Origin: an uncultured virus (IMG/VR IMGVR_UViG_3300032167_006623)
Lineage: Duplodnaviria; Heunggongvirae; Uroviricota; Caudoviricetes
Length of the DNA: 64,000 nucleotides
Virus record (IMG/VR): IMGVR_UViG_3300032167_006623
Strand: one strand, 5' to 3'
Part shown: positions 1 through 64,000 of the stretch, piece by piece
Numbering within the stretch: position 1 is the stretch's first letter
Layout of the letters: each line of letters starts with the position of its first letter
Translations under genes and position numbers: made by a program
Notes under the pieces: model-generated
Seen by the model: only the letters and a program-made list of their open reading frames with translations
Told to the model about the DNA's origin: nothing
The model's database searches: none

Positions 1-378
1 CACACTTTTTGTCACAACCCTGTCACACTTTCCAATAATTGACATAAAAAGTGTGACGGAAAACGTGATTTTTGTCACAGTGTCACACTTTTTTTCATAA
101 ACTTTTTTCTATTTACAGTTTCTTAATTATTTGTTAATCGTAAAATGTGGAAAATGTTGAAACTCATTGTGCAAAATGCTTACAGCATAATAAACAAAAC
201 AATACTTGTTGCCTATAATAAATGCAACATAATAACGAAACAACAGTTCGATTACGAATTTGTCACACTTTTTGAAAAACCAAAAGTGTGACAAGATTTT
301 AAGAACCGTGTGATACAGCTCCTTATTATTAAGATATATATTCTTATTATATGTAAATAGATGATTTTTTTGTGATAA
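1..378. repeat. Cluster of direct and inverted TGTCAC(AC)/(GT)GTGAC repeats; candidate replication origin
   Basis: TGTCAC at 10, 21, 73, 81, 261; GTGTGAC at 51 and 286; GTGTGAT/TGTGAT at 308 and 371; perfect 13-bp inverted repeat TTGTCACACTTTT (260-272 / 282-294). Non-coding, AT-rich and directly upstream of the helicase gene. Confidence 0.6.
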
Positions 379-526
379 CCACAAATATCAATACAAAGCA
401 TATGTACCGTAATCCCTAAACCGCATTCGAAAATGCGGCGGGATTCATACAAGTAATACCCCTCTCAATTCAACAGCGTAAAACACACGCTAAAAATGCA
501 AATCTACCTCATATTTGAGAAAAATA

Positions 527-555
527 TTGACTTACAACTATTGATGTGATATAAT
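527..555 (+). promoter_or_regulatory. Sigma-A promoter of the replication operon
   Basis: TTGACT (527-532), 17 bp, TATAAT (550-555) with extended TG; RBS GAAAGG at 601. Confidence 0.75.
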
Positions 556-618
556 TGATTTACACACCCTCTTTTTACGCACTTGTTGAAAATCTAATAA
601 GAAAGGCAGGACGTATCA

Positions 619-2373
619 GTGACTGACAATACAGTTGACAAAACAGATATGCTGTCGCGAACCTTGAATGACGTCATTCATGAGACAACAATGTCATATC
701 TGAGCTTGATTGATAAGGATAACCCCCCGTCTCCACACACTATTGAACAGGAATTGCTATCCGACATTAATGATATGATAGCTCTTGAAAACCTGAATAT
801 ACCCAAAATCACTATGAAAGATGCAAATGGTCAGCCTATATATGATAAAAAGGGCAATCCTAAGACCATGCCTCTTCGTGCTCCTTGGCGCAGCATTGAA
901 CGATTGCTTCCTCAGCAGCTTGCTGATATCGTAATGTTCTTTCATCACGTAGTTCGTATTGACGCGGCTGAAAGCAATGTTGAGAGTGAAGAAGACTTGC
1001 TCGCCATTTATTGTGAATCAGGTTATAACAAGGGTATTTATGACACCAATGAAAGTGTATTATATCGTATCGTCAAAGAATATGATTATATGCTTGAAGA
1101 AAGAAAATTCAAAGAAGTATGCTTTACACTTAAATCATTGGCGCCCCGTAAACAAAGAACACATAATCGCAATCTTATTGCTGTTAATAACGGTATTTTT
1201 GATTATAAATCAAAGAATTTGTATCCTTTCACGCCCGATATGGTTTTTTTGGCTAAATCTCGTGTTGATTATAACCCGAATGCATCGCTTGTTACCATTC
1301 ACAATGATGATGACGGTACTGACTGGGATATTGAGACATGGATGTCAGAGCTTTCCGATGACCCTGAGATTGTCGAACTTCTTTGGCAGATGCTCGGTGC
1401 AATCATAAGGCCATTCGTCAGATGGAATCAATCCATATGGCTTTATTCCACGACAGGCAACAATGGTAAAGGAACATTATGTGAACTTATGCGTAATCTC
1501 TGTGGCAACGGAACACACACCAGTATCAAACTGGCTGAATTCAATAAAGACTTTGCTCTTGAACCGTTAATACACAGTAATGCTATTATTGTAGACGAAA
1601 ACGATGTAGGCTGTTATCTTGACAGCTTAGCTTCTCTTAAAGCTATTGTCACTAATGACATCGTTCAGATTAACCGTAAATATAAAAACTCGGTATCCTT
1701 CCGTTTTTGGGGCTTTATGGTGCAATGTATCAATGATTTACCCCGTATTCGTGACAAATCAGATTCTTTTTATAGAAGACAAATCCTTGTACCTATGGAT
1801 AAATGCTTTACCGGTGCAGAAAGACGTTATATCAAGGATGATTATCTGTCACGTCCTGAGGTTCTTGAATATGTTATGAAGAAAATTCTTCATACTGATT
1901 TTTATGCTTTATCTGTTCCTGACAGATGCCGTAATCTTCTTAATATGTACAAAGGTCTTAACGACCCTATTCGTGAATTTCTTGAAGAGTTCAAAGAACA
2001 GTTTACGTGGGATTTGATTCCTACCGAATTCTTGTATGACCTTTATAAAGCATGGTATGCCCGCTGTAATCCGTGCGGCAAGCCTGAAGGTCGAAATACA
2101 TTTAAGAAACAGATTGATATTCTGCTTTTGGAACCGGGTTTTTGCGAATATTGGGAATCATCTTCCAAAATGGTAAGAGTTTGCAACAAAATGTCGCAGC
2201 CTGAACCGTTGATTGTTCAATACAATCTTACATCATGGAAGAACCCAAGCTATACGGGCAATGACATAGATAAGATGTCAATGCCTCGACTGCTTACAGA
2301 CCGTTTCAGAGGTCTTGTAAGACGTGATAACAGCTTATCATCACAAAACGTTATAGACGCAGATGATGACTAA
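619..2373 (+). CDS. D5/P4-family primase-associated SF3 helicase
   Basis: D5_N-like LIAVNNGIFD, Walker A GNNGKGT, Walker B IIVDEN, motif C QCINDLP, SFYRR. No primase motifs seen in the N-terminus. Confidence 0.85.
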   Translation: MTDNTVDKTDMLSRTLNDVIHETTMSYLSLIDKDNPPSPHTIEQELLSDINDMIALENLNIPKITMKDANGQPIYDKKGNPKTMPLRAPWRSIERLLPQQLADIVMFFHHVVRIDAAESNVESEEDLLAIYCESGYNKGIYDTNESVLYRIVKEYDYMLEERKFKEVCFTLKSLAPRKQRTHNRNLIAVNNGIFDYKSKNLYPFTPDMVFLAKSRVDYNPNASLVTIHNDDDGTDWDIETWMSELSDDPEIVELLWQMLGAIIRPFVRWNQSIWLYSTTGNNGKGTLCELMRNLCGNGTHTSIKLAEFNKDFALEPLIHSNAIIVDENDVGCYLDSLASLKAIVTNDIVQINRKYKNSVSFRFWGFMVQCINDLPRIRDKSDSFYRRQILVPMDKCFTGAERRYIKDDYLSRPEVLEYVMKKILHTDFYALSVPDRCRNLLNMYKGLNDPIREFLEEFKEQFTWDLIPTEFLYDLYKAWYARCNPCGKPEGRNTFKKQIDILLLEPGFCEYWESSSKMVRVCNKMSQPEPLIVQYNLTSWKNPSYTGNDIDKMSMPRLLTDRFRGLVRRDNSLSSQNVIDADDD

Positions 2374-2412
2374 TAAAATTAACATTTTTCACTGACGAAG
2401 GAGAAAACAAAC

Positions 2413-3228
2413 ATGTTTGTAATTCCATTTGAAACTATCAACACTGAAATGAGAACCAACAGCTGGCAGACTGAGTATGCCCGCTACAATGATTGTATGG
2501 CAAAGTTGCATAATAATGAACGTCTTTCCAAAGAGAATTTTGATTTTATGCATGACTTTACAACACGCATGGGTGAAGCTCTTTGCTTGATGTGCATTGA
2601 CCCCGATGTTGCTGCTTATTATCGTATTCGTGAAGCTCTCGCATCCAGTGGTCTTTCACCTGAAGATTTCGATAACAGTGTTTTCTGCAATATGTATGTG
2701 GCGAATTCAGCAAAGAAGTTCAAGATTCCTGCTGATTATCAGAACATTGATGAAGATACGCTTGAATCTTATGGGTATATTCCGTCTATCACCAAGATTG
2801 TAAGCAACAAGCCTGACACCGCTGTATATTTCAATGACAATACTTATGTCACTGTTAGATGCGAAGAGGATGAACCGTTTGACGCCGAAAAGGGTATTTA
2901 TCTTGCAATTCTCAAAAAGGCTATCGGTCCTAAGCACCTTCGCAACCTCTTCAATATTATTGCCGCAGCTGAAGCTGAAGAACAGCTTATCGAAAAGACT
3001 AAAGCTGAAAAGGCAGCCAGAAAGGCAGAAGCTCTCAGACCCAAAACTGTTGCTTCAATGCCATGTGTTCCTGAAACTGAGAATTCTGATACCAAATCTG
3101 AAATCGATGAACTGACATCCAACGATAATACGGAGTGTTCAGATACAGAATTTGAAATTGATGAACCAACACCCGACAATGACACCGAAATTGCCGAGCC
3201 GACACCTGCAGATGACATCGATGAATGA
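2413..3228 (+). CDS. Hypothetical phage-type protein with acidic tail
   Basis: RBS AGGAG. The segment PDTAVYFND..TVRCEEDEPFDAEKGIYLAILKK resembles a common Firmicutes phage hypothetical domain. Confidence 0.7.
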   Translation: MFVIPFETINTEMRTNSWQTEYARYNDCMAKLHNNERLSKENFDFMHDFTTRMGEALCLMCIDPDVAAYYRIREALASSGLSPEDFDNSVFCNMYVANSAKKFKIPADYQNIDEDTLESYGYIPSITKIVSNKPDTAVYFNDNTYVTVRCEEDEPFDAEKGIYLAILKKAIGPKHLRNLFNIIAAAEAEEQLIEKTKAEKAARKAEALRPKTVASMPCVPETENSDTKSEIDELTSNDNTECSDTEFEIDEPTPDNDTEIAEPTPADDIDE

Positions 3229-3268
3229 CTTTGATGCTGAATAACAGCATTGTCCATATGCTATTTGT

Positions 3269-3304
3269 AAGAGGTGTTGTTATATAACAACGCCTCTTTT
3301 TTTA
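3269..3304 (+). terminator. Intrinsic terminator just upstream of the DNA polymerase gene
   Basis: AAGAGGTGTTGT / ACAACGCCTCTT stem followed by a T run. Confidence 0.65.
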
Positions 3305-3332
3305 AAAATACATCAGAAAGGAATATATACAT

Positions 3333-6300
3333 ATGGCTGCCGCACCTGATATCAGACAGGCTTTTTATGATATTGAAAGCCTGCATAATGTTTTTTCATT
3401 GTGTAACTTCTGTTACAATGACAATGTTCTTGATATTTATCTTCTTGTTGATGATAAACTCGATACCGTTGGATTAAATGATAAATTTGTGCTTACAGAT
3501 GTTATCATTCAGTATATAAATCAGCGTATTTATGAGAAAAACAAAAATTTCAACGGAACAATCAACTATTATGACCTTCATTGTCTTGAATCAAATATCC
3601 ATCTTATAAACACCTTTGGTGCAAAAGATAATGCGGGTATTTTTGAAACCATCGCTGCCCGTCATCCTGAATTCAAAATGTTTGTGAATGATACGGACCC
3701 CGAATATGATAATACGACGCATTCGTATCTATTGGGCTATAACTCATTTAACTATGATACAACTATGTATGCTTTATATATAAATGAGACATTCTTCATC
3801 GCAAACAAGGAGATTAAATTCATGCCGCCTACCGCTAAGCAGATGCGTGAACACAATAATAATCTCTTTACACCTAAATTCAAAGAACGAATGCCAAGCT
3901 ATTTACAGCGAAATAAAGACCACACTATTGGCTCAGGTTTTGCGAACCGCGAAAATGTTATTCGCAACAATATGCTTCGTTCAGGACGACACATCGATGT
4001 CGCTCTTTTGAACGAAAAAATGCAGAAAGTGGCTCTCAAGCGTGTTCTTGGCATGCTCGGCTTTCAGATTCTTGAATCTAAGAAAGTCAAAGGCAATAAA
4101 CCTATCAGAACCCTCGATGAATTAGCTGATTTGCTTGCATATAATACATCTGACGTTGTAAACCTGCACGAATTATTCAATCATAAGGTTTATCAGGGTA
4201 ACTTCAAATTGAAAAAGGGGCTGCTTGAAACCTATCCTGAGCTTATATATGAAAAGAAAAAGGACGCTTATGCTCCTGACATCGGACCTGATAAGGTTCG
4301 TTCTGACAGATTGTATATTGACTCAAGCTCAGCCAAGCTCGCTGCTCGTGCTCTTTGTCCGTATGGTCATTTGAACGATATTGAGGCTGTCAGCTTTATG
4401 TATCCGAGTGAAGCTAAAGCAAAGGAGCTCGGTATTCCGAGAGTTAATGTTCTCGATGAAGCCCGTAAGTTCTTCTATGGCTTGTATCCTGATAATGCAG
4501 CTTTGCAAGCTGAATTTGACCGTATTTATTTTTATTATAAAAATAATATCGAAGGCCGTAATTTCAATGATTCGGATGAATATGCCGAATATATGAAAAC
4601 TTTGCATCCCAATAAACCGATTCTTCCCGCTTACAGCATGAGTGAGATTGAAAAATGCAATCTGACTCTCCCCTATTTTGATAAAAACGGAAATGCTTCC
4701 AGCTGCTACGTTGTTTTCGGAACAGGTGGTATTCACGGGGCTGAATACAATAAAGCCTTATTTGATGCTGACCTTAAGGAGTATATGGCTCTTGAAAAGC
4801 TTCATATGCTTGTCCGAGCTGAATTTCCTGACCCTGTTATGCTGAAACAGAAAACGCCGGGTTCAAGAAAGGCATGGTCTTATGAATATGAAGGTAAAAC
4901 TTACAAATCTTCCGAATTTCTTAAGACAGGGTCTACGGCAACTGCTGCTGCATGGAAGGATTTAAGCAAAAAGAAACCATTGCTGTTCAAACAGACACCT
5001 AAGGGTGGCTGGCAGTTAAACAAGCGATATACCTTTACAAGCAATGATGACTGTAACCATGAAGACTTTACAAGTTATTATCCTAATATGCTTATTATGA
5101 TGATGGCATTCTGGAATGATGGCTTAGGTTACGACCGTTATGCTGAAATCTTTGGTGACAAAGAAAGATATGGCAAGCTGATGAAGGATAAGAGTATCCC
5201 TGAAACAGAACGTGAAAAATACGATATTCTGCGAAATGGTACAAAACTGATACTCAATTCGGCGTCCGGTGCCGCTGATGCTGCATTTTTCACGCCAATC
5301 AGAATGAACAATCAGATTATGTCTATGAGAATCATAGGACAGCTGTTCACTTGGCGTATAGGACAGGCTCAGACATATGCAGGTGCTAATATCATTTCTA
5401 CAAACACTGATGGTTTGTTCTCGGTATTTGAACCCGAAGAGAACGCAAGAATCCTTGCTCGTGAAGCTGCCGATATTCATGTTGCAATTGAACCTGAATT
5501 CTGTCATCTTGTTTCAAAAGACAGCAATAATCGTATTGAAATTGACGAAAAAGGCGGAATTATTACGGCAGGCGGTGGTTCTCTTGCTTGCTACAAAGGA
5601 CCTAATCCGACCAAATCTCTTGCACACGCTGCGATTCTTGACTACGCTTTGTGTGAATATCTGAGAGATGCGGATGGCATGCATAATAAATCGAAAGCCT
5701 TTTTGTTTGAAGAATTCAATCGTCAGAAAGGCTGGGTTGTATTGTATAACTCAAAATTTGCCTTTCCTGATAAGGTCAGATATCTGAATATGTATCAGAC
5801 CATTATTGCAAGCTCTATAGGTTCGCAGACCTATATATTCGGCGAAACTGACTCTTTCAGTCAGTATAAGGACAAAATTACAACAATACCGTTCCGTCAG
5901 GATTTGTTTGACAAAGCATGCGAAAATGGCTTGATTAACATCATGCCTCATTATAATCGCATTTTCCTTGTGAAAAAAGAATTTGGAACTGTTTATGGCA
6001 AAAAGATTTATCATCTGAGAAATGCTGCAGCTCGTGTTGTCACCCCTGCTCAGAAGCTTACACGTAAGAAAACAAATCAAATAGAGATACAGCATGACCC
6101 ATTTGCACTGGCCCTGCTTGAACGATTCGATTTGCCTGAAAAGGATATTCCTGCAGGAAAAGAAGCAAAAATCACAAAGGTATCAGGTATTGACCCGGAT
6201 TGGTATGTTTATATTGAAAACAAAAGTCTTTATGAACTCAGTGATGATGAAACTCAGCTTCTTATCGATAATCTGAATATGGACAACTACCTTACCCTTT

Positions 6301-6380
6301 TTGCTGAAAGTTTCAATAAAAACTGGTCAAACGCAGGTATCCCGGAGGATGATGACGATGAGACCGGAAGCGTCGCTTGA
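3333..6380 (+). CDS. Family B DNA polymerase with 3'-5' exonuclease
   Basis: ExoI FYDIES, ExoII GYNSFNYD, ExoIII YNTSDV; Pol motif A DFTSYYP, motif B KLILNSASG, motif C STNTDG. Confidence 0.85.
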   Translation: MAAAPDIRQAFYDIESLHNVFSLCNFCYNDNVLDIYLLVDDKLDTVGLNDKFVLTDVIIQYINQRIYEKNKNFNGTINYYDLHCLESNIHLINTFGAKDNAGIFETIAARHPEFKMFVNDTDPEYDNTTHSYLLGYNSFNYDTTMYALYINETFFIANKEIKFMPPTAKQMREHNNNLFTPKFKERMPSYLQRNKDHTIGSGFANRENVIRNNMLRSGRHIDVALLNEKMQKVALKRVLGMLGFQILESKKVKGNKPIRTLDELADLLAYNTSDVVNLHELFNHKVYQGNFKLKKGLLETYPELIYEKKKDAYAPDIGPDKVRSDRLYIDSSSAKLAARALCPYGHLNDIEAVSFMYPSEAKAKELGIPRVNVLDEARKFFYGLYPDNAALQAEFDRIYFYYKNNIEGRNFNDSDEYAEYMKTLHPNKPILPAYSMSEIEKCNLTLPYFDKNGNASSCYVVFGTGGIHGAEYNKALFDADLKEYMALEKLHMLVRAEFPDPVMLKQKTPGSRKAWSYEYEGKTYKSSEFLKTGSTATAAAWKDLSKKKPLLFKQTPKGGWQLNKRYTFTSNDDCNHEDFTSYYPNMLIMMMAFWNDGLGYDRYAEIFGDKERYGKLMKDKSIPETEREKYDILRNGTKLILNSASGAADAAFFTPIRMNNQIMSMRIIGQLFTWRIGQAQTYAGANIISTNTDGLFSVFEPEENARILAREAADIHVAIEPEFCHLVSKDSNNRIEIDEKGGIITAGGGSLACYKGPNPTKSLAHAAILDYALCEYLRDADGMHNKSKAFLFEEFNRQKGWVVLYNSKFAFPDKVRYLNMYQTIIASSIGSQTYIFGETDSFSQYKDKITTIPFRQDLFDKACENGLINIMPHYNRIFLVKKEFGTVYGKKIYHLRNAAARVVTPAQKLTRKKTNQIEIQHDPFALALLERFDLPEKDIPAGKEAKITKVSGIDPDWYVYIENKSLYELSDDETQLLIDNLNMDNYLTLFAESFNKNWSNAGIPEDDDDETGSVA

Positions 6381-6645
6381 GTCATATTTCATCAAACAAG
6401 CTCAATTACATAATGTACTGCAGTATAAATTTCTGTCGGGAATAACAGGTGTTCCCGACAGGATTCTTATATGTCCGAAAATGACGGCTTTTGTAGAACT
6501 CAAAGCCGAGAACGGTAAGCTATCCAAACGTCAGAAGTTTGTTATCAAATCTATGCGTAATCATGGAGCCATAGTTCTTGTTCCTTTTTCGAAAGCTGAT
6601 ATTGACGACATTTTTGATGAAATAAAAAGAAACAGCATCGGTTGA
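6358..6645 (+). CDS. VRR-NUC domain nuclease
   Basis: E..lE, GVPDR, FVELKA, LSKRQ pattern. GGAGG RBS before ATG 6358, overlapping the end of the polymerase gene. Confidence 0.85.
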   Translation: MRPEASLESYFIKQAQLHNVLQYKFLSGITGVPDRILICPKMTAFVELKAENGKLSKRQKFVIKSMRNHGAIVLVPFSKADIDDIFDEIKRNSIG

Positions 6646-6659
6646 ACCGATGCTGTTTT
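6621..6659. terminator. Hairpin terminator, strongest on the minus strand
   Basis: AAACAGCATCGGT-TGA-ACCGATGCTGTTT. Minus-strand tail TTTCTTTTTATT; short T tail on plus. Confidence 0.7.
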
Positions 6660-6746
6660 CACAAATTTACACACCTGATTAATGAACAGAAAGGACTTTC
6701 TCGCACCTGTATGTATAACATACCAGTGTTGACTTGCTGTTGATAT
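6621..6746 (-). ncRNA. Candidate ~120 nt counter-transcribed small RNA
   Basis: Bounded by a near-consensus minus-strand promoter (6752-6780) and the terminator; no RBS-led ORF between them. Confidence 0.5.
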
Positions 6747-6751
6747 GATAT

Positions 6752-6780
6752 ATTGTATCATATTTTATTCTGTTTGTCAA
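6752..6780 (-). promoter_or_regulatory. Sigma-A promoter facing against the replication operon
   Basis: Minus strand TTGACA, 17 bp, TACAAT with extended TG. Confidence 0.7.
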
Positions 6781-6848
6781 TACTTTTTGTAAATTTTATT
6801 TCAAAAAATAAAAAAATAATATTTTGACCCACATTCAGACTAAAAAGG

Positions 6849-8405
6849 ATGACTTCTATGAACGCAATATTACATGATTATCAGGAAGCAGCTGTAAAGT
6901 TTGCTATCACTCATCCAAAATGCGGTCTTTTTCTTGACCTTGGTCTTGGAAAGACGCTAATTTCATTAGCCGTACTTGAGCGAATATACGCACAAGAATC
7001 CGGACATATTCTCATAATTGCCCCAAAATCAATTGCAAAAGCCACATGGGCGGCTGAAATTGAAAAATGGGACATCAAATTGCCTCATATCAGCCTTATT
7101 GTAAACAAAAAAGGTAATAAGTTATCGAAGAAAAAGAGGCTTGAAGCCTATAATGCTGTCTTTACCAACCCTGTTAAAACAGTTTATTTCATAAACCGTG
7201 AAATGCTGGTCGATTTGATTGATAATTGTCCCAGACATGGACAGACTATCATCTGGCCGTTTCAAACCATTGTAATTGATGAACTTCAAAGCTTTAAATC
7301 GCCGGACAGCAAACGTTTTAAATCGCTCAAACAGGTAATGCCTGCTGTAAACCGATTTATAGGGCTCACAGGAACACCTACCCCCAACGGTATCAGTGAT
7401 ATATGGTCTCAGATATATCTCATGGATGGCGGCGAGCGTCTCGGCAAAAATATTACAGCTTTTCGACGCAATTTTATGCATCCGGGATACACAAACCCGC
7501 AGGGTGTTGTATGTAACTGGCTTCCCAATGATGGGGCTGAGGATGAAATCTGTGATTTAATCTCAGATATCACAATTTCAATGAAAAACACAAGTCTTAA
7601 ATTACCCCCTGTTGTCTTTATTGATGATATTGTTGAAATGTCTGACAGTGAGAAAAAGACATATAAACAGTTTGTCAGAGATGCAATACTTGAATTTGGC
7701 AATGATACTTATGCGACTGCCGCAAATGCAGCTGTTATGTCAGCAAAGCTTCAACAGCTTGCGTCAGGTGCTATCTATACGGTCGATGCTGATGGTGTAT
7801 CCACTGGTAATTATACACTAATACACATGGAAAAGCTCGAACGTCTGAAATATATAAGAGAAAACAGTGATGATAACATACTCATTTCTTATTTCTTCAA
7901 ATCTGATGCCGATATGATAAAGAAATATTTCGACTCATTGGGAATGCCCTGCGAAATTTTCGATTCAAATAAATCCGATTTATTCCTCAAACGATGGAAC
8001 AACAATGAGATAAAAACGCTTCTCATACAACCGTCTTCCGCCGGCTTCGGATTGAATTTTCAATATGCATCACACACTCTTGTATGGTACACTCTTCCCT
8101 TTAATCTTGAGAATTATCTTCAGACAATAGGCCGAATTTATAGACAAGGTCAGAATCATACTGTGTACATTCACAGAATAATGACTGACAAAACTATTGA
8201 CTCTCACGTTTTGAAAACACTTATGACCAAGGACAAGAACATGCAGTATTTGCTTGATAAAGTCGAATACTCGCCATCTCAGAATGAAAGTCTTATCGCA
8301 TTGGGTGAAGCATTGAGCCTTATGGACAGCATGAACCTGAATATTACATCAGACGATATTATCAGGACTGTATCAAGTGCAATCGGCGATATGGATGACA
8401 TGTAA
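6849..8405 (+). CDS. SNF2-family helicase (phage type)
   Basis: LHDYQ, LDLGLGKT, IVIDELQ, GLTGTP, SAGFGLNFQ, QTIGRIYRQGQ. Confidence 0.9.
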   Translation: MTSMNAILHDYQEAAVKFAITHPKCGLFLDLGLGKTLISLAVLERIYAQESGHILIIAPKSIAKATWAAEIEKWDIKLPHISLIVNKKGNKLSKKKRLEAYNAVFTNPVKTVYFINREMLVDLIDNCPRHGQTIIWPFQTIVIDELQSFKSPDSKRFKSLKQVMPAVNRFIGLTGTPTPNGISDIWSQIYLMDGGERLGKNITAFRRNFMHPGYTNPQGVVCNWLPNDGAEDEICDLISDITISMKNTSLKLPPVVFIDDIVEMSDSEKKTYKQFVRDAILEFGNDTYATAANAAVMSAKLQQLASGAIYTVDADGVSTGNYTLIHMEKLERLKYIRENSDDNILISYFFKSDADMIKKYFDSLGMPCEIFDSNKSDLFLKRWNNNEIKTLLIQPSSAGFGLNFQYASHTLVWYTLPFNLENYLQTIGRIYRQGQNHTVYIHRIMTDKTIDSHVLKTLMTKDKNMQYLLDKVEYSPSQNESLIALGEALSLMDSMNLNITSDDIIRTVSSAIGDMDDM

Positions 8406-8420
8406 ATTTTTAAAAAAAAT

Positions 8421-8444
8421 AAAGCACCCTATATGGGTGCTTTT
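8421..8444. terminator. Bidirectional terminator between convergent SNF2 and HU genes
   Basis: AAAGCACCC-TATAT-GGGTGCTTT with A and T runs on the flanks. Confidence 0.7.
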
Positions 8445-8447
8445 GTT

Positions 8448-8753
8448 TTATTTATTAAACAGCTCAGTTATTTTGTAACTTGTACTGAATGTCAATTTGT
8501 ATTTTTCCTCAGCAATTCCTTCTTGTTTTGTTGGTGTGACATAATATCTCGGTTTGAAACGTGTTTTATTGAATGTTCCGAAACCTTTAATTACAACGCG
8601 ATTTCCATTGTTGACTCTCTCTGTTATCTCATTGAGAAAAGCATTAACTACATATTCAATCTGAGTTTCGGTTAATTCCATATCATATGGATTATTTCGC
8701 TTGATTGACATCATAATATCTTGTTTGGATACAACTCTTTGCTTTTTACTCAT
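8448..8753 (-). CDS. HU/IHF-like DNA-binding protein
   Basis: SKQDI..VVNAFLNEITE..GNRVVIKGFGTF..LTFSTS; RBS GAGGGG. Confidence 0.8.
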   Translation of the reverse strand: MSKKQRVVSKQDIMMSIKRNNPYDMELTETQIEYVVNAFLNEITERVNNGNRVVIKGFGTFNKTRFKPRYYVTPTKQEGIAEEKYKLTFSTSYKITELFNK

Positions 8754-8758
8754 GTCAA

Positions 8759-10663
8759 TCACCCCTCGCTTTCGCCACGGGTTTTTCTTATCAATTCGAG
8801 AATATCCTCACCCGATATTGTTTCTTTTTCGAGTAATTCCTGAGCTATGGCTTCTGCTATATCATAATTTTTCTCAAGCAGCATTTTTGTTTCTTTCATG
8901 AATTTCTTTGACAAAGCCTGCATTGTCTCATTCGGAACAGCAAATGGTGATATGGTTTTCAATACATCCGTATCGAGCAAACCGTATTCCTCTGACATAC
9001 CGACTTTACATACATAATTGTATATAAGCTTTGTTGCCTGTGTAATATCACTGCTTGCACCATCTGTCATTTCACCGAATTTGATAATCTCAGAAGCTCG
9101 TCCTGCATAACAGATTCTTATCTGCCACTCATATTCAGCCTTTGTGGAAAACTGACTCGTATCCTTATCAGCCTGAAAAACTACACCGCCTACACCTGAT
9201 GTAGAGCCTATAATGCTTGCTCTTGCAATAGGCTTATCCGCCAGATAATTCATAACAGCATGACCTGCTTCATGATAAGCAGCAACCTCAATGTCCTTTT
9301 TGTGTCTCTTGGCATTACTTCTGTTGGCTTTGAAAAGCTTTTTATCAATAGCTGTTTCAAAACATTCCACATCAAGAGCTGTTTTATTGCTCATTGCTGC
9401 CACAAGCTTTGCTTCATTTACTACAGCATTTATATCTGCTCCTGTAAAACCTACCGTTTGTTTTGCAAGACTGTCAATATCAGCCTCACACTTTGTATCT
9501 TTGATATACAAATCAAACAGCTTACGTCTTACTTTCCAGTCTCTTGGCGGGTTGACCACCACCTGTCTGTCAAAACGTCCAGCTCTTACGATTGCCGGGT
9601 CAAGACTATCAGGATTATTTGTTGCGGCTATTACAAAAATACCGCTTTCTTTGTTAAAACCGTCCATTTCTTGAAGCAATGCATTTACTGTTTTATTATC
9701 CTCAGATGTTGTTCCCTGAGCACCTCTCGTAGAGGCTACAGCATCAATTTCATCAATAAATACGACACACGGTTTGTGTTTGCGTGCTTGTCTGAAAAGT
9801 GCTCTGACCGTTTTGGGTCCTACGCCTACATACATGTCGATAAATTCTGACGCATTTGCACTGAAGAATGGAACACCTGCTTCACCTGCGACTGCTCTTG
9901 CAATCAACGTTTTGCCTGTACCCGGAGGTCCTGACAGCAATACACCCTTTGGAATTCTTGCTCCAAGAGAATCAAGCTTCTCCCCTCGCATCATTTGTAC
10001 TATAAACTTCAAATCATCAAGAACTTCATCCTGACCAACTACATTTTCGAAAGTTGTATCAATCTGTCCTTGCATTGAATCAAACTTTTTACCGCTCATT
10101 GTGCTATGCTGCATCAATACCATAAGTCCGGCAAACATGAGCACTATAAGACTTATTGAAAATATGAGCGACCATATGCTCGACATTGCAGGTTCAAAAC
10201 TTCTTATAACCAGATTAACATTGTATTTGACAAGCATATCTCGTCTGAAATTTTCACCGCCAATATACTTTGTTTGACGCCAGTCCTCTTTCTCATAAAT
10301 ATAGCTTTTGCGTTCTTCAGCTGTCATTTCACGGGTTTCATCGTTCAACAGCGTGTATCTCATCATTTCTTTGGACGAATTATAGTATATTGTATCAATA
10401 TCACCTGCTTCGAGACTTTTCATGAATTCACTTGTTGTTGTTTCGTCAGGTGTATTCATTTTATACACGGCTGAATCAAGAAATGTCATTGTCATAAGAA
10501 CTATTGCTATAAGCATCAATGAAATCCAAAGATTTCGTCTGCCGCCTTTGTTGATATGTTTTTCAACAAAAACGTTGAATCGATTAAATAAATCTTTCAA
10601 TCTTGTCAATCCTTTCTGTCTTAAAATACAGTCTGATTTTTTTGCTGCACAGTTATGCTTCAT
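8759..10663 (-). CDS. ftsH: FtsH-like ATP-dependent zinc metalloprotease
   Basis: Two TM segments, GPPGTGKT, VFIDEID, RAGRFDR, HEAGH, GASSD. Confidence 0.92.
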   Translation of the reverse strand: MKHNCAAKKSDCILRQKGLTRLKDLFNRFNVFVEKHINKGGRRNLWISLMLIAIVLMTMTFLDSAVYKMNTPDETTTSEFMKSLEAGDIDTIYYNSSKEMMRYTLLNDETREMTAEERKSYIYEKEDWRQTKYIGGENFRRDMLVKYNVNLVIRSFEPAMSSIWSLIFSISLIVLMFAGLMVLMQHSTMSGKKFDSMQGQIDTTFENVVGQDEVLDDLKFIVQMMRGEKLDSLGARIPKGVLLSGPPGTGKTLIARAVAGEAGVPFFSANASEFIDMYVGVGPKTVRALFRQARKHKPCVVFIDEIDAVASTRGAQGTTSEDNKTVNALLQEMDGFNKESGIFVIAATNNPDSLDPAIVRAGRFDRQVVVNPPRDWKVRRKLFDLYIKDTKCEADIDSLAKQTVGFTGADINAVVNEAKLVAAMSNKTALDVECFETAIDKKLFKANRSNAKRHKKDIEVAAYHEAGHAVMNYLADKPIARASIIGSTSGVGGVVFQADKDTSQFSTKAEYEWQIRICYAGRASEIIKFGEMTDGASSDITQATKLIYNYVCKVGMSEEYGLLDTDVLKTISPFAVPNETMQALSKKFMKETKMLLEKNYDIAEAIAQELLEKETISGEDILELIRKTRGESEG

Positions 10664-10671
10664 ATAAATAT

Positions 10672-10700
10672 ATTATATCACACGCATATTACAGTGTCAA
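10672..10700 (-). promoter_or_regulatory. Promoter for ftsH-HU
   Basis: Minus strand TTGACA, 17 bp, TATAAT with extended TG. Confidence 0.75.
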
Positions 10701-10731
10701 GAATAGATGCTTAAAAAATTAACTATAAAAA

Positions 10732-10772
10732 TTGCAAAAACACTTGATTTATGAGCGTTTTTATGATATAAT
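10732..10772 (+). promoter_or_regulatory. Promoter of the TTGATTTATGAGC family (copy 1)
   Basis: TTGCAAAAA-CAC-TTGATTTATGAGCGTTTTTATGATATAAT. Confidence 0.7.
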
Positions 10773-10814
10773 GCTTATATAAAATACAATCAGACACGAA
10801 AGAAGGTTTGGCAA

Positions 10815-11351
10815 ATGGACATACTTGCACGCAATGACGGACTCGATATGACTCCTGTTCCTATAATCGAAAACAATGTCAATCGTAATAATGAAATCGA
10901 ATCCGTTTTGAAAAATGATGCATGCGATGCACACGACGGCTTTAATACTATAATCAAATGCAGATGGTGCTGCGGTGACATAAAAGAGGTTTATATTCCT
11001 AAATTCAAAGACGGTCATGATGGAAAACCTGTAAGTCTTGTGTTCAACTACACACCTTGTAAAGACTGTCAGGCAAAATGGGATGATTTGATTATCTGTA
11101 TTGAAACTACCGATAAAGAGCCTTATACAAACTGTCTCCCTATAACCTACGATGATACTAAATTTGATGAAAAAGGAAACCCTGTTAAGATACCAATGTA
11201 CCCCACAGGACGTTATGTTGGCATCTATCCTGAATCTTCCGAATCTGTATTCGGAAAAATGGGTAAGGATATCAAAAAAGGCGATGTTACTTATTTTGAT
11301 ACGATTATTTTTGATAAAGTTTTCAAAAACTTTTTCCCCACAGAAAATTAA
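10815..11351 (+). CDS. Hypothetical protein with two CxxC motifs
   Basis: CRWC and CKDC; RBS AAGG. Confidence 0.7.
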   Translation: MDILARNDGLDMTPVPIIENNVNRNNEIESVLKNDACDAHDGFNTIIKCRWCCGDIKEVYIPKFKDGHDGKPVSLVFNYTPCKDCQAKWDDLIICIETTDKEPYTNCLPITYDDTKFDEKGNPVKIPMYPTGRYVGIYPESSESVFGKMGKDIKKGDVTYFDTIIFDKVFKNFFPTEN

Positions 11352-11375
11352 TAACAATGAAAGGACAGATTTTTT

Positions 11376-11636
11376 ATGAAGAAAACAATCACTCAGCTTT
11401 TGATTTTTGCAACAGGTTTCGTCACAGGCGCCGCTGCTGCTGTTTACATCAATGACAAGCTCACCAATCATTATGAACCCGAAAGCATCGACCCTGATGA
11501 ACTGGATGATATTTTTGACAATGTAAACAATAACAATGCTTCTGCTGACCCTTATGATGACCCCGAGGCTCTTTTTGATGAAGATTTCACAGCTGATACC
11601 TCTGAGTCTGATACTGTTGAACCCAAAAACTGCTGA
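11376..11636 (+). CDS. Small membrane-anchored acidic protein
   Basis: N-terminal hydrophobic helix; RBS GAAAGGA. Confidence 0.7.
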   Translation: MKKTITQLLIFATGFVTGAAAAVYINDKLTNHYEPESIDPDELDDIFDNVNNNNASADPYDDPEALFDEDFTADTSESDTVEPKNC

Positions 11637-11642
11637 CATTCT

Positions 11643-11679
11643 AATAACCGCAGATGCTTTTATCTGCGGTTATTATTTT
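11643..11679 (+). terminator. Hairpin/terminator
   Basis: AATAACCGCAGAT / ATCTGCGGTTATT followed by ATTTT. Confidence 0.55.
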
Positions 11680-11704
11680 CAAAATAAAAAAGGAATGATT
11701 CCAT

Positions 11705-12154
11705 ATGTATAACAAATCACAGCAGCCTCACCCTAAAAGCATTGCTGTTCTCCTTTGTATATTATTTTTGTTTCTTACATTTGCAACAGGATTTGAGATA
11801 TATGAGTTATCTCAATGTCAAACCCCTGTTCAAGCTGAATTCATAAAATACGTTAAGACAGGCAGCGGAAAAAGCAGTCAAATAAAAGCATATTACAAGT
11901 ATGATTACAATGGTATCACTTATAAACAAAACACCAGAAATTCAGGCTATAAACAGCCCGAACGTGAAACAAAGGGTGAAATATATACTATTTATATCGA
12001 CTCAAACCACCCCACTCGCTGCAAAAATATTGATTCAAACATTGATATGCATATCATATTTAAACTCGCTATATCAGGTTTGTTGCTCGTAAATTGTATC
12101 ATTTTTTTCAAAAATTCAAAATCTTATTCTAATAATGAAACAACATTCGAATAA
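11705..12154 (+). CDS. Two-TM membrane protein (DUF3592-like)
   Basis: TM, Y.Y.YNG.TY, IYID..HP, TM. Confidence 0.6.
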   Translation: MYNKSQQPHPKSIAVLLCILFLFLTFATGFEIYELSQCQTPVQAEFIKYVKTGSGKSSQIKAYYKYDYNGITYKQNTRNSGYKQPERETKGEIYTIYIDSNHPTRCKNIDSNIDMHIIFKLAISGLLLVNCIIFFKNSKSYSNNETTFE

Positions 12155-12185
12155 AAAAGCTGTCCATTTTATTGGACAGCTTTTT
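12154..12185. terminator. Bidirectional terminator
   Basis: AAAAAGCTGTCCA / TGGACAGCTTTTT between convergent genes. Confidence 0.75.
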
Positions 12186-12187
12186 GT

Positions 12188-13174
12188 TTATTCATTTTCT
12201 TTCAAAGCGTCAAGCTTTTCATCAATTGATATTATAAGTTCTACCTGAGCGTCATATCTGTCAGGCACAATCCATACTCGACGATTGGTTTTAGCCACGG
12301 CTTCATTAAAATAGCCCTCGCTCCATTCATCATTACGCCACGGGTCGCTTATGCCTATACCCATAGAAATCAACTTACTGCCGTCAACTCCGAGTTCAAT
12401 AAGACTTTGTCTTACTGTTTCTGCTCTCTTTTCTGACAAGGATGTTTCTGTTAGATACCAACTGGACGTCTTTGCTATACATCCCACAAGATATATTTTG
12501 CCATCAGGATATCTGTCAAAATACATATTAAATGAATCCACATAACCGCTAAGGGCCCTCATTGCATCTTCTTTATTGGAATATTCGCTTGAATCAGGCT
12601 TGAAGTTGATTATATCCATCGGAATATCAACGGGTGGTCTGTTATCAATGTCATTACATATCGGACAATTGGGGTCATCACAAGGCGTTTCATGATTGCA
12701 AATAGGACAATTTGGGTCATCACAAGGTGTCTCATGGTTACAAATGGGACAATTAGGGTCATTGCAAGGTATTTCATGACCTGCATTTCCATGATGTATT
12801 GGACAATCGGGGTCAAGACAAGGAAGTCCATGTTCAGGATAATCCTCTGTGTCAACACTTGTGTCATTATCTGTGCCACTCTCTGTTGTCTCTTTATCTT
12901 CATCATCAACGGGTATTATTTCTGAATCTTCATTATCATTGCCTGAACCACCATCTTCATTACCATCTGACGGTTCGGACTGGGGGTCCGAACGGATTGG
13001 TTCTAAAGCTGATAATGTAGTATCCTGTACGATAAAAGACGGTGTTTTAAGTAATCCGCTGAAATCATTAGTTACAAAGGCTACTGCCAGCATTATAATT
13101 GTTGCCGCACCTGTAACGGCAGCTATGGTTGACAAACGCTTCCGTGTTTTTGATACCGAAACACCTGTGTTCAT
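12188..13174 (-). CDS. Membrane-anchored OmpA-like (peptidoglycan-binding) protein with Cys/His repeats
   Basis: N-terminal TM, acidic linker, PCxDPxCPI repeats; C-terminal INFKPDS, LSEKRAETVRQSL, G.G, NRRV. Confidence 0.8.
   Translation of the reverse strand: MNTGVSVSKTRKRLSTIAAVTGAATIIMLAVAFVTNDFSGLLKTPSFIVQDTTLSALEPIRSDPQSEPSDGNEDGGSGNDNEDSEIIPVDDEDKETTESGTDNDTSVDTEDYPEHGLPCLDPDCPIHHGNAGHEIPCNDPNCPICNHETPCDDPNCPICNHETPCDDPNCPICNDIDNRPPVDIPMDIINFKPDSSEYSNKEDAMRALSGYVDSFNMYFDRYPDGKIYLVGCIAKTSSWYLTETSLSEKRAETVRQSLIELGVDGSKLISMGIGISDPWRNDEWSEGYFNEAVAKTNRRVWIVPDRYDAQVELIISIDEKLDALKENE
12652..12826 (-). repeat. Intragenic 42-bp repeats encoding HETPCDDPNCPICN
   Basis: Three tandem units plus one diverged unit (PCLDPDCPIHH). 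Confidence 0.85.
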
Positions 13175-13202
13175 ATTGTGTGTTACTCCTCTGTCATATT
13201 TT

Positions 13203-13243
13203 TTGCAAAAAGTATTGATTTATGAGCCTTTTTGTGTTATAAT
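13203..13243 (+). promoter_or_regulatory. Promoter of the TTGATTTATGAGC family (copy 2)
   Basis: TTGCAAAAA-GTA-TTGATTTATGAGCCTTTTTGTGTTATAAT. Confidence 0.7.
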
Positions 13244-13270
13244 TATAACACGTTGAAAAACATTTGTCAA
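13242..13270 (-). promoter_or_regulatory. Promoter for the OmpA-like gene, overlapping the opposite promoter
   Basis: Minus strand TTGACA, 17 bp, TATAAT with extended TG. Confidence 0.7.
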
Positions 13271-13323
13271 TAGACAAAAAGTATGACTCCATTACTAAAC
13301 TTTTAATGAAAGGACTAAAAACC

Positions 13324-14148
13324 ATGCCTAAGATTAACATTAATTCCATTCCCGAAAATGCAGTAGTATATGTAACAGGAATTGTTGACTACTGCCGTAT
13401 CAAGACTCAGCTTTCCGGTGAAGAACTTGCTGCTGACAACGCAAGACGTACTGCGAGAGGTCTCATCCCTAACGAAAAGCCTCACACTCACATCACACTC
13501 AGTCATTGTCAGGTCGACTTTGCTGACCCTAATGCACCTACTGAAGCTGAGCAGTTTGTTCTCGAAAAGTTCTACCCTTCCAAGATGCATCCTGAAAAGG
13601 GCAACTGCTTCAATCCTCTCAATAAGAGCTCCATTCTGCCTAACACATTCGTGAGAGATAATGCTCAGAGCAAGACTCTTGAACCTCTCATTCTCGAAGG
13701 CGAGCTCGATGTGAACACACCTGTCACCATTACGGTAAGATTCTTTAAGACCAAGCTTAACGCAGGCATGTCTCTTGACTCTGTTATCGTAAACGAAAAG
13801 CCTGTAAGATACTACGCTCCTAATCCAAGTGAGGCGGCTCTCATCGCAAGAGGCTTTACAATCGTAAACAATGTTGATTCCGAAGCACAGGATATTGCGG
13901 CACAGCTTGATGCTCAGCCTGCACCTGCGGCACCTACAACCGCTCCTGCTCCTACAGCTGCACCTTACATGCAGCAGCCTGCTGCTCAGCCTGCACCTGC
14001 GGCACCTACGGCAGCTCCTGCTCCTACAGCAGCTCCCGCTTCAAATCTCCCCACACCTCCTGCCGGCTACACATATGATGAAAATGGCAGAATCGTACCT
14101 ATTTCCGCTGTCAATAATGCACAGCCTACAGGCGGTATCTCGCTCTAA
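13324..14148 (+). CDS. Hypothetical protein, possibly SSB-like, with Pro/Ala-rich tail
   Basis: RBS GAAAGGA, beta-rich N-domain, duplicated AQPAPAAPT.APAPTAAP, next to the primase. The SSB call is contextual only. Confidence 0.5.
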   Translation: MPKININSIPENAVVYVTGIVDYCRIKTQLSGEELAADNARRTARGLIPNEKPHTHITLSHCQVDFADPNAPTEAEQFVLEKFYPSKMHPEKGNCFNPLNKSSILPNTFVRDNAQSKTLEPLILEGELDVNTPVTITVRFFKTKLNAGMSLDSVIVNEKPVRYYAPNPSEAALIARGFTIVNNVDSEAQDIAAQLDAQPAPAAPTTAPAPTAAPYMQQPAAQPAPAAPTAAPAPTAAPASNLPTPPAGYTYDENGRIVPISAVNNAQPTGGISL

Positions 14149-14229
14149 ACATTAACGGCTCTTGAGGTTCGGTACAGGACGAACCTCTTTGAGCCCTATT
14201 TTTACACACCATTATAATACAAAAAGGAA

Positions 14230-15165
14230 ATGCACACAATTATGATACAGGATTTTATTGATAATCAGGTCATCAGATATTTGGCTCCAAAACCATTCTG
14301 GACCGTGAATATCGATGGAAAAAAACCTCTTGACATCATAGAATATCAAAGCAGCGGTCATATCCGCGGAGCTAAAGACGATGGTTGCCTCACCAATTTG
14401 AGCAGTTTATTCCGAATCGTAAACAATGTTCCTGCACAGTTTGTCTACAGCTTAAACGCTGTTCGTGACAAAATTGTTGTTCTGGATATTGAAAAAACAT
14501 GTCCTGATGATATTAAACAAACATTATTGAATCTGCCGTTTATATACGGAGATATTTCAATGTCGGGGCAAGGACTGCATCTTGTATTCCCCTGCCCGCC
14601 TCTTGATGAAATAACAATAAACAAGGTCGCTATGAAGGAAGAACATGGATATTATGAAATATTGATTCATCATTATGTATCATTCACAAACTTCACGATA
14701 TTTCCTCGTTTTACCGCTGAAAATGCACCTATTCAATTTCAGGAAATATGGGATGCTCTCAAAGAAACACAGAAAAACACCATGAAACGTGAATTCAATT
14801 TAGACATTGACGACGAAGATTTGAACTTTCCGCAATATCCCATAATGCGTGAAACCATTTTGAGAAACTTCAGACGCCGTTTTACCAAACAGCCTTCTGA
14901 TTTTCACAATGATATGTCCCGATATGAATTTGCCGTAATAGGCTCGATACGCTATAGCTTGTCTGTAATCAAGGATTTGCCTATGTTCACAAGACATATA
15001 CAGCTGTCAGAAACACAACAGGTTGCAATTGTTTATGACATTGCCAAAAGTGTTATTGAATACAGAGCCAAACATGATGAAATCCGAGATGGAAAACCGA
15101 TGTTGCTATATCAGGTCATAAACAGCTTTGCTACATCCTATGATGATTCACAACGAAAGACGTGA
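14230..15165 (+). CDS. AEP-superfamily primase (prim-pol-like)
   Basis: Motif I VVLDIEK, motif II ISMSGQGLH, motif III YEIL; helical C-terminal domain. Confidence 0.7.
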   Translation: MHTIMIQDFIDNQVIRYLAPKPFWTVNIDGKKPLDIIEYQSSGHIRGAKDDGCLTNLSSLFRIVNNVPAQFVYSLNAVRDKIVVLDIEKTCPDDIKQTLLNLPFIYGDISMSGQGLHLVFPCPPLDEITINKVAMKEEHGYYEILIHHYVSFTNFTIFPRFTAENAPIQFQEIWDALKETQKNTMKREFNLDIDDEDLNFPQYPIMRETILRNFRRRFTKQPSDFHNDMSRYEFAVIGSIRYSLSVIKDLPMFTRHIQLSETQQVAIVYDIAKSVIEYRAKHDEIRDGKPMLLYQVINSFATSYDDSQRKT

Positions 15166-15171
15166 CTCGCT

Positions 15172-15837
15172 ATGTTCAAAGAAAGTCTGCCATCTGCGGC
15201 AGCATTATACTCTTTTGCAATTCTTTTGCCTACGCTTATCATAGCTGTGATTACTCACATACGGCTTAATATTTATTGCGATAAACACAAAAATACCGAA
15301 GATAAATCAATTATTCGAAAAGCAACTTTCTTAAGAGCGATTGTTCTGCTTCTGTTCTCGATATCAGGGCTTTTTATCGGAAATGTGATAAATCTCGGTT
15401 CTACTTTTGCAACTGCTATATCCCAAGGTATGACATCTGACCCTGAAACGGGCAAATATTATATTACCTATGGTGATATGATGAAATTCAATAAGCGAAG
15501 CATAAAAGAAACGGACATAGATGTGAACGACCTCAAAAATAAAGCCGTTATCTACGTCCGCTACGATTGCCCTGACTGCATTATACTGCATGACCAATTG
15601 GCAGAAATCACTGACATGATATTTCTATCATCTCGAAGTGACCTTGGAAAATCAGCAAGAGATATGTATGACATTACGTTGACAGAAGTTCCGCAAGGCG
15701 TTTTTATAGACGCTGACGGAAATTCGACAGTTATTGATATAATGATTAAAGATGAAGACGGACTTAAGCTGGATTTACGGCAAATAGCCATTCTCCGTGA
15801 AATGGCAGCCCGCCATAAACAACTGTCAACTGAATAG
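15172..15837 (+). CDS. Membrane protein with thioredoxin-like CxxC domain
   Basis: Two TMs, then IYVRYDCPDC ... EVP. Confidence 0.65.
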   Translation: MFKESLPSAAALYSFAILLPTLIIAVITHIRLNIYCDKHKNTEDKSIIRKATFLRAIVLLLFSISGLFIGNVINLGSTFATAISQGMTSDPETGKYYITYGDMMKFNKRSIKETDIDVNDLKNKAVIYVRYDCPDCIILHDQLAEITDMIFLSSRSDLGKSARDMYDITLTEVPQGVFIDADGNSTVIDIMIKDEDGLKLDLRQIAILREMAARHKQLSTE

Positions 15838-16408
15838 CATATATAATTGTCGCTATTGCTGCAATCACAGTAATTACGACCAGTATTGTTTCGGACATCT
15901 CGCCCGTGCGGTACAGATAAATCTTATGATTTTTCTTGACCTGTGCGCCGGATGTCCATTTTTTGTATCTGGATATGGGATAAAACCAGCAAATACCACC
16001 CTTTGATAAGCTATCAAAGAATATATGCAGGAAATAACCGCAAGCAAGCCAATAAAAGCATGCTGCCCCTATGCCTAATACTGCAAAAAAACCTGTGACC
16101 CATATAGTATGAGTCCACGTTCGATGTGTAACAGGAACATAAAGCATCCTGCCCATCAAACTGTTTTCTTGGTCACAATCGGGCAATAAACAGCCTAAAA
16201 TAAACATTGCGGCATTTATCAGATACACAAATACTGTTATAGCCGTATACAATAGCTGCGATTCAGTATTTGCAACGAGATGCCAATGCATTTCGTTTGC
16301 GATAATATTATACAATTCTGAATCCAGTGTATAACTGAATGTTCTGAGTCCCGTATCAGCGATTATAACAGCTGATACCCCTGTAATGATATGATTTACG
16401 CCTTTCAT
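15764..16408 (-). CDS. YdjM-like membrane metal-dependent hydrolase
   Basis: G.NH, LLPDCD, HRTWTH, HIFFD, FYP. Confidence 0.8.
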   Translation of the reverse strand: MKGVNHIITGVSAVIIADTGLRTFSYTLDSELYNIIANEMHWHLVANTESQLLYTAITVFVYLINAAMFILGCLLPDCDQENSLMGRMLYVPVTHRTWTHTIWVTGFFAVLGIGAACFYWLACGYFLHIFFDSLSKGGICWFYPISRYKKWTSGAQVKKNHKIYLYRTGEMSETILVVITVIAAIATIIYAIQLTVVYGGLPFHGEWLFAVNPA

Positions 16409-16470
16409 AAAAGTCTCCTATAATGCTGACTGAGATGACAAATTGGGTGTCGTATGGTTACGTTATATAC

Positions 16471-16499
16471 ATCATATCACAAAAAGGCTCATAAATCAA
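16471..16499 (-). promoter_or_regulatory. Promoter of the TTGATTTATGAGC family (copy 3)
   Basis: Minus strand TTGATTTATGAGCCTTTTTGTGATATGAT. Confidence 0.65.
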
Positions 16500-16527
16500 G
16501 CTAATTTAACAGAAAGGATAAATCAAA

Positions 16528-16851
16528 ATGAATGCAAACCCATCTGCTTTCACAGATATGTCTCTCCCTATCAAAGAATTCGTGAGTTTGTTGAACCCTT
16601 TTGATAAGGATAAGCTTTATCGCTGTCTTTGGGAAGATTATGTCCGGGAAGATGTACAGAACCGAATCGATGATACAGCTGATGACTATCAGGATATTTC
16701 CGAAAATGATATGCCCGATATCATTGACGCAGTTGTTTACAAATATGTGCGTGACGGTGATTATGACTGCAATCGAACATATTGGGAAAATATCGACAGT
16801 CTCATTGAAAAGGTTATTGAAGAGAAAGGATTGTTGAATGCCGACAATTAA
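16528..16851 (+). CDS. Hypothetical protein
   Basis: RBS GAAAGGA; first gene of the + strand train. Confidence 0.75.
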   Translation: MNANPSAFTDMSLPIKEFVSLLNPFDKDKLYRCLWEDYVREDVQNRIDDTADDYQDISENDMPDIIDAVVYKYVRDGDYDCNRTYWENIDSLIEKVIEEKGLLNADN

Positions 16852-17149
16852 AAAACAAGAAGTAATTGACGTGATTGAAAACGTCGGTCTTGACTATGTC
16901 ATTCTTTCCGACCGCCTTTTTCGTATCAAAAGCAAAGAACATCGCCCTGATGACCGTTATGACGCTTTTGTTGAAATTTGCGGTGATAAAATCGCCTATA
17001 ACAGCTATATCATCGGAAAGCTTCCTGACCTTGAAAAAGAGCTTCGGCTCATAATTGCTCCCCCTAAAAAATCAAGAAAACACAAAATAGAAGACAATAT
17101 AAATATCAATGAAATGTCAGTCGTTCAATCTGACTCAGAAAGGACTTAA
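16838..17149 (+). CDS. Hypothetical protein
   Basis: RBS GAAAGGA; overlaps the previous stop. Confidence 0.7.
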   Translation: MPTIKKQEVIDVIENVGLDYVILSDRLFRIKSKEHRPDDRYDAFVEICGDKIAYNSYIIGKLPDLEKELRLIIAPPKKSRKHKIEDNININEMSVVQSDSERT

Positions 17150-17152
17150 TTT

Positions 17153-17272
17153 ATGACAACGTTTTGCCCTAATTGCGGTACTTGCATGGAATTTGACGAA
17201 ATTGATTATATCTGGTTTTGTCCTTACTGCGGCTATGAAGATTATAGCTGTGAGGATGATTATATTCTTTAA
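17153..17272 (+). CDS. 39-aa zinc-ribbon microprotein (not in ORF track)
   Basis: RBS GAAAGGA; MTTFCPNCGTCMEFDEIDYIWFCPYCGYEDYSCEDDYIL. Confidence 0.7.
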   Translation: MTTFCPNCGTCMEFDEIDYIWFCPYCGYEDYSCEDDYIL

Positions 17273-17292
17273 AAAAGAAAGGATTTACGCAC

Positions 17293-18030
17293 ATGACACG
17301 AATTGAAGCTCTTGAAAAAATAGCTGAAGATAAGGCTTCGGCTATCCGAAATGCTGAAGAAGCAAAGAAAACTGAACGTGCAGAGCTCATAACAGATGTA
17401 GAGGCTCTTAAAGTCCGTATCGAAGAGCTTTGCAAAACAGCAAATTCTGTTTTTGTTACAAACAAAGAAGCTTTTAAAGCTTTTTTCTGGGATGAAATAC
17501 GACAGAAAAAAGAATCATCTCCGTATTGTATGAAATTCTATCGTACACCCGCCAGACCACCTGTCATTGCTTGTGATTATTTGTACGAAAACAATTTTCA
17601 TTATCGGCTGTCTATCAATATGCATGAAATAGAAGCATCCCATCATTGCAATACTTCTCACAGATGGATTCCATGTGAACCTCATGTTGAGCAGTTACGC
17701 AGCTTTTTGCTTAATTTTGATGATTTTGAAAAAGCTTTTTATGATAAAGTTGATGCTTTTCTTAATGATAACGTAATTTGTCATTTCAATGACACAGCAG
17801 AGCCTGCATCCGATACAGCTGAAAAAAGCACAAAACTCCCTGATATTCAGCAGGTTGTCCGTAAAACTGTTTCTGTTGATGTTGAAACAACACTTACAAC
17901 CAATGATGTTTTCAACTGGCTGACTGCTTGTGATGATATTGCAACACTTCGTTATCTTGGAAAATATGCATATCGTCGCATTTCATCTCTTGAAAACCCC
18001 GATAACGATGACTTCAGGTCACGAGCCTGA
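17293..18030 (+). CDS. Hypothetical protein
   Basis: RBS GAAAGGA; 245 aa. Confidence 0.75.
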   Translation: MTRIEALEKIAEDKASAIRNAEEAKKTERAELITDVEALKVRIEELCKTANSVFVTNKEAFKAFFWDEIRQKKESSPYCMKFYRTPARPPVIACDYLYENNFHYRLSINMHEIEASHHCNTSHRWIPCEPHVEQLRSFLLNFDDFEKAFYDKVDAFLNDNVICHFNDTAEPASDTAEKSTKLPDIQQVVRKTVSVDVETTLTTNDVFNWLTACDDIATLRYLGKYAYRRISSLENPDNDDFRSRA

Positions 18031-18049
18031 AAATATGGAGTGAAACGCT

Positions 18050-18361
18050 ATGCGATTTGAAAAAACACTTACAATCGACCATAAAACTGCTGAATTTTAT
18101 GACAAAGTTCTTAATTCCACAGATATGATGGGCGAAGATGACACCTACAGCGAAACTGTCAATTTTGATGACGGTATCGAAATAGATATCAAAATATGCG
18201 GAGCTGACAACGATAAGCCTTGGGTTGAAGCTGTTATGTTCTGTGACGGCTGCGAAGTTTCTTGTTCAGACGTTGAAGATGATATTTACGGTGAATGGGA
18301 TTTCAGTTACTGTGATAACGAATATGTCGTGATTGTAGAAAGAGAATCCATGCCTACATAA
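18050..18361 (+). CDS. Hypothetical acidic protein
   Basis: RBS GGAG; 103 aa. Confidence 0.75.
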   Translation: MRFEKTLTIDHKTAEFYDKVLNSTDMMGEDDTYSETVNFDDGIEIDIKICGADNDKPWVEAVMFCDGCEVSCSDVEDDIYGEWDFSYCDNEYVVIVERESMPT

Positions 18362-18461
18362 TTTCTGTTATGTCCAATTCAATTGCGGGTGAACCGCAAT
18401 CGGATTGGGTATAAGAATATTTTATTATTATTTACAAAACATATGAAAGGATACATCTTTT

Positions 18462-19688
18462 ATGAAGTTCAATTCAATTCTTACAAATTTTGTTGCAAAA
18501 GACCTTGCTGTGGGTAAGATTCCTATGCTTCTCGGTGAACCGGGCATCGGTAAGTCCAGCTGGACGGAAGCCCTTGCTGCTTCTATGCAGACAAAGTGCT
18601 TTACCCTTGCTGTAAATCAGCTTGCAGATAAGGCTGACCTTACAGGTGCAAGACTTGTTCCTACTGGCAATGGCGATAATTACAAGCAGGTTTTCTATCC
18701 TCACGAAGTAATCATGGACGCTGTCGAGTATGCAAACGACCATCCAAGAGAAACACCTATTCTCTTCCTTGATGAAATCAATCGTACTACAGCCGATGTT
18801 ACATCTGCTGCTCTTTCAATTCCTACAATGAGACGTATTGGCTCTGTAAAACTTCCTGCTAACCTCAGGGTTATGATTGCGGGTAATGACAGAGGAAACA
18901 TTACGGCTCTTGACGAAGCTTCCGTTTCCAGATTTGTTCTCTACAGAACAGAACCTGACACTCAGACGTTCCTTGACCTTTATGACGACCTCAATCCGTT
19001 TGTCAGAGCTGTGCTTACAAAGACGCCTGCTCATATCTTCTGTAAGTCACTTGATGTTGCTGTTGCTAATGCAAAGCCTGATGATGACGATGATACAAAG
19101 GAAGAAACACTTTGTATTGATGACATTCTTGAAGACGGTGAAGGAATGCAGCAGATTACAACTCCGAGAACAATCAAGTCTCTTTCTGACTGGCTCAATC
19201 AGTTTGACAAGGCTGAACTGCTTCAGCTTATTGCTACACCTGCTGTTGTCGAAGGCATCAATACTGATACTCTTATGGAAGGTATTGTCGGCCATGCGGG
19301 TTACACCAATTTCTCAGTATGCGTACATGATGAAATCAGACTTAATATGAACACCATGAACGCAAGCTCCGCATCTAAGACACCTAAGGCTCCTCAGTGC
19401 TATGCTGCTCTTAAGTCTCAGACAGATATGAATGCTCTTCAGTCCTATGTTGCAGGACTTAATGAAGCTGAACTTTCAGCAAGCATTGTCTTCGCAATTC
19501 ATGAAAAGGTTGATAATAAGGCTATTCTTCTTGAACTCGTAAAGGTTACAAACAAGATTCTGCCTGACGACATGGGTATGCTTATGAGCATGATTTCCTC
19601 TGAAGATTACGACAGAGAAAACTGGGAAGTTGTAACAAATTCAGGCACCAAGATTGGTACCGTACTCGAAATGTACAGCAATTCCTGA
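18462..19688 (+). CDS. MoxR-like AAA+ ATPase
   Basis: GEPGIGKS, ILFLDEINR, IAGN, LDEASVSRF. Confidence 0.85.
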   Translation: MKFNSILTNFVAKDLAVGKIPMLLGEPGIGKSSWTEALAASMQTKCFTLAVNQLADKADLTGARLVPTGNGDNYKQVFYPHEVIMDAVEYANDHPRETPILFLDEINRTTADVTSAALSIPTMRRIGSVKLPANLRVMIAGNDRGNITALDEASVSRFVLYRTEPDTQTFLDLYDDLNPFVRAVLTKTPAHIFCKSLDVAVANAKPDDDDDTKEETLCIDDILEDGEGMQQITTPRTIKSLSDWLNQFDKAELLQLIATPAVVEGINTDTLMEGIVGHAGYTNFSVCVHDEIRLNMNTMNASSASKTPKAPQCYAALKSQTDMNALQSYVAGLNEAELSASIVFAIHEKVDNKAILLELVKVTNKILPDDMGMLMSMISSEDYDRENWEVVTNSGTKIGTVLEMYSNS

Positions 19689-19752
19689 TTCAATACATAC
19701 GGGCAGCGGCTCTGCCGCTGTCTGTTATCTGAAATTAAGGAGATTATTGTAA

Positions 19753-20031
19753 ATGCTTAAAAAAATCAACCACCATCTGTACATGTGCATTACAGATAAA
19801 GCGGCTTTTTATCTGAGAGAAGTAATTGCAGATTCTGATTCGACCCGAATTTCGACAGCGGGCAACGGCTGGCAGCTGACAATAACAACTCATGGTGTTG
19901 AAACAGAGCTTGCATTGTTTATAACAAGTATTGACGGTTATAATAACAGAACGTCCCATAATCACAAAGTCTGGTCTTTGTCGGAGATTATTCCGGCAGC
20001 TGATGCTATGATTAAAAAAATATTAACGTGA
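19753..20031 (+). CDS. Hypothetical protein (paralog of the N-domain of 21494..22114)
   Basis: RBS AAGGAG; MLKKIN...EIIPAA. Confidence 0.7.
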   Translation: MLKKINHHLYMCITDKAAFYLREVIADSDSTRISTAGNGWQLTITTHGVETELALFITSIDGYNNRTSHNHKVWSLSEIIPAADAMIKKILT

Positions 20032-20044
20032 AAGGACTAAACAT

Positions 20045-20908
20045 ATGTTACGAAAAACAGGAACTATTACTCTTGGTAACAAGATTGCAATCAGTGACCC
20101 CTGCTATGAACTCGGCACTTGGTGTCAGGGTACACTCGAAAATATACTTCCCGGTGAATATAATTGTTCATATAATTATGACGAAAACGAAAGCCGCATA
20201 AGCTTTATTCACATTGCACATTCTTCTTTGTCAAACGATATGCTTAACGAAGCCATCGCAAACAGTGAAGCTGCTGATTTCGAAGTAGGTGTTGACAGTG
20301 GTATGGCAGGTATTTATGACTATGATTATTATGCATCAAATCATGAGCCTGAGCTCAATAAAACATGGTATAACGCTGTTTTTCAGGCTACCAAAAACAT
20401 TCAGCCCAATAAAAACTACAGAAAATTTATGTCTCAAAATTGGTTTTTGGCAATTATTGATGAATATATTGAGTTTATAAGAACCATCATTAAGCCTGAA
20501 GACAATATCAATCTGTATTTTCCTATGTTAAGTGACATAGATGCAATCATGGGCTGCTCACATACTCTTGAATTCGCAGATATTCTTGAAGAAAAGCTTA
20601 AAGCTGTCAATCTCTATGACGGTAAGATAATGAGCGTATCTGATGACATAACTGATAATCAGAAAGCTCTTATTGCTATGGCTGACGTTAAATTTCAAAC
20701 TATGATGGAAAGAACAAGGAACAAGATTCCTAATTCACAGTTTCATCATGATACTATTGAATATCTTCCTGCAACTGTCGATAACAAAGCTTTTGTATCA
20801 CTAAGCGGCTTTGGTGATGGCAGTTATACCTGCTATTTTCATAAAAACGAAAACAATATGATAGATTTCATTGAAATTTATTATTATGACGCTGAAAATG
20901 ACGAATAA
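20045..20908 (+). CDS. DUF4241-like protein
   Basis: ISDPCY, VGVDSGMAG, SGFGDGSY. Confidence 0.7.
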   Translation: MLRKTGTITLGNKIAISDPCYELGTWCQGTLENILPGEYNCSYNYDENESRISFIHIAHSSLSNDMLNEAIANSEAADFEVGVDSGMAGIYDYDYYASNHEPELNKTWYNAVFQATKNIQPNKNYRKFMSQNWFLAIIDEYIEFIRTIIKPEDNINLYFPMLSDIDAIMGCSHTLEFADILEEKLKAVNLYDGKIMSVSDDITDNQKALIAMADVKFQTMMERTRNKIPNSQFHHDTIEYLPATVDNKAFVSLSGFGDGSYTCYFHKNENNMIDFIEIYYYDAENDE

Positions 20909-20928
20909 CAAAACATAAGGAGTTACAT

Positions 20929-21168
20929 ATGACTGAAAAACTTGTATTTACACGACCATCACCTCACCGTTCCGGTAATAAACACCCCACGATTCATATA
21001 AACACTCAATTATATGACACTTTGGTGAGCATAAGCGATGCCACAGGTCTTCCTATTTCAGCTGTTGCAAACAGAATGCTTGAATTTGCGGCAACTCATA
21101 CTGAAATTGTAGATTGCTACCCTATCAGCATGAATAAAAATAGCAATTGTGTTATTTACGGGGGTTAA
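20929..21168 (+). CDS. Small ribbon-helix-helix-like DNA-binding protein
   Basis: TIHIN..LYDTL..ISDATGLPISAVANRMLEFA. Confidence 0.6.
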   Translation: MTEKLVFTRPSPHRSGNKHPTIHINTQLYDTLVSISDATGLPISAVANRMLEFAATHTEIVDCYPISMNKNSNCVIYGG

Positions 21169-21176
21169 TAAACAAT

Positions 21177-21470
21177 ATGAATACCAAAACCTATTTTGTA
21201 AAAGCCTTTGAAGAGGAACTGGGTACAAATTTGTACATCGTAACCTCAGACAAGAGTGAAGAAGAAACAATGGCTATACTTGAAATGGCCGCAAAGTATT
21301 CAACTGTGGATACTGACCTCGATATTGAAGCCGGCATTGCTGAATATGATGAGTATTATGAAGAAATTATCAATAATCAGGAATGCGGATTATACAAGTT
21401 CGAACAGTATGTTGAACTGAGAGGTCTCGAAATCAAGCCTCTCAATTTCGATTTTGAATTTGAATGGTAA
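21177..21470 (+). CDS. Hypothetical protein
   Basis: Acidic ORF within the operon. Confidence 0.7.
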   Translation: MNTKTYFVKAFEEELGTNLYIVTSDKSEEETMAILEMAAKYSTVDTDLDIEAGIAEYDEYYEEIINNQECGLYKFEQYVELRGLEIKPLNFDFEFEW

Positions 21471-21493
21471 AACGAAAATCAAAAGGAGTCACT

Positions 21494-22114
21494 ATGCTTA
21501 AGAAAATCAACAATGAATACTATCATTTTCATGATAATAAGACAGGCTCTGATTTTACGCTGAAATGCGGAGCTGTCGGTGTTTGTGCATCAGGTCGCTG
21601 CTGGCGTCTCAAGTTTGCTATCAATGGCGTTGAAAACGTCATCGCTTGTTTTGTGACAATTGACGATGGACAGAACTATTACAAACATTGTTATGGTAAA
21701 AGACTTTGGAAGAGTTTCTTTCATGAAATTCTACCTGCAGCCAACCAAATGATTGTGAATATAATCGGATATGACCCTCGGTCAAACAATGATGACGATA
21801 CTGACTCACAGCCAAAATCCGTTTCTGATGAAAAGCCTTCGGCAGCTTTGGCTATTCGTACTGATAAAAAGTCAAATGCTGCATACTGGGATGCAATTGA
21901 TGATGTTGTTTTCTCTTGCATCAAAGAACTTGCTCAGTATTCGGTAAATTCCGACACAAAGCTTGTCTTTGATGAAGATGATGAAGATGAGAATGAGAAC
22001 ACAACGTTCTGTGACCTGTTTGGTGACGGCGTCGTTGGCGAAGCACGTGATATTATAATCAAGTATTTTGAAGAAAACGGTGCTGAATTTCCATTTGTAA
22101 ATGAAAATATGTAA
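21494..22114 (+). CDS. Hypothetical two-domain protein
   Basis: RBS AAGGAG; MLKKIN...EILPAA. Confidence 0.7.
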   Translation: MLKKINNEYYHFHDNKTGSDFTLKCGAVGVCASGRCWRLKFAINGVENVIACFVTIDDGQNYYKHCYGKRLWKSFFHEILPAANQMIVNIIGYDPRSNNDDDTDSQPKSVSDEKPSAALAIRTDKKSNAAYWDAIDDVVFSCIKELAQYSVNSDTKLVFDEDDEDENENTTFCDLFGDGVVGEARDIIIKYFEENGAEFPFVNENM

Positions 22115-22129
22115 TGGAGAATCAAACTC

Positions 22130-22411
22130 ATGAAAAATATAAAACAAAATCAACTGAAAAAATGCATTTGTGTCAGTCTTGATGAATTTGACAAAATTAT
22201 CAGAACAATTTTTAATGAAAAAGTGCATGTGACTTGTGATTATGAAGGTCTTTCTATCGATTATGCAGACGATACGGATGGTTTGTTTACTGACGACCAT
22301 GACGTTTTGGCTGCGCTTTCAGAATATTTTGACACTGATGTTACCTCATATCATTGTGACAATTGCGAATTAAACATAGGTGTCTGGATTTGTTACAAGG
22401 AAAAATTATAA
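22130..22411 (+). CDS. Hypothetical protein
   Basis: RBS GGAG. Confidence 0.7.
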   Translation: MKNIKQNQLKKCICVSLDEFDKIIRTIFNEKVHVTCDYEGLSIDYADDTDGLFTDDHDVLAALSEYFDTDVTSYHCDNCELNIGVWICYKEKL

Positions 22412-22430
22412 CAAAGAAAGGAGCTCCAAA

Positions 22431-24086
22431 ATGAGCATCAGAGTACATAATCAGAAGCCGGGAGAGCTTTCTGCCGTATATAAGCCCTCTATTGTCGGCG
22501 ATTATGATGTACATAAATATATGACTGATGTTTTTCAGTCAGTTCTTCGTGAACCTATGGTTCCATCTTCACCTGTTCGTATCGAACAAAACGGTCATGA
22601 CATGACTGACGCCGATATCAATGACCTCATGCTCAGATGCTGCACTGGTTCGGTAAATACCAATGCAGAAGATGATTGCCGCAGTTTGTTTGCACAGACA
22701 TTACAGCATTACAACCCCAATACAAAGCTGCTGCTCAAAGACGTATTTGCGGTTTCATACGGAGCCAAGACAGGTCTTGATGAACCTGACCCCGTGACCA
22801 TATACACACCTGCCACTGATATTATCCCTGTTTCTACAAGATTTCTTGCAGGAACAGTGAGTTATGAAGAATTCTTTGCTACGTTCTCATATTACTGTCG
22901 TTTTGAAGCTTTTGGTGTATATTTCGTAAACGAAACAGCCTTTGACGACTTCAAGACATGGTTTCAGGGCATGGTCAATACTATTCAGGGCAACTTATCG
23001 ACAGATTGTCAGGCGCTTATATCCGATTTTATGGCTATGGACCTTAAGGGTCTTACAGAAAGCTTTAAGATTCGAGATACAGAAACCGATAATCTTGACG
23101 AATTTTGCTTTGCTCGTGTCCTCATTGCTCATTTGATGACATATTTTGGTACAACAGCCCTTGCAGGTATTATGCCTTTTGATTTTGATGAGCTGTTTTG
23201 TCCCAAGAATATCGTATTCATCAATGTTGAGCGTTTTGCTCATGCTTCACCTGCGGCTATTGCGAACGAAATCAAGGACATCAATTCATCCATTGATATC
23301 ATGAATAAAGTCAAAATGATTTCAAATCGTAAGCTTAATAAGCTGGCACCTGTTGCAAGAAATCTTCGTAAGAGTCAGGCAATGGCTATTCAGGCAGCGG
23401 CAAACAATGCTCCGATAAACAGAGCAAGCCGTGTAGCTTTCAAGAAGCGTATTATGACTCATACTGAATACCTTGTGTCTATCAATAAGATTCTCAATAA
23501 AATGAAGACTGAAAAGATGACACAGAACATTTATAAAGCTGTAAAACCAAGCTTTGCAAAGCCTAATCGCCGTGACCCCGATAACTATAATCTTCAGGGC
23601 AAAATCGTTTCAACCAAGTACAGACCTGATATTCATTTGTATCTGGATACTTCGGGAAGTATTTCCGAAGAAAATTACGAAGCAAGCGTTAAACTTGCAA
23701 TCCTGCTTGCCAAAAAGCTTAATGTCAATCTGTATTTCAACACATTCTCTCATGTTATGTCACAGACAAAGCTGCTTAAATGTGCCGGAAAATCCGTTTC
23801 TCAGATTTATGCTGAATTTCAGAATACAGCTAAGGTCACAGGCGGTACCGATTTTGAACAGATATGGCGTTTTATCAATGGCAACAAAAAGCGTGAAGCT
23901 GAATTCAGCATCATGATTACAGACTTTGAATGGGCTGCTCGAAGCGCATTCATTAAACATCCGAAAAATCTCTACTACATGCCCTGTGCCAATATGAACT
24001 GGAGTATGATTTGTGATAATGCTGAATATTTCATTAAATCATGCGAACACAATGACCCTAATATCAGGGCTCACATTTTGGCATAA
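22431..24086 (+). CDS. vWA (MIDAS) domain protein
   Basis: LYLDTSGSIS, TGGTDF, MITD. Confidence 0.85.
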   Translation: MSIRVHNQKPGELSAVYKPSIVGDYDVHKYMTDVFQSVLREPMVPSSPVRIEQNGHDMTDADINDLMLRCCTGSVNTNAEDDCRSLFAQTLQHYNPNTKLLLKDVFAVSYGAKTGLDEPDPVTIYTPATDIIPVSTRFLAGTVSYEEFFATFSYYCRFEAFGVYFVNETAFDDFKTWFQGMVNTIQGNLSTDCQALISDFMAMDLKGLTESFKIRDTETDNLDEFCFARVLIAHLMTYFGTTALAGIMPFDFDELFCPKNIVFINVERFAHASPAAIANEIKDINSSIDIMNKVKMISNRKLNKLAPVARNLRKSQAMAIQAAANNAPINRASRVAFKKRIMTHTEYLVSINKILNKMKTEKMTQNIYKAVKPSFAKPNRRDPDNYNLQGKIVSTKYRPDIHLYLDTSGSISEENYEASVKLAILLAKKLNVNLYFNTFSHVMSQTKLLKCAGKSVSQIYAEFQNTAKVTGGTDFEQIWRFINGNKKREAEFSIMITDFEWAARSAFIKHPKNLYYMPCANMNWSMICDNAEYFIKSCEHNDPNIRAHILA

Positions 24087-24104
24087 TGCAAGAAAGGATA
24101 TACA

Positions 24105-25961
24105 ATGCCTCTTGGAAATTTAACAGGTAATACGAATCCAAACAATAATGGTGGCGGAATTCCCCCTTCCGCCCCCATCATGGTATCACCATTTTCTTCA
24201 TCGAATGATGGCAACCCTGCTCTTGAGCTTCTTGTAAATCTTAATGATGAATGCAAGAACTCAGGAACTATACTGTTTCGTGACAATGTCATCAGACAGA
24301 CACTTTCTACGCTTATCTGCAAGAATAAGCCTAACGCTTTGCTCATCGGTGCCGCAGGCGTAGGTAAGACCAAAATTGTCGAAGATATTGCCTATCGTCT
24401 TGCCAATGACGACCCTCTTGTTCCTGACAAGCTTAAGGGCTTTACAGTCTATGAACTGCCCATTTCAAACATTATGTCCGGAAGCAGTCTTGTGGGACAG
24501 CTTGAACAGAAAACCAAGGATGTAATTGACTTTGCATCAGACCCTAAGAATAAGGTAATTCTGTTCATTGATGAACTTCATCAGATTGTTGGCGGCGGTC
24601 ATAATAACGACCATTATCAGAAGATTGCGCAGATACTCAAGCCTGCTCTTGCAAGAGGCAGTTTTCACTGTATCGGTGCAACTACTCTTCAGGAAAGCAC
24701 AAATCTGTTTGAAGACCCTGCGTTTAACCGTCGATTCTCCCGTATTATCGTTGATGAATTGACTCAGGCTCAGACTACAGCTGTTCTTCAGCATAGTCTC
24801 ATCGGCTATCTCAATCACTATGAAAATAAATTCACAATTTCTGATGCTGCTTTGGAAGCAATTGTGCCAATTGCTGACCAGTATGTGAGCATCGGGTCTC
24901 ATCGACCTGATAATGCTTTAACGTTGCTTGACCGTGCTATTGCAAATGAATTGCTTGCTCGTAAAATCAAGGAAGCCGAACTCACATCAAAGCTTTCCGA
25001 CCCCGACCCGACTATTGTTCAGGCTGCTCAGCAGGCATTGGTCGCTCTCAACTCAATGGCTTATGTCAATATTACTGAATCAAAAATTCGTAACACGGCT
25101 ATTCGTATGATGAAGGGCAATGCTGAACAGGAAGCTATTGATTTTGATATTCTGAGACAGAACTTGACTCATATTAAGGGTCAGGATGATGTTATTGATA
25201 AAATCCTCAAGGTTATCCGTAATCACGACAGGGGTCTTTTCCCGACCAAAAAGCCTGCCACCTTCTTGTTTGCGGGCACATCAGGCGTCGGCAAAACAGA
25301 AATCACAAAAATCATTGCCAAGACCATCACAGGCAAAAAGCCTATCATACTCAATATGACCGAATATAGCCATAGCTCTGCTATCAGCAATATTATCGGC
25401 TCAAATATCGGTCTCGTCGGCAGTGATTCCAAGGCAGAGCTGCCATTCGACTGTCTCGAATCCAATCCTTATCAGATTATCCTTCTCGATGAATTTGAAA
25501 AGGCTCATAAGGAAGTACAGAGATTGTTCATGCGAGTATTCGATGAAGGTCTGCTTCAAACCAACAGAGGTACTACTATTGATTTCTCAAAGGCAATTGT
25601 CATTGCCACCACCAATGCCGCTCATAAGGAAGTAAAGAAGTCTCTCGGCTTTGGTGAAAAGCGTTCGTCGCATAAATCCACAGAAATTGAAGAACTGAAG
25701 AGATGGTTCGATACCGAACTTATCAACCGCTTTGAACATATCATCAGCTTCAATACTATCTCAGTAGATACTTACATCGATATCATTAAGGACATTTATG
25801 CTTCCGAATCTGCTCGTATTGCGAAAATGAGTCATTCGTTCAATCTCAAGCCTGAGATTGATGACGCTGACTTACAGAAAATGCGTGATGAATACATTGA
25901 AGACTTTGGTGCCAGACCTGCTTTCAATATTGTCCGCGAATACATTGAAAATCAGTTATAA
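24105..25961 (+). CDS. Two-AAA Clp/Hsp100 ATPase lacking the N-domain
   Basis: GAAGVGKT/ILFIDELH; GTSGVGKT/ILLDEFEK; SLGF loop; ELINRF; FGARP. Confidence 0.9.
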   Translation: MPLGNLTGNTNPNNNGGGIPPSAPIMVSPFSSSNDGNPALELLVNLNDECKNSGTILFRDNVIRQTLSTLICKNKPNALLIGAAGVGKTKIVEDIAYRLANDDPLVPDKLKGFTVYELPISNIMSGSSLVGQLEQKTKDVIDFASDPKNKVILFIDELHQIVGGGHNNDHYQKIAQILKPALARGSFHCIGATTLQESTNLFEDPAFNRRFSRIIVDELTQAQTTAVLQHSLIGYLNHYENKFTISDAALEAIVPIADQYVSIGSHRPDNALTLLDRAIANELLARKIKEAELTSKLSDPDPTIVQAAQQALVALNSMAYVNITESKIRNTAIRMMKGNAEQEAIDFDILRQNLTHIKGQDDVIDKILKVIRNHDRGLFPTKKPATFLFAGTSGVGKTEITKIIAKTITGKKPIILNMTEYSHSSAISNIIGSNIGLVGSDSKAELPFDCLESNPYQIILLDEFEKAHKEVQRLFMRVFDEGLLQTNRGTTIDFSKAIVIATTNAAHKEVKKSLGFGEKRSSHKSTEIEELKRWFDTELINRFEHIISFNTISVDTYIDIIKDIYASESARIAKMSHSFNLKPEIDDADLQKMRDEYIEDFGARPAFNIVREYIENQL

Positions 25962-26049
25962 TTTCATGACAACACTACTGTCTGCCCCATGGGGCGGGCA
26001 GACGGGAGTGTTTTAAAATATTTATATCATAAGAAAGGAAATAATCTTT

Positions 26050-28698
26050 ATGCCTATTAAAATCAACGGTGATGCGGCATCGGTTGCATCCGTGAGCAAG
26101 CAGATTTATTCCGCTAAATTTTTCAGTAAGGATATTACGGGCTCAGGAAAAGCCACAGGTCTTCTCAATCAGACAATATTTCCGGCAAATATACCTGCTA
26201 AGACGCCTACAAACGTGCATGCCCCTCATTGGCATATCCGCACTGAAACCAACAAATACAATAAACTTACATCTTATCCTCTCAATCCTTTGGGAAGCTA
26301 TGCTCCCCTTTATATCAAGGATGCTGTAAACTTTGATGCCTCTTGGTGTCCTGTGACTTCAAATAAGTCATATAATTATGTACAGCTTGTGCCTGTCGAA
26401 TTCACAATCATCGAATCCTTGGCTACAGCTGCTGCTAATCAGAATACAACAAATAACATTCAGACAGGTAAGCGTTGTGCTGTTAATTATGCTCTCCTTT
26501 GTTTCAGCGTTGACAATACTCCCGATAAGCATACAACTCTTGTTGAATGCTATTATACGGAAAATCCTCTTGAAACATTCGGCACACTCGGTCTTTCAAA
26601 TACCGATATGAATGCCTTCCATAACTACCTGATGACATATAATACTCATTCGGAGATTTGTCATCTCAGCGAAATATGGCAGACAACTCTTATTGATACG
26701 ATTATCAAGGCTTATGATAATGACCCTACAAATTTCCCTGTCGACCGCATCATTCGCTTCATTGCTCAATACAAAGTCACTCTGCAGCAGTATAAGGATT
26801 TCTATGCCGCTCTTACACAGCGTTTTACACCTGATGTAATAAAATCCTTCACCAAAATGAATACCAGTCTTCTGCTTCAGGCAACATTGAACAATTTGTC
26901 ACAGACTCCGTTCGCTACGCTTCCTGCTCCGGGTTCTACGAACAAGCATCTTGATTTAAGCTGGTGTTCCAAGGAACAGTTTGATGCCATTACATCTGCT
27001 GACCCTCTTAATCTGGTTCAGGCCGGTGCAGGTACAGGTAAGTCGACCGTTATCAAGTCACGACTCGATTATCTTGACTATCTGGGTATTGACCTTAATA
27101 AAGTAATGGTTCTCAGCTTTACAAATGCGGCTGCCGATAATATCAAGGCAAGATGTCCCAGTATTCAGTCAATGACTATTGCGAAGATGATTGATACCAT
27201 CTATACAAAGAATCACCCTACACATCAGCTGTCACAGGCTCAGTCCAAGCGTGGTGAAGGTTCCACCTTTACGAACTCTTTGGAGCTCTATAAAGGCAGT
27301 ATTCCTCTTATTCCTGAGCTTATTGAAGCTACAAACAGAGCTGAGCATCGCAATGACTATGCTACTCTGCTTCGTCTTGTGGAAGAAAACTATGACGCAA
27401 TCATTAAAATTCTCGATACGGTTGGTCAGACAACGTTCCATCTTGAAATCATCATCTGTTATCTTGAGCACGCGACAATGACTATTCCGTTCAATATTGA
27501 ACATCTGCTTATTGACGAAGTACAGGATAATGCTGTGTTTGAGTTCATTTTCTTCCTGAATCTGACTTATAAGCTTCATAATCATCTGTATCTCGTAGGT
27601 GACTGCTCTCAGACACTTTATGAATTCCGTGCTTCGGACCCTAAGGCAATCAATGCTATTGAAAGCTCAGGCTTGTTCTCTACCTTCCCTCTCAATATCA
27701 ACTATCGTTCCAATCAGAACATTCTTCAGTTTGCAAACGTGCTTCTTGATGACATTGAAGCAAACCAGTATGCAAATATTCAGCTTCAGTCTTTCAAGCT
27801 TAATCCTATCACAAAGCAGAGCTTTTCTGAAGCGGTTACGGTCATGTATAACCGTCTGAACAAGATATCTGAAATGGAAGATTGGGTCTGCCGCAAGCTT
27901 CGTGAGCCTGATATGGATGAATGGATTAAGGACAAGCTTGATAAAAAGGAACAGATTTGCGTCCTTTGCTATAAGCGTCGTGAAGCAGCTATGTTCCAGA
28001 GAGAACTTGAAAAGCTTTATCCTAAGGCAAAGTTTGTAAGCATCATTCCTGCCAAGAGTTCAACTTTTGCTTACTTCAGCCGTTATGTATCGGGAAACAG
28101 ACAGCAGCTCCTCGCATTACCCACAACCAATGTTAAGGACCTTTGCAGTCGCATTCGTGCTGAAATCATTGCAAATCTGTCCAACTGTCATATTACACCG
28201 TCAACCAAGAACTACAATCAGATTGTGACGAATGTAAACGCTATGCTTCAGGAATGGCAGGTTGCCAATATCGATGTACTTCAGGATGCTCTCACTCAGT
28301 TCCATGCCAGAACAATCACTCATGACAGACTTGCTGAAATCATAGGTGAAACACTCATCGATTTTGAAATTCAGAAAAATGCTATCAGACAGACATTCCT
28401 GTCACAGAAAAATGCTAACAAAAAGGAAGACACAGACAATGCTGATTTTGTATTTTCTACTATACATTCTGCTAAAGGCCTTGAATTTGACAATGTAATT
28501 CTGCTTTACCAGAATAAGAATCAGATGGAAGAAGACGTAAAGCGTATGTATTATGTGGCTTTGACAAGAGCCAAGAAAAGTGAATTTGTATTATCCTATG
28601 ATACTGTTCTGAATGCTATTGTTAAGACACGTTATGATGCTGTTATGGCTCGTCTTCCCGACGCAACACTCACAGGTATGGCTGTCGGTTCCCCCTGA
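26050..28698 (+). CDS. UvrD/PcrA-like SF1 helicase with N-terminal extension
   Basis: AGAGTGKS, DEVQD, VGDCSQTLYEFR, NYRS, TIHSAKGLEFD, YVALTRAK. Confidence 0.9.
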   Translation: MPIKINGDAASVASVSKQIYSAKFFSKDITGSGKATGLLNQTIFPANIPAKTPTNVHAPHWHIRTETNKYNKLTSYPLNPLGSYAPLYIKDAVNFDASWCPVTSNKSYNYVQLVPVEFTIIESLATAAANQNTTNNIQTGKRCAVNYALLCFSVDNTPDKHTTLVECYYTENPLETFGTLGLSNTDMNAFHNYLMTYNTHSEICHLSEIWQTTLIDTIIKAYDNDPTNFPVDRIIRFIAQYKVTLQQYKDFYAALTQRFTPDVIKSFTKMNTSLLLQATLNNLSQTPFATLPAPGSTNKHLDLSWCSKEQFDAITSADPLNLVQAGAGTGKSTVIKSRLDYLDYLGIDLNKVMVLSFTNAAADNIKARCPSIQSMTIAKMIDTIYTKNHPTHQLSQAQSKRGEGSTFTNSLELYKGSIPLIPELIEATNRAEHRNDYATLLRLVEENYDAIIKILDTVGQTTFHLEIIICYLEHATMTIPFNIEHLLIDEVQDNAVFEFIFFLNLTYKLHNHLYLVGDCSQTLYEFRASDPKAINAIESSGLFSTFPLNINYRSNQNILQFANVLLDDIEANQYANIQLQSFKLNPITKQSFSEAVTVMYNRLNKISEMEDWVCRKLREPDMDEWIKDKLDKKEQICVLCYKRREAAMFQRELEKLYPKAKFVSIIPAKSSTFAYFSRYVSGNRQQLLALPTTNVKDLCSRIRAEIIANLSNCHITPSTKNYNQIVTNVNAMLQEWQVANIDVLQDALTQFHARTITHDRLAEIIGETLIDFEIQKNAIRQTFLSQKNANKKEDTDNADFVFSTIHSAKGLEFDNVILLYQNKNQMEEDVKRMYYVALTRAKKSEFVLSYDTVLNAIVKTRYDAVMARLPDATLTGMAVGSP

Positions 28699-28817
28699 TT
28701 AAATCAAATATTTACATACGGGCGTTTCTGAACGCCTGTGTGTAATATATTTACAAACTGTAACTATCGTAAAGTGAAATACCTTTACAGATAAATTTGA
28801 TTGAAAGGAGACTTAAT

Positions 28818-29045
28818 ATGAATGGTGATTACATGTTGATTTCCACCGATGGCTATTCTATCTCAACAGAAACCTACAGCTCAAAAGCTGAAGCAATTAC
28901 GGCAATGACAGCTGATTATAACAGCAAAAATCATGACATCATCGATGAAGAACTCTACGAACAGTCATATATTGATGATGTATCAGGTGAAGCTACGCTT
29001 TATACAGGTGAAAATGTATTCGTATGGAAAACAGTAAGGATATGA
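28818..29045 (+). CDS. Hypothetical protein
   Basis: RBS GAAAGGAG. Confidence 0.7.
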   Translation: MNGDYMLISTDGYSISTETYSSKAEAITAMTADYNSKNHDIIDEELYEQSYIDDVSGEATLYTGENVFVWKTVRI

Positions 29046-29048
29046 GGA

Positions 29049-29225
29049 ATGAAACCTAATTTTAATCAAAAAGAACCCATAATTATGGTCGTGAAGGTCA
29101 CAGCTGCTTGTTCTGAATGCCATAAACGCGAAGTCTTTTATGTTGATGAAAAGAAATCTCGGAATGACATTGCGTACATATGCAAACATTGCGGAAACAC
29201 AACGTTCAATGTTGTTTTTCAATAA
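29049..29225 (+). CDS. 58-aa zinc-ribbon microprotein (not in ORF track)
   Basis: MKPNFNQKEPIIMVVKVTAACSECHK...YICKHCGNTTFNVVFQ; fills the gap between neighbours. Confidence 0.6.
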   Translation: MKPNFNQKEPIIMVVKVTAACSECHKREVFYVDEKKSRNDIAYICKHCGNTTFNVVFQ

Positions 29226-29243
29226 ATGAAAGGATGATATGCT

Positions 29244-30083
29244 ATGAAAAAAATCTTAGCGGCAATTCTTGCTGCAACTCTTGTGTTCTCTTTATCAGGC
29301 TGTCGTGCTGTATTCACAACTCTTGATAATGTAGAGTTTGAAGAATTTTACGATGACAATCTGGCTGAGCACGTCGATATTATCTCATCTCAGATAAATG
29401 ATTTCGACCCCGAAGAATTCAGAGATAAATATTACAATGACGATGATGACTATTCAAATGAAGCATCTTCTGAAACATCCGATACCAAATCTCAGTCAAC
29501 ATATGTAAATTCCGACAGCATTGACACACCTTGGATTATTCTCAATGATGGTATGCCTGACTTCACAGATGATGAACTGTCAATAACTTCTCTTGAGGAA
29601 TACTCCCCTCTTGACGAACTCGGTCGCTGCGGAACAGCAATGGCTGTTATTACACCCGATACAATGCCTGTTGAAGAACGAGGCAATATCGGAATGATTA
29701 AGCCTACAGGCTGGCATACAGTCAAATATGACTGTGTAGACGGCAAGTATCTTTATAATCGCTGTCATTTAATTGGTTATCAGCTTGCGGGTGAAAATGC
29801 AAATGAATTAAATCTTATCACAGGCACTCGCTATCTTAATATCGAAGGTATGCTCGATTTTGAAAATGATATCGCCGATTATGTTGAAGAAACAGGAAAC
29901 AGTGTTCTCTATCGCGTAACACCTGTATATGACGGTGATAATCTCCTTTGTGACGGTGTTCAGATGGAAGCATATTCTATTGAAGATAACGGCACGGGAA
30001 TTTGCTTCAATATTTTTGCTTATAATATTCAGCCCGGCGTAGAAATCAATTACGCTACAGGCGAAAGCCGCCTTGCTGAATAA
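29244..30083 (+). CDS. Lipoprotein DNA/RNA non-specific endonuclease (EndA-like)
   Basis: Lipobox LSGC; LDELGRC, PTGW, NRCHLIGYQL, NLITGTRYLN, YRVTP. Confidence 0.88.
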   Translation: MKKILAAILAATLVFSLSGCRAVFTTLDNVEFEEFYDDNLAEHVDIISSQINDFDPEEFRDKYYNDDDDYSNEASSETSDTKSQSTYVNSDSIDTPWIILNDGMPDFTDDELSITSLEEYSPLDELGRCGTAMAVITPDTMPVEERGNIGMIKPTGWHTVKYDCVDGKYLYNRCHLIGYQLAGENANELNLITGTRYLNIEGMLDFENDIADYVEETGNSVLYRVTPVYDGDNLLCDGVQMEAYSIEDNGTGICFNIFAYNIQPGVEINYATGESRLAE

Positions 30084-30095
30084 GAAAGGACTGTT

Positions 30096-30431
30096 ATGGA
30101 CAGATATTTCTACATTCTTGAATTGCTCGACGGAGAAAAACATATTCATGTCGAAGGCAATCTTTACCCGTCAGATAATGGCGAAAACACTTTTGAGATG
30201 GCTGAATGGTCAGGCTGCTATATTCCTCTCGCTGAAGCTCAGGAAATGATGAAAAATGATACATTTTTCTCAACAATTGATGAGCTTGTCAAGTATCAGG
30301 ATACTATTTCAACAGAAAAAGCTGATGAAATCCGTAAAACATATTTCAACAGCAAACCGGGGGTATCTCTTGATATTTTGAGTATAACAGATAATACGCC
30401 CTGCGGCGACTATTATTTTGACAGATATTAA
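30096..30431 (+). CDS. Hypothetical protein
   Basis: RBS GAAAGGA. Confidence 0.75.
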   Translation: MDRYFYILELLDGEKHIHVEGNLYPSDNGENTFEMAEWSGCYIPLAEAQEMMKNDTFFSTIDELVKYQDTISTEKADEIRKTYFNSKPGVSLDILSITDNTPCGDYYFDRY

Positions 30432-30434
30432 GAG

Positions 30435-30707
30435 TTGATGCATATGTCACAAATAATATCATCAATTGAGAGCATCAGAGGTGGACATCTCTGGAATTTA
30501 TATCTGACCGAGCAACAAGAAAATATATTGGAATATATATCTTTAAAATATTATGATTCTGATATTTATCCATTTCGTGTTGATTACAATAATGTAAGCT
30601 TGTACATGATTAACTGTATAAAAGCATTTTATGATGATGGTTTATCTCTTTATGATGCTTGTCGATACATTCTGGGTACAAATCGTAAAATTTATGAAAG
30701 GACGTAA
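30435..30707 (+). CDS. Hypothetical protein
   Basis: Fills the operon gap; weak RBS. Confidence 0.5.
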   Translation: MMHMSQIISSIESIRGGHLWNLYLTEQQENILEYISLKYYDSDIYPFRVDYNNVSLYMINCIKAFYDDGLSLYDACRYILGTNRKIYERT

Positions 30708-30712
30708 TTTTT

Positions 30713-30973
30713 ATGCTTGATAATAAATTCATCACTCAGCAGGCTGTACAATTTCATCGCAGTGATGACTGTTACATCCATACTGAAAAGAAAGACGGTG
30801 GCAAATATGAAACCTGTATTGCCGGCGGAACAAGAGCTATTACACTTGGTATAATTAAAATCATTGAAAGACTTGCTGAATTTTCAGGCAGACGCTTCGA
30901 TGATATTCTTGATGAAATCAAACTTATCAAGGGTCTCACTTCTCCTATACCCATGGATGAAGACTCAGAATAA
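30713..30973 (+). CDS. Hypothetical protein
   Basis: RBS GAAAGGA. Confidence 0.7.
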   Translation: MLDNKFITQQAVQFHRSDDCYIHTEKKDGGKYETCIAGGTRAITLGIIKIIERLAEFSGRRFDDILDEIKLIKGLTSPIPMDEDSE

Positions 30974-30996
30974 CATTTGAGAAAGGAGTCATCAAT

Positions 30997-31260
30997 ATGA
31001 CATTACCTGAAGCCAAAGAATTGTTCAACAATAATGCTGTATCTGTCATTGATACGGACGCAATGACTCTTATAAACGAAGCCATTGATTCACGAATCGA
31101 TACACAGCCTTATTACAGACGAGAAGAGGACGATAAAGGATGGGCTTGTCCTCGCTGTGACATGGGTGTCACTGTTGACCACGGTCGTATAAGAGAACAA
31201 TACTGCAGTAGTTGTGGTCAGAAACTTGACTGGACAAACATCCCTTCTAATATAATTTAA
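30997..31260 (+). CDS. Phage-type zinc-ribbon protein
   Basis: CPRC ... YCSSCGQKLDW. Confidence 0.8.
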   Translation: MTLPEAKELFNNNAVSVIDTDAMTLINEAIDSRIDTQPYYRREEDDKGWACPRCDMGVTVDHGRIREQYCSSCGQKLDWTNIPSNII

Positions 31261-31266
31261 AGAAAG

Positions 31267-31653
31267 GTGATTATTATGGCAAAAAGACGACGTTCCCCGT
31301 CTAAAACAACATCCAAATCAACATCGAACAGACTCCCGCCGTCTGTTCCAAAGTGCGTAAGAAAATGTGCTGACGGTTATACTACCGAATTTTTAACACA
31401 GTCAAATAATCTCGACACTGCTGTTAAATTCATTTTTAAGAAAACAAAATCAGGCTATAAACCATCTGTGAGAACACCTGATACATATCACGTGTTGAAG
31501 GTAACATCAAATTCATCTGAACAGATTGATATGAGCTCTGATATTCGTATAGCTCCTCAGACTCGTCAGTTGTTTTCAAATCTCACAACTCTTAGTGCAG
31601 CCATTACGGCTACCGAAACATGGCTTGGCCATAAGCTGCCTGATATCAGATAA
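31267..31653 (+). CDS. Hypothetical basic protein
   Basis: RBS GAAAGGTG; likely start at MAKRRR. Confidence 0.7.
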   Translation: MIIMAKRRRSPSKTTSKSTSNRLPPSVPKCVRKCADGYTTEFLTQSNNLDTAVKFIFKKTKSGYKPSVRTPDTYHVLKVTSNSSEQIDMSSDIRIAPQTRQLFSNLTTLSAAITATETWLGHKLPDIR

Positions 31654-31676
31654 AGAAAGGCTCCCCTATTAAACCC

Positions 31677-32081
31677 ATGAAAATATTCAATAACAATAAA
31701 TATCCCCGCAGAGGTGAAGTTTATTATGTCAAAAAAGGCAACACGACATCCACGGGCTCAGAAACATGGTCGAACAGACATGCTGTGATTGTATCAGCCA
31801 ATCATACGAACAAAACAAGTAATGTTGTCCAGATTGTATATATCACAACACAGCCTAAATCAAAAGCATTGACTCACGTTGATATATCGACCAATCACAC
31901 GCATCGCATTGCATTATGCGAACAGATAGTTCCTATTGACAAAAGCCGTATCGTTGAATACAAAGGCAAGCTGTCTGAAGAACAGATGGTTCAGATTGAC
32001 AAAGGTATGGCTTGGAATCTGAATCTCTTCCGTTACATGAATTTCAAGCATGTTGACAGACGTTTTAATCGTATGGTATAA
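31677..32081 (+). CDS. PemK/MazF-family toxin
   Basis: RRGEVYYV, GSE...R.AVIVS, ITT, ALCEQI..IDKSR, M.QID. Confidence 0.85.
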   Translation: MKIFNNNKYPRRGEVYYVKKGNTTSTGSETWSNRHAVIVSANHTNKTSNVVQIVYITTQPKSKALTHVDISTNHTHRIALCEQIVPIDKSRIVEYKGKLSEEQMVQIDKGMAWNLNLFRYMNFKHVDRRFNRMV

Positions 32082-32082
32082 T
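32053..32082 (+). promoter_or_regulatory. Promoter within the 3' end of the mazF-like gene
   Basis: TTGACA (32053), 18 bp, TATAAT (32077) with extended TG. Confidence 0.7.
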
Positions 32083-32087
32083 ATGCT

Positions 32088-32165
32088 TGTGAGTAAAATT
32101 TAAAAAAATTCATGACTCACACTCTCAACGGTCTGCTGAGTCTTACTCGGCTGACCGTTTTTTAT
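32088..32165 (+). ncRNA. Candidate short leader/antitoxin RNA ending in a terminator
   Basis: TGTGAGT/ACTCACA stem with an A-rich loop, then an AACGGTC..GACCGTT stem and T run. Located between the promoter and the ToxN-like genes. Confidence 0.45.
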
Positions 32166-32252
32166 TTCTGACTTAAAAGTCAGACGGATTATTATCAAAT
32201 TGGTCTATAATTTGATAATACTGTATTTTAAACGATAGAAAGGAACTTTAAC

Positions 32253-32711
32253 ATGAAAATGATTACCAACGTGGAAAACAGCACCGTATCTTTTGGCTTA
32301 TATCGCATTGACAAAGAATATCTCAGTCGAATGTCAAATCCCGACACAATCAAGGAAACAGGTGTCCGTTGTTATCCTGACTATGACTTGTACTGCGGAC
32401 CTGTAATGCAGACTGAAGATGAAGAAACAGGTGAAATCCTCAACTATTTCATCCCTATCAATGAACCCGATATCGAAAACGAATCTACTTTGAAGGGTGA
32501 AAACTGGGTATCACAGCTTGAATCTTCCATTGATGGTCTTTGTGGCGGATACGATTTCTGCACTCTTTTTCCTTGCCTCGATAAATATCTCACACCTGCA
32601 AACGATGTTTCTGAGGAAGATAAGACCAAATATGAATTTGTTCTTGCACATAAGGATGACCTCAGATTTTTAATTGAAGACATTCTTCCTGCTATTGCAG
32701 ACGACAATTAA
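32253..32711 (+). CDS. Divergent ToxN/AbiQ-like protein
   Basis: FGLYRIDKEYL, YCGPV, NYFIPI, DF..LFP; aligns with the downstream paralog. Confidence 0.6.
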   Translation: MKMITNVENSTVSFGLYRIDKEYLSRMSNPDTIKETGVRCYPDYDLYCGPVMQTEDEETGEILNYFIPINEPDIENESTLKGENWVSQLESSIDGLCGGYDFCTLFPCLDKYLTPANDVSEEDKTKYEFVLAHKDDLRFLIEDILPAIADDN

Positions 32712-32746
32712 ACCATCACCACTATGACGCAAAGGAGTGTATCATC

Positions 32747-33400
32747 ATGGCAACAATTGTACCTTTCGGCTTATATGATGTTGACAGATATTACCTTGAT
32801 GAATTGCGTAAGGCTGACCCTCATGTTCCCAAATCTGATTACGAAGATGATGGTCAGCACCGCAAGTTTTACTGTGGTCCTGTTTATAATGATAAAGGTA
32901 TCAATTATTTTGTGCCCATTTCATCCAAGATAAAAAAACAGGATTATCTTGAACCATATGTGAGAATCATGAAAAATCCCGAAAACAAAAAAGAAATTGG
33001 ATGTCTCGATTTTCGTTATATGGTACCCGTCCCGTCAAAATATATTGCACCTCATGAAGATATGGATGCTGAAAAGCGCAATTCCAACGGTGAATTGTCA
33101 CATACAGCTATTTATGCAAGAATTTGCAATAATGCCAAAGCTCGTAAAAAAATTCATGAAACAGCCAAAGCTGCTTTTAATGATATAAGTGACAACAAAC
33201 CTATTGCAAAATCAAGCATAGCTTTCGGTAAAATGCAAAGAGTTGTAAGACAGGTTGACAGAGATATAACTCAAGGTAAAAGCTCATATAAACCTGACCC
33301 ATTCGTAACTGATTTACGAACTCGCTTTCAAAATACTATCGAAGGCTGGTCCACACCTGCTGTTTCAACACCACCTGATATCACTCCTGAAATAAAATAA
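32747..33400 (+). CDS. Type III TA ToxN/AbiQ-family endoribonuclease with C-terminal extension
   Basis: LYDVDRYYLDELRKADPHVP, RKFYCGPV, NYFVPISSK, GCLDFRYMVPVP. Confidence 0.8.
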   Translation: MATIVPFGLYDVDRYYLDELRKADPHVPKSDYEDDGQHRKFYCGPVYNDKGINYFVPISSKIKKQDYLEPYVRIMKNPENKKEIGCLDFRYMVPVPSKYIAPHEDMDAEKRNSNGELSHTAIYARICNNAKARKKIHETAKAAFNDISDNKPIAKSSIAFGKMQRVVRQVDRDITQGKSSYKPDPFVTDLRTRFQNTIEGWSTPAVSTPPDITPEIK

Positions 33401-33415
33401 CAATGAAAGGAAAAT

Positions 33416-33853
33416 TTGATGTACATAGTAATCGAATTACCAAGACACGGTGTTATGAAAATAACACAGTGTAAAAACACCAAGGCTGTCAGTGAAACTA
33501 TTGCTGTTGTTGAGGCTGATGAGTCAGAGTCTCTTTATCAACTGACACACAATGAGGATATTGAGTTATATACAACTAAATCAGGCGATACTACATTCAT
33601 TGTCTTTGAAAAAGATGCTATTGAGCTTAATACTCTTGTTCCAAACGGCAGACTGCAGACAAATACCTGCGGTGATGATGACTATCCCGGTGTGGATATC
33701 GAATACATTCCTGATAATGAATCCGAATACCCTGACGTCCTCACAAGACCTCGTGTTCGTATCGAAAAGCCTGTTGATTCCAAAATTCTTGCAGCTATGT
33801 TATGGACTGACAAGAATGACGAAGACTATACTCATAAACATACTTTTGCTTAA
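33416..33853 (+). CDS. Hypothetical protein
   Basis: RBS GAAAGGA. Confidence 0.7.
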   Translation: MMYIVIELPRHGVMKITQCKNTKAVSETIAVVEADESESLYQLTHNEDIELYTTKSGDTTFIVFEKDAIELNTLVPNGRLQTNTCGDDDYPGVDIEYIPDNESEYPDVLTRPRVRIEKPVDSKILAAMLWTDKNDEDYTHKHTFA

Positions 33854-33872
33854 TACATAAGGAGATATTACA

Positions 33873-34121
33873 ATGCTCGTTTTTAAATCAAAAAATAACA
33901 CTTCTCGTATTTTTTCAAAAGAAAAGATAAATCATATTGAAATGGGTGTATCGCCTCTTTGCAATACGGTTATTCAGTTTGAAATTCACACACCATCCGG
34001 CAAATTTGCATTTTCATATGAATATGCCGATGCCAAGACTGCTGCCGCAAAATATGAAGACTTCATATTGAATATTCAGTCAATTGACCATTGCAATCAC
34101 GCAATTGTTATAGAAGAATAA
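33873..34121 (+). CDS. Hypothetical protein
   Basis: RBS AAGGAG. Confidence 0.7.
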   Translation: MLVFKSKNNTSRIFSKEKINHIEMGVSPLCNTVIQFEIHTPSGKFAFSYEYADAKTAAAKYEDFILNIQSIDHCNHAIVIEE

Positions 34122-34198
34122 ACCGACAATTTAATTCTCGATATTGATTGACATGTGTCATGACATATAATATTACATTTCGAAAGGACAATTATTCT

Positions 34199-34684
34199 AT
34201 GGTTAATCTTGTACACGTTTCTAAGACAACAGGTATCGAATGCACTGCACTTATGACTCTCAATGACGCACATGCGTATGCTCGTGATTTTTTACTGGGA
34301 AAAAAGCATGATGTCAATATCTCATCATACGAAGCATATGATATCGTGTCCACATCTGCGTTCCTTATGGGCAATGATTTCTTCATCATTGATAAGACAG
34401 GCACAAACATCAACATCGAAGCACCTATGAGCAACATCGACAGCAATATTCATCTGGAAATCACACCTATCGATGCCTATAATGCTGCTATCGAGGGTGA
34501 AATCATAACATCCGAATGCGTAGATGATAAGCCTGCGGCAATCGGCTTTTCTATCGGGGCTGCTTCTACGGATGAAACCGTTGAAATCGAAGTTATCAAT
34601 CTGTCAAATGAAAACAATCTTGTGCCTCTCTTTACCAAGACAATCAATATTCGTGAAACTGCGGCTGTCGAAAAAGACCAGTAA
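34199..34684 (+). CDS. Hypothetical protein
   Basis: RBS GAAAGGA; possible promoter TTGATT-16-TATAAT at 34144-34171 containing the palindrome TGTCATGACA. Confidence 0.7.
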   Translation: MVNLVHVSKTTGIECTALMTLNDAHAYARDFLLGKKHDVNISSYEAYDIVSTSAFLMGNDFFIIDKTGTNINIEAPMSNIDSNIHLEITPIDAYNAAIEGEIITSECVDDKPAAIGFSIGAASTDETVEIEVINLSNENNLVPLFTKTINIRETAAVEKDQ

Positions 34685-34761
34685 CTACAAATCCATTGTG
34701 AATCATACAGCTTGTTTTAAGAACAAGCTGTATGACTCTATATTTCAGAAAGGACGGGCTT

Positions 34762-37700
34762 ATGCTTAAAATTTTACATACAGCAGACTGGCATATAGGT
34801 AACTTCCCTGCCCCTGCTTCAAAATCTCGTACAAACCTGCGATATCTTGATATATGCTCATATATTGAGTTTTTAATATCCAAAGCTGAAGAAATGAAGC
34901 CTGATATTATAATCATTGCCGGTGATATTTTCAATCAGGCAAAAACTTGGTCAGACCGAGGTCTTCAGGAAACAAATACAATTGTTGAATACATTTCACA
35001 GCTTGCTGATATTGCACCTGTTTATGCTCTCAGAGGCACAGCCAATCACGACGGCAAAATGCATTATGACTTACTGACAACAGCTCTCAAGAACAATAAC
35101 AATGTTACTATTGTTGATGAAGCATGCATTAAAAATGCAGACAATAAAGCTGTTATTGCCTTTGTCCCCATTTTCGACAGAAATAAACATAGAATGGAAG
35201 CTGATGTTCCTATGGACAAAGAGGCCGAAAACAATTATTTCTGCGATAAGGTCAGGGATGCAATCCTTGACCTGAAGATGGAAGCCGATAAATACTGCCC
35301 CAATCTTCCGACCATCCTCGTGACCCATTACACAGTGCTCGGTTCAATGATGCCTAACGGACAGACAAGCATTTTTGCAACAAATGAGATTGTCATTGAC
35401 CCGATTACACTTATTCAGAGTGACTACACACTCACCTGTCTTGGACATGTACATAAGCCTCAGCAGCTTGAAGCCTGCCCCAATACCTTTTACGCAGGTT
35501 CGCTTTGTGCCTTGAATTTCAATGATGAAAATGACCTTCATGGTTTTTATATGCATTACATTGATACAAATGGTGATGTTGCTTCGGAGTTCATTGAAAC
35601 TCCATCAAGACAGTTCCACACCATATGGTTCAATGACGCTCAGCTTAACGACATTATTGCAAAGGACTATGACCTTACAGATTATGTCGATGATTCCCTC
35701 GCAGGCTCTATCATCAGAGCCATATATAACTGTACGGATGTTACGGATAAGTCTCTGAACAAGGCACTTTTTGAAAAAGCCTTGTATAAGCACACCAATG
35801 CATTCTATGTACAGGAGATTATTTCTTCTGAAATAAATATCACTGTTGATAAAACAACTATGCGTAATACAGCAAGTATTGATGATAATCTGCGTCAATT
35901 TCTTACCAATGAACAGATTGACCACGGTACTATTACTGATAAGCAGATTTCTGATTGCATTGACATCGCACAGCCCATCATAGATAATCTGCTTGCCGAT
36001 GCGTCATCCAATTACAATATCGGTGTTTTCACACCTATTGAAATTGAAGTCAAGAACTATCGTAATTACAAATCCGCTGTTTTCAACTATAATGATGTTC
36101 GTTTCTGCGTTATCAACGGCGATAACGGTGCAGGTAAATCAAGCTTATTCATGGACGCCATGCTTGATGCATTATTTGAAGAAACCCGCGAAGGCGATAT
36201 TACAGGCTGGATAAACAACGACATTAACGCTCGCAGCGGCAGTATCAAGTTTACATTCTCCATCGGCGATAACGTCTATAAAATCACCCGTACCCGCCAG
36301 AAATCAGGTAAAGCCACACTTAATCTGGCACAATTTGTTACTGATGAAAACAATAATCAATCTTGGGTTGATATGAGTGAAGACAAGCTTAAAGATACAC
36401 AGACTGTAATAAACAATCTTATAGGAATGAATGCTGTGACACTCAAATCCTGCGGATTAATCATGCAGGACGCCTACGGTTTATTCCTGCAGGCTGACAA
36501 GAATACTCGAATGGATATTCTGGGTGATATTCTTAATCTCAGCATCTATGACGAACTGCATGACGCAGTCTCTGAGCTGAATCGTGCATTTCAGGCTGAA
36601 CTCGTCCGCATAAACGACGAAGAAGCCAACATTCTCAACAATATCAAAAATGGTGAAGAGATTCAGGCAAATCTCAATACCGCTTATGCTGATAACTCAG
36701 CGTACGAGCGTGAACTCAAGGATTGTAACAATAATCTTGTTACATTGACTTTAACGCGTGAAAATCTTATGAAAGACATGGATTCCTTTAATCGTCTTAA
36801 TGATGATATTGCGACTTTGACAACAAAATCGCAGGCACTTCATGTATCTCTTGAAGAACAGAACACTATTCTTATCAATGCGTATAACGTAGTGTCAAAT
36901 GAAGATGCATATATTGAAAAGACAAAGCGTCACGCGGAGCTTGTACTTCAGGAAAAAGAAATGTCCGAAAAAAGAAGCAGAATTCAGGCATTAATGTCTG
37001 AAAAAATGAGAATTGACAACGAAATCGGCTCACTTAATACAGTAAATGCTGACGCTGACAGCAAAATTGCAATCATTGATAAAAAGCTTCGAGATATAGA
37101 GTTTGAGCTTGCTGCATCTGAAGACACAGAAGCCAAAGCTAAACTTTATGAACAGACTAAGGCTGAAATTGCTGATATCGAAAAGCGACTTGAGGAAATC
37201 AGAGCACTTGAATCTGCTTATACGGAAAAAGATGTTCTTATATCTGAAATCAATCATGATATGGCAAGTCTCAGAGTTGAGTATGATACAAAATTCAATG
37301 AAATTGAACGCAAGGCCAAGATTCTCAGTGAATCAGGTTGTCCCATTTCTGAAAAGGCTACTTGTAAATTCCTCGCTGATGCTCAGCAGGCTCTTGCGAG
37401 CAAACAGGGACTTACAGATGAATACAACAGCAAATTCTGTTCTTATATACAGAAGCTGGATATTTTGAAAAAGGAACTCGAAGAAATTGCAGCGAAGCTT
37501 GCTGTTCTCCGTGAAAATCTTCCTGATATCAACCTGAAAAAGCAGGAACTTGCTGTATATGAAGCTTGTGCATTTAAAATGGCAAGCATTCCTGAACTCA
37601 GAAATACACATGAAGCCTATAATCAGCAACTTGTTGAATTTAATCAGATTAAAATCAACAATATTAATAAAATCAGCGAATTAACTGCTCAGATGAATGA

Positions 37701-38643
37701 CATTTCACAGCAGATAACAGCTCTTACAGCTGAAACCATTGATTATGATAAAATCAGAGCTGAAATCGCAGCCATCGGTGATATTGTTGCTCAGGGTAAT
37801 GATATTGCGGCGAATAAGGCTATAATGGCGACCGCTGACGCTCGAATCAAAGAGATTACGGCTGAAATTGATGCACTGAATAAAGAAATTGCTGATAAAT
37901 CTGCTCAGCGTAATGCTGCAAATGTCGATGTCCTTGCAATCAATCGTGTTGATGCCGACATTCTTGCTTGCCACACACGTACTGACCTGCTTAATAAAAA
38001 TCTGGCTGATAACAGCAAGATTATAGGCAGACTTGAGCTTGAAATGAAGCAGTATCAGAACGACATCAGACAGCTTGATAAGCTCAAACAGCTCAAAGAT
38101 AAAATGTCTTACTCTGCGTCCAATGCAGGCTGGCTTAAGAAAGCGTTTAACAGAAATGGTATTCCTCATAATATCGTTCGTTCTGTTATTCCTATTCTTG
38201 AAACAACAGCAAGCAATATTTTGGGACAGATGTCCGGCAACACTATGTCTATTGAGCTTCGAACTGAAAAGGTTCTCACAACAAAGAAAGAGGTTGCAAC
38301 TCTTGATATTATTGTATGCGATACGGTTACGGGCGACCTGCCTTATCTCTCCCGCAGTGGCGGCGAACGAGTAAAGGCTGCCCTTTCAATAGTTCTCGCT
38401 CTTGCTGAAATCAAATCAAGTGAAAGCGGCACTCAGCTTGGCTTCCTGTTCATTGATGAACCGCCATTCCTTGATTCCAATGGTATTGAGGCTTATTGTG
38501 ACGCTCTTGAGGCTATTCAGAGACGTTATTCTGACTTGAAAATCATTGCTATTACTCATGACCCTGAGATGAAGTCAAGATTTGCTCAGAACATTGATGT
38601 CGTTAAGACTCCTGATGGCAGTGAAATATATGCCAATCTTTGA
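34762..38643 (+). CDS. SbcD(Mre11)-SbcC(Rad50) fusion protein
   Basis: Phosphoesterase motifs HTADWH, AGDIF, ANHD, LGHVHK; ABC motifs GDNGAGKS, Q-loop, long coiled coil, SGGE, FLFIDE, ITHD, all in one frame. Confidence 0.9.
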   Translation: MLKILHTADWHIGNFPAPASKSRTNLRYLDICSYIEFLISKAEEMKPDIIIIAGDIFNQAKTWSDRGLQETNTIVEYISQLADIAPVYALRGTANHDGKMHYDLLTTALKNNNNVTIVDEACIKNADNKAVIAFVPIFDRNKHRMEADVPMDKEAENNYFCDKVRDAILDLKMEADKYCPNLPTILVTHYTVLGSMMPNGQTSIFATNEIVIDPITLIQSDYTLTCLGHVHKPQQLEACPNTFYAGSLCALNFNDENDLHGFYMHYIDTNGDVASEFIETPSRQFHTIWFNDAQLNDIIAKDYDLTDYVDDSLAGSIIRAIYNCTDVTDKSLNKALFEKALYKHTNAFYVQEIISSEINITVDKTTMRNTASIDDNLRQFLTNEQIDHGTITDKQISDCIDIAQPIIDNLLADASSNYNIGVFTPIEIEVKNYRNYKSAVFNYNDVRFCVINGDNGAGKSSLFMDAMLDALFEETREGDITGWINNDINARSGSIKFTFSIGDNVYKITRTRQKSGKATLNLAQFVTDENNNQSWVDMSEDKLKDTQTVINNLIGMNAVTLKSCGLIMQDAYGLFLQADKNTRMDILGDILNLSIYDELHDAVSELNRAFQAELVRINDEEANILNNIKNGEEIQANLNTAYADNSAYERELKDCNNNLVTLTLTRENLMKDMDSFNRLNDDIATLTTKSQALHVSLEEQNTILINAYNVVSNEDAYIEKTKRHAELVLQEKEMSEKRSRIQALMSEKMRIDNEIGSLNTVNADADSKIAIIDKKLRDIEFELAASEDTEAKAKLYEQTKAEIADIEKRLEEIRALESAYTEKDVLISEINHDMASLRVEYDTKFNEIERKAKILSESGCPISEKATCKFLADAQQALASKQGLTDEYNSKFCSYIQKLDILKKELEEIAAKLAVLRENLPDINLKKQELAVYEACAFKMASIPELRNTHEAYNQQLVEFNQIKINNINKISELTAQMNDISQQITALTAETIDYDKIRAEIAAIGDIVAQGNDIAANKAIMATADARIKEITAEIDALNKEIADKSAQRNAANVDVLAINRVDADILACHTRTDLLNKNLADNSKIIGRLELEMKQYQNDIRQLDKLKQLKDKMSYSASNAGWLKKAFNRNGIPHNIVRSVIPILETTASNILGQMSGNTMSIELRTEKVLTTKKEVATLDIIVCDTVTGDLPYLSRSGGERVKAALSIVLALAEIKSSESGTQLGFLFIDEPPFLDSNGIEAYCDALEAIQRRYSDLKIIAITHDPEMKSRFAQNIDVVKTPDGSEIYANL

Positions 38644-38781
38644 TTGATTTTCAACTTAAATGCACCTTGACGGGTAATGACTACCCGTCGGGTTGCTTTT
38701 AAACTTATATGTATAACCTGTCAAAAATGACAAATTATACTCGAAAATGCACTATAATCTTTCAAAAAGGAGTGATTATAT

Positions 38782-39159
38782 CTGAATACATATGATTTTA
38801 ATGTCAAAATCAATGAGGACAACGATATCGTTATTGAACAAGAAGATACATCAGTTGTACTCACTCTCGACCAGCTTGAAGAAGCTTGGAAATATGCTGT
38901 AACACATACTTATTACAGAAATGATGTACGTGATTACATCAGTAATCATTGCCAGTACATGTATAACTTAGCGGCTGTATTTGAGGATGAAGAATTATTC
39001 AACGCAATTGTTGAAGATTATGCTGAATCCAGATTTGAAAATGACGGCGGCGACCCCTGCAAGACATCAAGTTTCGACGAATGCCTCTCTGAGGTAATTG
39101 CTGATTATAAGGACAAGCTTGAAAAACATTTGTTAAGTAATATTGACAGACACGAATAA
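38782..39159 (+). CDS. Hypothetical protein with probable CTG start
   Basis: The frame of the 38959 ORF is open back to CTG 38782, 9 nt after AAAGGAG. Confidence 0.6.
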   Translation: MNTYDFNVKINEDNDIVIEQEDTSVVLTLDQLEEAWKYAVTHTYYRNDVRDYISNHCQYMYNLAAVFEDEELFNAIVEDYAESRFENDGGDPCKTSSFDECLSEVIADYKDKLEKHLLSNIDRHE

Positions 39160-39170
39160 ATGATTGATTT

Positions 39171-39201
39171 AATCGGCAGACGTGTTGTCTGCCGATTTTT
39201 T
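39171..39201 (+). terminator. Intrinsic terminator
   Basis: AATCGGCAGAC / GTCTGCCGATT plus T run. Confidence 0.7.
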
Positions 39202-39233
39202 CACACAAAAAATCACAATAAACCAAGAAAAGG

Positions 39234-39791
39234 GTGAATATTATGTCAAAAACTCAGAAAACCAAATTCATGACAGTTTATTATATCATAATCGTCCCTT
39301 TGATTATAGCCTGCTTGTTTGGCTTGAATCACATCGAAGATAATCTCATTACAGAAAAACAGACCACTGCTCATCTTCATTTTTATACAATCGAAGCTAC
39401 TGTATGTGATTCTGAAACATTTCTGTATCAGGACATCAAAGGTAATCCTGCGTCTGAAACCAAATATTATCTTGAATATGCAGACGAAAATAACAAAAAA
39501 CAGGAAATGTCAATCAATAGCCTGTCCTCATCTGCATATACAGTCGGAGAAACTGTTTCACTGAATGCTGTATCAGGCTATATCAATACGATTGATACTA
39601 CACAAACATCGGCTGAAGATTTCAAATCCATGATTATGAAGCAGGCCGATGATGCAATTCTCGCTTCCGTGAGAAATGAATTAAGCCCTGTTCTTATTGG
39701 CTTTGTTCTTGTATCTATCTTCTTCCTGATGCTTGGAATGCTGCCTGTTGAAGAAATAATTGCGGCAAAGAAAGCTCAGCCTCAGACTTAA
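39234..39791 (+). CDS. Two-TM membrane protein
   Basis: Hydrophobic helices near both termini. Confidence 0.7.
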   Translation: MNIMSKTQKTKFMTVYYIIIVPLIIACLFGLNHIEDNLITEKQTTAHLHFYTIEATVCDSETFLYQDIKGNPASETKYYLEYADENNKKQEMSINSLSSSAYTVGETVSLNAVSGYINTIDTTQTSAEDFKSMIMKQADDAILASVRNELSPVLIGFVLVSIFFLMLGMLPVEEIIAAKKAQPQT

Positions 39792-39805
39792 AACGAGGTA
39801 AAATC

Positions 39806-40267
39806 ATGACAAAAACCTATGATTTCGTAAAATATCCCGTTCTTGGAGAGCCTGATGGCTCTCAGAACGGTAATATCAAAACTGTTTACATCTATGGATA
39901 TGATGAAAAAACAGCTGAAATGAAGTGTACACCGGCTGATGCAATACTTTGCACAAATGCAAAATTCCGCATTAACTTACATACCAAAGAAATTGACCCT
40001 GAAACAAAAGCTCCTTGCGGCAGAAATGTATTTGCCTATATTCCTGTATCCAAAATGGGCGAATTTGATAACATAAAAACGGTCTATGGTACAAAACGCA
40101 AGAAATATTCAGCCTCTATTGCTGAAACAATTCTTGTAGGTGTTTACGGAAAATACTTATCAGTGAGCTTATCTGATAACAAACACGACCATTTCTTGAA
40201 ACTTTACAATAAAAAAAAGGAAATAAAGTTATGCTTAAAAACAAACAGCTCGAAGAGCTTAGACTAA
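39806..40267 (+). CDS. Hypothetical protein
   Basis: RBS GAGG. Confidence 0.7.
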   Translation: MTKTYDFVKYPVLGEPDGSQNGNIKTVYIYGYDEKTAEMKCTPADAILCTNAKFRINLHTKEIDPETKAPCGRNVFAYIPVSKMGEFDNIKTVYGTKRKKYSASIAETILVGVYGKYLSVSLSDNKHDHFLKLYNKKKEIKLCLKTNSSKSLD

Positions 40268-41043
40268 AATACCCCAAAAATACTCGCATACGTCTTGACT
40301 ACATGCACGACGACCCCCGCCCTGTCGAACCGGGTACAAAGGGAACTGTAGAGGTCATTGACGATATGGGTACAATTCATTGCCGCTTTGATAACGGTCG
40401 CCGTCTGGGTATCAGTCCTGAAGTAGATAAATTCCACAAAATCCTGAAAATCAGTATTGATTTTGATGATGTGCTTTACTACACCTGCAAAATGATATTT
40501 GAACTTGGTGAAAAATATCTCAAAAATCATAACATTGATTATAAAATCGATGAAACTCAGTTTGATATTGATAAATTGTTCAATATCTCACCCATAATCG
40601 CTTCTGATTTGTGGGTGAATGCGTTTGAAATGCACAATCCTATATATCTTATCGATACAGCAAGTATGATTCTTCGTACAATTAAAGACCGATATGACAC
40701 TGAATCTGAAATCACCACAAGCAGACCTGATTTCAATGATGAGCGTATCAAGCTCAAACAACTTATTACGGCTATGAAACCTAAATTTGAGTTTGATAAT
40801 ATCAATATCGGTATTAACGATAAGGCTGCGTTTCTCACAGAAAACTGTTTCGATATACATATTGACGACCATCCTCGCCATATCTCAGCATTACAAAACA
40901 CAAATGTTGTTCCGATACTTACCGATTTTGAGAGCACACGCTACAATAAAGCCTTTGCTGCGTCTTATGACGGCTATATCATGAAAAGATGGGCTGACCT
41001 GCCTCGAATCATTGAAGCAATTATATCAGAAAGGAAGAAATAG
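40231..41043 (+). CDS. DUF4314 domain fused to a HAD 5'(3')-deoxyribonucleotidase-like domain
   Basis: YPKNTRIRLDYM.DD..PVEPGTKGTV..IDDMGTIH..FDNG; then IDFDDVL, TSR, K, HIDDHP. Confidence 0.75.
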   Translation: MLKNKQLEELRLKYPKNTRIRLDYMHDDPRPVEPGTKGTVEVIDDMGTIHCRFDNGRRLGISPEVDKFHKILKISIDFDDVLYYTCKMIFELGEKYLKNHNIDYKIDETQFDIDKLFNISPIIASDLWVNAFEMHNPIYLIDTASMILRTIKDRYDTESEITTSRPDFNDERIKLKQLITAMKPKFEFDNINIGINDKAAFLTENCFDIHIDDHPRHISALQNTNVVPILTDFESTRYNKAFAASYDGYIMKRWADLPRIIEAIISERKK

Positions 41044-41047
41044 ATTT

Positions 41048-41437
41048 ATGCGATTATATTCAACTTTTAAAATGAATAAACCTATTGATGACAACAAAAT
41101 CTTCATCTCCCCCGGTGGTTATGAAATGACTTTTGGCGGATGGGATATACAGTTCGATTTTGAAAATTCAGGCGGAGATATTGATGATGATGACAAATCT
41201 ATCATTCATTTTGAACAACGCAATCTTGATATCAGCTCATTTCCTGATGCTAAAGCTCTTGATAATATTGATTTTCTTCAGACATTGGAAAAAATCAAGG
41301 ATTTTTATGTCGATATTGAAGGTCCTGATGATTTGAACCTCGAATCCATCATTTCTGTTTCATTTGAAACAACAAACTGTGACAGATATGATGTTCCCGA
41401 TGACATTCTTGCTGAATACAACGAAACTATTGCCTGA
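41048..41437 (+). CDS. Hypothetical protein
   Basis: RBS GAAAGGA; SPGGYEM..FDF. Confidence 0.75.
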   Translation: MRLYSTFKMNKPIDDNKIFISPGGYEMTFGGWDIQFDFENSGGDIDDDDKSIIHFEQRNLDISSFPDAKALDNIDFLQTLEKIKDFYVDIEGPDDLNLESIISVSFETTNCDRYDVPDDILAEYNETIA

Positions 41438-41452
41438 AAGGATAAATAATCT

Positions 41453-41665
41453 ATGAAATATGTAGTACATTATGGTGTTCGTATGACGACTGATTTCATC
41501 ATCGAAGCTGAATCGGAAGAAGAAGCAAAACGTCTTGGCGAACTCAAAGGTGAAGATATGGATATCTCAGAATTTGAATTTGCAGACGACGACGTCGACG
41601 TTTGGGAAGCAGATGCTGATGATATTGCTGCTTATAAAGAGATAGGAGATGATACAAATGTCTGA
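41453..41665 (+). CDS. Small DpnD/PcfM-like protein
   Basis: MKY.V....IEAESEEEA pattern. Confidence 0.6.
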   Translation: MKYVVHYGVRMTTDFIIEAESEEEAKRLGELKGEDMDISEFEFADDDVDVWEADADDIAAYKEIGDDTNV

Positions 41666-41831
41666 AAATACTAAGAAAAAACCCGTTGACTCAAAAATGA
41701 ACAAAGAAATTTCCAAGTATACCTGCCCTGAGTGCGGCATCATCGTTGGTGTAAGACGTGATGCATCATCTTGCATTATGGAAAGCTGTCCATTTTGCAA
41801 GACAGAGCTTGATACGAAAGGACTTCAGTAA
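41658..41831 (+). CDS. Zinc-ribbon microprotein
   Basis: CPEC...CPFC; RBS AGGAG. Confidence 0.7.
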   Translation: MSENTKKKPVDSKMNKEISKYTCPECGIIVGVRRDASSCIMESCPFCKTELDTKGLQ

Positions 41832-42394
41832 TGACTCATGCAGAAACCGTAAATTTTACATACGAATCCGTTGAAAACTTTGCTCGATTACTGATTACAA
41901 TTCAATTTGAAAAAACAAAGCCTTCTCGCGATATCACCATTTATCATCAACGATTTGATAAAGAATCCGATGAAATATTCGGCAAATTTCTTGAAGAATT
42001 ATTTCCGAACGGCGGAACGATTGATATTCCTCAGATTGATATGCTTGTTGAATATGTATATCGATTTTTACAAAAAGACGACAAAGCTCGCAGCTTATAC
42101 GCTGATTATGATAAATCTCGTCTTTATTCATGGGTTTATTTCAAACCCGACAATATTGTCCGTTCGGCAGATATAGGTCAGCATATGCTGGTTATACAGG
42201 ATATTTGCAAGGATTTCTTTAAGGATTTTGAACAGAAAGACCTTTCAAGAGAATACATGCAGAAATTTCTTCGTGAAAACTTCGAAATCAAGTCTGATTA
42301 CACAACCATGAACAACATCATAAATGATGTTGACTGGATTATTCGTGAGATAAATATGTATCGGCGCAATAGCTTTGAGGAGATGATTGAATGA
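41831..42394 (+). CDS. Hypothetical protein
   Basis: RBS GAAAGGA; start coupled to the previous stop. Confidence 0.75.
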   Translation: MTHAETVNFTYESVENFARLLITIQFEKTKPSRDITIYHQRFDKESDEIFGKFLEELFPNGGTIDIPQIDMLVEYVYRFLQKDDKARSLYADYDKSRLYSWVYFKPDNIVRSADIGQHMLVIQDICKDFFKDFEQKDLSREYMQKFLRENFEIKSDYTTMNNIINDVDWIIREINMYRRNSFEEMIE

Positions 42395-42555
42395 CATACC
42401 AAGCTGCCAAAAAGCTTCATAACGAAGATGAAGTTATTCGTAAAGAAGACGATGTCTCTCTTTATGTTATTGACATTGAAATTGACGAAATCAACAAAAA
42501 CGTATGGATTTTATGTGATGACGGCAATAACTATCATCACGACGACGTAAAATAA
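42391..42555 (+). CDS. 54-aa hypothetical protein (not in ORF track)
   Basis: RBS GAGGAG; ATGA overlap; MTYQAAKKLHNEDEV...HHDDVK. Confidence 0.7.
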   Translation: MTYQAAKKLHNEDEVIRKEDDVSLYVIDIEIDEINKNVWILCDDGNNYHHDDVK

Positions 42556-42589
42556 CACATAAAATCCGACTCAAACGAAAGGACGCCCT

Positions 42590-43411
42590 ATGTATATTGT
42601 AAACAATTCTGTTGAATACTGGCTTTACGATAAGACCAAGAATGCTTATACCCGTAAATTTGATAATATGCAGGAACTCAGAGATTTCATTGAAACCTGT
42701 ATTGTCTTCCATGACGACGCTCGTTATCCTTATTATAATATATGTGAAATTGAGTATTATACTGTAAAACAGCTGTCAATGAGCTTCGAACCTGTATATA
42801 AATTCTATGATATTGGCTTTGGTATGACATATCATGACACAAGACCCTATGTTATTGTGGATAAAAACCTGAAAATCTACAATTACAGTGAAATTGTCGA
42901 TGAAATTGTCGCAAAACACAAGGGTCTGAAAATCAGTTTCGGTATTGGCAAGACTTACAAAGGTAACTCTTTTACAGAAAAAAGTCCTATGAACAGATAT
43001 AAAGCCAGAAGAGCCGCAATGGGCGTCATTTCAGGCTTTAAATATCACAGACAGAGCCGCTGCAATCTCATTGTAAATAAATCAGAACGCATTGCCTGCA
43101 ATAGTCATCTGCATGATAATTATTATATGTCAATAGCTGATGATATCAGAGATGAACTGGGCATTGATGTTGACCCTAAACTCATCAAATCAGCCTATAA
43201 TTCCATGCGTTATGACAGACGTTATGCTGCCGGAGATGTGTGGGAAGATGGTTATGATTATCATACTTACAGACACGGCTGTCCTGAAAGTTGGAAAAAT
43301 CATAAAAAATCAAAGCAGTGGAAAAATGATAAAAATACAGCCAGACAGACTGTAAGAAAAGATTATATCAAACACTGTGTTGATGAAGAATATGCTTTTG
43401 ATTACGAATAA
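42590..43411 (+). CDS. Hypothetical protein
   Basis: RBS GAAAGGA; SWK..KK.KQW motif. Confidence 0.75.
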   Translation: MYIVNNSVEYWLYDKTKNAYTRKFDNMQELRDFIETCIVFHDDARYPYYNICEIEYYTVKQLSMSFEPVYKFYDIGFGMTYHDTRPYVIVDKNLKIYNYSEIVDEIVAKHKGLKISFGIGKTYKGNSFTEKSPMNRYKARRAAMGVISGFKYHRQSRCNLIVNKSERIACNSHLHDNYYMSIADDIRDELGIDVDPKLIKSAYNSMRYDRRYAAGDVWEDGYDYHTYRHGCPESWKNHKKSKQWKNDKNTARQTVRKDYIKHCVDEEYAFDYE

Positions 43412-43431
43412 ATATGAAAGGTTATGCTAAT

Positions 43432-43629
43432 ATGAAACATTATGTAACATATGAAATCACGGCAAAATATGTCGCTGAAGTTGAAGCGAATAATGCTGAC
43501 GATGCAATCGCTTTAGCAAATAAGAAATTTTCTGAAGCCGATTTTGGTGAAGCATCTGATATAGATGGTGAAGCAATCATCGTTGAAAATGAAAATAACG
43601 ATACTGTTTGGGAAAAACAGAATTGTTAA
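43432..43629 (+). CDS. Small DpnD/PcfM-like protein
   Basis: MKHYV....VEANNADDA, similar to 41453..41665. Confidence 0.6.
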   Translation: MKHYVTYEITAKYVAEVEANNADDAIALANKKFSEADFGEASDIDGEAIIVENENNDTVWEKQNC

Positions 43630-43645
43630 TTCAGAAAGGATTTTT

Positions 43646-43933
43646 ATGTACCCAAATATTGAAAAATGTGCTGATAAACAGCATCTGTACAATAATCTCA
43701 GTGAAGCCGCTTTGCGGCTCATTGAGAACACATTAACCTGTTATCCTAATAAAATCGATTTTACAGCACCTCGATATGAAAACGGCGAACCCGATTTTTA
43801 TGGAGAATTTGAGCTGATAATCAAAGATGACTCATATAAACCTCATGGTTATGAGCTTTTGATTCTCAAATGGGTTGAAGACTATGAAGATACAGGTTAT
43901 ATGATTGAAACATTACAATCCATAGAGGAGTGA
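43646..43933 (+). CDS. Hypothetical protein
   Basis: RBS GAAAGGA. Confidence 0.7.
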   Translation: MYPNIEKCADKQHLYNNLSEAALRLIENTLTCYPNKIDFTAPRYENGEPDFYGEFELIIKDDSYKPHGYELLILKWVEDYEDTGYMIETLQSIEE

Positions 43934-43937
43934 TTTT

Positions 43938-44117
43938 ATGAAAACCAAACAGGTAATAATCATCGCAGCTTGTCCTGAATGCGGCAATCAGAAATGGACA
44001 ACCAATGAAGAATTGGCCGGTGAATTTCAGTGTACCGACTGCAAAGTAATAATTGCCCCTGAAGATATGACGCTGACAACATTGATTGCTGCAGAAAGAG
44101 GTGAACCGGATGCCTAA
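43938..44117 (+). CDS. 59-aa zinc-ribbon microprotein (not in ORF track)
   Basis: RBS GAGGAG; CPEC...CTDC. Confidence 0.7.
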   Translation: MKTKQVIIIAACPECGNQKWTTNEELAGEFQCTDCKVIIAPEDMTLTTLIAAERGEPDA

Positions 44118-44559
44118 TTTTTATGCAACATACGGACTTGATTACCCTTCTCATCCGTTTTCAGGCGGATGGACCAGAATCGTTGCTCCCAATTATTCCG
44201 AAGCCAGACGATTATTGAACACAATACACCCGTTTGATGACCCATCAGAGGCAAATTGTGTCAAGCTTTATACAGAAGAAGATTTTTATATGACCGATAT
44301 GCCTGAAAAAGGCAATTGGGGCGAAAAAGAACAAGAGGTCATTGAATCAAAAATCATTGCAACAAAAAATGCACCTTTCGCGCCTAAAACTGATAAAGAC
44401 AGTTTGAAAATCATTGCCAAAGAAATTGATTTTCTTTTCAAAAACGGCACTCCAAGCGATGAAGACCTTGATTACGATGATAATTACATCGAAATTTATC
44501 ATGGCCTCAACGAACTCAAAGCTTCGCTTGAAGCAGTTGGCTTTGATTTTGAAAATTGA
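44110..44559 (+). CDS. Hypothetical protein
   Basis: RBS GAGGTG; FYATYG...PFSGGW. Confidence 0.7.
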   Translation: MPNFYATYGLDYPSHPFSGGWTRIVAPNYSEARRLLNTIHPFDDPSEANCVKLYTEEDFYMTDMPEKGNWGEKEQEVIESKIIATKNAPFAPKTDKDSLKIIAKEIDFLFKNGTPSDEDLDYDDNYIEIYHGLNELKASLEAVGFDFEN

Positions 44560-44580
44560 TTTTTGAAAGGATTGAAACTT

Positions 44581-45090
44581 ATGCCACTATTAAAAACATC
44601 CATTACTATTGACATCACATCAAATGACAATGGTACATATGACACTCATATAAGCACTGAAGATTCATCAGGTGAACATTATCGAGATATAAACGCTGAA
44701 AAAATCGGTGAATACACTGCTGATTTAATTGATACGCTTGAAGAAGCTTATTCAAACAAATCCTATCTGTCTGACAGAGGTGACTGTCGACGTAAATTCT
44801 GTGACCCTGCTATGCGTATCATAAATAATCTCAAGGCTGAAAATGAAGAATTAAAGAAAAAATTATCTGCTAACACAAAGCCTTGTCCGGCTTGCAATTT
44901 CGAACATGATTGCGGAAAAACAATCAATACACAAGGCGATGATTTCATCATGATGCAGCATACTAATGACGACGGCTCAATTACAAATTCAATCAATACA
45001 GATGAAAAGCATTTCTACACTCTGGATATAGCTTTTTGCCCTATATGCGGCAGAAAACTTGAAACAGCAGTTCAAAAGACAGACGTTTAA
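44581..45090 (+). CDS. Hypothetical protein with C-terminal Zn ribbon
   Basis: CPAC...FCPICGRKL. Confidence 0.75.
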   Translation: MPLLKTSITIDITSNDNGTYDTHISTEDSSGEHYRDINAEKIGEYTADLIDTLEEAYSNKSYLSDRGDCRRKFCDPAMRIINNLKAENEELKKKLSANTKPCPACNFEHDCGKTINTQGDDFIMMQHTNDDGSITNSINTDEKHFYTLDIAFCPICGRKLETAVQKTDV

Positions 45091-45156
45091 TAACTCAACA
45101 TAATTATCATCAAATAATCAAATCAATACATTTGACAACCATAAGGACGTGAATCT

Positions 45157-45630
45157 ATGACATGTAAATCCTGCCATTATCATGCCACTGTGAATGAGGA
45201 GCATATTTGTCGATATGACAATAGTATATTGAGTTCACTCAATAAAAATTGGTGCAGTCATTACGTGACATCTGATGATAATGAATCAATACTTGGAATT
45301 CACCAACAGCTTCAGAAATTACACACCATGTATGATTTCATAACAAGCTCCATTGCGAATTACCAAACTGCATATGCTGAATTTTTAAAAAGTTTTTTGC
45401 AAAAAAATAATCTCGAAAAACGAGTCTTCAATTTGCATGATAACACGATGGGCTATCTCAAGCTCAAAAAAACAACAAAATCCAATACGTTTGAACCGTT
45501 TCACCTCTCTTATTTCAAAATTAAAGACAATGGTCATATACATAACGTACCAGACTATGTTTATGATAGCTGTGATTTGGAATTAATTTTGAAAATTTAC
45601 AAACCTTGTGAAGGAGGTGATAAAAAATGA
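45157..45630 (+). CDS. Hypothetical protein
   Basis: RBS AAGGA; N-terminal Cys cluster. Confidence 0.65.
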   Translation: MTCKSCHYHATVNEEHICRYDNSILSSLNKNWCSHYVTSDDNESILGIHQQLQKLHTMYDFITSSIANYQTAYAEFLKSFLQKNNLEKRVFNLHDNTMGYLKLKKTTKSNTFEPFHLSYFKIKDNGHIHNVPDYVYDSCDLELILKIYKPCEGGDKK

Positions 45631-46172
45631 ATAAGAAGTTCTATATTTCCGACCTGCATTTAAACCATAAGAACGCATTATCCTTTGACGACCGTCCTTT
45701 TTCTGATACACAGAATATGATTGCTGCAATCATTGAAAATTGGAACAATGTTGTCACAAAATATGATAATGTTTATATCCTCGGGGATATGTTCTGGAGA
45801 AATGAAGGGGCGGCTGAAATTCTTGCTCAGCTTAACGGTGACAAATTTCTTATCCTTGGAAATCATGATAACCCAAACCTTGATATGAAAAAACATTTCA
45901 TATGGGTGAAAGATTATGCAGAAATCAAGGATAACGGTCGAGATGTCATACTTTGCCATTATCCAATAGCACATTGGAAAAATGCGGACTATGGCTCTTT
46001 CCATTTGTACGGACATATTCATAAAGGCCGCGATAGCCGTCCTTTTGATGATTACAAGCAGTTCATGCTGCAACGTAATTTTCCGTATAATTGCTACAAT
46101 GTCGGCTGTATGCTCGATTACATGAACTATACACCGAAAACACTGGACGAAATCATTAACGCCAATCGATAG
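45627..46172 (+). CDS. Calcineurin-like metallophosphoesterase
   Basis: ISDLH, LGD, GNHD, LCHYP, YGHIH. Confidence 0.9.
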   Translation: MNKKFYISDLHLNHKNALSFDDRPFSDTQNMIAAIIENWNNVVTKYDNVYILGDMFWRNEGAAEILAQLNGDKFLILGNHDNPNLDMKKHFIWVKDYAEIKDNGRDVILCHYPIAHWKNADYGSFHLYGHIHKGRDSRPFDDYKQFMLQRNFPYNCYNVGCMLDYMNYTPKTLDEIINANR

Positions 46173-46192
46173 ACGAAAGGAATGACGAGTAT

Positions 46193-46891
46193 ATGAAAAT
46201 ATCGTATATAAGGGAAAATACAAACGAAGCACCCTTGATAACAGCAATGCTGTCTGTTGCAGCACTTACTGTATTACTCGTTTACTATGATTTCAGCATG
46301 AATATTATCACAGCTCTCGCTGTGGTAATATTGCTGTCACTTTTTGTTCTTGCAGGCTTTTTGCTTTCAAAGCATGACAACAAACGTTTTATTGAACATA
46401 GAGACGCTTTATGTGAAGAAGGCATGGCTTGTGAAGGAAAAATCATAGGAATGAGTCATAAAAAATGCCGCTTTGGTGCGGATGTACACGCTTTTATAAT
46501 TGAATACCACAGTAAAATTCTTGACAAAACAATTCAATTCACAACTCCTGCCATAGAGCAGAATTTTGAAAACAAGACAAATCTGACTTGCACGGTATAC
46601 GAGTCCTCAGATTCTAAATTCAGAAAAATACATCATGAAACCGAAGCCAATCGTGATTTGGACGCAAATCTTGATTATGCAATCTGTTACATAGCTGATA
46701 CCCTTGATAATACACACGAAAACAAGAAATATGCAAGTGACATACTTGCTCCCATTCTTGTAATCGTGGGTGCCATTCTTTGCATATCATTGTTATATGA
46801 TATTTATCAGGAATACAAACCTCTCGAACAGGTTTCCATTCCTCTTGAAGATTATTTTACAGCCGATTTTCCAGAAAACCCTCATAAATGA
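46193..46891 (+). CDS. Membrane protein
   Basis: Three hydrophobic helices; RBS GAAAGGA. Confidence 0.7.
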   Translation: MKISYIRENTNEAPLITAMLSVAALTVLLVYYDFSMNIITALAVVILLSLFVLAGFLLSKHDNKRFIEHRDALCEEGMACEGKIIGMSHKKCRFGADVHAFIIEYHSKILDKTIQFTTPAIEQNFENKTNLTCTVYESSDSKFRKIHHETEANRDLDANLDYAICYIADTLDNTHENKKYASDILAPILVIVGAILCISLLYDIYQEYKPLEQVSIPLEDYFTADFPENPHK

Positions 46892-46900
46892 GGATATTCA

Positions 46901-46929
46901 TTGACTTCGATTTGATTTTATGATATAAT
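46901..46929 (+). promoter_or_regulatory. Sigma-A promoter
   Basis: TTGACT, 17 bp, TATAAT with extended TG. Confidence 0.7.
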
Positions 46930-46976
46930 AACACAAGACAGACAACCTGTGAAACTTTATGAAAGGACAGATTCCA

Positions 46977-48848
46977 ATGATAAAAGTCATCTCAGACAAG
47001 TGTGTCGGCTGTAATGCCTGTATACGCACTTGTCCTGTACCGACAGCAAATCGCAGTGACGGAAAAATCGTGTATGTAAACGACAAAGAATGTATCAAAT
47101 GCGGAGAATGCATAAAGCATTGCCCCCATAATGCTCGTGATTATGAGGATAATGTTGAACGTCTTATGCATGACATAAAGACTAAAAATGTATCACTCAT
47201 TGTAGCTCCCGCTATTCGAACAGCTTTGAAGGGTCGATGGGAAGGCATCCTCGGCTGGTTCAAATCAATAGGTGTGCGTGAAATCTATGACGTTTCTTTT
47301 GGTGCTGATATATGCACATATATGCATCTTGAATATATCAAAGCAAATCCTTCCGCAAAGCTTATATCACAGCCTTGTGCAGCTATTGTGAACTATACTG
47401 AAAAACATAAGCCTGAATTGATTGAACACCTATCCCCTGTTCATAGCCCAATGCTTTGTTCAGCGATTTATGTAAACAAATATCTCGGAAACAAAGATAT
47501 ACTCGTCGGCTTATCACCCTGTCTTGCCAAAAATGATGAATTTGAAAACACAGGTGTCATTAAGTATAATGTCACATTCCGAAAGCTTGCTGAGTATCTC
47601 AAATCACATCATATAGAATGTAGTTCGCATGCTATGAATTTCACATGGTCGGACACTAAAGGCTTTGACGGTGCATATTACCCTGTTCCCGGCGGTCTCA
47701 AGGATTGTCTCAAAACACATGCTCCTGAGCTTGATGTGATTACATCTGAAGGTGTTCAGAAAGTATATGATGATTTTGATACATATCTTGAAGCTCGATT
47801 TGATTCCCGCCCTGCCGTATATGATGTCCTTTCGTGTGAATTTGGCTGCAATTCGGGTGCAGGTGCAACAGATAATTTCAACTTATTTGATGCTTATTCA
47901 CTTATGACAGCTGTTAAAAACAATGCGGCTCATAACCCTGCATCAAAACGCTTTCCTGTTAAAATCTTTAAACGCTTGAATATGTCCGATTTTACAAGAA
48001 CATATACCAATCGTCTCGTAAATACTGATATTTCTCAGGAAAAAATCAATAAAATCTTTGAGAAGATGGGTAAATATACAAAAGCCGACAGAACCATAAA
48101 CTGTCATGCCTGTGGCTATAAATCCTGCAAAGATATGGCAACAGCCATTGCAGCCGGTTATAACGTTCCTATGAACTGTATTGTATATGAGAAATCATAT
48201 ACGAAACATCTTCAGGAAAAAACGCATAATGAACATGAACATCTTAATTATGCTGTTTCCGAAATCAAGATTGCGTTACGTTCGCTTCAGGACAAAGTCA
48301 TACCTATAGCTGAACGTACAGAGCTCAATCAGGCTGAAAATGCAGCTGCAACAACCTGTATGCAGACTCTTGATTCTGAAATCTCTGAAATTATCAGCAA
48401 CTTGGATAATATTGTGCATGACGTAGATGCCATTAATCATAATATTTCCAATTATGAAAATATGCTTAAGGCTATTACAGATATTGCAGAACAGACCAAC
48501 ATTCTTGCAATAAATGCTTCGATTGAAGCAGCAAGAGCCGGTGATTACGGCAAGGGCTTTGCTGTTGTTGCAGGTGAAGTGCGAAGTCTTGCTCAGAAAT
48601 CGCAGGAAATAGCAAATCAGGCTCAGATGTATACTGACGATATGTTCAAGAATGGCCGCAATATCATTAAAACAACAAACAATATTGCTGTAAAAGCCGC
48701 TGATACTAAGAAAAATTCTGAACAAACAACCTCTGCTATCGCTGATGTAAATCAGAATTCGTCAGACATTGCATGTGATGTTCAGGAAATCTCAGCTATT
48801 GTAGAGCAGCTTAATGCAACAATAACAAGCCTCACGGAACACACTTAA
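46977..48848 (+). CDS. Sensory [FeFe]-hydrogenase-like Fe-S protein fused to a methyl-accepting chemotaxis domain
   Basis: Two CxxCxxCxxxC motifs; H-domain-like SQPCAA, SPCLAK..E, LSCEFGC; CHACGY..C; MCP signature [32 protein letters not shown]. Confidence 0.85.
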
Positions 48849-48852
48849 ATTA

Positions 48853-48893
48853 AGAAACAGGCATACGAATTATGGATTTGTATGCTTGTTTTT
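48853..48893 (+). terminator. Intrinsic terminator
   Basis: AAACAGGCATACGAAT / ATTTGTATGCTTGTTT plus T run. Confidence 0.6.
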
Positions 48894-48959
48894 ATGATTT
48901 TTTTCAATTCAAAACCGACTATCTGTGTCAAAATATCCTCATAAATGAGGAAAAAAGTA

Positions 48960-48988
48960 TTGACTTGTTAAAGATTTCATGCTATAAT
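48960..48988 (+). promoter_or_regulatory. Sigma-A promoter
   Basis: TTGACT, 17 bp, TATAAT with extended TG. Confidence 0.7.
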
Positions 48989-49035
48989 TACTGTAGCAAT
49001 CATACGTTGCTCGGCTCGAAAGGAGTCAGACAACT

Positions 49036-49386
49036 ATGGAAAAAACACAGTCTATCACTGTGACCAAACGCTCATTCATCGCGTCTTATCGAAACAAGCT
49101 CGATTGCGGTATTCGTGATGCTGAAAAAGCTTATGATGCATTTATCGAAACTATTACAGAGGAACTCATTGCAGGAAATTCTGTAAAGCTTTCGGGTTTA
49201 GGTGTCATCAGCTTTAAACTGCATAAAGGACATCGCATACACTTTTCTGACAGCACATCAATCGGCGATTATATTAAGCTCAAATTTACGGCATCAGATA
49301 TTATCAATCGTGAAATCAAAGCTAATGAACAGGATATTATTGAAAAAATCACACCAAATGATAATGAACAACATAAAAAGGAGTAA
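49036..49386 (+). CDS. Second HU/IHF-like protein
   Basis: TKRSFI..DAFIETITEEL..GNSVKLSGLG..KFTAS. Confidence 0.75.
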   Translation: MEKTQSITVTKRSFIASYRNKLDCGIRDAEKAYDAFIETITEELIAGNSVKLSGLGVISFKLHKGHRIHFSDSTSIGDYIKLKFTASDIINREIKANEQDIIEKITPNDNEQHKKE

Positions 49387-49391
49387 ATCCA

Positions 49392-50249
49392 ATGAAATTG
49401 ACACCACGCATCTACAGTGTTTTTATGACAATGTTGCTGGCGGGGTCGTTGACAGCTTGTAGTACAACTGACAATCAGACGATACCCGCCGTAAATGAAA
49501 ATTCAATTGCCGAAGCAGCGGAAACTCTCGATATCACTGTCGAAAAGCTTGAAGATTATCTTAAAAACATTGACGTTTCTTATGATGACTATATCAATAG
49601 TCTAAACTCTCAAAATCAGACATTAGAAGCTTACAAGACAAAAATCGAAGAAAACTATGATTGCACTTTTGAACAGTACGTCGATACCGTTCTCACGGTC
49701 AATAATAAGACCGTACCTGATGACAAGGAATATGATTTATTCAAATCCAAATACAGTTTATTTGACGCATATATTCCGTCTAACGAACTGAATGCGGAGA
49801 AAACCACACTTGTCAATTATGATATTGCCATTGCTGTCGCTGACGAAGATGCAGATGTATATGCATTTGATGTTCTTACTACCTGCGGCAGTGATTTTCG
49901 AATCTATATGGATATCATAAATCAAAATTTTGGTTGCAGCTCTGTGGAAATTACAAATATATCAATATTTGGCGGTCACGGAGCTTCCAAACCTGCTGAA
50001 ACAAATCCATGTATGGATAATTTATTTGTTTATGACAGTAAAACCAATGAAATTCTTGAACAAATTACATTGGCTGTAATCACAATGCATTATGATGATG
50101 AAAATAAAACGGCAACCTATGCCTTATCAAACGAATTGGGTCTTATATTCAAAACCACGGGACCTGACAGTATTGATAAAATAAACAAGCTCAGTGAACT
50201 TAATTTTCAAATTCGTAAAGCAGACACAGACACTCAAAACAACACTTAA
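49392..50249 (+). CDS. Lipoprotein of unknown function
   Basis: Lipobox LTAC. Confidence 0.75.
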   Translation: MKLTPRIYSVFMTMLLAGSLTACSTTDNQTIPAVNENSIAEAAETLDITVEKLEDYLKNIDVSYDDYINSLNSQNQTLEAYKTKIEENYDCTFEQYVDTVLTVNNKTVPDDKEYDLFKSKYSLFDAYIPSNELNAEKTTLVNYDIAIAVADEDADVYAFDVLTTCGSDFRIYMDIINQNFGCSSVEITNISIFGGHGASKPAETNPCMDNLFVYDSKTNEILEQITLAVITMHYDDENKTATYALSNELGLIFKTTGPDSIDKINKLSELNFQIRKADTDTQNNT

Positions 50250-50272
50250 TTTGACGAAAGGACTATCGTTTT

Positions 50273-51280
50273 ATGAAAAACATCAGTAAAATTATTGCTA
50301 TTGCATTATCAGTCACAACATTGGCAGGTCTTACAGCCTGCAGCAAAAACAATGATGCTCCGGCACAGACACAAACAGCTGCACCTGTTACTGTTGCCAC
50401 ACCCCCTGCTGAAACTATAATACCTGTTACATCAGCCACTCTCCCCGTTGAGATAACAGTAACAGAGACTGTCGAAGACCTGACATCAATTCCCGAAACA
50501 TCAGAGCTTATCACAAGTATTGCTGAAAAGCTTAACTCGGCTGAAAGCTTTGAGATTTCCTGTAATCTCAAAGGCTGTATTCCCGAAGCAAATTCTGCAA
50601 TCGGAAAGATGATTAATCATGATTTCACATACACTGTTTCGGGCAATAACTCTCATCTCAAGTCAAAGACTGATGACCTGAATGTTGATAACAGCACGAT
50701 TGAGTATGAGGAATATCAGAAACTTGATGACAATATCGTAACCACCATCACTAAGTTCGGCGAAAATTGGGTAGATAATACACCAAAAGAAATGGTACGA
50801 CACAATATGTCAACGAAGGCTCTTTATTCAATCGGTCTTGTCGAAATCATTGCGAGTAACGGTGAAACAACTGATGATGTTTTTGCAAATGCTTCTGTAG
50901 AACGCGATGAAAAAGGTAACTATATCATCACGCTTCCCGAATGGTATACATGGACATGTGAAGATGACGATTTCCTTGCTCACGGCTTCTGCGGTTTGCT
51001 CCGCGCACCTCATCTGACCGATTGTCTTTATAACCTCAGCATTATCGACCCTGAAGGCAGCATTTCTTATATTGTAGATAAGGATTTCAACCTTACAGGT
51101 ATGTCATTCGATATCATTATGCCGCAGGCCGGCAGCTATGACCTGCATTGTGAAATTGAGTTTTCCGACTGGAATAGTATCGCAAGCATTAATGTTCCAA
51201 GACCTATGAAACCTGCTGAAGAAACAACAACTGTTGCTTCTGAAACAGAATTGACAGAAACCACATCAGAAACTGCATGA
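50273..51280 (+). CDS. Lipoprotein with Thr-rich linkers
   Basis: Lipobox LTAC; beta-rich domain ending in FSDWN...I.VP. Confidence 0.75.
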   Translation: MKNISKIIAIALSVTTLAGLTACSKNNDAPAQTQTAAPVTVATPPAETIIPVTSATLPVEITVTETVEDLTSIPETSELITSIAEKLNSAESFEISCNLKGCIPEANSAIGKMINHDFTYTVSGNNSHLKSKTDDLNVDNSTIEYEEYQKLDDNIVTTITKFGENWVDNTPKEMVRHNMSTKALYSIGLVEIIASNGETTDDVFANASVERDEKGNYIITLPEWYTWTCEDDDFLAHGFCGLLRAPHLTDCLYNLSIIDPEGSISYIVDKDFNLTGMSFDIIMPQAGSYDLHCEIEFSDWNSIASINVPRPMKPAEETTTVASETELTETTSETA

Positions 51281-51358
51281 CTTTATTAAAGACACATATA
51301 CAAGCATAAATCAGAAGCATAATACAATAATCAATATTGTTACAATAGCTTGGACTTG

Positions 51359-51390
51359 AAAGCCTGTGTGTCATACACAGGCTTTTATTT
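51359..51390 (+). terminator. Intrinsic terminator
   Basis: AAAGCCTGTGT / ACACAGGCTTT plus TATTT. Confidence 0.6.
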
Positions 51391-51430
51391 ATATATACAA
51401 ATAATTATTTATCAGAAAGGATGAAACAAA

Positions 51431-53104
51431 TTGAAGGAAATTATTATTGTAAATCCTGACAAATGTGTGGGCTGTAATGCTTGCGTAAGAAACTGTCCCG
51501 CACAAGAAGCAAATATTACAACAATGCGTGAAAATGGTACATTTGTGACCACAGTAAATCCTGATAAATGTATCTGCTGCGGTGAATGTGTAAGAAGCTG
51601 CACTCATGGAGCACGTGACTACAATGACGATACTCTTGATTTCATCAATCACATCAAAAGCAAAGAAGCGGCATTGCTTGTCACACCTGCTATCAAAGCT
51701 GCGTATCCAAACCAGTGGAAAGGCATTCTTGACTGGTTCAGACGAAAGAATGTCCGCATTTATGACGTTTCCTTTGGTGCTGATATATGTACATGGGCAC
51801 ATCTAAGAGCAATTGAGAACAAAGACGTAGGTAATGTCATTACACAGCCTTGCGCTGCTATTGTGAATTTCATTGAAACCTATGAGCCTGATTTGCTCAA
51901 GAATCTCTCCCCTATTCACAGTCCTATCATGTGTGAAGCAATCTATCTCAAGGATTATCTGCACATAACATCCCCGATTGCGGTACTGTCACCGTGTATT
52001 GCAAAGAAGACAGAATTTGAACGCACAGGTTACATTAAATACAACGTGACATTCAAAAAACTCATGGAGTATTTTGCAGAAAACAATATCAACATACCGC
52101 CCACAACGCATTCTGATAACATTGAGTATAACTTTGATGACCAACAGGGTCAGGTGGGTGCAATATATCCTCGTCCGGGCGGCTTGAGAGACAATTTATG
52201 GCTTCACAATCCTGATATCAATATTACAACTTCAGAAGGTGTACATAAAGTTTATCCTGAACTCAGAATGTATGCTAAAATGCCTGAATTCAAACATCCT
52301 GAAGTATTTGACGTTCTTTCCTGTGAGTTCGGTTGTAATGTTGGTCCGGGGTCAGGAACGAATCAGACAATATTTGATATTATGCATTCAATGTCTGTCG
52401 TTGAAAAAACATCAAAACAAAAGAGAAAAACCAAGTTTTTTGATACAACGAACGACAAGTTGTTCAAAAAGTTTGATGAAACTTTGAATGTGACCAATTT
52501 CGTAAGAAATTACAGACCAAGAGCCATTACTCCACTGCCGACAACAGCTGAACTTGATGCTGTGTTCTGTTCAATGGGTAAAACCACAATTGAATCAAGA
52601 AGCTACAACTGTCATGCCTGCGGCTATCCATCATGTCGGGATATGGCTACAGCTATTCACAGAGGACTCAACGTTCCTGATAACTGTATTGTATATGCCA
52701 AGAGTGTTCTTCATAGCAAACATGATACTATGTTTATGATGACAGAAAAATGTCGTGAATTTTCCGATAATCTTGTTCAGGATATCGATGCTATTCTTAA
52801 GAACATTCAGGCTATTAATAATGCATCCACTGTAACAAGTGAAAAGAGCAATGTTGTTCGTGAATTGCTGTCCAAGCTTGTTGAATTCTGCGACGCTAAT
52901 AAATACACTCTCAATGAAGAGGCTATCGAACGCATTATTATGATGCTGCAGACTGTAATCGGTGCATTCAAGCATCTCGACAACAGTGTGGCTATCACAA
53001 ACGAAAGCTCCGTTCGTATTGATAATTCCGTTTCCGAGCTCACAAGATTGGTTGAAGAGCTTAACGTAATGCTCCATGAAACAACCAATATTGACAAGTA
53101 TTAA
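51431..53104 (+). CDS. Paralogous [FeFe]-hydrogenase-like Fe-S sensor with short coiled-coil C-terminus
   Basis: Same Fe-S and H-domain motifs (TQPCAA, SPCIAKK.E, LSCEFGC) but no MCP hairpin signature. Confidence 0.85.
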   Translation: MKEIIIVNPDKCVGCNACVRNCPAQEANITTMRENGTFVTTVNPDKCICCGECVRSCTHGARDYNDDTLDFINHIKSKEAALLVTPAIKAAYPNQWKGILDWFRRKNVRIYDVSFGADICTWAHLRAIENKDVGNVITQPCAAIVNFIETYEPDLLKNLSPIHSPIMCEAIYLKDYLHITSPIAVLSPCIAKKTEFERTGYIKYNVTFKKLMEYFAENNINIPPTTHSDNIEYNFDDQQGQVGAIYPRPGGLRDNLWLHNPDINITTSEGVHKVYPELRMYAKMPEFKHPEVFDVLSCEFGCNVGPGSGTNQTIFDIMHSMSVVEKTSKQKRKTKFFDTTNDKLFKKFDETLNVTNFVRNYRPRAITPLPTTAELDAVFCSMGKTTIESRSYNCHACGYPSCRDMATAIHRGLNVPDNCIVYAKSVLHSKHDTMFMMTEKCREFSDNLVQDIDAILKNIQAINNASTVTSEKSNVVRELLSKLVEFCDANKYTLNEEAIERIIMMLQTVIGAFKHLDNSVAITNESSVRIDNSVSELTRLVEELNVMLHETTNIDKY

Positions 53105-53108
53105 ACAC

Positions 53109-53140
53109 AAAGACCGTTGGATACCCAACGGTCTTTTTTT
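53109..53140 (+). terminator. Intrinsic terminator
   Basis: AAAGACCGTTGG-ATAC-CCAACGGTCTTT plus T run. Confidence 0.8.
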
Positions 53141-53141
53141 C

Positions 53142-53170
53142 TTGACAAAAATCGTAAAACGTGTTATAAT
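53142..53170 (+). promoter_or_regulatory. Consensus sigma-A promoter
   Basis: TTGACA, 17 bp, TATAAT with extended TG. Confidence 0.8.
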
Positions 53171-53226
53171 AATTATATAATATGACCACGTAACCACATT
53201 TGATTTAACGGAAAGGATGACATGAA

Positions 53227-53991
53227 ATGGACGAAATCAGACTCCCAAGCACAGATTCTATGGAAGATGCAGGCCGTGATAAATCGACATACGATATCAG
53301 TGATGTAGCTGATGAAAATGCTGCCGATTATATCAACAATATGAAACTTGCTGCACAAAACAGTGATTTAGCGGCTAATCTTAAGCTATCTCAAAAATAT
53401 GCAAGAACTGCATATTTTAATGACCCGCAGGAAATAGCCAAAGCTGAAGCTGCAAGTGAACAAGCAAAAGCATATGCTGCTGAAAATCTTTCACAGATAA
53501 ATCTTGACACACTGTCAAACGGCGATTATGAAAAAATGCTTAATGCCACAATAAATAGTGCTGACCCTAAAGGCACTAATACTCTTGATGCTGCTTGTGA
53601 ACGGTCTGCTGTATTGAGACATGCCATTGGAGAATTGGATGATAAAAGCCTTCACGCTGTTCTTAACAGTCAGAATCCCAAATTTCAGGCTGAAATTATT
53701 GAAACAATAAAAGAACAGCATCCTGAAGCTCTTCCCTCAGAAGAACAGCTCAATGCGTATAAACAAGATATAAAAAAGGCACTTATAGAAGGTAAACCCC
53801 GTCCTGAGCTGACAGACATGAAATCTATAAATGCCAATATCAGTGCTAAAACAAGCGAAATATATAATAACCATGTTGAAGCTGCGATTAATGAACAAAC
53901 TGCTCAAAAAGCTGCGGCTACCCGTAGATTCAGCAACGGTCTTTCAGGGATATCAAGTATGTCTTCCCCTGATAATACATTCAATTATTAA
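53227..53991 (+). CDS. Hypothetical helical protein with RF tail
   Basis: RBS GAAAGGA; ends RRFSNGLSGISSMSSPDNTFNY. Confidence 0.75.
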   Translation: MDEIRLPSTDSMEDAGRDKSTYDISDVADENAADYINNMKLAAQNSDLAANLKLSQKYARTAYFNDPQEIAKAEAASEQAKAYAAENLSQINLDTLSNGDYEKMLNATINSADPKGTNTLDAACERSAVLRHAIGELDDKSLHAVLNSQNPKFQAEIIETIKEQHPEALPSEEQLNAYKQDIKKALIEGKPRPELTDMKSINANISAKTSEIYNNHVEAAINEQTAQKAAATRRFSNGLSGISSMSSPDNTFNY

Positions 53992-54089
53992 TTACATTAG
54001 GCTTAACGACAGCTACGAAATTCAATTCGTAGCTGTTTTTACGAGCATTAATGCTCGTCGGTGTTGATATAAAATAAACGTGAAAGGAA

Positions 54090-54503
54090 ATGTCATCAAT
54101 GATTATAGAAAATTGTACTGATTACTATGGTTTCTTAAACGGATTGGATATCGTTACAGCAGGAAAACTTGTTGAACAATTACAAGAACCTCTTTCTGAC
54201 AAACATGCTTTCAAAGGTTGCAATGTTGCAAGTGAAATAATTGAAGAAATCATGCGTCATCCTAACGTTGAAATATTATCCGGCACCGAAGCTGCCAAAA
54301 TAGCACCTTGGACAATAACATATACGGATATTAACTATATGCGTTTTGGATATCTTCCTGACGAACCTCGTCCTGAAGACCCGGCATATGCTGAATATGA
54401 TTGGTATATACCGACATTGATTCAATACACATATGCCAAATATCTTCTTCGCATCATAAAAGAAGGTTATCTCAAAGCAGAAGATATACCTGCACGAACA
54501 TAA
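54090..54503 (+). CDS. Hypothetical protein
   Basis: 137 aa ORF; start uncertain. Confidence 0.7.
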   Translation: MSSMIIENCTDYYGFLNGLDIVTAGKLVEQLQEPLSDKHAFKGCNVASEIIEEIMRHPNVEILSGTEAAKIAPWTITYTDINYMRFGYLPDEPRPEDPAYAEYDWYIPTLIQYTYAKYLLRIIKEGYLKAEDIPART

Positions 54504-54508
54504 AACAC

Positions 54509-54546
54509 GAAACCAGCCTTGATGGCTGGTTTCTTTTTTTTTATTT
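54509..54546. terminator. Terminator at the convergence of the two gene trains
   Basis: GAAACCAGCC-TTGAT-GGCTGGTTTC plus T run. Confidence 0.75.
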
Positions 54547-54819
54547 TGCAAAAACATTGTCAGTGTCTTTGTTTGGGTTATTTTTATTGACATCTGAGCC
54601 TATAGTGTTTAAGTCCACAGATACAAATCTCTGTTTGAGATTCGGATTTACAGTGCGAATAGAATCACCTGTAAAATCGCCATTGCCTATAGAAGAATAC
54701 GGTGAATGTCTGAACTTCATCTTATTTTTTTCGAACTGTATCTTCTCTCTTTCGACATCAGACATAAGCTCTTCGGGTTTCAAAATATCATTCCGTATAT
54801 TGAATTTCACATCTCCCAT
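54541..54819 (-). CDS. Hypothetical protein with RF tail
   Basis: RBS GAAGGGA. Confidence 0.65.
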   Translation of the reverse strand: MGDVKFNIRNDILKPEELMSDVEREKIQFEKNKMKFRHSPYSSIGNGDFTGDSIRTVNPNLKQRFVSVDLNTIGSDVNKNNPNKDTDNVFAK

Positions 54820-54834
54820 AATATTATCCCTTCA

Positions 54835-55383
54835 TTAGTCAATATCACCGGTATCATCAATATTATCGAATAAATCCTGAAATTTATCCTCAACATCAGA
54901 TGTAGCTGTTCCATAAACTAATTTATCAAATTTGTGACTATGTGTCAATGCTTTTTTGATAAATATATCATCTTCCATAGTTGCTGTTTTTATTGCAACA
55001 GCCTGCAATTCCTTTGCTGCTTTTGTGATTTCATCCCGATTTTGCATCTCTTTTGCATATTTTCGAGCCTTTCCGTTTCTTGCAGCCTGCTCTCTCGCCT
55101 GCTGCTCTTTGATTTGTTTCTCGCGTTCTCGTTTTTTCTTCCGCTTCCGTGTTCTTTTCAAACACGGAAGAGAAGATTTTTTACGAAAATCCGAAGCAAA
55201 TTTTATCTGTTTTTCAAACGACTTTTTTTCAGATATTTCATCGACACCTTCGACATTTTTATTGTCAATATCTTCAATGCTTTGCGTTAAAGCCTCATAT
55301 TCAGTCAAAACAGATTCTATTTCATTGTCGGTAATAGGCTCGTCGAGATTCATAACAGCTTTTTTATCAAAATTAAGAGCCAT
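54835..55383 (-). CDS. Hypothetical charged coiled-coil protein
   Basis: Start coupled to the upstream stop; basic stretch KRTRKRKKKR; ends KFQDLFDNIDDTGDID. Confidence 0.7.
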   Translation of the reverse strand: MALNFDKKAVMNLDEPITDNEIESVLTEYEALTQSIEDIDNKNVEGVDEISEKKSFEKQIKFASDFRKKSSLPCLKRTRKRKKKREREKQIKEQQAREQAARNGKARKYAKEMQNRDEITKAAKELQAVAIKTATMEDDIFIKKALTHSHKFDKLVYGTATSDVEDKFQDLFDNIDDTGDID

Positions 55384-55712
55384 TATTTTGACAAACCTGC
55401 AGATTCAGCTTCGGGTGCAGATGGTACATCCATCTTTATTGCGGAATCAAATCTGCTTGGACCCTTATTGACAGTTTTGGAATTATCAATGGTGACATTA
55501 CCGCTTACACTTGCGCCCTCAAGAGTGTGGTCACTTTTGTGGATATCACCCGCACCCACACTAAGATTAAGATTGAGGTCATCTGCTTTAACACCTACAC
55601 TGCCGGGTGCTGCATTTACACTGTCCCCACCGATTTCTTTGTCTTCCTTTCTTGGAAGAACTTCAACTTCCTCTGCCTGAACTACTTCAAGATTCTTGTT
55701 CTGATTTTCCAT
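55383..55712 (-). CDS. Hypothetical protein with RF tail
   Basis: RBS GAAAGGA. Confidence 0.7.
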   Translation of the reverse strand: MENQNKNLEVVQAEEVEVLPRKEDKEIGGDSVNAAPGSVGVKADDLNLNLSVGAGDIHKSDHTLEGASVSGNVTIDNSKTVNKGPSRFDSAIKMDVPSAPEAESAGLSK

Positions 55713-55735
55713 AACAAATTACCTATCCTTTCTTA

Positions 55736-56188
55736 TTATTCGCCCATTTCCATATCCATTGACGCTGACGCAGGTGCCGACTGCGGTGTGCTTGGAACGG
55801 AATTAAAACGATTCTTGAGATTAGTAAAGCCTTCTTTGATTTCAGCTTTTGTCTGGTCAATACCTGCATTGAAATCACTTACGGCTTTATTGATTTTGCC
55901 GGGTACAGAATTGTCATACATAGTTTTTGCAAACTTTTCAGCACCTTCTTTGAACTCAGCAATACGTTTATCCCTGATTTCTTCATCAGCTCTTACACGT
56001 TCCGCTGATTTGGGAACAAAAATAGGAGCTTTATTGTCCCCTGCTACATTAACTGTAACAGTTTCATCAAACTTGACATTTCCACCAACGTTTGCGTTTC
56101 TGAGCATATTATTGCTCGCATCGATATCGCCTGTTCCGAGCTGAACTTTACCATTGACATTTTCAGCCTGAGCTTTAATATCCGCCAT
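55736..56188 (-). CDS. Hypothetical protein with RF tail, partly paralogous to 55383..55712
   Basis: RBS GAAAGGA. Confidence 0.7.
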   Translation of the reverse strand: MADIKAQAENVNGKVQLGTGDIDASNNMLRNANVGGNVKFDETVTVNVAGDNKAPIFVPKSAERVRADEEIRDKRIAEFKEGAEKFAKTMYDNSVPGKINKAVSDFNAGIDQTKAEIKEGFTNLKNRFNSVPSTPQSAPASASMDMEMGE

Positions 56189-56603
56189 AACCAAAACCAT
56201 CCTTTCCCTTTTTCTCGTAACCGTCTTGTTCGAGCATTTCCTCTACGCCCAAGCCACGAGCCTTTGCTTCACGTTCAAGTGCTTTCTTGCGTATATCAGT
56301 TGCTGCATCTGTAATTTCCTGCTGCTCTTTGCGAATACGACTGTCTTCCATCACACCGTCAATCATACCGTTCACACCGCTTGTACGCACAAACGGAAGA
56401 TTAGCTTTGAGCACATCCTGAGCAAACATTTTATTGTTAGCTTTCATTTTTTCAGCAGCAAGCTCTGCGGCATAATCTGTCTTTTCGAGCTGTTTTCTGT
56501 CATCATCATTGAGATATCTCTCATCGATGCTTTTGGACATTTCTTCATGCTCATCGATTACCCTTTGCAAATCATCCCGCCGATTTCGCTTTTCTTCAGC
56601 CAC
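56175..56603 (-). CDS. Hypothetical charged protein
   Basis: RBS GAAAGGAG; probable GTG start. Confidence 0.7.
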   Translation of the reverse strand: MAEEKRNRRDDLQRVIDEHEEMSKSIDERYLNDDDRKQLEKTDYAAELAAEKMKANNKMFAQDVLKANLPFVRTSGVNGMIDGVMEDSRIRKEQQEITDAATDIRKKALEREAKARGLGVEEMLEQDGYEKKGKDGFGYGGY

Positions 56604-56631
56604 TATTATCACTCCTTTCATACATTATGGT

Positions 56632-59133
56632 TTAATCACCATAATCATCCTCATTGTATTGTTCCAAATCCTGCACTGTAATTGATGTCACAGGTTTATC
56701 AAATCTATTCATATCAATAGCTGATGACTCTGTTTGTGCATCAGATTTTACAACATCAGTGCTTGCAACTTCGATAGACTCACCTTTGTTATCGCTTACA
56801 TTAAGCTGAGAGTTCGTTTCTTTTTCATCAACTGTCGCTTCGACTTCATCATTTGCTTCTGAAATAGGCTTTTCTGTTACATCTTCGACATTACTAACCT
56901 TTTCTTCTTCCGCAATAGGTTTTTCAATAGACGCTACTATCTGCTCAACACGTTCATCAGATGTATTGACTATTGTAGGAGCTATGTCCTTATGTAATCC
57001 ATCCATTAAGGCTTTCATATTTGTAGCCTTTGATGTTGGTAAAGCCTTTTGCTCAGGTTTTTTATCTTCCAAGACAGGCTGAGGTTCAACATCTATGACT
57101 TCAGATTGCTTACTTTTTTCGATAACAGTCGCTTCTGCTTCAATGATTTCCGATTTTTGATTTTTAACAAAAACATCCTTAAATTTATCACACAGCTCTT
57201 TAGCCATCATCGCATTGTTTGCAATCTGTATCAAACCCTCTTGAAAATTAGCCAAAAAAGGCTTTTCATTTTTATCCGATTCCTTAATTTCCGTCTCATA
57301 AACAGCTGTTTCCTTGGTTTCTTCCTTGGTTTCTTCCTTGGTTTCTTCCTTGGTTTCTTCAGTAGATACTGTATTTTCAGAAACATTTTGTTTAATCTGA
57401 ACATCTTTACTATCAAGAACCTGCTGACCTGCATCTGTGATAACATAATCATTATCACACTTTGCTTTTTCAACATATTCACTTAATAAAGACTTCGCTT
57501 TATCAACCGTTATTTCATAATAACCGCTATCGCAATTATAACCATCAGACCAATTATAAAAATAACGGTCTTCAAGCTGATAAATTCTTGATGAATCAGA
57601 CCAACACTGGTCGCTATCATCGTGTTCATAATCATATTTGGCTAATAATGTACCCTTATTGAACAAATCAAGAGCCTTGTATTCCTCAAAAGTCATCTCG
57701 CGTTTATCTTGAACTGTTTGCTCATTTTCAGCTTCATTTTCAGCTTCATTTTCAGCTTCATTTTCAGCTTCATTTTCAGCTTCATTTTCAGCTTCATTTT
57801 CAGCTTCATTTTCAGCTTCATTTTCTGAAAGATTTTTTCCCTTAATTATGGCTGTCAATTCTTCAATTTTAGCCTCAAGCTCTCTGATACGACTATCTGT
57901 ATTCGCATCGCTGATTTGCTGCATGACATCATCATCAAAAGAATACCCATCCGTACCGTCTTCTTTCATCATTCGACTCCAAGTTTCAGGTATTTCCATA
58001 TTAACGAGCTTGCTTGCAGGACAATTTTGTTCAGCCCAGAATTTACAACCCATACGATTGGCTCTTTCGAATTCATAATCGAATTTGTCCATTTCATCAG
58101 GACAATCGGCTTCAGCTAATCTCCTTGTCGAATTCATAAGATACTGAAAACTATTGCTGTCAACAACCTTTTTCAAATCGGACTCTGATTTGCAAACAGA
58201 CATATATGCCCATTCTTTTTTAGCAAAATTTGAAAGAATATCTTCAACGCTTTCAACTTCACGAACCTGAAAATCCCAAGAATCAAGATTGTGACATTTA
58301 CCCTCTTTATCAGGGGACGAAACAAAATCATAAGATGTTCTGTACAAAGGCTTACCATGTACTCGAACCTCTTTGCCACCGGTTGTCATTACAGGCTCTC
58401 TTTTAGCAGATAGTCTTATATCACCTGTTGCCATACCCTGATATACGTCAGTGAGTGTTTCGTCATACATTATCTGCTCTTTCAGTTTTTTACTGAATGC
58501 TTTTGATAATGCCTGTTTATTTACACCATCAATCTCAGCCATATTGGTGAGATTAGCAACAGCTTTTTCATGCTCTTCTGTCAGACTTACAATATCTGCG
58601 CCGGGACGACGGCAATCGTTATAAAACTTTTTATCGTATGCGATACGCATCATTGCCGCTGATTCAGCAGTTAACGGCATACGACCCTCATTTGCTGTTT
58701 TAGTGATTTTATCAGATAAAACCTTAAGTTTCGGATGTTTTTCAGCCTGAGCCTCAAAAAATGGCTGAAATTTGCTTGCAATTTTTGCACTGAAACTCGG
58801 TCTGAGTTTGGCAGCAGATTTGTTACCTGCAATGGCTGTCATTTCATCACCCATGATTTCAGCCATATCACCCTCAGGTACATAATCTATGTACTTATCA
58901 ATTATACCGAGTTTCTTCCTGATATATTTATCATTTACTGCATAAGCTGATTCAGCATTAATGTCAAGACTTGCATATTGTGCAAAAGTCTTTTCATATT
59001 TCTTAAGCTCTTTTTCAAAAGCCTTAGCATTTTTATTCATCGTATCAACAGCTTTTCCACTGTAGTACGCACTTTCTAAACGCCCTTCTGTGTTATACAG
59101 CATCGGTATTATGCGTTCTCTTTTTTTAGCCAT
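56632..59133 (-). CDS. Large hypothetical protein with tandem repeats and RF tail
   Basis: About 830 aa; ENEA and EETK repeats; no signal peptide. Confidence 0.8.
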   Translation of the reverse strand: MAKKRERIIPMLYNTEGRLESAYYSGKAVDTMNKNAKAFEKELKKYEKTFAQYASLDINAESAYAVNDKYIRKKLGIIDKYIDYVPEGDMAEIMGDEMTAIAGNKSAAKLRPSFSAKIASKFQPFFEAQAEKHPKLKVLSDKITKTANEGRMPLTAESAAMMRIAYDKKFYNDCRRPGADIVSLTEEHEKAVANLTNMAEIDGVNKQALSKAFSKKLKEQIMYDETLTDVYQGMATGDIRLSAKREPVMTTGGKEVRVHGKPLYRTSYDFVSSPDKEGKCHNLDSWDFQVREVESVEDILSNFAKKEWAYMSVCKSESDLKKVVDSNSFQYLMNSTRRLAEADCPDEMDKFDYEFERANRMGCKFWAEQNCPASKLVNMEIPETWSRMMKEDGTDGYSFDDDVMQQISDANTDSRIRELEAKIEELTAIIKGKNLSENEAENEAENEAENEAENEAENEAENEAENEAENEQTVQDKREMTFEEYKALDLFNKGTLLAKYDYEHDDSDQCWSDSSRIYQLEDRYFYNWSDGYNCDSGYYEITVDKAKSLLSEYVEKAKCDNDYVITDAGQQVLDSKDVQIKQNVSENTVSTEETKEETKEETKEETKETAVYETEIKESDKNEKPFLANFQEGLIQIANNAMMAKELCDKFKDVFVKNQKSEIIEAEATVIEKSKQSEVIDVEPQPVLEDKKPEQKALPTSKATNMKALMDGLHKDIAPTIVNTSDERVEQIVASIEKPIAEEEKVSNVEDVTEKPISEANDEVEATVDEKETNSQLNVSDNKGESIEVASTDVVKSDAQTESSAIDMNRFDKPVTSITVQDLEQYNEDDYGD
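57308..57360 (-). repeat. 12-bp tandem repeat encoding EETK
   Basis: About 4 copies of GAAGAAACCAAG (minus strand). Confidence 0.9.
57722..57825 (-). repeat. Perfect 12-bp tandem repeat encoding ENEA
   Basis: 8 full copies of TCATTTTCAGCT plus a partial copy. Confidence 0.95.
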
Positions 59134-59156
59134 GATGACCACCCTCTCTTTGAATA

Positions 59157-59603
59157 TTACATATCAGGAATATCACTGTCACCTGTATATTCCTGTCCTT
59201 TGACATCCAAAATATTTGAACCGAGAGTTTTCAAGAAGTTCGCTTCTTGTCCATTACGCTCGCATTTATTGACATAGTCAATTGTCCCCGTGACGTCTTC
59301 AGCTATACCATTGACAAATTTAGGAGTAATCCATGCACCTGCTATTGCACCGCCGATTTTACCGATTGCACCGAATCTTTCACCAAGTTTGGCACCAAGC
59401 ACTGCTCCCCCGATACCTGTACCAACTGTGACAAGTAATTTCTTATCATCATAATTATCCGATGCTTCTGTGTTCATTTTATCTTCTTTGATATCATCAT
59501 CAATAGCTGCTGCGAGACCGTAATCTTGCCAATCGTTGATGAACTCTTTACCTTTACCAACAATATCGTCCCAACCGCCTTTTATTGCACCAAGTATACC
59601 CAT
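59157..59603 (-). CDS. Glycine-zipper membrane protein
   Basis: GTGIGGAVLGAKLG...GKIGGAIAG. Confidence 0.75.
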   Translation of the reverse strand: MGILGAIKGGWDDIVGKGKEFINDWQDYGLAAAIDDDIKEDKMNTEASDNYDDKKLLVTVGTGIGGAVLGAKLGERFGAIGKIGGAIAGAWITPKFVNGIAEDVTGTIDYVNKCERNGQEANFLKTLGSNILDVKGQEYTGDSDIPDM

Positions 59604-59622
59604 CTGTAATCATCCTTTCTTA

Positions 59623-60042
59623 TTAAGTGATATCGGGGTCAGGGTCAGCTGTTTCAACAGCTTGATACGACTGCCCGTCTTTTGTTGCAAAATTTCCGAC
59701 TATTCTTGAGAAACGTTCTTTGAGATTAAAGCCCTTTTCAAGCTTACCGTCCTCAACATCCTGATTGACGGATTTCATAGCATCTCCGATATCATCGAAC
59801 AGCTCCGGACCGCATTTGTACATAGCAACTGTGCCTATCGCAGCGCCAAGAAACTTTGCAAATGGTTGGTCGTGACCTATGAACTTACCTGCAAACCAAC
59901 CTGAAACACCACCGATAGCAGCCGCACCTGCATAATGAGATATTCGTCCTGCCGCTCCGCCGTCTTCCTTGAGCCAGTCTGAAAAATCAAACTCTTTTTG
60001 CATCTCCGTAGTCGGACCCATTACAGCTGTATTCTCTACCAT
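59623..60042 (-). CDS. Glycine-zipper membrane protein (paralog)
   Basis: AGAAAIGGVSGWFAG...FLGAAIG. Confidence 0.75.
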   Translation of the reverse strand: MVENTAVMGPTTEMQKEFDFSDWLKEDGGAAGRISHYAGAAAIGGVSGWFAGKFIGHDQPFAKFLGAAIGTVAMYKCGPELFDDIGDAMKSVNQDVEDGKLEKGFNLKERFSRIVGNFATKDGQSYQAVETADPDPDIT

Positions 60043-60110
60043 ATTACCATATCCTTTCATGTTTTATTATCATCCATACACAGCCTACGGCTGTGTATGG
60101 ATTCTGTTTG

Positions 60111-62408
60111 TTAGTCATCCGTAACATCAAGACCATTATCAGGACCCTGAGTTTCACTACCCTGATAAATATTCGCAGCCTCATTGAACCTATTTAACAA
60201 ATTCTTTTTGTTATTATTGATAGCCATGGCATCTTTGATATCTTTACCTGTGATATCATCACCGGCCTGATAGTCACCAACATCAATCTGAAGATTGTTT
60301 GCCTCTGTAGGTTCAACATATCCCATTGCGTCTTTCATAGTCTTGCTCTGTGGAATATTCACATAGGGGTCAAACGTAGGCATATTCACATAAGGGTCGA
60401 AAGTATTTTCTACCGTCATATCCATACCCGTAGCAGAAATCATATTCGGCTTTTCCTTTTCAGGAGTTTTTTCAGGCTTTGGCTCTTCGACAGGTTTACG
60501 CTCAAGATTATTATCCTCAGTATTTTCCTCAATCTGGTCATCGAGAGACTTACGCTCAGAGTTTCTGCCTGCAGCTTCAAAGCCCTCTTGACCTGCACTG
60601 AAGCTTTCCTGCGGACCGTCAGGCTCATGCAGCTTATCCCACTCTTCCTGAGTGTATTTCTGAGTAATCATTTCACCCTTTTCATTCTTCTCAGAAATAG
60701 TATACTGTCCGTCTTTGAACGTCTCCTCGCGATACATCTCACCCTTATAATACGCACGGTTATAGCTCTCCGAAACCTCAGCACCGTCGTAGCTTACGCC
60801 TCTTTCACGCATCTTGGTCTTACCATCATCTTCATACTCAATCCAACGGTCACTTGTGAGCTTCTTTGTTTCAGGGTCAAAAGTCTGAATATTCATATCA
60901 GCAAGCTTACCGTCTATGCCATATATCTGAGTCTTTCTGTAACCCTCTTTTTCAGTCATAAGGCATGTGAGATTGCCGTTTCTGTCGTAATTCTGAGTAC
61001 GGATGCTGCCGTCGCCCATATCATAGACTTTTTCTCCTTCAGCTTCTTTAATCAGCTTTGGATACTCAGGCTTATCCTCAGTTTTGCCGCTTGCAAGCTG
61101 TTCCTTTGTTTTCAATGCCTCAGCAGCCTGCTTCTCTGCATTGATTTTAGCCATGTCAGTATTTACAACAGCCTGTACGGCAGCTGCGTCATAGCCTGCT
61201 TCTTTCAAAGCATTGGCTCTCTCAATGCCATTGCCGTAATCACCTCTGATAACGGACTGAGCAGCCTCTTTATTAACCTGTGCGTTCCACTCTTCCTGAG
61301 TGCCTTTGAAATCAGCGGACATTTTATACGGGTCGGGCTTAGCGTTTTCATCAACAATGCCTAAGTCAGATTTATACTGAGCATAATTGCTCATACGCTC
61401 CTGAGCTCTCTTAGCGTCATCCGCACTGTTTACTCTTAAATTACCGCCGCCCTCTTCCAAAAGCTTTTCGGTTTCTTCAATATAAGCCTTTTTCTCAGCT
61501 TCGGTCATTTCCTTGACCTCACCTGTTTCCTCAGGCTCAGGCTTAGCGTTATATTCCTTGGTTTCAACGGTCTTGGTCTCTGTTACCGTTTCTTTAGCTT
61601 CGGGCTCGGTTTTCGCAGGCTCAGTCTTTTCGGGAGCTGCCGTTTCAGCTTCTGCAGGCTTATCTCCTCTCAGGCTGTTGATAAAATCATTCTTTTCCTG
61701 AAACTTACGACCATCCTCTGCGTTCTGAATATTATTGGCTTCCTTGGCTTCATATTTATCAAAATATGCAACCTGCTTTTCAGCCCAAGCCTCAGCCTGT
61801 TTGTTTATTACATCCTCAGAAGAACCGATAGCCATTGAGTAAGCAAGCTCTTTTTCGGCTATCATCACATCAAGCTGTGCTGACATCTGTTCGTATTCAG
61901 CGCCAAGCTTTGCAGCACTTGCTTCCTTCATATTTTTCAAAGCTTCGATTTCATCTCTCTGAGTTTCAAGAGCCGTTCTTGCTTCAACAGAAGCCTCATC
62001 ATTGCCTGTTATTGCAGCAATCTGCTCATTAAAACCGATACGCTTTTCATTGGCTCTCGTATGGTCAGTATATGTATTCAAAGCCGTAGAGCCGTCAAGA
62101 CCGTATTTCTCAAGGTCCTTGTCATCTCCGCCGAACTCAAGGGCATGAGCATAACCCTTGTCATACTCAGCGGCGTCATACGTTTCATATGACGCAGTTT
62201 CAAGTGCGTCCGCCTGCTCAGCCAAAGTAGCTCCCGCATCACTGAACGCATTGTATTTGATTCTCTCAAGCTTTTGTGTCGGGTCAATATTGCCATTGCT
62301 GTCAGTACAAGCAGCTTCGATTTCAGCAAGCTCCTCAGGAGTCATCTTGCTGTTATACTCATTCATTATCTTGTCCTGATAAGCCTGTGCCATAGGATTA
62401 AGTGCCAT
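60111..62408 (-). CDS. Large acidic protein with a Cpl-7 (CW_7)-like cell-wall-binding repeat and RF tail
   Basis: AAQSVIRGDYGNGIERANALKEAGYDAAAVQAVVN matches the CW_7 pattern; YDRNG/YGIDG/YEDDG beta repeats; no signal peptide. Confidence 0.8.
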   Translation of the reverse strand: MALNPMAQAYQDKIMNEYNSKMTPEELAEIEAACTDSNGNIDPTQKLERIKYNAFSDAGATLAEQADALETASYETYDAAEYDKGYAHALEFGGDDKDLEKYGLDGSTALNTYTDHTRANEKRIGFNEQIAAITGNDEASVEARTALETQRDEIEALKNMKEASAAKLGAEYEQMSAQLDVMIAEKELAYSMAIGSSEDVINKQAEAWAEKQVAYFDKYEAKEANNIQNAEDGRKFQEKNDFINSLRGDKPAEAETAAPEKTEPAKTEPEAKETVTETKTVETKEYNAKPEPEETGEVKEMTEAEKKAYIEETEKLLEEGGGNLRVNSADDAKRAQERMSNYAQYKSDLGIVDENAKPDPYKMSADFKGTQEEWNAQVNKEAAQSVIRGDYGNGIERANALKEAGYDAAAVQAVVNTDMAKINAEKQAAEALKTKEQLASGKTEDKPEYPKLIKEAEGEKVYDMGDGSIRTQNYDRNGNLTCLMTEKEGYRKTQIYGIDGKLADMNIQTFDPETKKLTSDRWIEYEDDGKTKMRERGVSYDGAEVSESYNRAYYKGEMYREETFKDGQYTISEKNEKGEMITQKYTQEEWDKLHEPDGPQESFSAGQEGFEAAGRNSERKSLDDQIEENTEDNNLERKPVEEPKPEKTPEKEKPNMISATGMDMTVENTFDPYVNMPTFDPYVNIPQSKTMKDAMGYVEPTEANNLQIDVGDYQAGDDITGKDIKDAMAINNNKKNLLNRFNEAANIYQGSETQGPDNGLDVTDD

Positions 62409-62425
62409 TTTACATCATTCCTTTC

Positions 62426-62704
62426 TTATTTTTCAAATGATTTATCGTTATCTTTTTCGGGTTTGATATCATCAGCCAAACCCTGAGCCGAAAGAAATCT
62501 ATTTGAGTTTATTTTTGTATGAGCATTGCTTTCGATTCTTTCGATTTCAGCTTTCATCTCGTAGTCTTCAGGTCTCATGAGCTTCGGCTTCGGATTATTA
62601 GCTTCATTCATCATCTCGTAGTCTTCGGGTCGCATAAATCTTGGCTTCGGATTATTGACCTCATTCATCATTTCATAATCCTCAGGTCTCATGAACTTCG
62701 GCAT
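62426..62704 (-). CDS. Small protein of 19-aa repeats with RF tail
   Basis: PKFMRPEDYEMMNEVNNPK about 2.5 times; RBS GAAAGGGG. Confidence 0.75.
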   Translation of the reverse strand: MPKFMRPEDYEMMNEVNNPKPRFMRPEDYEMMNEANNPKPKLMRPEDYEMKAEIERIESNAHTKINSNRFLSAQGLADDIKPEKDNDKSFEK

Positions 62705-62721
62705 GATTTATCGCCCCTTTC

Positions 62722-63126
62722 TCAGACTCCCATACGTCTTGCCATTTTGCGTGACATATATACATCGTCTTCAGCCTGAGCCTCAGGCTCTTTGATATTT
62801 GATGTCAGGTCGACATCATATCTTGAACGCTTGCCTGTAGCCGCTTCCTCAACATCTCCTGCAAGCTTGACTTCGACTTCAGTGACATCTCTGTCAACCT
62901 TTCCTGCAATCTCAGTAATATCTCTCTCAGTTGACTGAGCTTTCATAGCTGCCGCTTCCTCAATATCAGCTGCAAGCATACCTGTGGTCTGCTCTACGCT
63001 GTCTCCGAGAGTATGGATTTTCTCCTGAGAATCGAGAACATCCGCTTCTTCCTTTGCCATTTCCTCTTCAAGCTGTCGCTGACGCTCCCTGTCGCTTATT
63101 TGCTTGGTCATTTCCTGTTCAGTCAT
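62722..63126 (-). CDS. Hypothetical acidic protein with internal repeats
   Basis: LAADIEEAA/LAGDVEEAA and ERDITE/DRDVTE; RBS GAAAGG. Confidence 0.75.
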   Translation of the reverse strand: MTEQEMTKQISDRERQRQLEEEMAKEEADVLDSQEKIHTLGDSVEQTTGMLAADIEEAAAMKAQSTERDITEIAGKVDRDVTEVEVKLAGDVEEAATGKRSRYDVDLTSNIKEPEAQAEDDVYMSRKMARRMGV

Positions 63127-63228
63127 GATTAATTACCTGCCTTTCATATATTTTTAACGTGACAAGATGCATATCTTGTCTGAGTTTATCATCACGAGCA
63201 ATGCGCTCGGATTATTTATTTTACGTAC

Positions 63229-63852
63229 TTATGTCAGGAAATCAAAAACATCGTCTACCGTTGTTCCTGAATAATCATCTTCACCTGCTACAATGTCTTT
63301 AAAGCGTTCAACAAGATTTGGTTTCTCATCTTTCTCTGCCTTTTCAGCAGCTATTCTCTGAGCTTCATAATTGTCCTCAAGAGCTTGTTTTGATATCGCA
63401 AGACGAGCTTCCGAGTTTTCAAGAGACTGCTCGCGCTTACGAGCTGTTTCATAGCTTTGCGTCATTGCCGCTTTTTCCTGTTCTTTGTGCTTATCATAAT
63501 TTTTATAATATTCTACTATTTGAGCATCGCTGCCGAGAGCATCTATCTTCAGATTACTCAATCCCTGATTAACACTTTGAGCTATTGGCAGTGGTACGCC
63601 GGCATTATATGCAATACTTCCCGCAACCTCATCAGCACTTGCTGTGCCTAAGACAGTTCGTTCCATAAGCTCGCGTTCTAAATCCGTGTGCTCTTTTTTC
63701 GACTGTGCATAAGACATTTTTTCTCTTTCAAGAACCAAATGAGTATCCTTACCGCTTTCTACTGCTCTTTCTTTAATTTTTTCATCAGGATATTCGTGTT
63801 TATCCAGCCAAGCTTTTGCTTTTTTATCGTATCTCCTGTCTAAAATTCCCAT
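63229..63852 (-). CDS. Hypothetical protein with RF tail
   Basis: RBS GAAAGGA; first gene of the minus-strand train. Confidence 0.75.
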   Translation of the reverse strand: MGILDRRYDKKAKAWLDKHEYPDEKIKERAVESGKDTHLVLEREKMSYAQSKKEHTDLERELMERTVLGTASADEVAGSIAYNAGVPLPIAQSVNQGLSNLKIDALGSDAQIVEYYKNYDKHKEQEKAAMTQSYETARKREQSLENSEARLAISKQALEDNYEAQRIAAEKAEKDEKPNLVERFKDIVAGEDDYSGTTVDDVFDFLT

Positions 63853-63910
63853 ATAGTATCATTCCTTTCCTAATCTATTATAGTTTTTGCATATATTGTG
63901 GTATTTTTAC

Positions 63911-63940
63911 TTGACAAACGGTGACATAGTGTGTTATAAT
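63911..63940 (+). promoter_or_regulatory. Sigma-A promoter reading out of the window
   Basis: TTGACA, 18 bp, TATAAT with extended TG. Confidence 0.7.
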
Positions 63941-64000
63941 CTTTTAAATTATAGTTTATTGTTTCCAGCGAGTTCCTCGCTGTGTATGTTGTGGACAACA

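Follow-up and report, generated by a model that had tools for sequence, protein, structure and literature searches.

A ToxN/AbiQ-family endoribonuclease encoded in the window, the 64,000-nt stretch of DNA analysed here, carries beyond its RNase core what appears to be a short modular tag. The same tag is seen on the MobL relaxase of a complete relative, on a P4-type primase and on about a dozen otherwise unrelated proteins, at a similar distance from the C-terminus. Judged from sequence, this tail is more than a chance ending: it is a real, recurrent and modular motif. Because it is common to a DNA-transfer enzyme and around a dozen other proteins, ToxN may enter recipient cells during mating. 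Our preferred reading is that the tag serves as a docking or translocation tag for a conjugation machinery, with ToxN as a co-transferred effector like VbhT; this reading is tentative, and we would place it a little short of an even chance. The features discussed are collected in Table 1.

Table 1. Tagged genes, the ToxN locus and related features of the window (numbers after a plus sign in tail entries are residues following the motif).
Feature	Position	Strand	Remarks
P4/D5-type primase-helicase	619..2373	+	tail LLTDRF+21; TIGR01613, 176 bits (cut-off 108.7)
FtsH-like AAA protease	8759-10663		
ClpB-like double AAA+ protein	24105-25961		
Small ORF, 86 aa	30713..30973	+	tail GRRF+24, acidic end; no family match
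PemK/MazF-like toxin gene, upstream of ToxN	31677..32081	+	PF02452, 1.5e-19
Promoter and structured leader	32053..32252	+	no tandem repeats
Degenerate ToxN paralogue, 152 aa, directly upstream of ToxN	32253..32711	+	PF13958
ToxN/AbiQ-family endoribonuclease gene	32747..33400	+	217 aa; Pfam, PADLOC, PDB, AF2, Foldseek
C-terminal tag of ToxN, aa 185-217	33299..33397	+	sequence and AF2 model
ToxN D189-F194	33311-33328		
Cluster ORF	53227..53991	+	tail RRF+19
Four small cluster ORFs as a group	54541..56200	-	
Cluster ORF	54541-54819	-	NLKQRF+27
Cluster ORF	54835-55383	-	KF variant
Cluster ORF	55383-55712	-	PSRF+21
Cluster ORF	55736-56200	-	NLKNRF+22
836-aa cluster protein	56632..59142	-	tail MNRF+22
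Gly/Ala-rich small protein	59157-59603	-	NF variant
Gly/Ala-rich small protein	59623-60060	-	NLKERF+28
765-aa protein with CW_7 peptidoglycan-binding repeat	60111..62408	-	NLLNRF+24; PF08230, 5.5e-12
Cluster ORF	62426-62704	-	SNRF+22
Cluster ORF	62722-63126	-	RY variant
Cluster ORF	63229-63852	-	NLVERF+23

By Pfam, PADLOC and predicted fold, the ORF encodes a genuine ToxN/AbiQ-family RNase, as a sequence-only reading of the window had proposed. Its ATG is preceded at 8 nt by an AAAGGAG ribosome-binding site. The protein matches Pfam ToxN_toxin (PF13958) over aa 9-165 (E 1.3e-16; 61.7 bits, cut-off 25) and the PADLOC AbiQ model over aa 9-168 (3.6e-18), with PDB sequence matches to 4ATO (2e-8) and 2XD0 (0.0047). 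An AF2 model (pLDDT 83.6) retrieves the ToxN and AbiQ chains 4ATO, 2XD0, 7D8O and 4GLK in Foldseek (E 4e-9 to 9e-8; target-normalised TM 0.79-0.81), so that Pfam family and fold are shared with the ToxN/AbiQ toxins of type III toxin-antitoxin systems. The active site of ToxN_Pa is given, in the passages drawn on here, as Tyr29, Lys33, Thr52, Ser53 and Lys55 (PMC5086642). A phmmer alignment to 2XD0 places Lys33 on K40 and Thr52/Ser53 on S59/S60, and the Lys and Thr/Ser positions thus appear to be kept. Tyr29 falls opposite G36, with an invariant Y32 four residues off, and Lys55 opposite I62, which is flanked by K61 and K63.

The predicted layout of the protein comprises a core (aa 1-175), a linker (176-184), an extra helix (185-200) and a disordered end (201-217). 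No Pfam domain lies beyond aa 165, and Foldseek aligns just 165-177 columns, which agrees with the earlier view that the tail lies outside the toxin core. Compared with solved ToxN/AbiQ proteins, the window ToxN therefore has about 45 additional C-terminal residues that bear the shared tag. The ending quoted for it, TDLRTRF followed by 23 residues, is exact; L-x-x-R-F lies within the extra helix and the residues after it are disordered. The tag is predicted to form an amphipathic helix, FVTDLRTRFQNTIEGW, with L190, F194 and I198 sharing a face; the 17 residues after it are polar, with Pro, Ser and Thr abundant. More generally, the tag would consist of an amphipathic helix presenting L-x-x-R-F-x-x-x-I on one face and then a flexible stretch of some 20 residues, polar or acidic. 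Compared with most of the tails, that of ToxN has a less acidic character, and it is without the terminal acidic-aromatic patch of many cluster tails.

That cluster occupies 53-64 kb of the window. RF stands 19-28 aa from the end in 9 of its 14 ORFs, and three further ORFs bear KF, RY or NF variants. The five cluster tails quoted in the sequence-only reading (NLKQRF, NLKNRF, NLKERF, NLLNRF and NLVERF) are all present, alongside further tails in PSRF, MNRF, SNRF and RRF. Orthologues in the complete relative G001 end in LKARF+21 for the first ORF of the cluster and TSRF+22 for the 765-aa CW_7 protein, and that of the primase-helicase has TTDRY. No N-terminal signal peptide is visible by eye in the CW_7 protein, and a tagged cell-wall-binding protein of this kind would fit non-Sec export. 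The 836-aa protein combines an N-terminal domain (about 400 aa, conserved), a variable acidic repeat region and the tail. Its 33 homologues range in length from 511 to 1052 aa, yet 26 of them have [RK][FYW] 18-32 aa from the end. When only their last 60 aa are considered, 29 such dipeptides occur, of which 21 are 19-23 residues from the end; that of ToxN is at 23. The AF2 model of the N-domain (pLDDT 78.8) had no Foldseek PDB match at E<=1e-3, a best Z of 7.4 in a wide VIA-align search for one helical sub-domain only, and no usable ESM Atlas match. Scans of viral contigs with the 836-aa protein found G001 alone, and megablast of 54-64 kb against phage records returned nothing.

The position of the motif departs from expectation in the window and its relative. 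Among 69 greedy gene calls in the window, RF occurs 20-24 aa from the C-terminal end seven times against 0.87 expected per 5-aa bin, and over 265 ORFs of the window and G001, L..RF is found in the zone 15-35 aa from the C-terminus seven times against 1.58 expected. They comprise ToxN and the primase, three proteins of the cluster and, from G001, the relaxase and a 316-aa protein. In two remoter elements that also bear a relaxase, G002 with 169 genes and G005 with 155, the distribution is flat. Thirteen cluster tails were used to train a position matrix as well, which was noisy: its best matches were internal sites, the ToxN, primase and relaxase sites were outside the top 30 of 68,722 positions, and it was replaced by motif counts. 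For ToxN taken alone within the window, the probability of a chance match is about 0.6% per protein, and the motif is present in 2 of about 55 non-cluster genes; on their own, these window data are only suggestive. The tail gains significance because the motif recurs in ToxN homologues.

Of the 24 ToxN proteins in the close clade, 6 have [LM]..RF 20-24 aa from the end; among full-length matches the count is 6 of 106. The six (P0001, P0002, P0012, P0017, P0021 and P0025) have differing surrounding tails, and the background rate from the 265 ORFs predicts about 0.14 tagged proteins in the close clade. An expectation of 1.38 derived from the ToxN set itself is too high, because the rate of L..RF outside the C-terminal zone is inflated there by a conserved core motif, LDFRF, and the 265-ORF background was used instead. 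Chance is thus a very unlikely source of the tag in this clade by sequence counts, even if the six are counted as three lineages. A tree of the ToxN cores requires four changes for the six tagged proteins in its best form; its well-supported branches are compatible with a single origin of the tag, so repeated recruitment is unproven. Scans of genome and metagenome contigs for ToxN homologues gave mostly distant or G001-like copies, with a KF variant among them only in L026 (1.2 kb). PLSDB contains no close relative of ToxN or of the relaxase, and the sole match in phage records was at 30%.

Conservation of the extension and of its motif is partial. Lengths of 198-321 aa are seen among the 24 close-clade proteins that were aligned, while solved ToxN/AbiQ chains contribute 162-168 aligned residues. 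The proposal that the tail is an addition holds relative to canonical ToxN/AbiQ, whereas within this sub-clade extensions of 40-60 aa are common. P0002, the closest homologue, retains the RF, yet it occurs in just those six members of the clade. ToxN at the same MazF-ToxN-SbcCD locus of a further relative, L013, and ToxN of G001 both have C-terminal extensions without any [RK][FY]; the tag is therefore dispensable for whatever ToxN does there.

A tail like that of ToxN is also found on the relaxase, the one protein that has to pass through the transfer channel. The relaxase tail, TDLSKRFDMSI (so read in relaxase P0139), lies 29 aa from the end, and the ToxN tail, TDLRTRFQNTI, 23 aa from the end; T-D-L-x-x-R-F-x-x-x-I is common to both. 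A search for homologues of the relaxase yielded more than 1,300, and L..[RK][FY] is present in the C-terminal zone of 35 of 118 full-length ones. The closest clade has it throughout, with the consensus T-x-L-S-K-R-F-D-[LM]-S-[IV]-P-V.

The relaxase and a coupling protein were identified in G001, a complete, syntenic relative of 198.5 kb, rather than within the window itself. G001 encodes the MobL relaxase (3e-50) and a VirD4-like, CD1115-family coupling protein in two ORFs (1e-21 and 4.5e-13) with a TraG-D_C match (2.7e-12), together with TopoIII with DUF3945, an actin-like partition protein, DUF6075 and a 2102-aa protein ending in a sortase-type signal. Phage_capsid, Terminase_6N and FtsK_SpoIIIE had no match in G001, and no structural PHROG was found among 38 + 40 proteins. 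These gene contents support an element of conjugative type rather than a phage, and its best explanation is a circular conjugative-type megaplasmid of about 190-200 kb from gut Oscillospiraceae-like Clostridia. The VirB4 ATPase models PF12846 and PF03135 gave no match in G001, and a 309-aa ORF matches an NCBIfam VirB4 model weakly (29 bits, cut-off 590). As a canonical VirB4 was not found, the element may be just mobilizable, or its channel may be very divergent.

Around ToxN, the candidate antitoxin is a protein. The adjacent 152-aa paralogue matches PF13958 below its cut-off (E 6.7e-4; 20.3 bits against 25) and, by alignment, is without the clade-invariant Lys (K40) and Ser (S59); a similar degenerate paralogue adjoins the long ToxN once in G001 and twice in L013. 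The PemK/MazF-like gene farther upstream is syntenic in both relatives. Type III ToxIN loci, as described in part of the cited source, place tandem 34-36 nt repeats, which form the RNA antitoxin, and then a terminator upstream of the toxin (PMC5086642). At the window locus, in contrast to such an arrangement, no tandem array was found in a repeat search around ToxN. TRF (minimum score 30, 30-35 kb) returned only a 12-nt repeat at 1.9 copies, far upstream, and there was no Rfam match at E<=1. The earlier premise of an RNA antitoxin does not hold on these searches, with neither a ToxI tandem repeat array nor an Rfam match, and one or two degenerate paralogues adjoin the toxin in its place. A promoter upstream of the paralogue (12/12 consensus matches, with TG) is followed by a 165-nt leader that is strongly structured (MFE -49.7 kcal/mol, z -7.8, equalled by none of 200 shuffles) and bears a terminator-like hairpin and U-run. 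This leader was considered as a possible RNA antitoxin; it is conserved in neither L013 nor G001 and has no Rfam match, and it stands as an observation only.

In the preferred reading, the tag would dock its proteins onto one receptor of the transfer machinery; we infer this to be either the coupling protein itself or else an unfoldase or adaptor supplying it. ToxN would be exported to the recipient together with the complex of relaxase and DNA. It would cleave RNA there up to the point at which the arriving plasmid makes an inhibitor, possibly the adjacent degenerate paralogue. The outcome could be that recipient defences are blunted, or that recipients failing to keep the plasmid are penalised. 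It is costly to send an RNase into a cell in which the plasmid is establishing itself, unless the inhibitor is made early. A predicted complex of the C-terminal ORF (457 aa) of the G001 coupling protein with relaxase aa 640-704 (27-row alignment) gave no answer (score 0.00; controls not run) and counts neither for nor against docking. A wider proposal, which we regard as doubtful, is that L-x-x-[RK]-[FY] about 19-25 residues from the C-terminus, often with an acidic-aromatic end, would be a Gram-positive conjugation protein-transfer signal marking an 'injected kit', which in some lineages would include a ToxN RNase effector with a dead paralogue replacing the RNA antitoxin. The kit so proposed comprises the relaxase, the primase, the peptidoglycan-binding protein, small membrane-active proteins, some ten disordered proteins and sometimes ToxN.

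Other functions for the tag have to be weighed against transfer. It may act inside the donor, as a docking motif for a common hub, either a degron or recognition tag for the element's own AAA+ machines (FtsH-like, ClpB-like) or a site for a common regulator, in which case ToxN would be an ordinary intracellular abortive-infection or addiction toxin set via the tag. Both kinds of AAA+ protein are encoded in the window (Table 1), G001 has an intein-bearing second ClpB-like gene between relaxase and coupling protein, and a helix with a disordered end is often seen in degrons. The ToxN gene, moreover, has MazF and a secreted nuclease as neighbours in a toxin/defence-like island, and does not lie beside transfer genes. 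However, it is hard to see why a relaxase, a primase, a wall-binding protein and about a dozen disordered proteins should have a degron in common, the CW_7 protein must reach the wall, and in toxin-antitoxin logic, as given in the part of the source used, the antitoxin rather than the toxin is labile (PMC5086642). We consider a donor-side role unlikely. Export by another route, host-encoded or undescribed, would have the tagged proteins act outside the donor or on its surface, with ToxN as an antibacterial toxin that is secreted or delivered by contact, independently of DNA transfer. For the relaxase and primase, which work on DNA, secretion makes sense only together with it; in G001, moreover, the coupling-protein genes are followed a few kb downstream by the tagged cluster, with a 1985-aa gene between, and no FtsK/EssC-type ATPase was found there. 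A separate export route is thus quite improbable, even with no clear VirB4 in G001 and with a CW_7 protein and Gly/Ala-rich small proteins that look extracellular or membrane-active.

The ToxN match could also be fortuitous, arising in a sub-clade with a long, fast-evolving C-terminal extension on which the tag would be functionless. Members of that sub-clade generally have extensions, 18 of the 24 close relatives are without the motif, same-locus copies included, and one such match among the non-cluster genes of the window is not improbable. The excess of tagged proteins in the close clade, the eleven-position pattern common to the ToxN and relaxase tails and the retention of the motif in P0002, whose tail end has diverged, all argue against it, and we assign a fortuitous match only a small probability. 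A virus-like element, in which the tags would be packaging or maturation signals for particle-loaded proteins, is very improbable. IMG/VR classes G001 and 23 relatives as viral contigs, the replication module of the window is phage-like (a DNA polymerase PHROG and the P4/D5 primase), and a 1985-aa RNA-polymerase-like protein adjoins the cluster in G001. Yet the sole 'terminase' PHROG matches fall on the intein-bearing ClpB-like protein, neither capsid nor terminase families nor structural PHROGs were found in the searches above, and the relaxase, coupling protein, partition actin and sortase-type adhesin are all present in G001. Its 48-nt 'inverted terminal repeat' is presumably sequencing-adapter sequence. 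A phage whose tails are capsid-targeting or protease sites, suggested by the D5 primase, DNA polymerase and SbcCD, was dropped because a relaxase and a coupling protein were found and a capsid and terminase were not.

The conjugative reading has precedents among toxin-antitoxin proteins. In the portions of Harms et al. 2017 (PMC5675462) used here, a conjugative T4SS secretes the toxin VbhT, and BID signals are present on other toxin-antitoxin toxins as well. Like VbhT (a FicT toxin with BID) and PezT with BID, as those portions present them, the window case would join such a toxin to a C-terminal element also present on a plasmid relaxase, and co-transfer with DNA into recipient bacteria is likewise proposed, here from sequence. 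In contrast to them, the toxin has an RNase fold and not FIC or zeta, the signal would be a linear motif of about 30 aa and not a folded BID domain, the host is Gram-positive, and the ToxN gene does not adjoin the relaxase. BID is a folded domain of roughly 100 aa, whereas the approximately 45 residues after the ToxN core hold one helix and a disordered end.

C-terminal signals are also used by VirB/D4 and Dot/Icm substrates, as Arg-rich tails or a Glu-rich 'E-block'. The window tails resemble these in C-terminal position, disorder, few key residues and, in many, an acidic stretch, while the system is Gram-positive and very divergent. To our knowledge, the VirB/D4 and Dot/Icm signals do not include an L-x-x-[RK]-[FYW] core motif placed at a fixed distance of 19-25 residues from the end. 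The primases Sog and TraC are transferred during conjugation. ParA, ParB, SSB and PsiB of an F plasmid are transferred as well, according to the part of the report consulted (PMC8406263). A tagged primase and relaxase would thus belong to classic DNA-travelling classes; those known proteins are Gram-negative and have no common short motif defined, whereas the window tags have one. In the literature searched, which included passages of a 2025 T4SS review, no protein-cargo signal for Gram-positive conjugation was defined, and one may exist in print.

If the preferred reading is true, a fixed-position motif would permit cargo to be predicted from sequence in a large, uncultured family of gut megaplasmids. 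How Gram-positive conjugation systems choose their cargo is, as far as we know, essentially unknown, and the question of protein cargo would become directly testable via reporter fusions. ToxN would be a second independent case of a toxin-antitoxin toxin turned co-transferred effector, after FicT and PezT with BID, with a different toxin fold and, apparently, a protein paralogue in place of the RNA antitoxin. Even as a donor-side degron or hub motif, the tag would be a new common regulatory tag linking transfer, replication and toxin proteins.

The ORF under study, preceded by a good ribosome-binding site, encodes a ToxN/AbiQ-family protein that ends 23 residues past an RF dipeptide, as the sequence-only reading had claimed. 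PF13958 matches residues 9–165 (E 1.3e-16; 61.7 bits, cut-off 25), the PADLOC AbiQ model matches at 3.6e-18, and the sequence also recovers the solved ToxN chains 4ATO (2e-8) and 2XD0. An AlphaFold2 model based on an alignment of 12 relatives has a mean pLDDT of 83.6; submitted to Foldseek, it retrieves 4ATO, 2XD0, 7D8O and AbiQ 4GLK (E 4e-9 to 9e-8), with target-normalised TM scores of ~0.8 over 165–177 aligned columns. The proposed tail beyond the core is likewise present in the model, which predicts a core at residues 1–175, then a linker, an extra helix at 185–200 and disorder at 201–217. With the helix sequence FVTDLRTRFQNTIEGW, L190, F194 and I198 are predicted to share one helix face.

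The tails quoted earlier for the 53–64 kb cluster all occur in window ORFs. Between 53.2 and 63.9 kb, RF lies 19–28 residues ahead of the stop in 9 of 14 ORFs, five of them with N-L-x-x-R-F, while three further ORFs carry KF, RY or NF at the equivalent site. Most of these tails continue with a polar-polar-hydrophobic step and 15–25 polar residues. Of the proteins in the window's 69 gene calls, seven have RF 20–24 residues from the C-terminus, against 0.87 expected. Among 265 ORFs of the window and G001 (198,537 bp; an IMG/VR contig reached through the ToxN alignment), L..RF falls in the C-terminal zone of 15–35 residues seven times (1.58 expected); the carriers are ToxN, the P4-type primase and three cluster proteins, plus the relaxase and a 316-aa protein of G001. 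The strongest evidence for the tail's reality comes from 33 homologues of the 836-aa cluster protein (511–1052 aa), which share a conserved N-domain and vary greatly in their C-terminal regions. A [RK][FYW] dipeptide 18–32 residues from the end is kept in 26 of the 33, and 21 of the 29 such dipeptides within the last 60 residues lie at 19–23, the position in ToxN being 23. Examined over their whole length, G002 (169 genes) and G005 (155 genes), two more distant elements with a relaxase, give a flat distribution; the peak is therefore not general to proteins of such elements. Many tails, in the homologues and in the window cluster, seem bipartite, with [RK][FYW], a spacer of ~15 residues, and an acidic patch containing an aromatic residue 1–4 positions from the C-terminus (e.g. 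DDYSF, EPDYP, DDYDFG); this second part is absent from ToxN.

G001 shares synteny with most of the window, its large conserved proteins being 65–78% identical. It encodes a MobL relaxase (3e-50) and a VirD4-like, CD1115-family coupling protein that is split between a 1209-aa and a 457-aa ORF. Also encoded are topoisomerase III (with DUF3945), a partition protein of the actin-like type, DUF6075, and a 2102-aa adhesin ending in a sortase-type sorting signal. Its complete status in IMG/VR is based on a 48-nt 'inverted terminal repeat' (positions 1–48 of stretch L003 and the end of stretch L012), which from its appearance we take to be sequencing-adapter sequence. The window runs continuously over both G001 ends; the molecule is therefore circular and plasmid-like, not a linear virus. 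The element is a megaplasmid, conjugative-type or at least mobilizable, and related ToxN loci are carried by gut and rumen MAGs of Oscillospiraceae and Ruminococcus. A jumbo phage was our initial reading, from a D5/P4 primase, a DNA polymerase PHROG, SNF2, UvrD, fused SbcCD, FtsH and ClpB; it was dropped given the G001 relaxase and coupling protein and the missing capsid and terminase matches. A canonical VirB4 was not found in G001, where the one hint is a weak match (29 bits) of a 309-aa ORF to the N-part of an NCBIfam VirB4 model; with the following 677-aa ORF, in which a regular expression finds no Walker A motif, it may form a very divergent or split VirB4. The two ferredoxin/hydrogenase-domain proteins of the window are unusual plasmid cargo.

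The tag, an L-x-x-R-F-type motif with a flexible end, recurs on the relaxase and the primase. The G001 relaxase ends in TTSLSKRF plus 29 residues, and L..[RK][FY] occupies the same zone in 35 of 118 full-length relaxase homologues, which constitute the closest clade (identity of at least ~59%). Their consensus is T-x-L-S-K-R-F-D-[LM]-S-[IV]-P-V, with an acidic run after it; more distant relaxases have L-D-x-D-Y at the equivalent site. The relaxase homologue P0139 reads TDLSKRFDMSI where the window ToxN reads TDLRTRFQNTI; its contig matches that of the window's ToxN cluster in length (188,868 bp), and the two may lie on one contig. The window primase ends in LLTDRF plus 21 residues, its G001 orthologue carrying TTDRY. 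The tagged cluster of G001 is found a few kilobases downstream of the coupling-protein genes, from which only a 1985-aa RNA-polymerase-like gene separates it, and just ahead of the adhesin; that gene may encode the element's own RNA polymerase. A tagged cluster protein with a CW_7 peptidoglycan-binding repeat has no visible Sec signal, which fits non-Sec export.

Scanned exhaustively with HMMER, 1.84 billion representatives gave only 133 ToxN matches at E ≤ 1e-3. Members of the close clade are mostly 200–250 aa long and are therefore extended relative to canonical ToxN/AbiQ. The expected conservation of RF in close homologues holds in part: [LM]..RF lies 20–24 residues from the end in six proteins, that is, 6 of 24 aligned close-clade members and 6 of 106 full-length matches. 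These are the window ToxN, P0002, P0012 (LKQRF), P0017 and P0025 (both LAQRF) and P0021 (LRKRF); P0002, at 44% identity to the window protein, retains the motif with a divergent far end. On a core-only tree, P0012, P0017 and P0025 form one supported clade, the other tagged ToxNs being unresolved, and the best tree requires four changes for the tag. Since the tree is compatible with a single origin, we count ~3 lineages rather than six.

At the window ToxN locus, neither a tandem repeat array of the ToxI RNA type nor an Rfam match was found. Control by an RNA antitoxin, as first supposed, is thus not borne out, and the locus does not count as a type III system as defined in the available text of PMC5086642. 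Degenerate ToxN paralogues of 132–154 aa, without the invariant Lys and Ser, adjoin the long ToxN in all three related elements (the window, G001 and L013, the locus of an Oscillospiraceae MAG), in varying order, in one or two copies and with no ToxI RNA repeats. The window copy lacks the clade-invariant K40 and S59. Such a paralogue is a candidate protein inhibitor, antitoxin or partner that may replace the RNA. The promoter, located where the MazF gene ends, is a 12/12 sigma-70-type match with an extended -10 TG; the leader is very stable (z -7.8) and has four hairpins, one terminator-like with a U6 run. Repeats are absent within the leader, and neither it nor the promoter is conserved in L013 or G001. 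As in the window, an SbcCD fusion is conserved beside the ToxN locus of G001 and of L013. The 111-aa ORF after the PF13930 nuclease could be its immunity protein.

Coordinates of features in the window and in related elements
Feature	Location	Strand	Remarks
ToxN/AbiQ-family RNase gene	window 32747-33400	+	217 aa; PF13958, PADLOC AbiQ, fold
Degenerate ToxN paralogue	window 32253-32711	+	152 aa; directly upstream of ToxN; sub-cut-off Pfam score
Promoter and leader	window 32053-32252	+	sigma-70-type promoter, then 165-nt leader ahead of ToxN pair
Degenerate ToxN paralogue, G001	L001 (stretch of G001) 10632-11096		one copy, downstream of G001 ToxN
Degenerate ToxN paralogues, L013	L013 9485-9883, 9968-10375		two copies, upstream of L013 ToxN
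SbcD-like phosphoesterase fused to SbcC/SMC-like ATPase	window 34732-38643		1303 aa
Non-specific DNA/RNA endonuclease	window 29244-30431		lipoprotein signal; PF13930, 3.8e-22
836-aa cluster protein	window 56632-59142		internal peptide repeats (ENEA)n and (KEET)n
92-aa protein	window 62426-62704		MRPEDYEMM-type unit, three times
Ferredoxin/hydrogenase proteins	window 46959-48848, 51431-53104		4Fe-4S ferredoxin and Fe-only-hydrogenase large-subunit domains in both; one also with methyl-accepting chemotaxis signalling domain
VirD4-like coupling ORFs	G001 135291-138920, 139311-140684		profile positions 21-151, 296-431
1985-aa protein	G001 141645-147602		weak Rpb2 domain-6 match, 3.8e-7; tail AKDY plus 27 residues
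ClpB-like AAA+ gene	G001 128966-133075		beside coupling protein; Hint and LAGLIDADG intein domains
309-aa and 677-aa ORFs	G001 105092-108051		putative VirB4

The idea of a tailed ToxN as a delivered effector draws on the fold, the tail shared with relaxase and primase, and the conjugative-type element; against it stand the missing RNA-antitoxin array and the extensions of the G001 (222 aa) and L013 (233 aa) ToxNs, which lack the motif. L013 ToxN occupies the same MazF-ToxN-SbcCD locus, and these untagged proteins count against the tag mattering for ToxN function. That its presence on ToxN is coincidence is nonetheless improbable; at the background rate of the 265-ORF count, ~0.14 occurrences would be expected in 24 ToxNs. 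A motif shared with relaxase and primase might also act on the donor side, as a hub or degron signal, which we consider rather unlikely. Export by another route appears distinctly unlikely. A virus-like packaging signal is very improbable; the Phage_capsid, Terminase_6N and FtsK families have no match in G001, and its sole 'terminase' PHROG matches fall on the intein-bearing ClpB-like protein.

The concept of a toxin–antitoxin toxin as cargo has published precedent: the available text of PMC5675462 describes VbhT, a FicT toxin with a BID signal secreted by a conjugative T4SS, and BID domains on other such toxins. The window ToxN resembles VbhT as putative cargo, but it is not a BID protein; it belongs to the ToxN family, whereas its locus falls outside the type III definition. 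The tag resembles known C-terminal T4SS signals only in position and disorder. In the accessible parts of the literature searched, a 2025 review included, we found neither this motif nor any Gram-positive protein-transfer signal, although either may be in print. The original observation is thus confirmed and extended, and its interpretation partly supported.

Our tentative preference, the most parsimonious reading and held at a little short of even confidence, is a shared docking motif addressing one receptor of the transfer apparatus. The tag would be a short linear motif made up of an amphipathic helix and a flexible tail behind it, gathering a defined set of proteins at that receptor; ToxN would have gained it in this lineage and would move together with the relaxase-DNA complex. 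In the recipient, ToxN might transiently cleave RNA and so blunt defences, or it might impose a penalty on recipients in which the plasmid does not become established.

Follow-up and report, generated by a model that had tools for sequence, protein, structure and literature searches.

To our knowledge, next to nothing has been established on the way in which conjugation systems of Gram-positive bacteria choose their protein substrates. In other systems, the Agrobacterium VirB/VirD4 substrates VirE2, VirE3 and VirF carry an Arg-rich C-terminal signal, and among phages the N4 virion RNA polymerase and the cargo of crAss-like phages are delivered by the virion. The Dot/Icm signal, ascribed to work by Nagai 2005, Huang 2011 and Meir 2018, is reportedly a Glu-rich 'E-block' with a hydrophobic residue at -3 or -4, read by DotL-DotM. 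According to the excerpts considered, the F-like plasmid pED208 moves ParA, ParB, SSB, PsiB and PsiA (PMC8406263), and the XVIPCD of Xanthomonas type IV secretion system (T4SS) effectors is bound by an all-alpha domain of VirD4 (PMC8740702). Virion-delivered phage proteins are also treated in an excerpt of a further source, which describes primases as a class known to travel in conjugation, Sog and TraC accompanying the DNA (PMC5512222). For Gram-positive T4SSs, the part of a December 2025 review considered here reports limited recruitment evidence and DNA transfer as nearly all of the known functions, and the term 'translocation signal' has no occurrence in that part (PMC12857230).

The window analysed here is the whole stretch of 64,000 nt from an uncultured virus record (IMG/VR IMGVR_UViG_3300032167_006623). 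In its region 53.2-63.9 kb, 9 of 14 ORFs encode proteins in which an RF dipeptide is followed by 19-28 residues up to the C-terminus (given below as RF plus that number). An earlier note on this DNA had pointed out the tail, and when the cluster ORFs were rechecked all of its RF positions and counts were found to be correct, including 8 of the 12 minus-strand ORFs. On the plus strand, the gene for a 254-aa acidic protein (53227..53991; RF+19 at 53926-53988) has no Pfam match and follows its own promoter, a perfect sigma-70-like sequence at 53142-53170; a bidirectional terminator (54509-54533) lies between this gene and the last gene of the minus-strand operon. The operon starts with a 207-aa protein (63229..63852; RF+23 at 63232-63306), followed by a 134-aa protein with a basic end (62722..63126), a 92-aa protein with three 19-aa repeats (57-nt repeats; 62426..62704; RF+22 at 62429-62500), a 765-aa protein (60111..62408; RF+24 at 60114-60191), and two glycine-zipper-like proteins of 145 aa (59623..60060; RF+28 at 59626-59715) and 148 aa (59157..59603). 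Further along are an 836-aa protein (56632..59142; RF+22 at 56635-56706), a second 148-aa protein (56175..56621), and proteins of 154 aa (55736..56200; RF+22 at 55739-55810), 109 aa (55383..55712; RF+21 at 55386-55454), 182 aa (54835..55383) and finally 92 aa (54541..54819; RF+27 at 54544-54630). As the note had stated, the 182-aa and 134-aa proteins carry variants, KF+14 (54838-54885) and RY+31 (62725-62823), and both 148-aa proteins are devoid of R[FY]; the glycine-zipper-like one has NF+25, and its final stretch is acidic and hydrophobic and contains Pro. Outside the cluster, the tail is found on a D5/P4-type primase-helicase (619..2373, plus strand; RF+21 at 2302-2370) and on a ToxN-like protein (32747..33400, plus strand; RF+23 at 33323-33397), where it sits on a 50-aa C-terminal extension.

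The position of RF is biased beyond chance. With the RF frequency of the 64-kb window itself as baseline, the binomial probability of at least 9 tails in 14 proteins is 9.7e-12, which bears out the enrichment near the C-terminus that the earlier note had proposed to check. When the 14 proteins were shuffled 20,000 times, 0.17 had an RF tail on average and 3 at the maximum, against the 9 observed. Among the 3,403 residues of the cluster there are 12 RF dipeptides, nine of which fall 19-28 residues from an end, and in the 836-aa and 765-aa proteins the RF of the tail is the sole one. In the remaining window ORFs, RF is found 19-24 residues from the end in 4 of 57, among them an 86-aa ORF (30713-30973) and an SbcCD-like ORF (34732-38643), in the latter of which it looks like a chance occurrence. 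For the Arg of the motif the tails use the codons AGA, AGG, CGT and CGC, for the Phe TTT and TTC, and no DNA repeat was found beneath the tail sequences of the cluster. The four kinds of Arg codon and the lack of such a repeat indicate selection at the protein level, and a DNA- or RNA-level motif was dropped as an explanation for the same two reasons. The constraint is thus on the protein.

The core of the tail is roughly [ND]-L-x-x-R-[FY]-[DANS]-x-[PAS]-[IV]; after it come 15-25 residues of polar or acidic type, usually with one hydrophobic residue at -3. This residue, which the note had described as lying near the end, is present at -3 in 62% of 13 window proteins and 52% of 23 proteins in relatives, compared with 26% and 32% of controls; positions -4 to -8 are acid-rich with few hydrophobics. 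The combination of acidic block and hydrophobic -3 occurs in 16 of 36 cluster proteins and 28 of 179 controls (P 3e-4). The last 22 residues have a mean net charge of -3.4 versus -1.8 elsewhere, an acidity that partly mirrors that of the whole proteins, because the cluster proteins are acidic throughout (pI 4.4-5.2 in 11 of 14). None of the 14 has an N-terminal hydrophobic h-region, in agreement with the claimed lack of Sec signals, and none contains a 19-residue window above 1.5 on the Kyte-Doolittle scale. For nearly all of them Pfam, PHROGs and NCBIfam gave no family, and there was no Pfam match to WXG100 or LXG families in the cluster. The 765-aa protein, which lacks a signal peptide, does contain the cell-wall-binding repeat attributed to it, a peptidoglycan-binding CW_7 (E 5.6e-12). 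The 836-aa protein has a conserved all-alpha N-terminal domain (residues ~10-390) and a disordered, repeat-rich C-terminal half; in its AlphaFold2 model the N-terminal domain is confident and pLDDT is below 50 over residues 662-836. With this model, Foldseek found no PDB match at E<=0.001, PDB sequence searches gave coiled-coil or low-complexity noise only, and the ESM Atlas gave no usable match. The tail is best explained as a short linear motif within a disordered C-terminal region.

The note had also raised the question of whether homologues keep the tail, and the answer differs between families. For the 836-aa protein, [RK][FY] is found 15-35 residues from the end in 15 of 18 full-length homologues (28-62% identity), and three lack the motif, as do 2-4 cluster proteins. 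For the 207-aa protein, RF is present in one 40%-identical homologue and absent from five others (45-78% identical), although the extreme C-terminal end is invariant in all seven sequences; since these close homologues lack it, RF is not obligatory. The 145-aa protein has homologues in the loci L004 and L005 ending with RF+28 and RF+30; the L004 counterpart of the 134-aa protein ends with RF+30; and the counterparts of the CW_7 protein in L004 and in G002, a relative described below, have CW_7 together with RF+22 or RF+38. Among ORFs of the syntenic clusters, the tail occurs in 6 of 7 in L004, 4 of 5 in G002 and 3 of 11 in L005. When the clusters were pooled, 21 of 36 proteins had R[FY] at a distance of 15-40 residues from the end, versus 29 of 179 controls (Fisher P 5e-7). 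Meanwhile, a profile of the flanks only was trained on relatives and used to score 215 [RK][FY] sites. The C-terminal sites of the window took ranks 1-3 and 9 of the top 12 (Mann-Whitney P 4e-6), a test that is not fully independent because the training set contained homologues of window proteins. The first three places went to the 109-aa, the 154-aa and the repeat-containing 92-aa protein, and ranks 5, 9 and 11 to the ToxN-like protein, the primase and the KF variant of the 182-aa protein. With a profile from the nine window tails alone, the relaxase site was weakly discriminated (first to third of 8-13 sites) and the primase site was not singled out. A Megablast search with 53-64 kb of the window gave no match among plasmids and phages, viral and metagenome contigs contained no exact copy of a 32-mer taken from the end of the window, and locus searches with the 765-aa or 836-aa protein singly found nothing; the related loci were reached only via an alignment query (A2). 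The 836-aa family occurs in 2 of 401 sampled genomes in the order of G001, G001 itself included; plasmid contigs with this family are seldom binned.

The relatives are G002, a 198.5-kb IMG/VR record with about 70% nucleotide identity, a contig of an Oscillospiraceae MAG and a Streptomyces plasmid. In all three, a VirD4-type coupling protein (matches to PF02534/PF12696 and NF045973) and a single-polypeptide, fused beta/beta' RNA polymerase immediately precede the homologous cluster, the polymerase standing between coupling protein and tail cluster. In G002 and the Streptomyces plasmid the order within the operon is MobL relaxase (E 3e-50), ClpB-like ATPase with inteins, VirD4-like protein, RNA polymerase and tail cluster; in the Oscillospiraceae contig it is coupling protein, polymerase and tail cluster. 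A wall hydrolase (Phage_lysozyme2) has a strong match in the Streptomyces plasmid (1.4e-37) and a weak one in G002 (7.8e-4), and the G002 transfer region encodes multi-pass membrane proteins. Between them, the relatives contain the relaxase, coupling protein, wall hydrolase and membrane proteins of a Gram-positive-type conjugative T4SS. G002 also encodes an actin-like partition protein. The possibility that G002 is a linear replicon with telomeres was rejected, its terminal repeats looking like adapter. The window itself, which ends at position 64000, holds no coupling protein, relaxase, channel or secretion gene. The earlier note had regarded the cluster as the substrate island of a machine whose genes lie beyond the window and had named genes by which to find it. 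The VirD4-type protein beside the cluster and the MobL relaxase, both in relatives, agree with this; neither the VirB4 nor the FtsK/EssC that it had named was detected in G002, which is complete. PF12846 and PF03135 revealed no VirB4-family ATPase there, and conventional Walker A motifs were only within known proteins; a divergent ATPase may still be encoded. Because no VirB4-type ATPase was found, the transfer machine is either atypical or incompletely recognised. The FtsK/SpoIIIE-type EssC ATPase of type VII secretion, searched for with PF01580, was likewise not found in G002. The motif is not carried by every protein of the operon: the coupling protein and the ClpB-like ATPase are without it, the polymerase tail has no RF in G002 and L004, and among the G002 transfer-region membrane proteins a motif-like site occurs only in the 2053-aa one (RY+16).

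Whether a relaxase has the tail was another point raised in the note, and the G002 relaxase ends with RF+29. Among its homologues, [RK][FY]D lies 15-40 residues from the end in 35 of 36 relaxases at >=59% identity versus 2 of 82 more distant ones, the expectation from the internal frequency being 0.026 per protein; the relaxase tails end basic, unlike the acidic tails of the cluster. The primase carries the tail both in the window and in G002, where the orthologue has RY+23. One close relaxase homologue lies on a contig of 188,868 bp, and the longest contig with the 207-aa protein is likewise of 188,868 bp. The case for a transfer machine in the replicon of the window depends on this shared figure and on relatives at about 70% DNA identity. 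Metagenomic homologues numbered 820 for the coupling-protein piece (E<=1e-5) and 1338 for the relaxase (E<=1e-10). The window is predicted to belong to a megaplasmid of the conjugative type, some 190-200 kb in size, with a host that is probably a member of the Clostridia.

Compared with known systems, the tail appears to resemble C-terminal T4SS signals with a different, sequence-defined anchor. Generally, it shares with such signals a location in the last 20-40 residues, disorder, unrelated substrates (including the relaxase in relatives) and a VirD4-type neighbour in relatives. As in Dot/Icm, the last 20-35 residues are disordered and net acidic with a lone hydrophobic near -3, the acidic block and hydrophobic -3/-4 being found together, and the proteins that share the signal are unrelated, with a link to a coupling protein of the VirD4 family. 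However, the window tail has an anchor, L-x-x-R-[FY], placed 19-30 residues before the end, and the conjugation system of the relatives is of the Gram-positive type, with a MobL relaxase. The Agrobacterium signals are likewise short, C-terminal, unstructured tags that are portable and read by VirD4, portability and reading by VirD4 being proposals for the window tail; in contrast to those Arg-rich signals, the window tails are of the opposite charge and of another motif, with a mean of -3.4 over the last 22 residues. The XVIPCD, too, is a C-terminal module that unrelated substrates of a single T4SS have in common, but it is folded and of ~120 residues, whereas the window tail is disordered and 20-30 residues long. 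The kinds of maintenance and establishment proteins moved with pED208, Sog and TraC, primase included, match the kinds tagged here; those systems are Gram-negative, and the excerpts considered define no common sequence signal for them. In concept, the N4 and crAss-like cargo is similar in that polymerase and helpers come in with the invading element itself, although the route proposed here is conjugation and not a capsid.

Taken together, the observations suggest, with somewhat better than even probability in our judgement, that the tail is a recruitment or translocation signal read by the coupling protein. It is unlikely, in comparison with known degrons, that the tail is instead a degron or initiation tag by which an element-encoded AAA+ machine (ClpX/ClpP, FtsH or ClpB-like) limits protein lifetime. 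Degrons of ClpXP and FtsH have conserved non-polar residues at the extreme C-terminus, which the tails do not show; they end variably and mostly in acidic residues, with the conserved part 19-30 residues further upstream, and the tagged relaxase, primase and wall-binding protein and the site in a transfer operon fit transport better. Candidate machines are nevertheless at hand, since the window has genes for FtsH (8759-10663) and for a ClpB-like ATPase (24105-25961), G002 has a ClpX-like protein and a ClpB-like ATPase within the transfer operon, and disordered tails of 20-30 residues are suited to engagement by an unfoldase. If an unfoldase fed the T4SS, that would amount to a version of the translocation reading and not to a rival. 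Alternatively, the tail might dock proteins on a donor hub (the relaxosome, the plasmid RNA polymerase or an envelope-spanning mating complex) without transport. The transfer-operon linkage applies equally to docking, the wall-binding and glycine-zipper proteins could be structural, and with no VirB4 recognised, unknown proteins must build the channel. The soluble primase and the ToxN-like RNase are tagged too, though, and the CW_7 protein without a signal peptide needs some exit from the cytoplasm, so that docking also seems improbable.

A third kind of role is very unlikely, in which the tail is a packaging signal that brings the proteins, as cargo or for ejection, into the capsid of a giant phage or into an encapsulin-like shell. 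IMG/VR lists G002 as a virus, and G002 has one major-capsid homologue (phrog_422 E 3e-59; 32-34% identical to annotated capsid genes); but the 'terminal repeats' that led to the virus classification resemble sequencing adapter, and the terminase-named matches fall on the intein-bearing ClpB-like protein. Portal, tail protein and true terminase are absent among the 150 G002 ORFs of at least 120 aa, leaving little support for the ejection apparatus that the note had offered as an option, and a relaxase, a coupling protein and an actin-like partition protein are present. In addition, of the eight listed matches for plasmids with capsid homologues and the genera tallied for 28 records, none belonged to the actinobacterial relatives bearing shared tails of their own. 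That the tail has no function, being a composition bias or a copy spread among neighbours by recent recombination, is hardly credible. In favour of it, low complexity and acidity extend over the whole of the cluster proteins and the flanks are weakly conserved; set against this are a binomial P of ~1e-11 with no shuffle above 3 of 14, mixed Arg codon families over no DNA repeat, and a motif that persists in four other elements and in homologues with as little as 28-40% identity.

Under the preferred reading, a signal for the coupling protein, the motif would recruit soluble plasmid proteins to the VirD4-type protein of the element, possibly via the ClpB-like unfoldase encoded beside it. The recruited set would comprise the relaxase, the primase, the ToxN-like RNase, the peptidoglycan-binding protein and the small glycine-zipper proteins, which may then be exported or passed to the recipient along with the DNA. 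More doubtful, yet possible, is that this is the first sequence-defined protein-translocation signal of Gram-positive-type conjugation, marking an 'establishment kit' sent with the DNA. Such a kit might include the relaxase, primase, RNase, wall-binding and membrane-active proteins and perhaps the single-polypeptide RNA polymerase; its wall-binding and membrane-active members may open the recipient envelope, and the whole could be an analogue of phage ejection proteins. If this is true, such plasmids would send helper proteins to establish in new hosts, and the tag would give a sequence rule to predict the transferred proteome of a large uncultured megaplasmid family. With a tag on a dozen proteins and the relaxase, substrate choice becomes directly testable. 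A literature search found no description of the RF motif or of this plasmid family, and no YonO-type polymerase on conjugative plasmids.

The Gordonia plasmid pGKT2 has the same gene set with a different common C-terminal ending. Under the more doubtful reading, co-evolution of the signal and the oversized coupling protein would account for tails that differ between lineages, RF-acidic here and [GSD]-P-x-[LM] in pGKT2. By this pattern, which was defined post hoc, 7 of 26 proteins of the pGKT2 transfer region, including the relaxase, share the ending, compared with 0 of 35 in another region.

The cluster between 53.2 and 63.9 kb consists of 14 ORFs, two on the plus strand and 12 on the minus strand. 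The two plus-strand ORFs lie under a perfect sigma-70-like promoter (53142-53170), and the 12 minus-strand ORFs are closely packed in one operon closed by a bidirectional terminator (54509-54533). In nine of the 14 ORFs, an Arg-Phe dipeptide (RF) lies 19-28 residues from the C-terminus, exactly the set of tails that the earlier note had listed from the sequence alone; among the remaining five, one each carries KF, RY and NF followed by 14, 31 and 25 residues, respectively, and two are without the motif. The RF tails are enriched over background, with a binomial probability of 9.7e-12 for at least nine in 14 at the RF frequency of the window itself, and 20,000 shuffles of the cluster proteins never gave more than three. 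In addition, nine of the 12 RF dipeptides of the cluster (3,403 residues) fall inside the 10-residue tail band, and the 836-aa and 765-aa proteins contain no RF other than that of the tail. Four codons, representing both Arg codon families, encode the tail Arg, and the tails do not coincide with any DNA repeat; the constraint therefore acts on the protein.

The cluster proteins are acidic and, as had been noticed before, appear to lack Sec signals, having neither N-terminal hydrophobic regions nor transmembrane-grade segments. Family matches are nearly absent, the exception being a CW_7 peptidoglycan-binding repeat in the tailed 765-aa protein, which accounts for the cell-wall-binding repeat of the earlier note. 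The 836-aa gene contains in-frame tandem 12-nt units in about four (57307-57369) and about nine copies (57698-57860), and three in-frame 57-nt units (62554-62724) make up most of a 92-aa protein; these repeats could be length-variable regions.

Searching with a profile of the 836-aa proteins brought up related loci on an Oscillospiraceae MAG contig (L004/L019), on a Clostridia MAG contig (L005), and on a 198,537-bp record (G002, identical to L006 and L020) that occurs in a metagenome and in IMG/VR, and whose shared genes are about 65-78% identical to those of the window. The 836-aa homologues have about 470 N-terminal residues in common and diverge beyond, yet [RK][FY] is kept 15-35 residues from the end in 15 of the 18 full-length members (12 R[FY] and 3 KF); the other three have the R without the aromatic residue. 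The motif is found in six of seven ORFs in the syntenic cluster of L004, in 4/5 of G002 and in 3/11 of L005, and, when pooled, R[FY] at 15-40 residues from the end occurs in 21 of 36 cluster proteins versus 29 of 179 controls (P 5e-7). RF is dispensable in some homologues. In the 207-aa family, the window protein and one 40%-identical homologue have it but five closer ones do not, while the final nine positions hardly vary across the seven members; therefore, RF is not the whole signal. When only the nine tails of the window are used, the resulting profile is weak. A flank-only profile from the relatives, whose training set contained homologues of window proteins, placed C-terminal sites of the window at ranks 1-3 and in nine of the top 12 among 215 [RK][FY] sites, the high-ranked ones including the tails of the primase and a ToxN-like protein. 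The tail consensus is about [ND]-L-x-x-R-[FY]-[DANS]-x-[PAS]-[IV], which would fit a short amphipathic turn. Counted from the C-terminus, position -3 is hydrophobic in 62% of the window proteins and 52% of those of the relatives, versus 26% and 32% of controls, within surroundings that are acid-rich and poor in hydrophobics.

In G002, a topoisomerase is followed by several membrane proteins and a lysozyme-like giant protein, and then by a MobL relaxase. Next come a ClpB-like ATPase that contains LAGLIDADG inteins, a 722-aa protein and a VirD4-like coupling protein encoded by two ORFs. A 1985-aa single polypeptide bearing RNA-polymerase motifs of both beta and beta' stands between these and the cluster homologues (a CW_7 protein, a glycine-zipper protein, the 836-aa family and small proteins). 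The ClpB-like ATPase, interrupted by LAGLIDADG/Hint inteins, and the VirD4-like gene of the transfer operon are covered by L033:11466-15575 and L034:11-5404 in G002 and by L003:26425-30720 in a Streptomyces plasmid. In both G002 and the MAG contig, the VirD4-like gene is divided between two ORFs (1209 and 457 aa), and some homologues have a LAGLIDADG domain at the site of the split. The order of coupling protein, polymerase and cluster is repeated in the MAG contig and the Streptomyces plasmid. The polymerase (1850-1985 aa; L004:4-4992, L034:6365-12322 in G002, and L003:14302-19848) holds beta (PF00562) and beta' (PF00623) motifs in one polypeptide, and in both Firmicutes and Streptomyces relatives its gene separates the coupling protein from the tail cluster. 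A plasmid-borne polymerase inside a transfer operon seems to be undescribed. Position 64000, where the window stops, lies shortly upstream of the first gene of the cluster, and the window's own machine is therefore out of view; since a second perfect sigma-70-like promoter (63911-63940) faces the right-hand end and thus points away from the cluster, genes may be arranged differently at this edge than in G002. The earlier proposal of a substrate island of a conjugation or secretion machine thus stands in part: relatives have a coupling protein beside the cluster, but VirB4 was not found in the complete relative G002.

The question whether a relaxase has the tail could be answered in G002, where 29 residues separate the motif of the relaxase from the C-terminus. 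Among the matches listed of at least 600 aa, [RK][FY]D occurs 15-40 residues from the end in 35 of 36 relaxases at 59% identity or more and in two of 82 more distant ones; the chance expectation from the internal frequency is 0.026 per protein. RF followed by 29 residues also occurs in a MobL relaxase that shares 75% identity with the G002 enzyme; its longest contig is 188,868 bp, likewise the length of a contig encoding a protein identical to the 207-aa protein of the window, a hint that this is the window's own relaxase. In all, the coupling protein has 820 homologues and the relaxase 1338, representing several hundred related elements. The window's primase has the motif, and so does that of G002. 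The motif was not found in the coupling protein or the ClpB-like ATPase, and among the transfer-region membrane proteins of G002 a motif-like site is present only in the 2053-aa one (RY, 16 residues from the end).

Judged from sequence, the data lean modestly towards the tail being a recruitment or translocation signal for a VirD4-type coupling protein. The coupling protein would read the tail of candidate substrates, perhaps assisted by the neighbouring ClpB-like unfoldase. C-terminal signals of T4SS are established for Gram-negative systems. Like the Dot/Icm signal, the tail is disordered, acidic and hydrophobic at -3; however, it has a defined R[FY] anchor and belongs to a MobL, Gram-positive-type system. 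T4SS substrates are reported to require unfolding (PMC5826034). In the literature outside subscription journals, including passages of a 2025 review and of Iyer et al. 2017, we found neither a C-terminal signal of this kind for Gram-positive conjugation nor a description of this family of plasmids with a beta/beta' polymerase of their own.

Two other roles appear unlikely, namely that the tail is an AAA+ degron and that it docks its proteins onto an envelope complex or a hub on the donor side. That the tail has no function is hardly credible, and that it directs packaging into a capsid or encapsulin is very improbable. G002 has a single homologue of phage major capsid proteins (L024:7907-9046, phrog_422), 32-34% identical to annotated capsid genes and with an extra 100-aa N-terminus; no portal, terminase or tail genes were found nearby, and the protein may form an encapsulin-like shell or be a relic. 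Among the 150 ORFs of at least 120 aa in G002 neither a portal nor a tail module was found, and its terminase-named matches land on the intein-bearing ATPase.

In pGKT2, a plasmid of the cultured relative Gordonia sp. KTR9 that is transferable by mating, the pattern [GSD]-P-x-[LM], defined post hoc, closes seven of 26 proteins of the transfer region, versus none of 35 in another part of the plasmid; the relaxase and the product of the gene after the polymerase position are among the seven. This ending differs from the RF tail, in the way that a signal evolving together with its reader would.

IMG/VR calls G002 a complete linear virus on the basis of 48-bp inverted terminal repeats (L022:1-48 and the last 48 bases of L031), which look like an Illumina Nextera adapter; the virus label would therefore rest on an artefact. 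Because, in addition, both ends of G002 are joined in the window (12973-13816), the element is most likely circular. G002 also encodes an actin-like partition protein.

Elsewhere in the window are genes for a D5/P4 primase-helicase, a 1015-aa polymerase-like protein, SNF2 and UvrD helicases, HU, FtsH, MoxR-like and ClpB-like ATPases, an SbcCD fusion, MazF, two ToxN-like proteins and two hydrogenase-like chemoreceptor-signalling proteins. The primase, polymerase-like, helicase and ATPase modules show synteny with three large actinobacterial plasmids, namely Gordonia pGKT2, one of 639 kb from Streptomyces and one from Rhodococcus. In the comparison of 619-28698 with loci L001 and L002, the shared order is primase, 1015-aa polymerase-like protein, SNF2 helicase, nucleoid protein, MoxR-like ATPase, 568-aa protein, ClpB-like ATPase and UvrD-like helicase. 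Since the window is low-GC and these actinobacterial plasmids are high-GC, the synteny points to an old cross-phylum plasmid backbone. Several TGTCACA-like heptamers upstream of the primase gene (1-100) could be iterons or operator sites. At 31677-33400, a MazF-like toxin gene precedes the two ToxN-like genes, the second with an RF tail on a 50-aa extension. Two plasmid-borne paralogues (46959-48848 and 51431-53104) have 4Fe-4S and [FeFe]-hydrogenase-like domains fused to a C-terminal part, which in the first matches the methyl-accepting chemotaxis signalling domain (PF00015).
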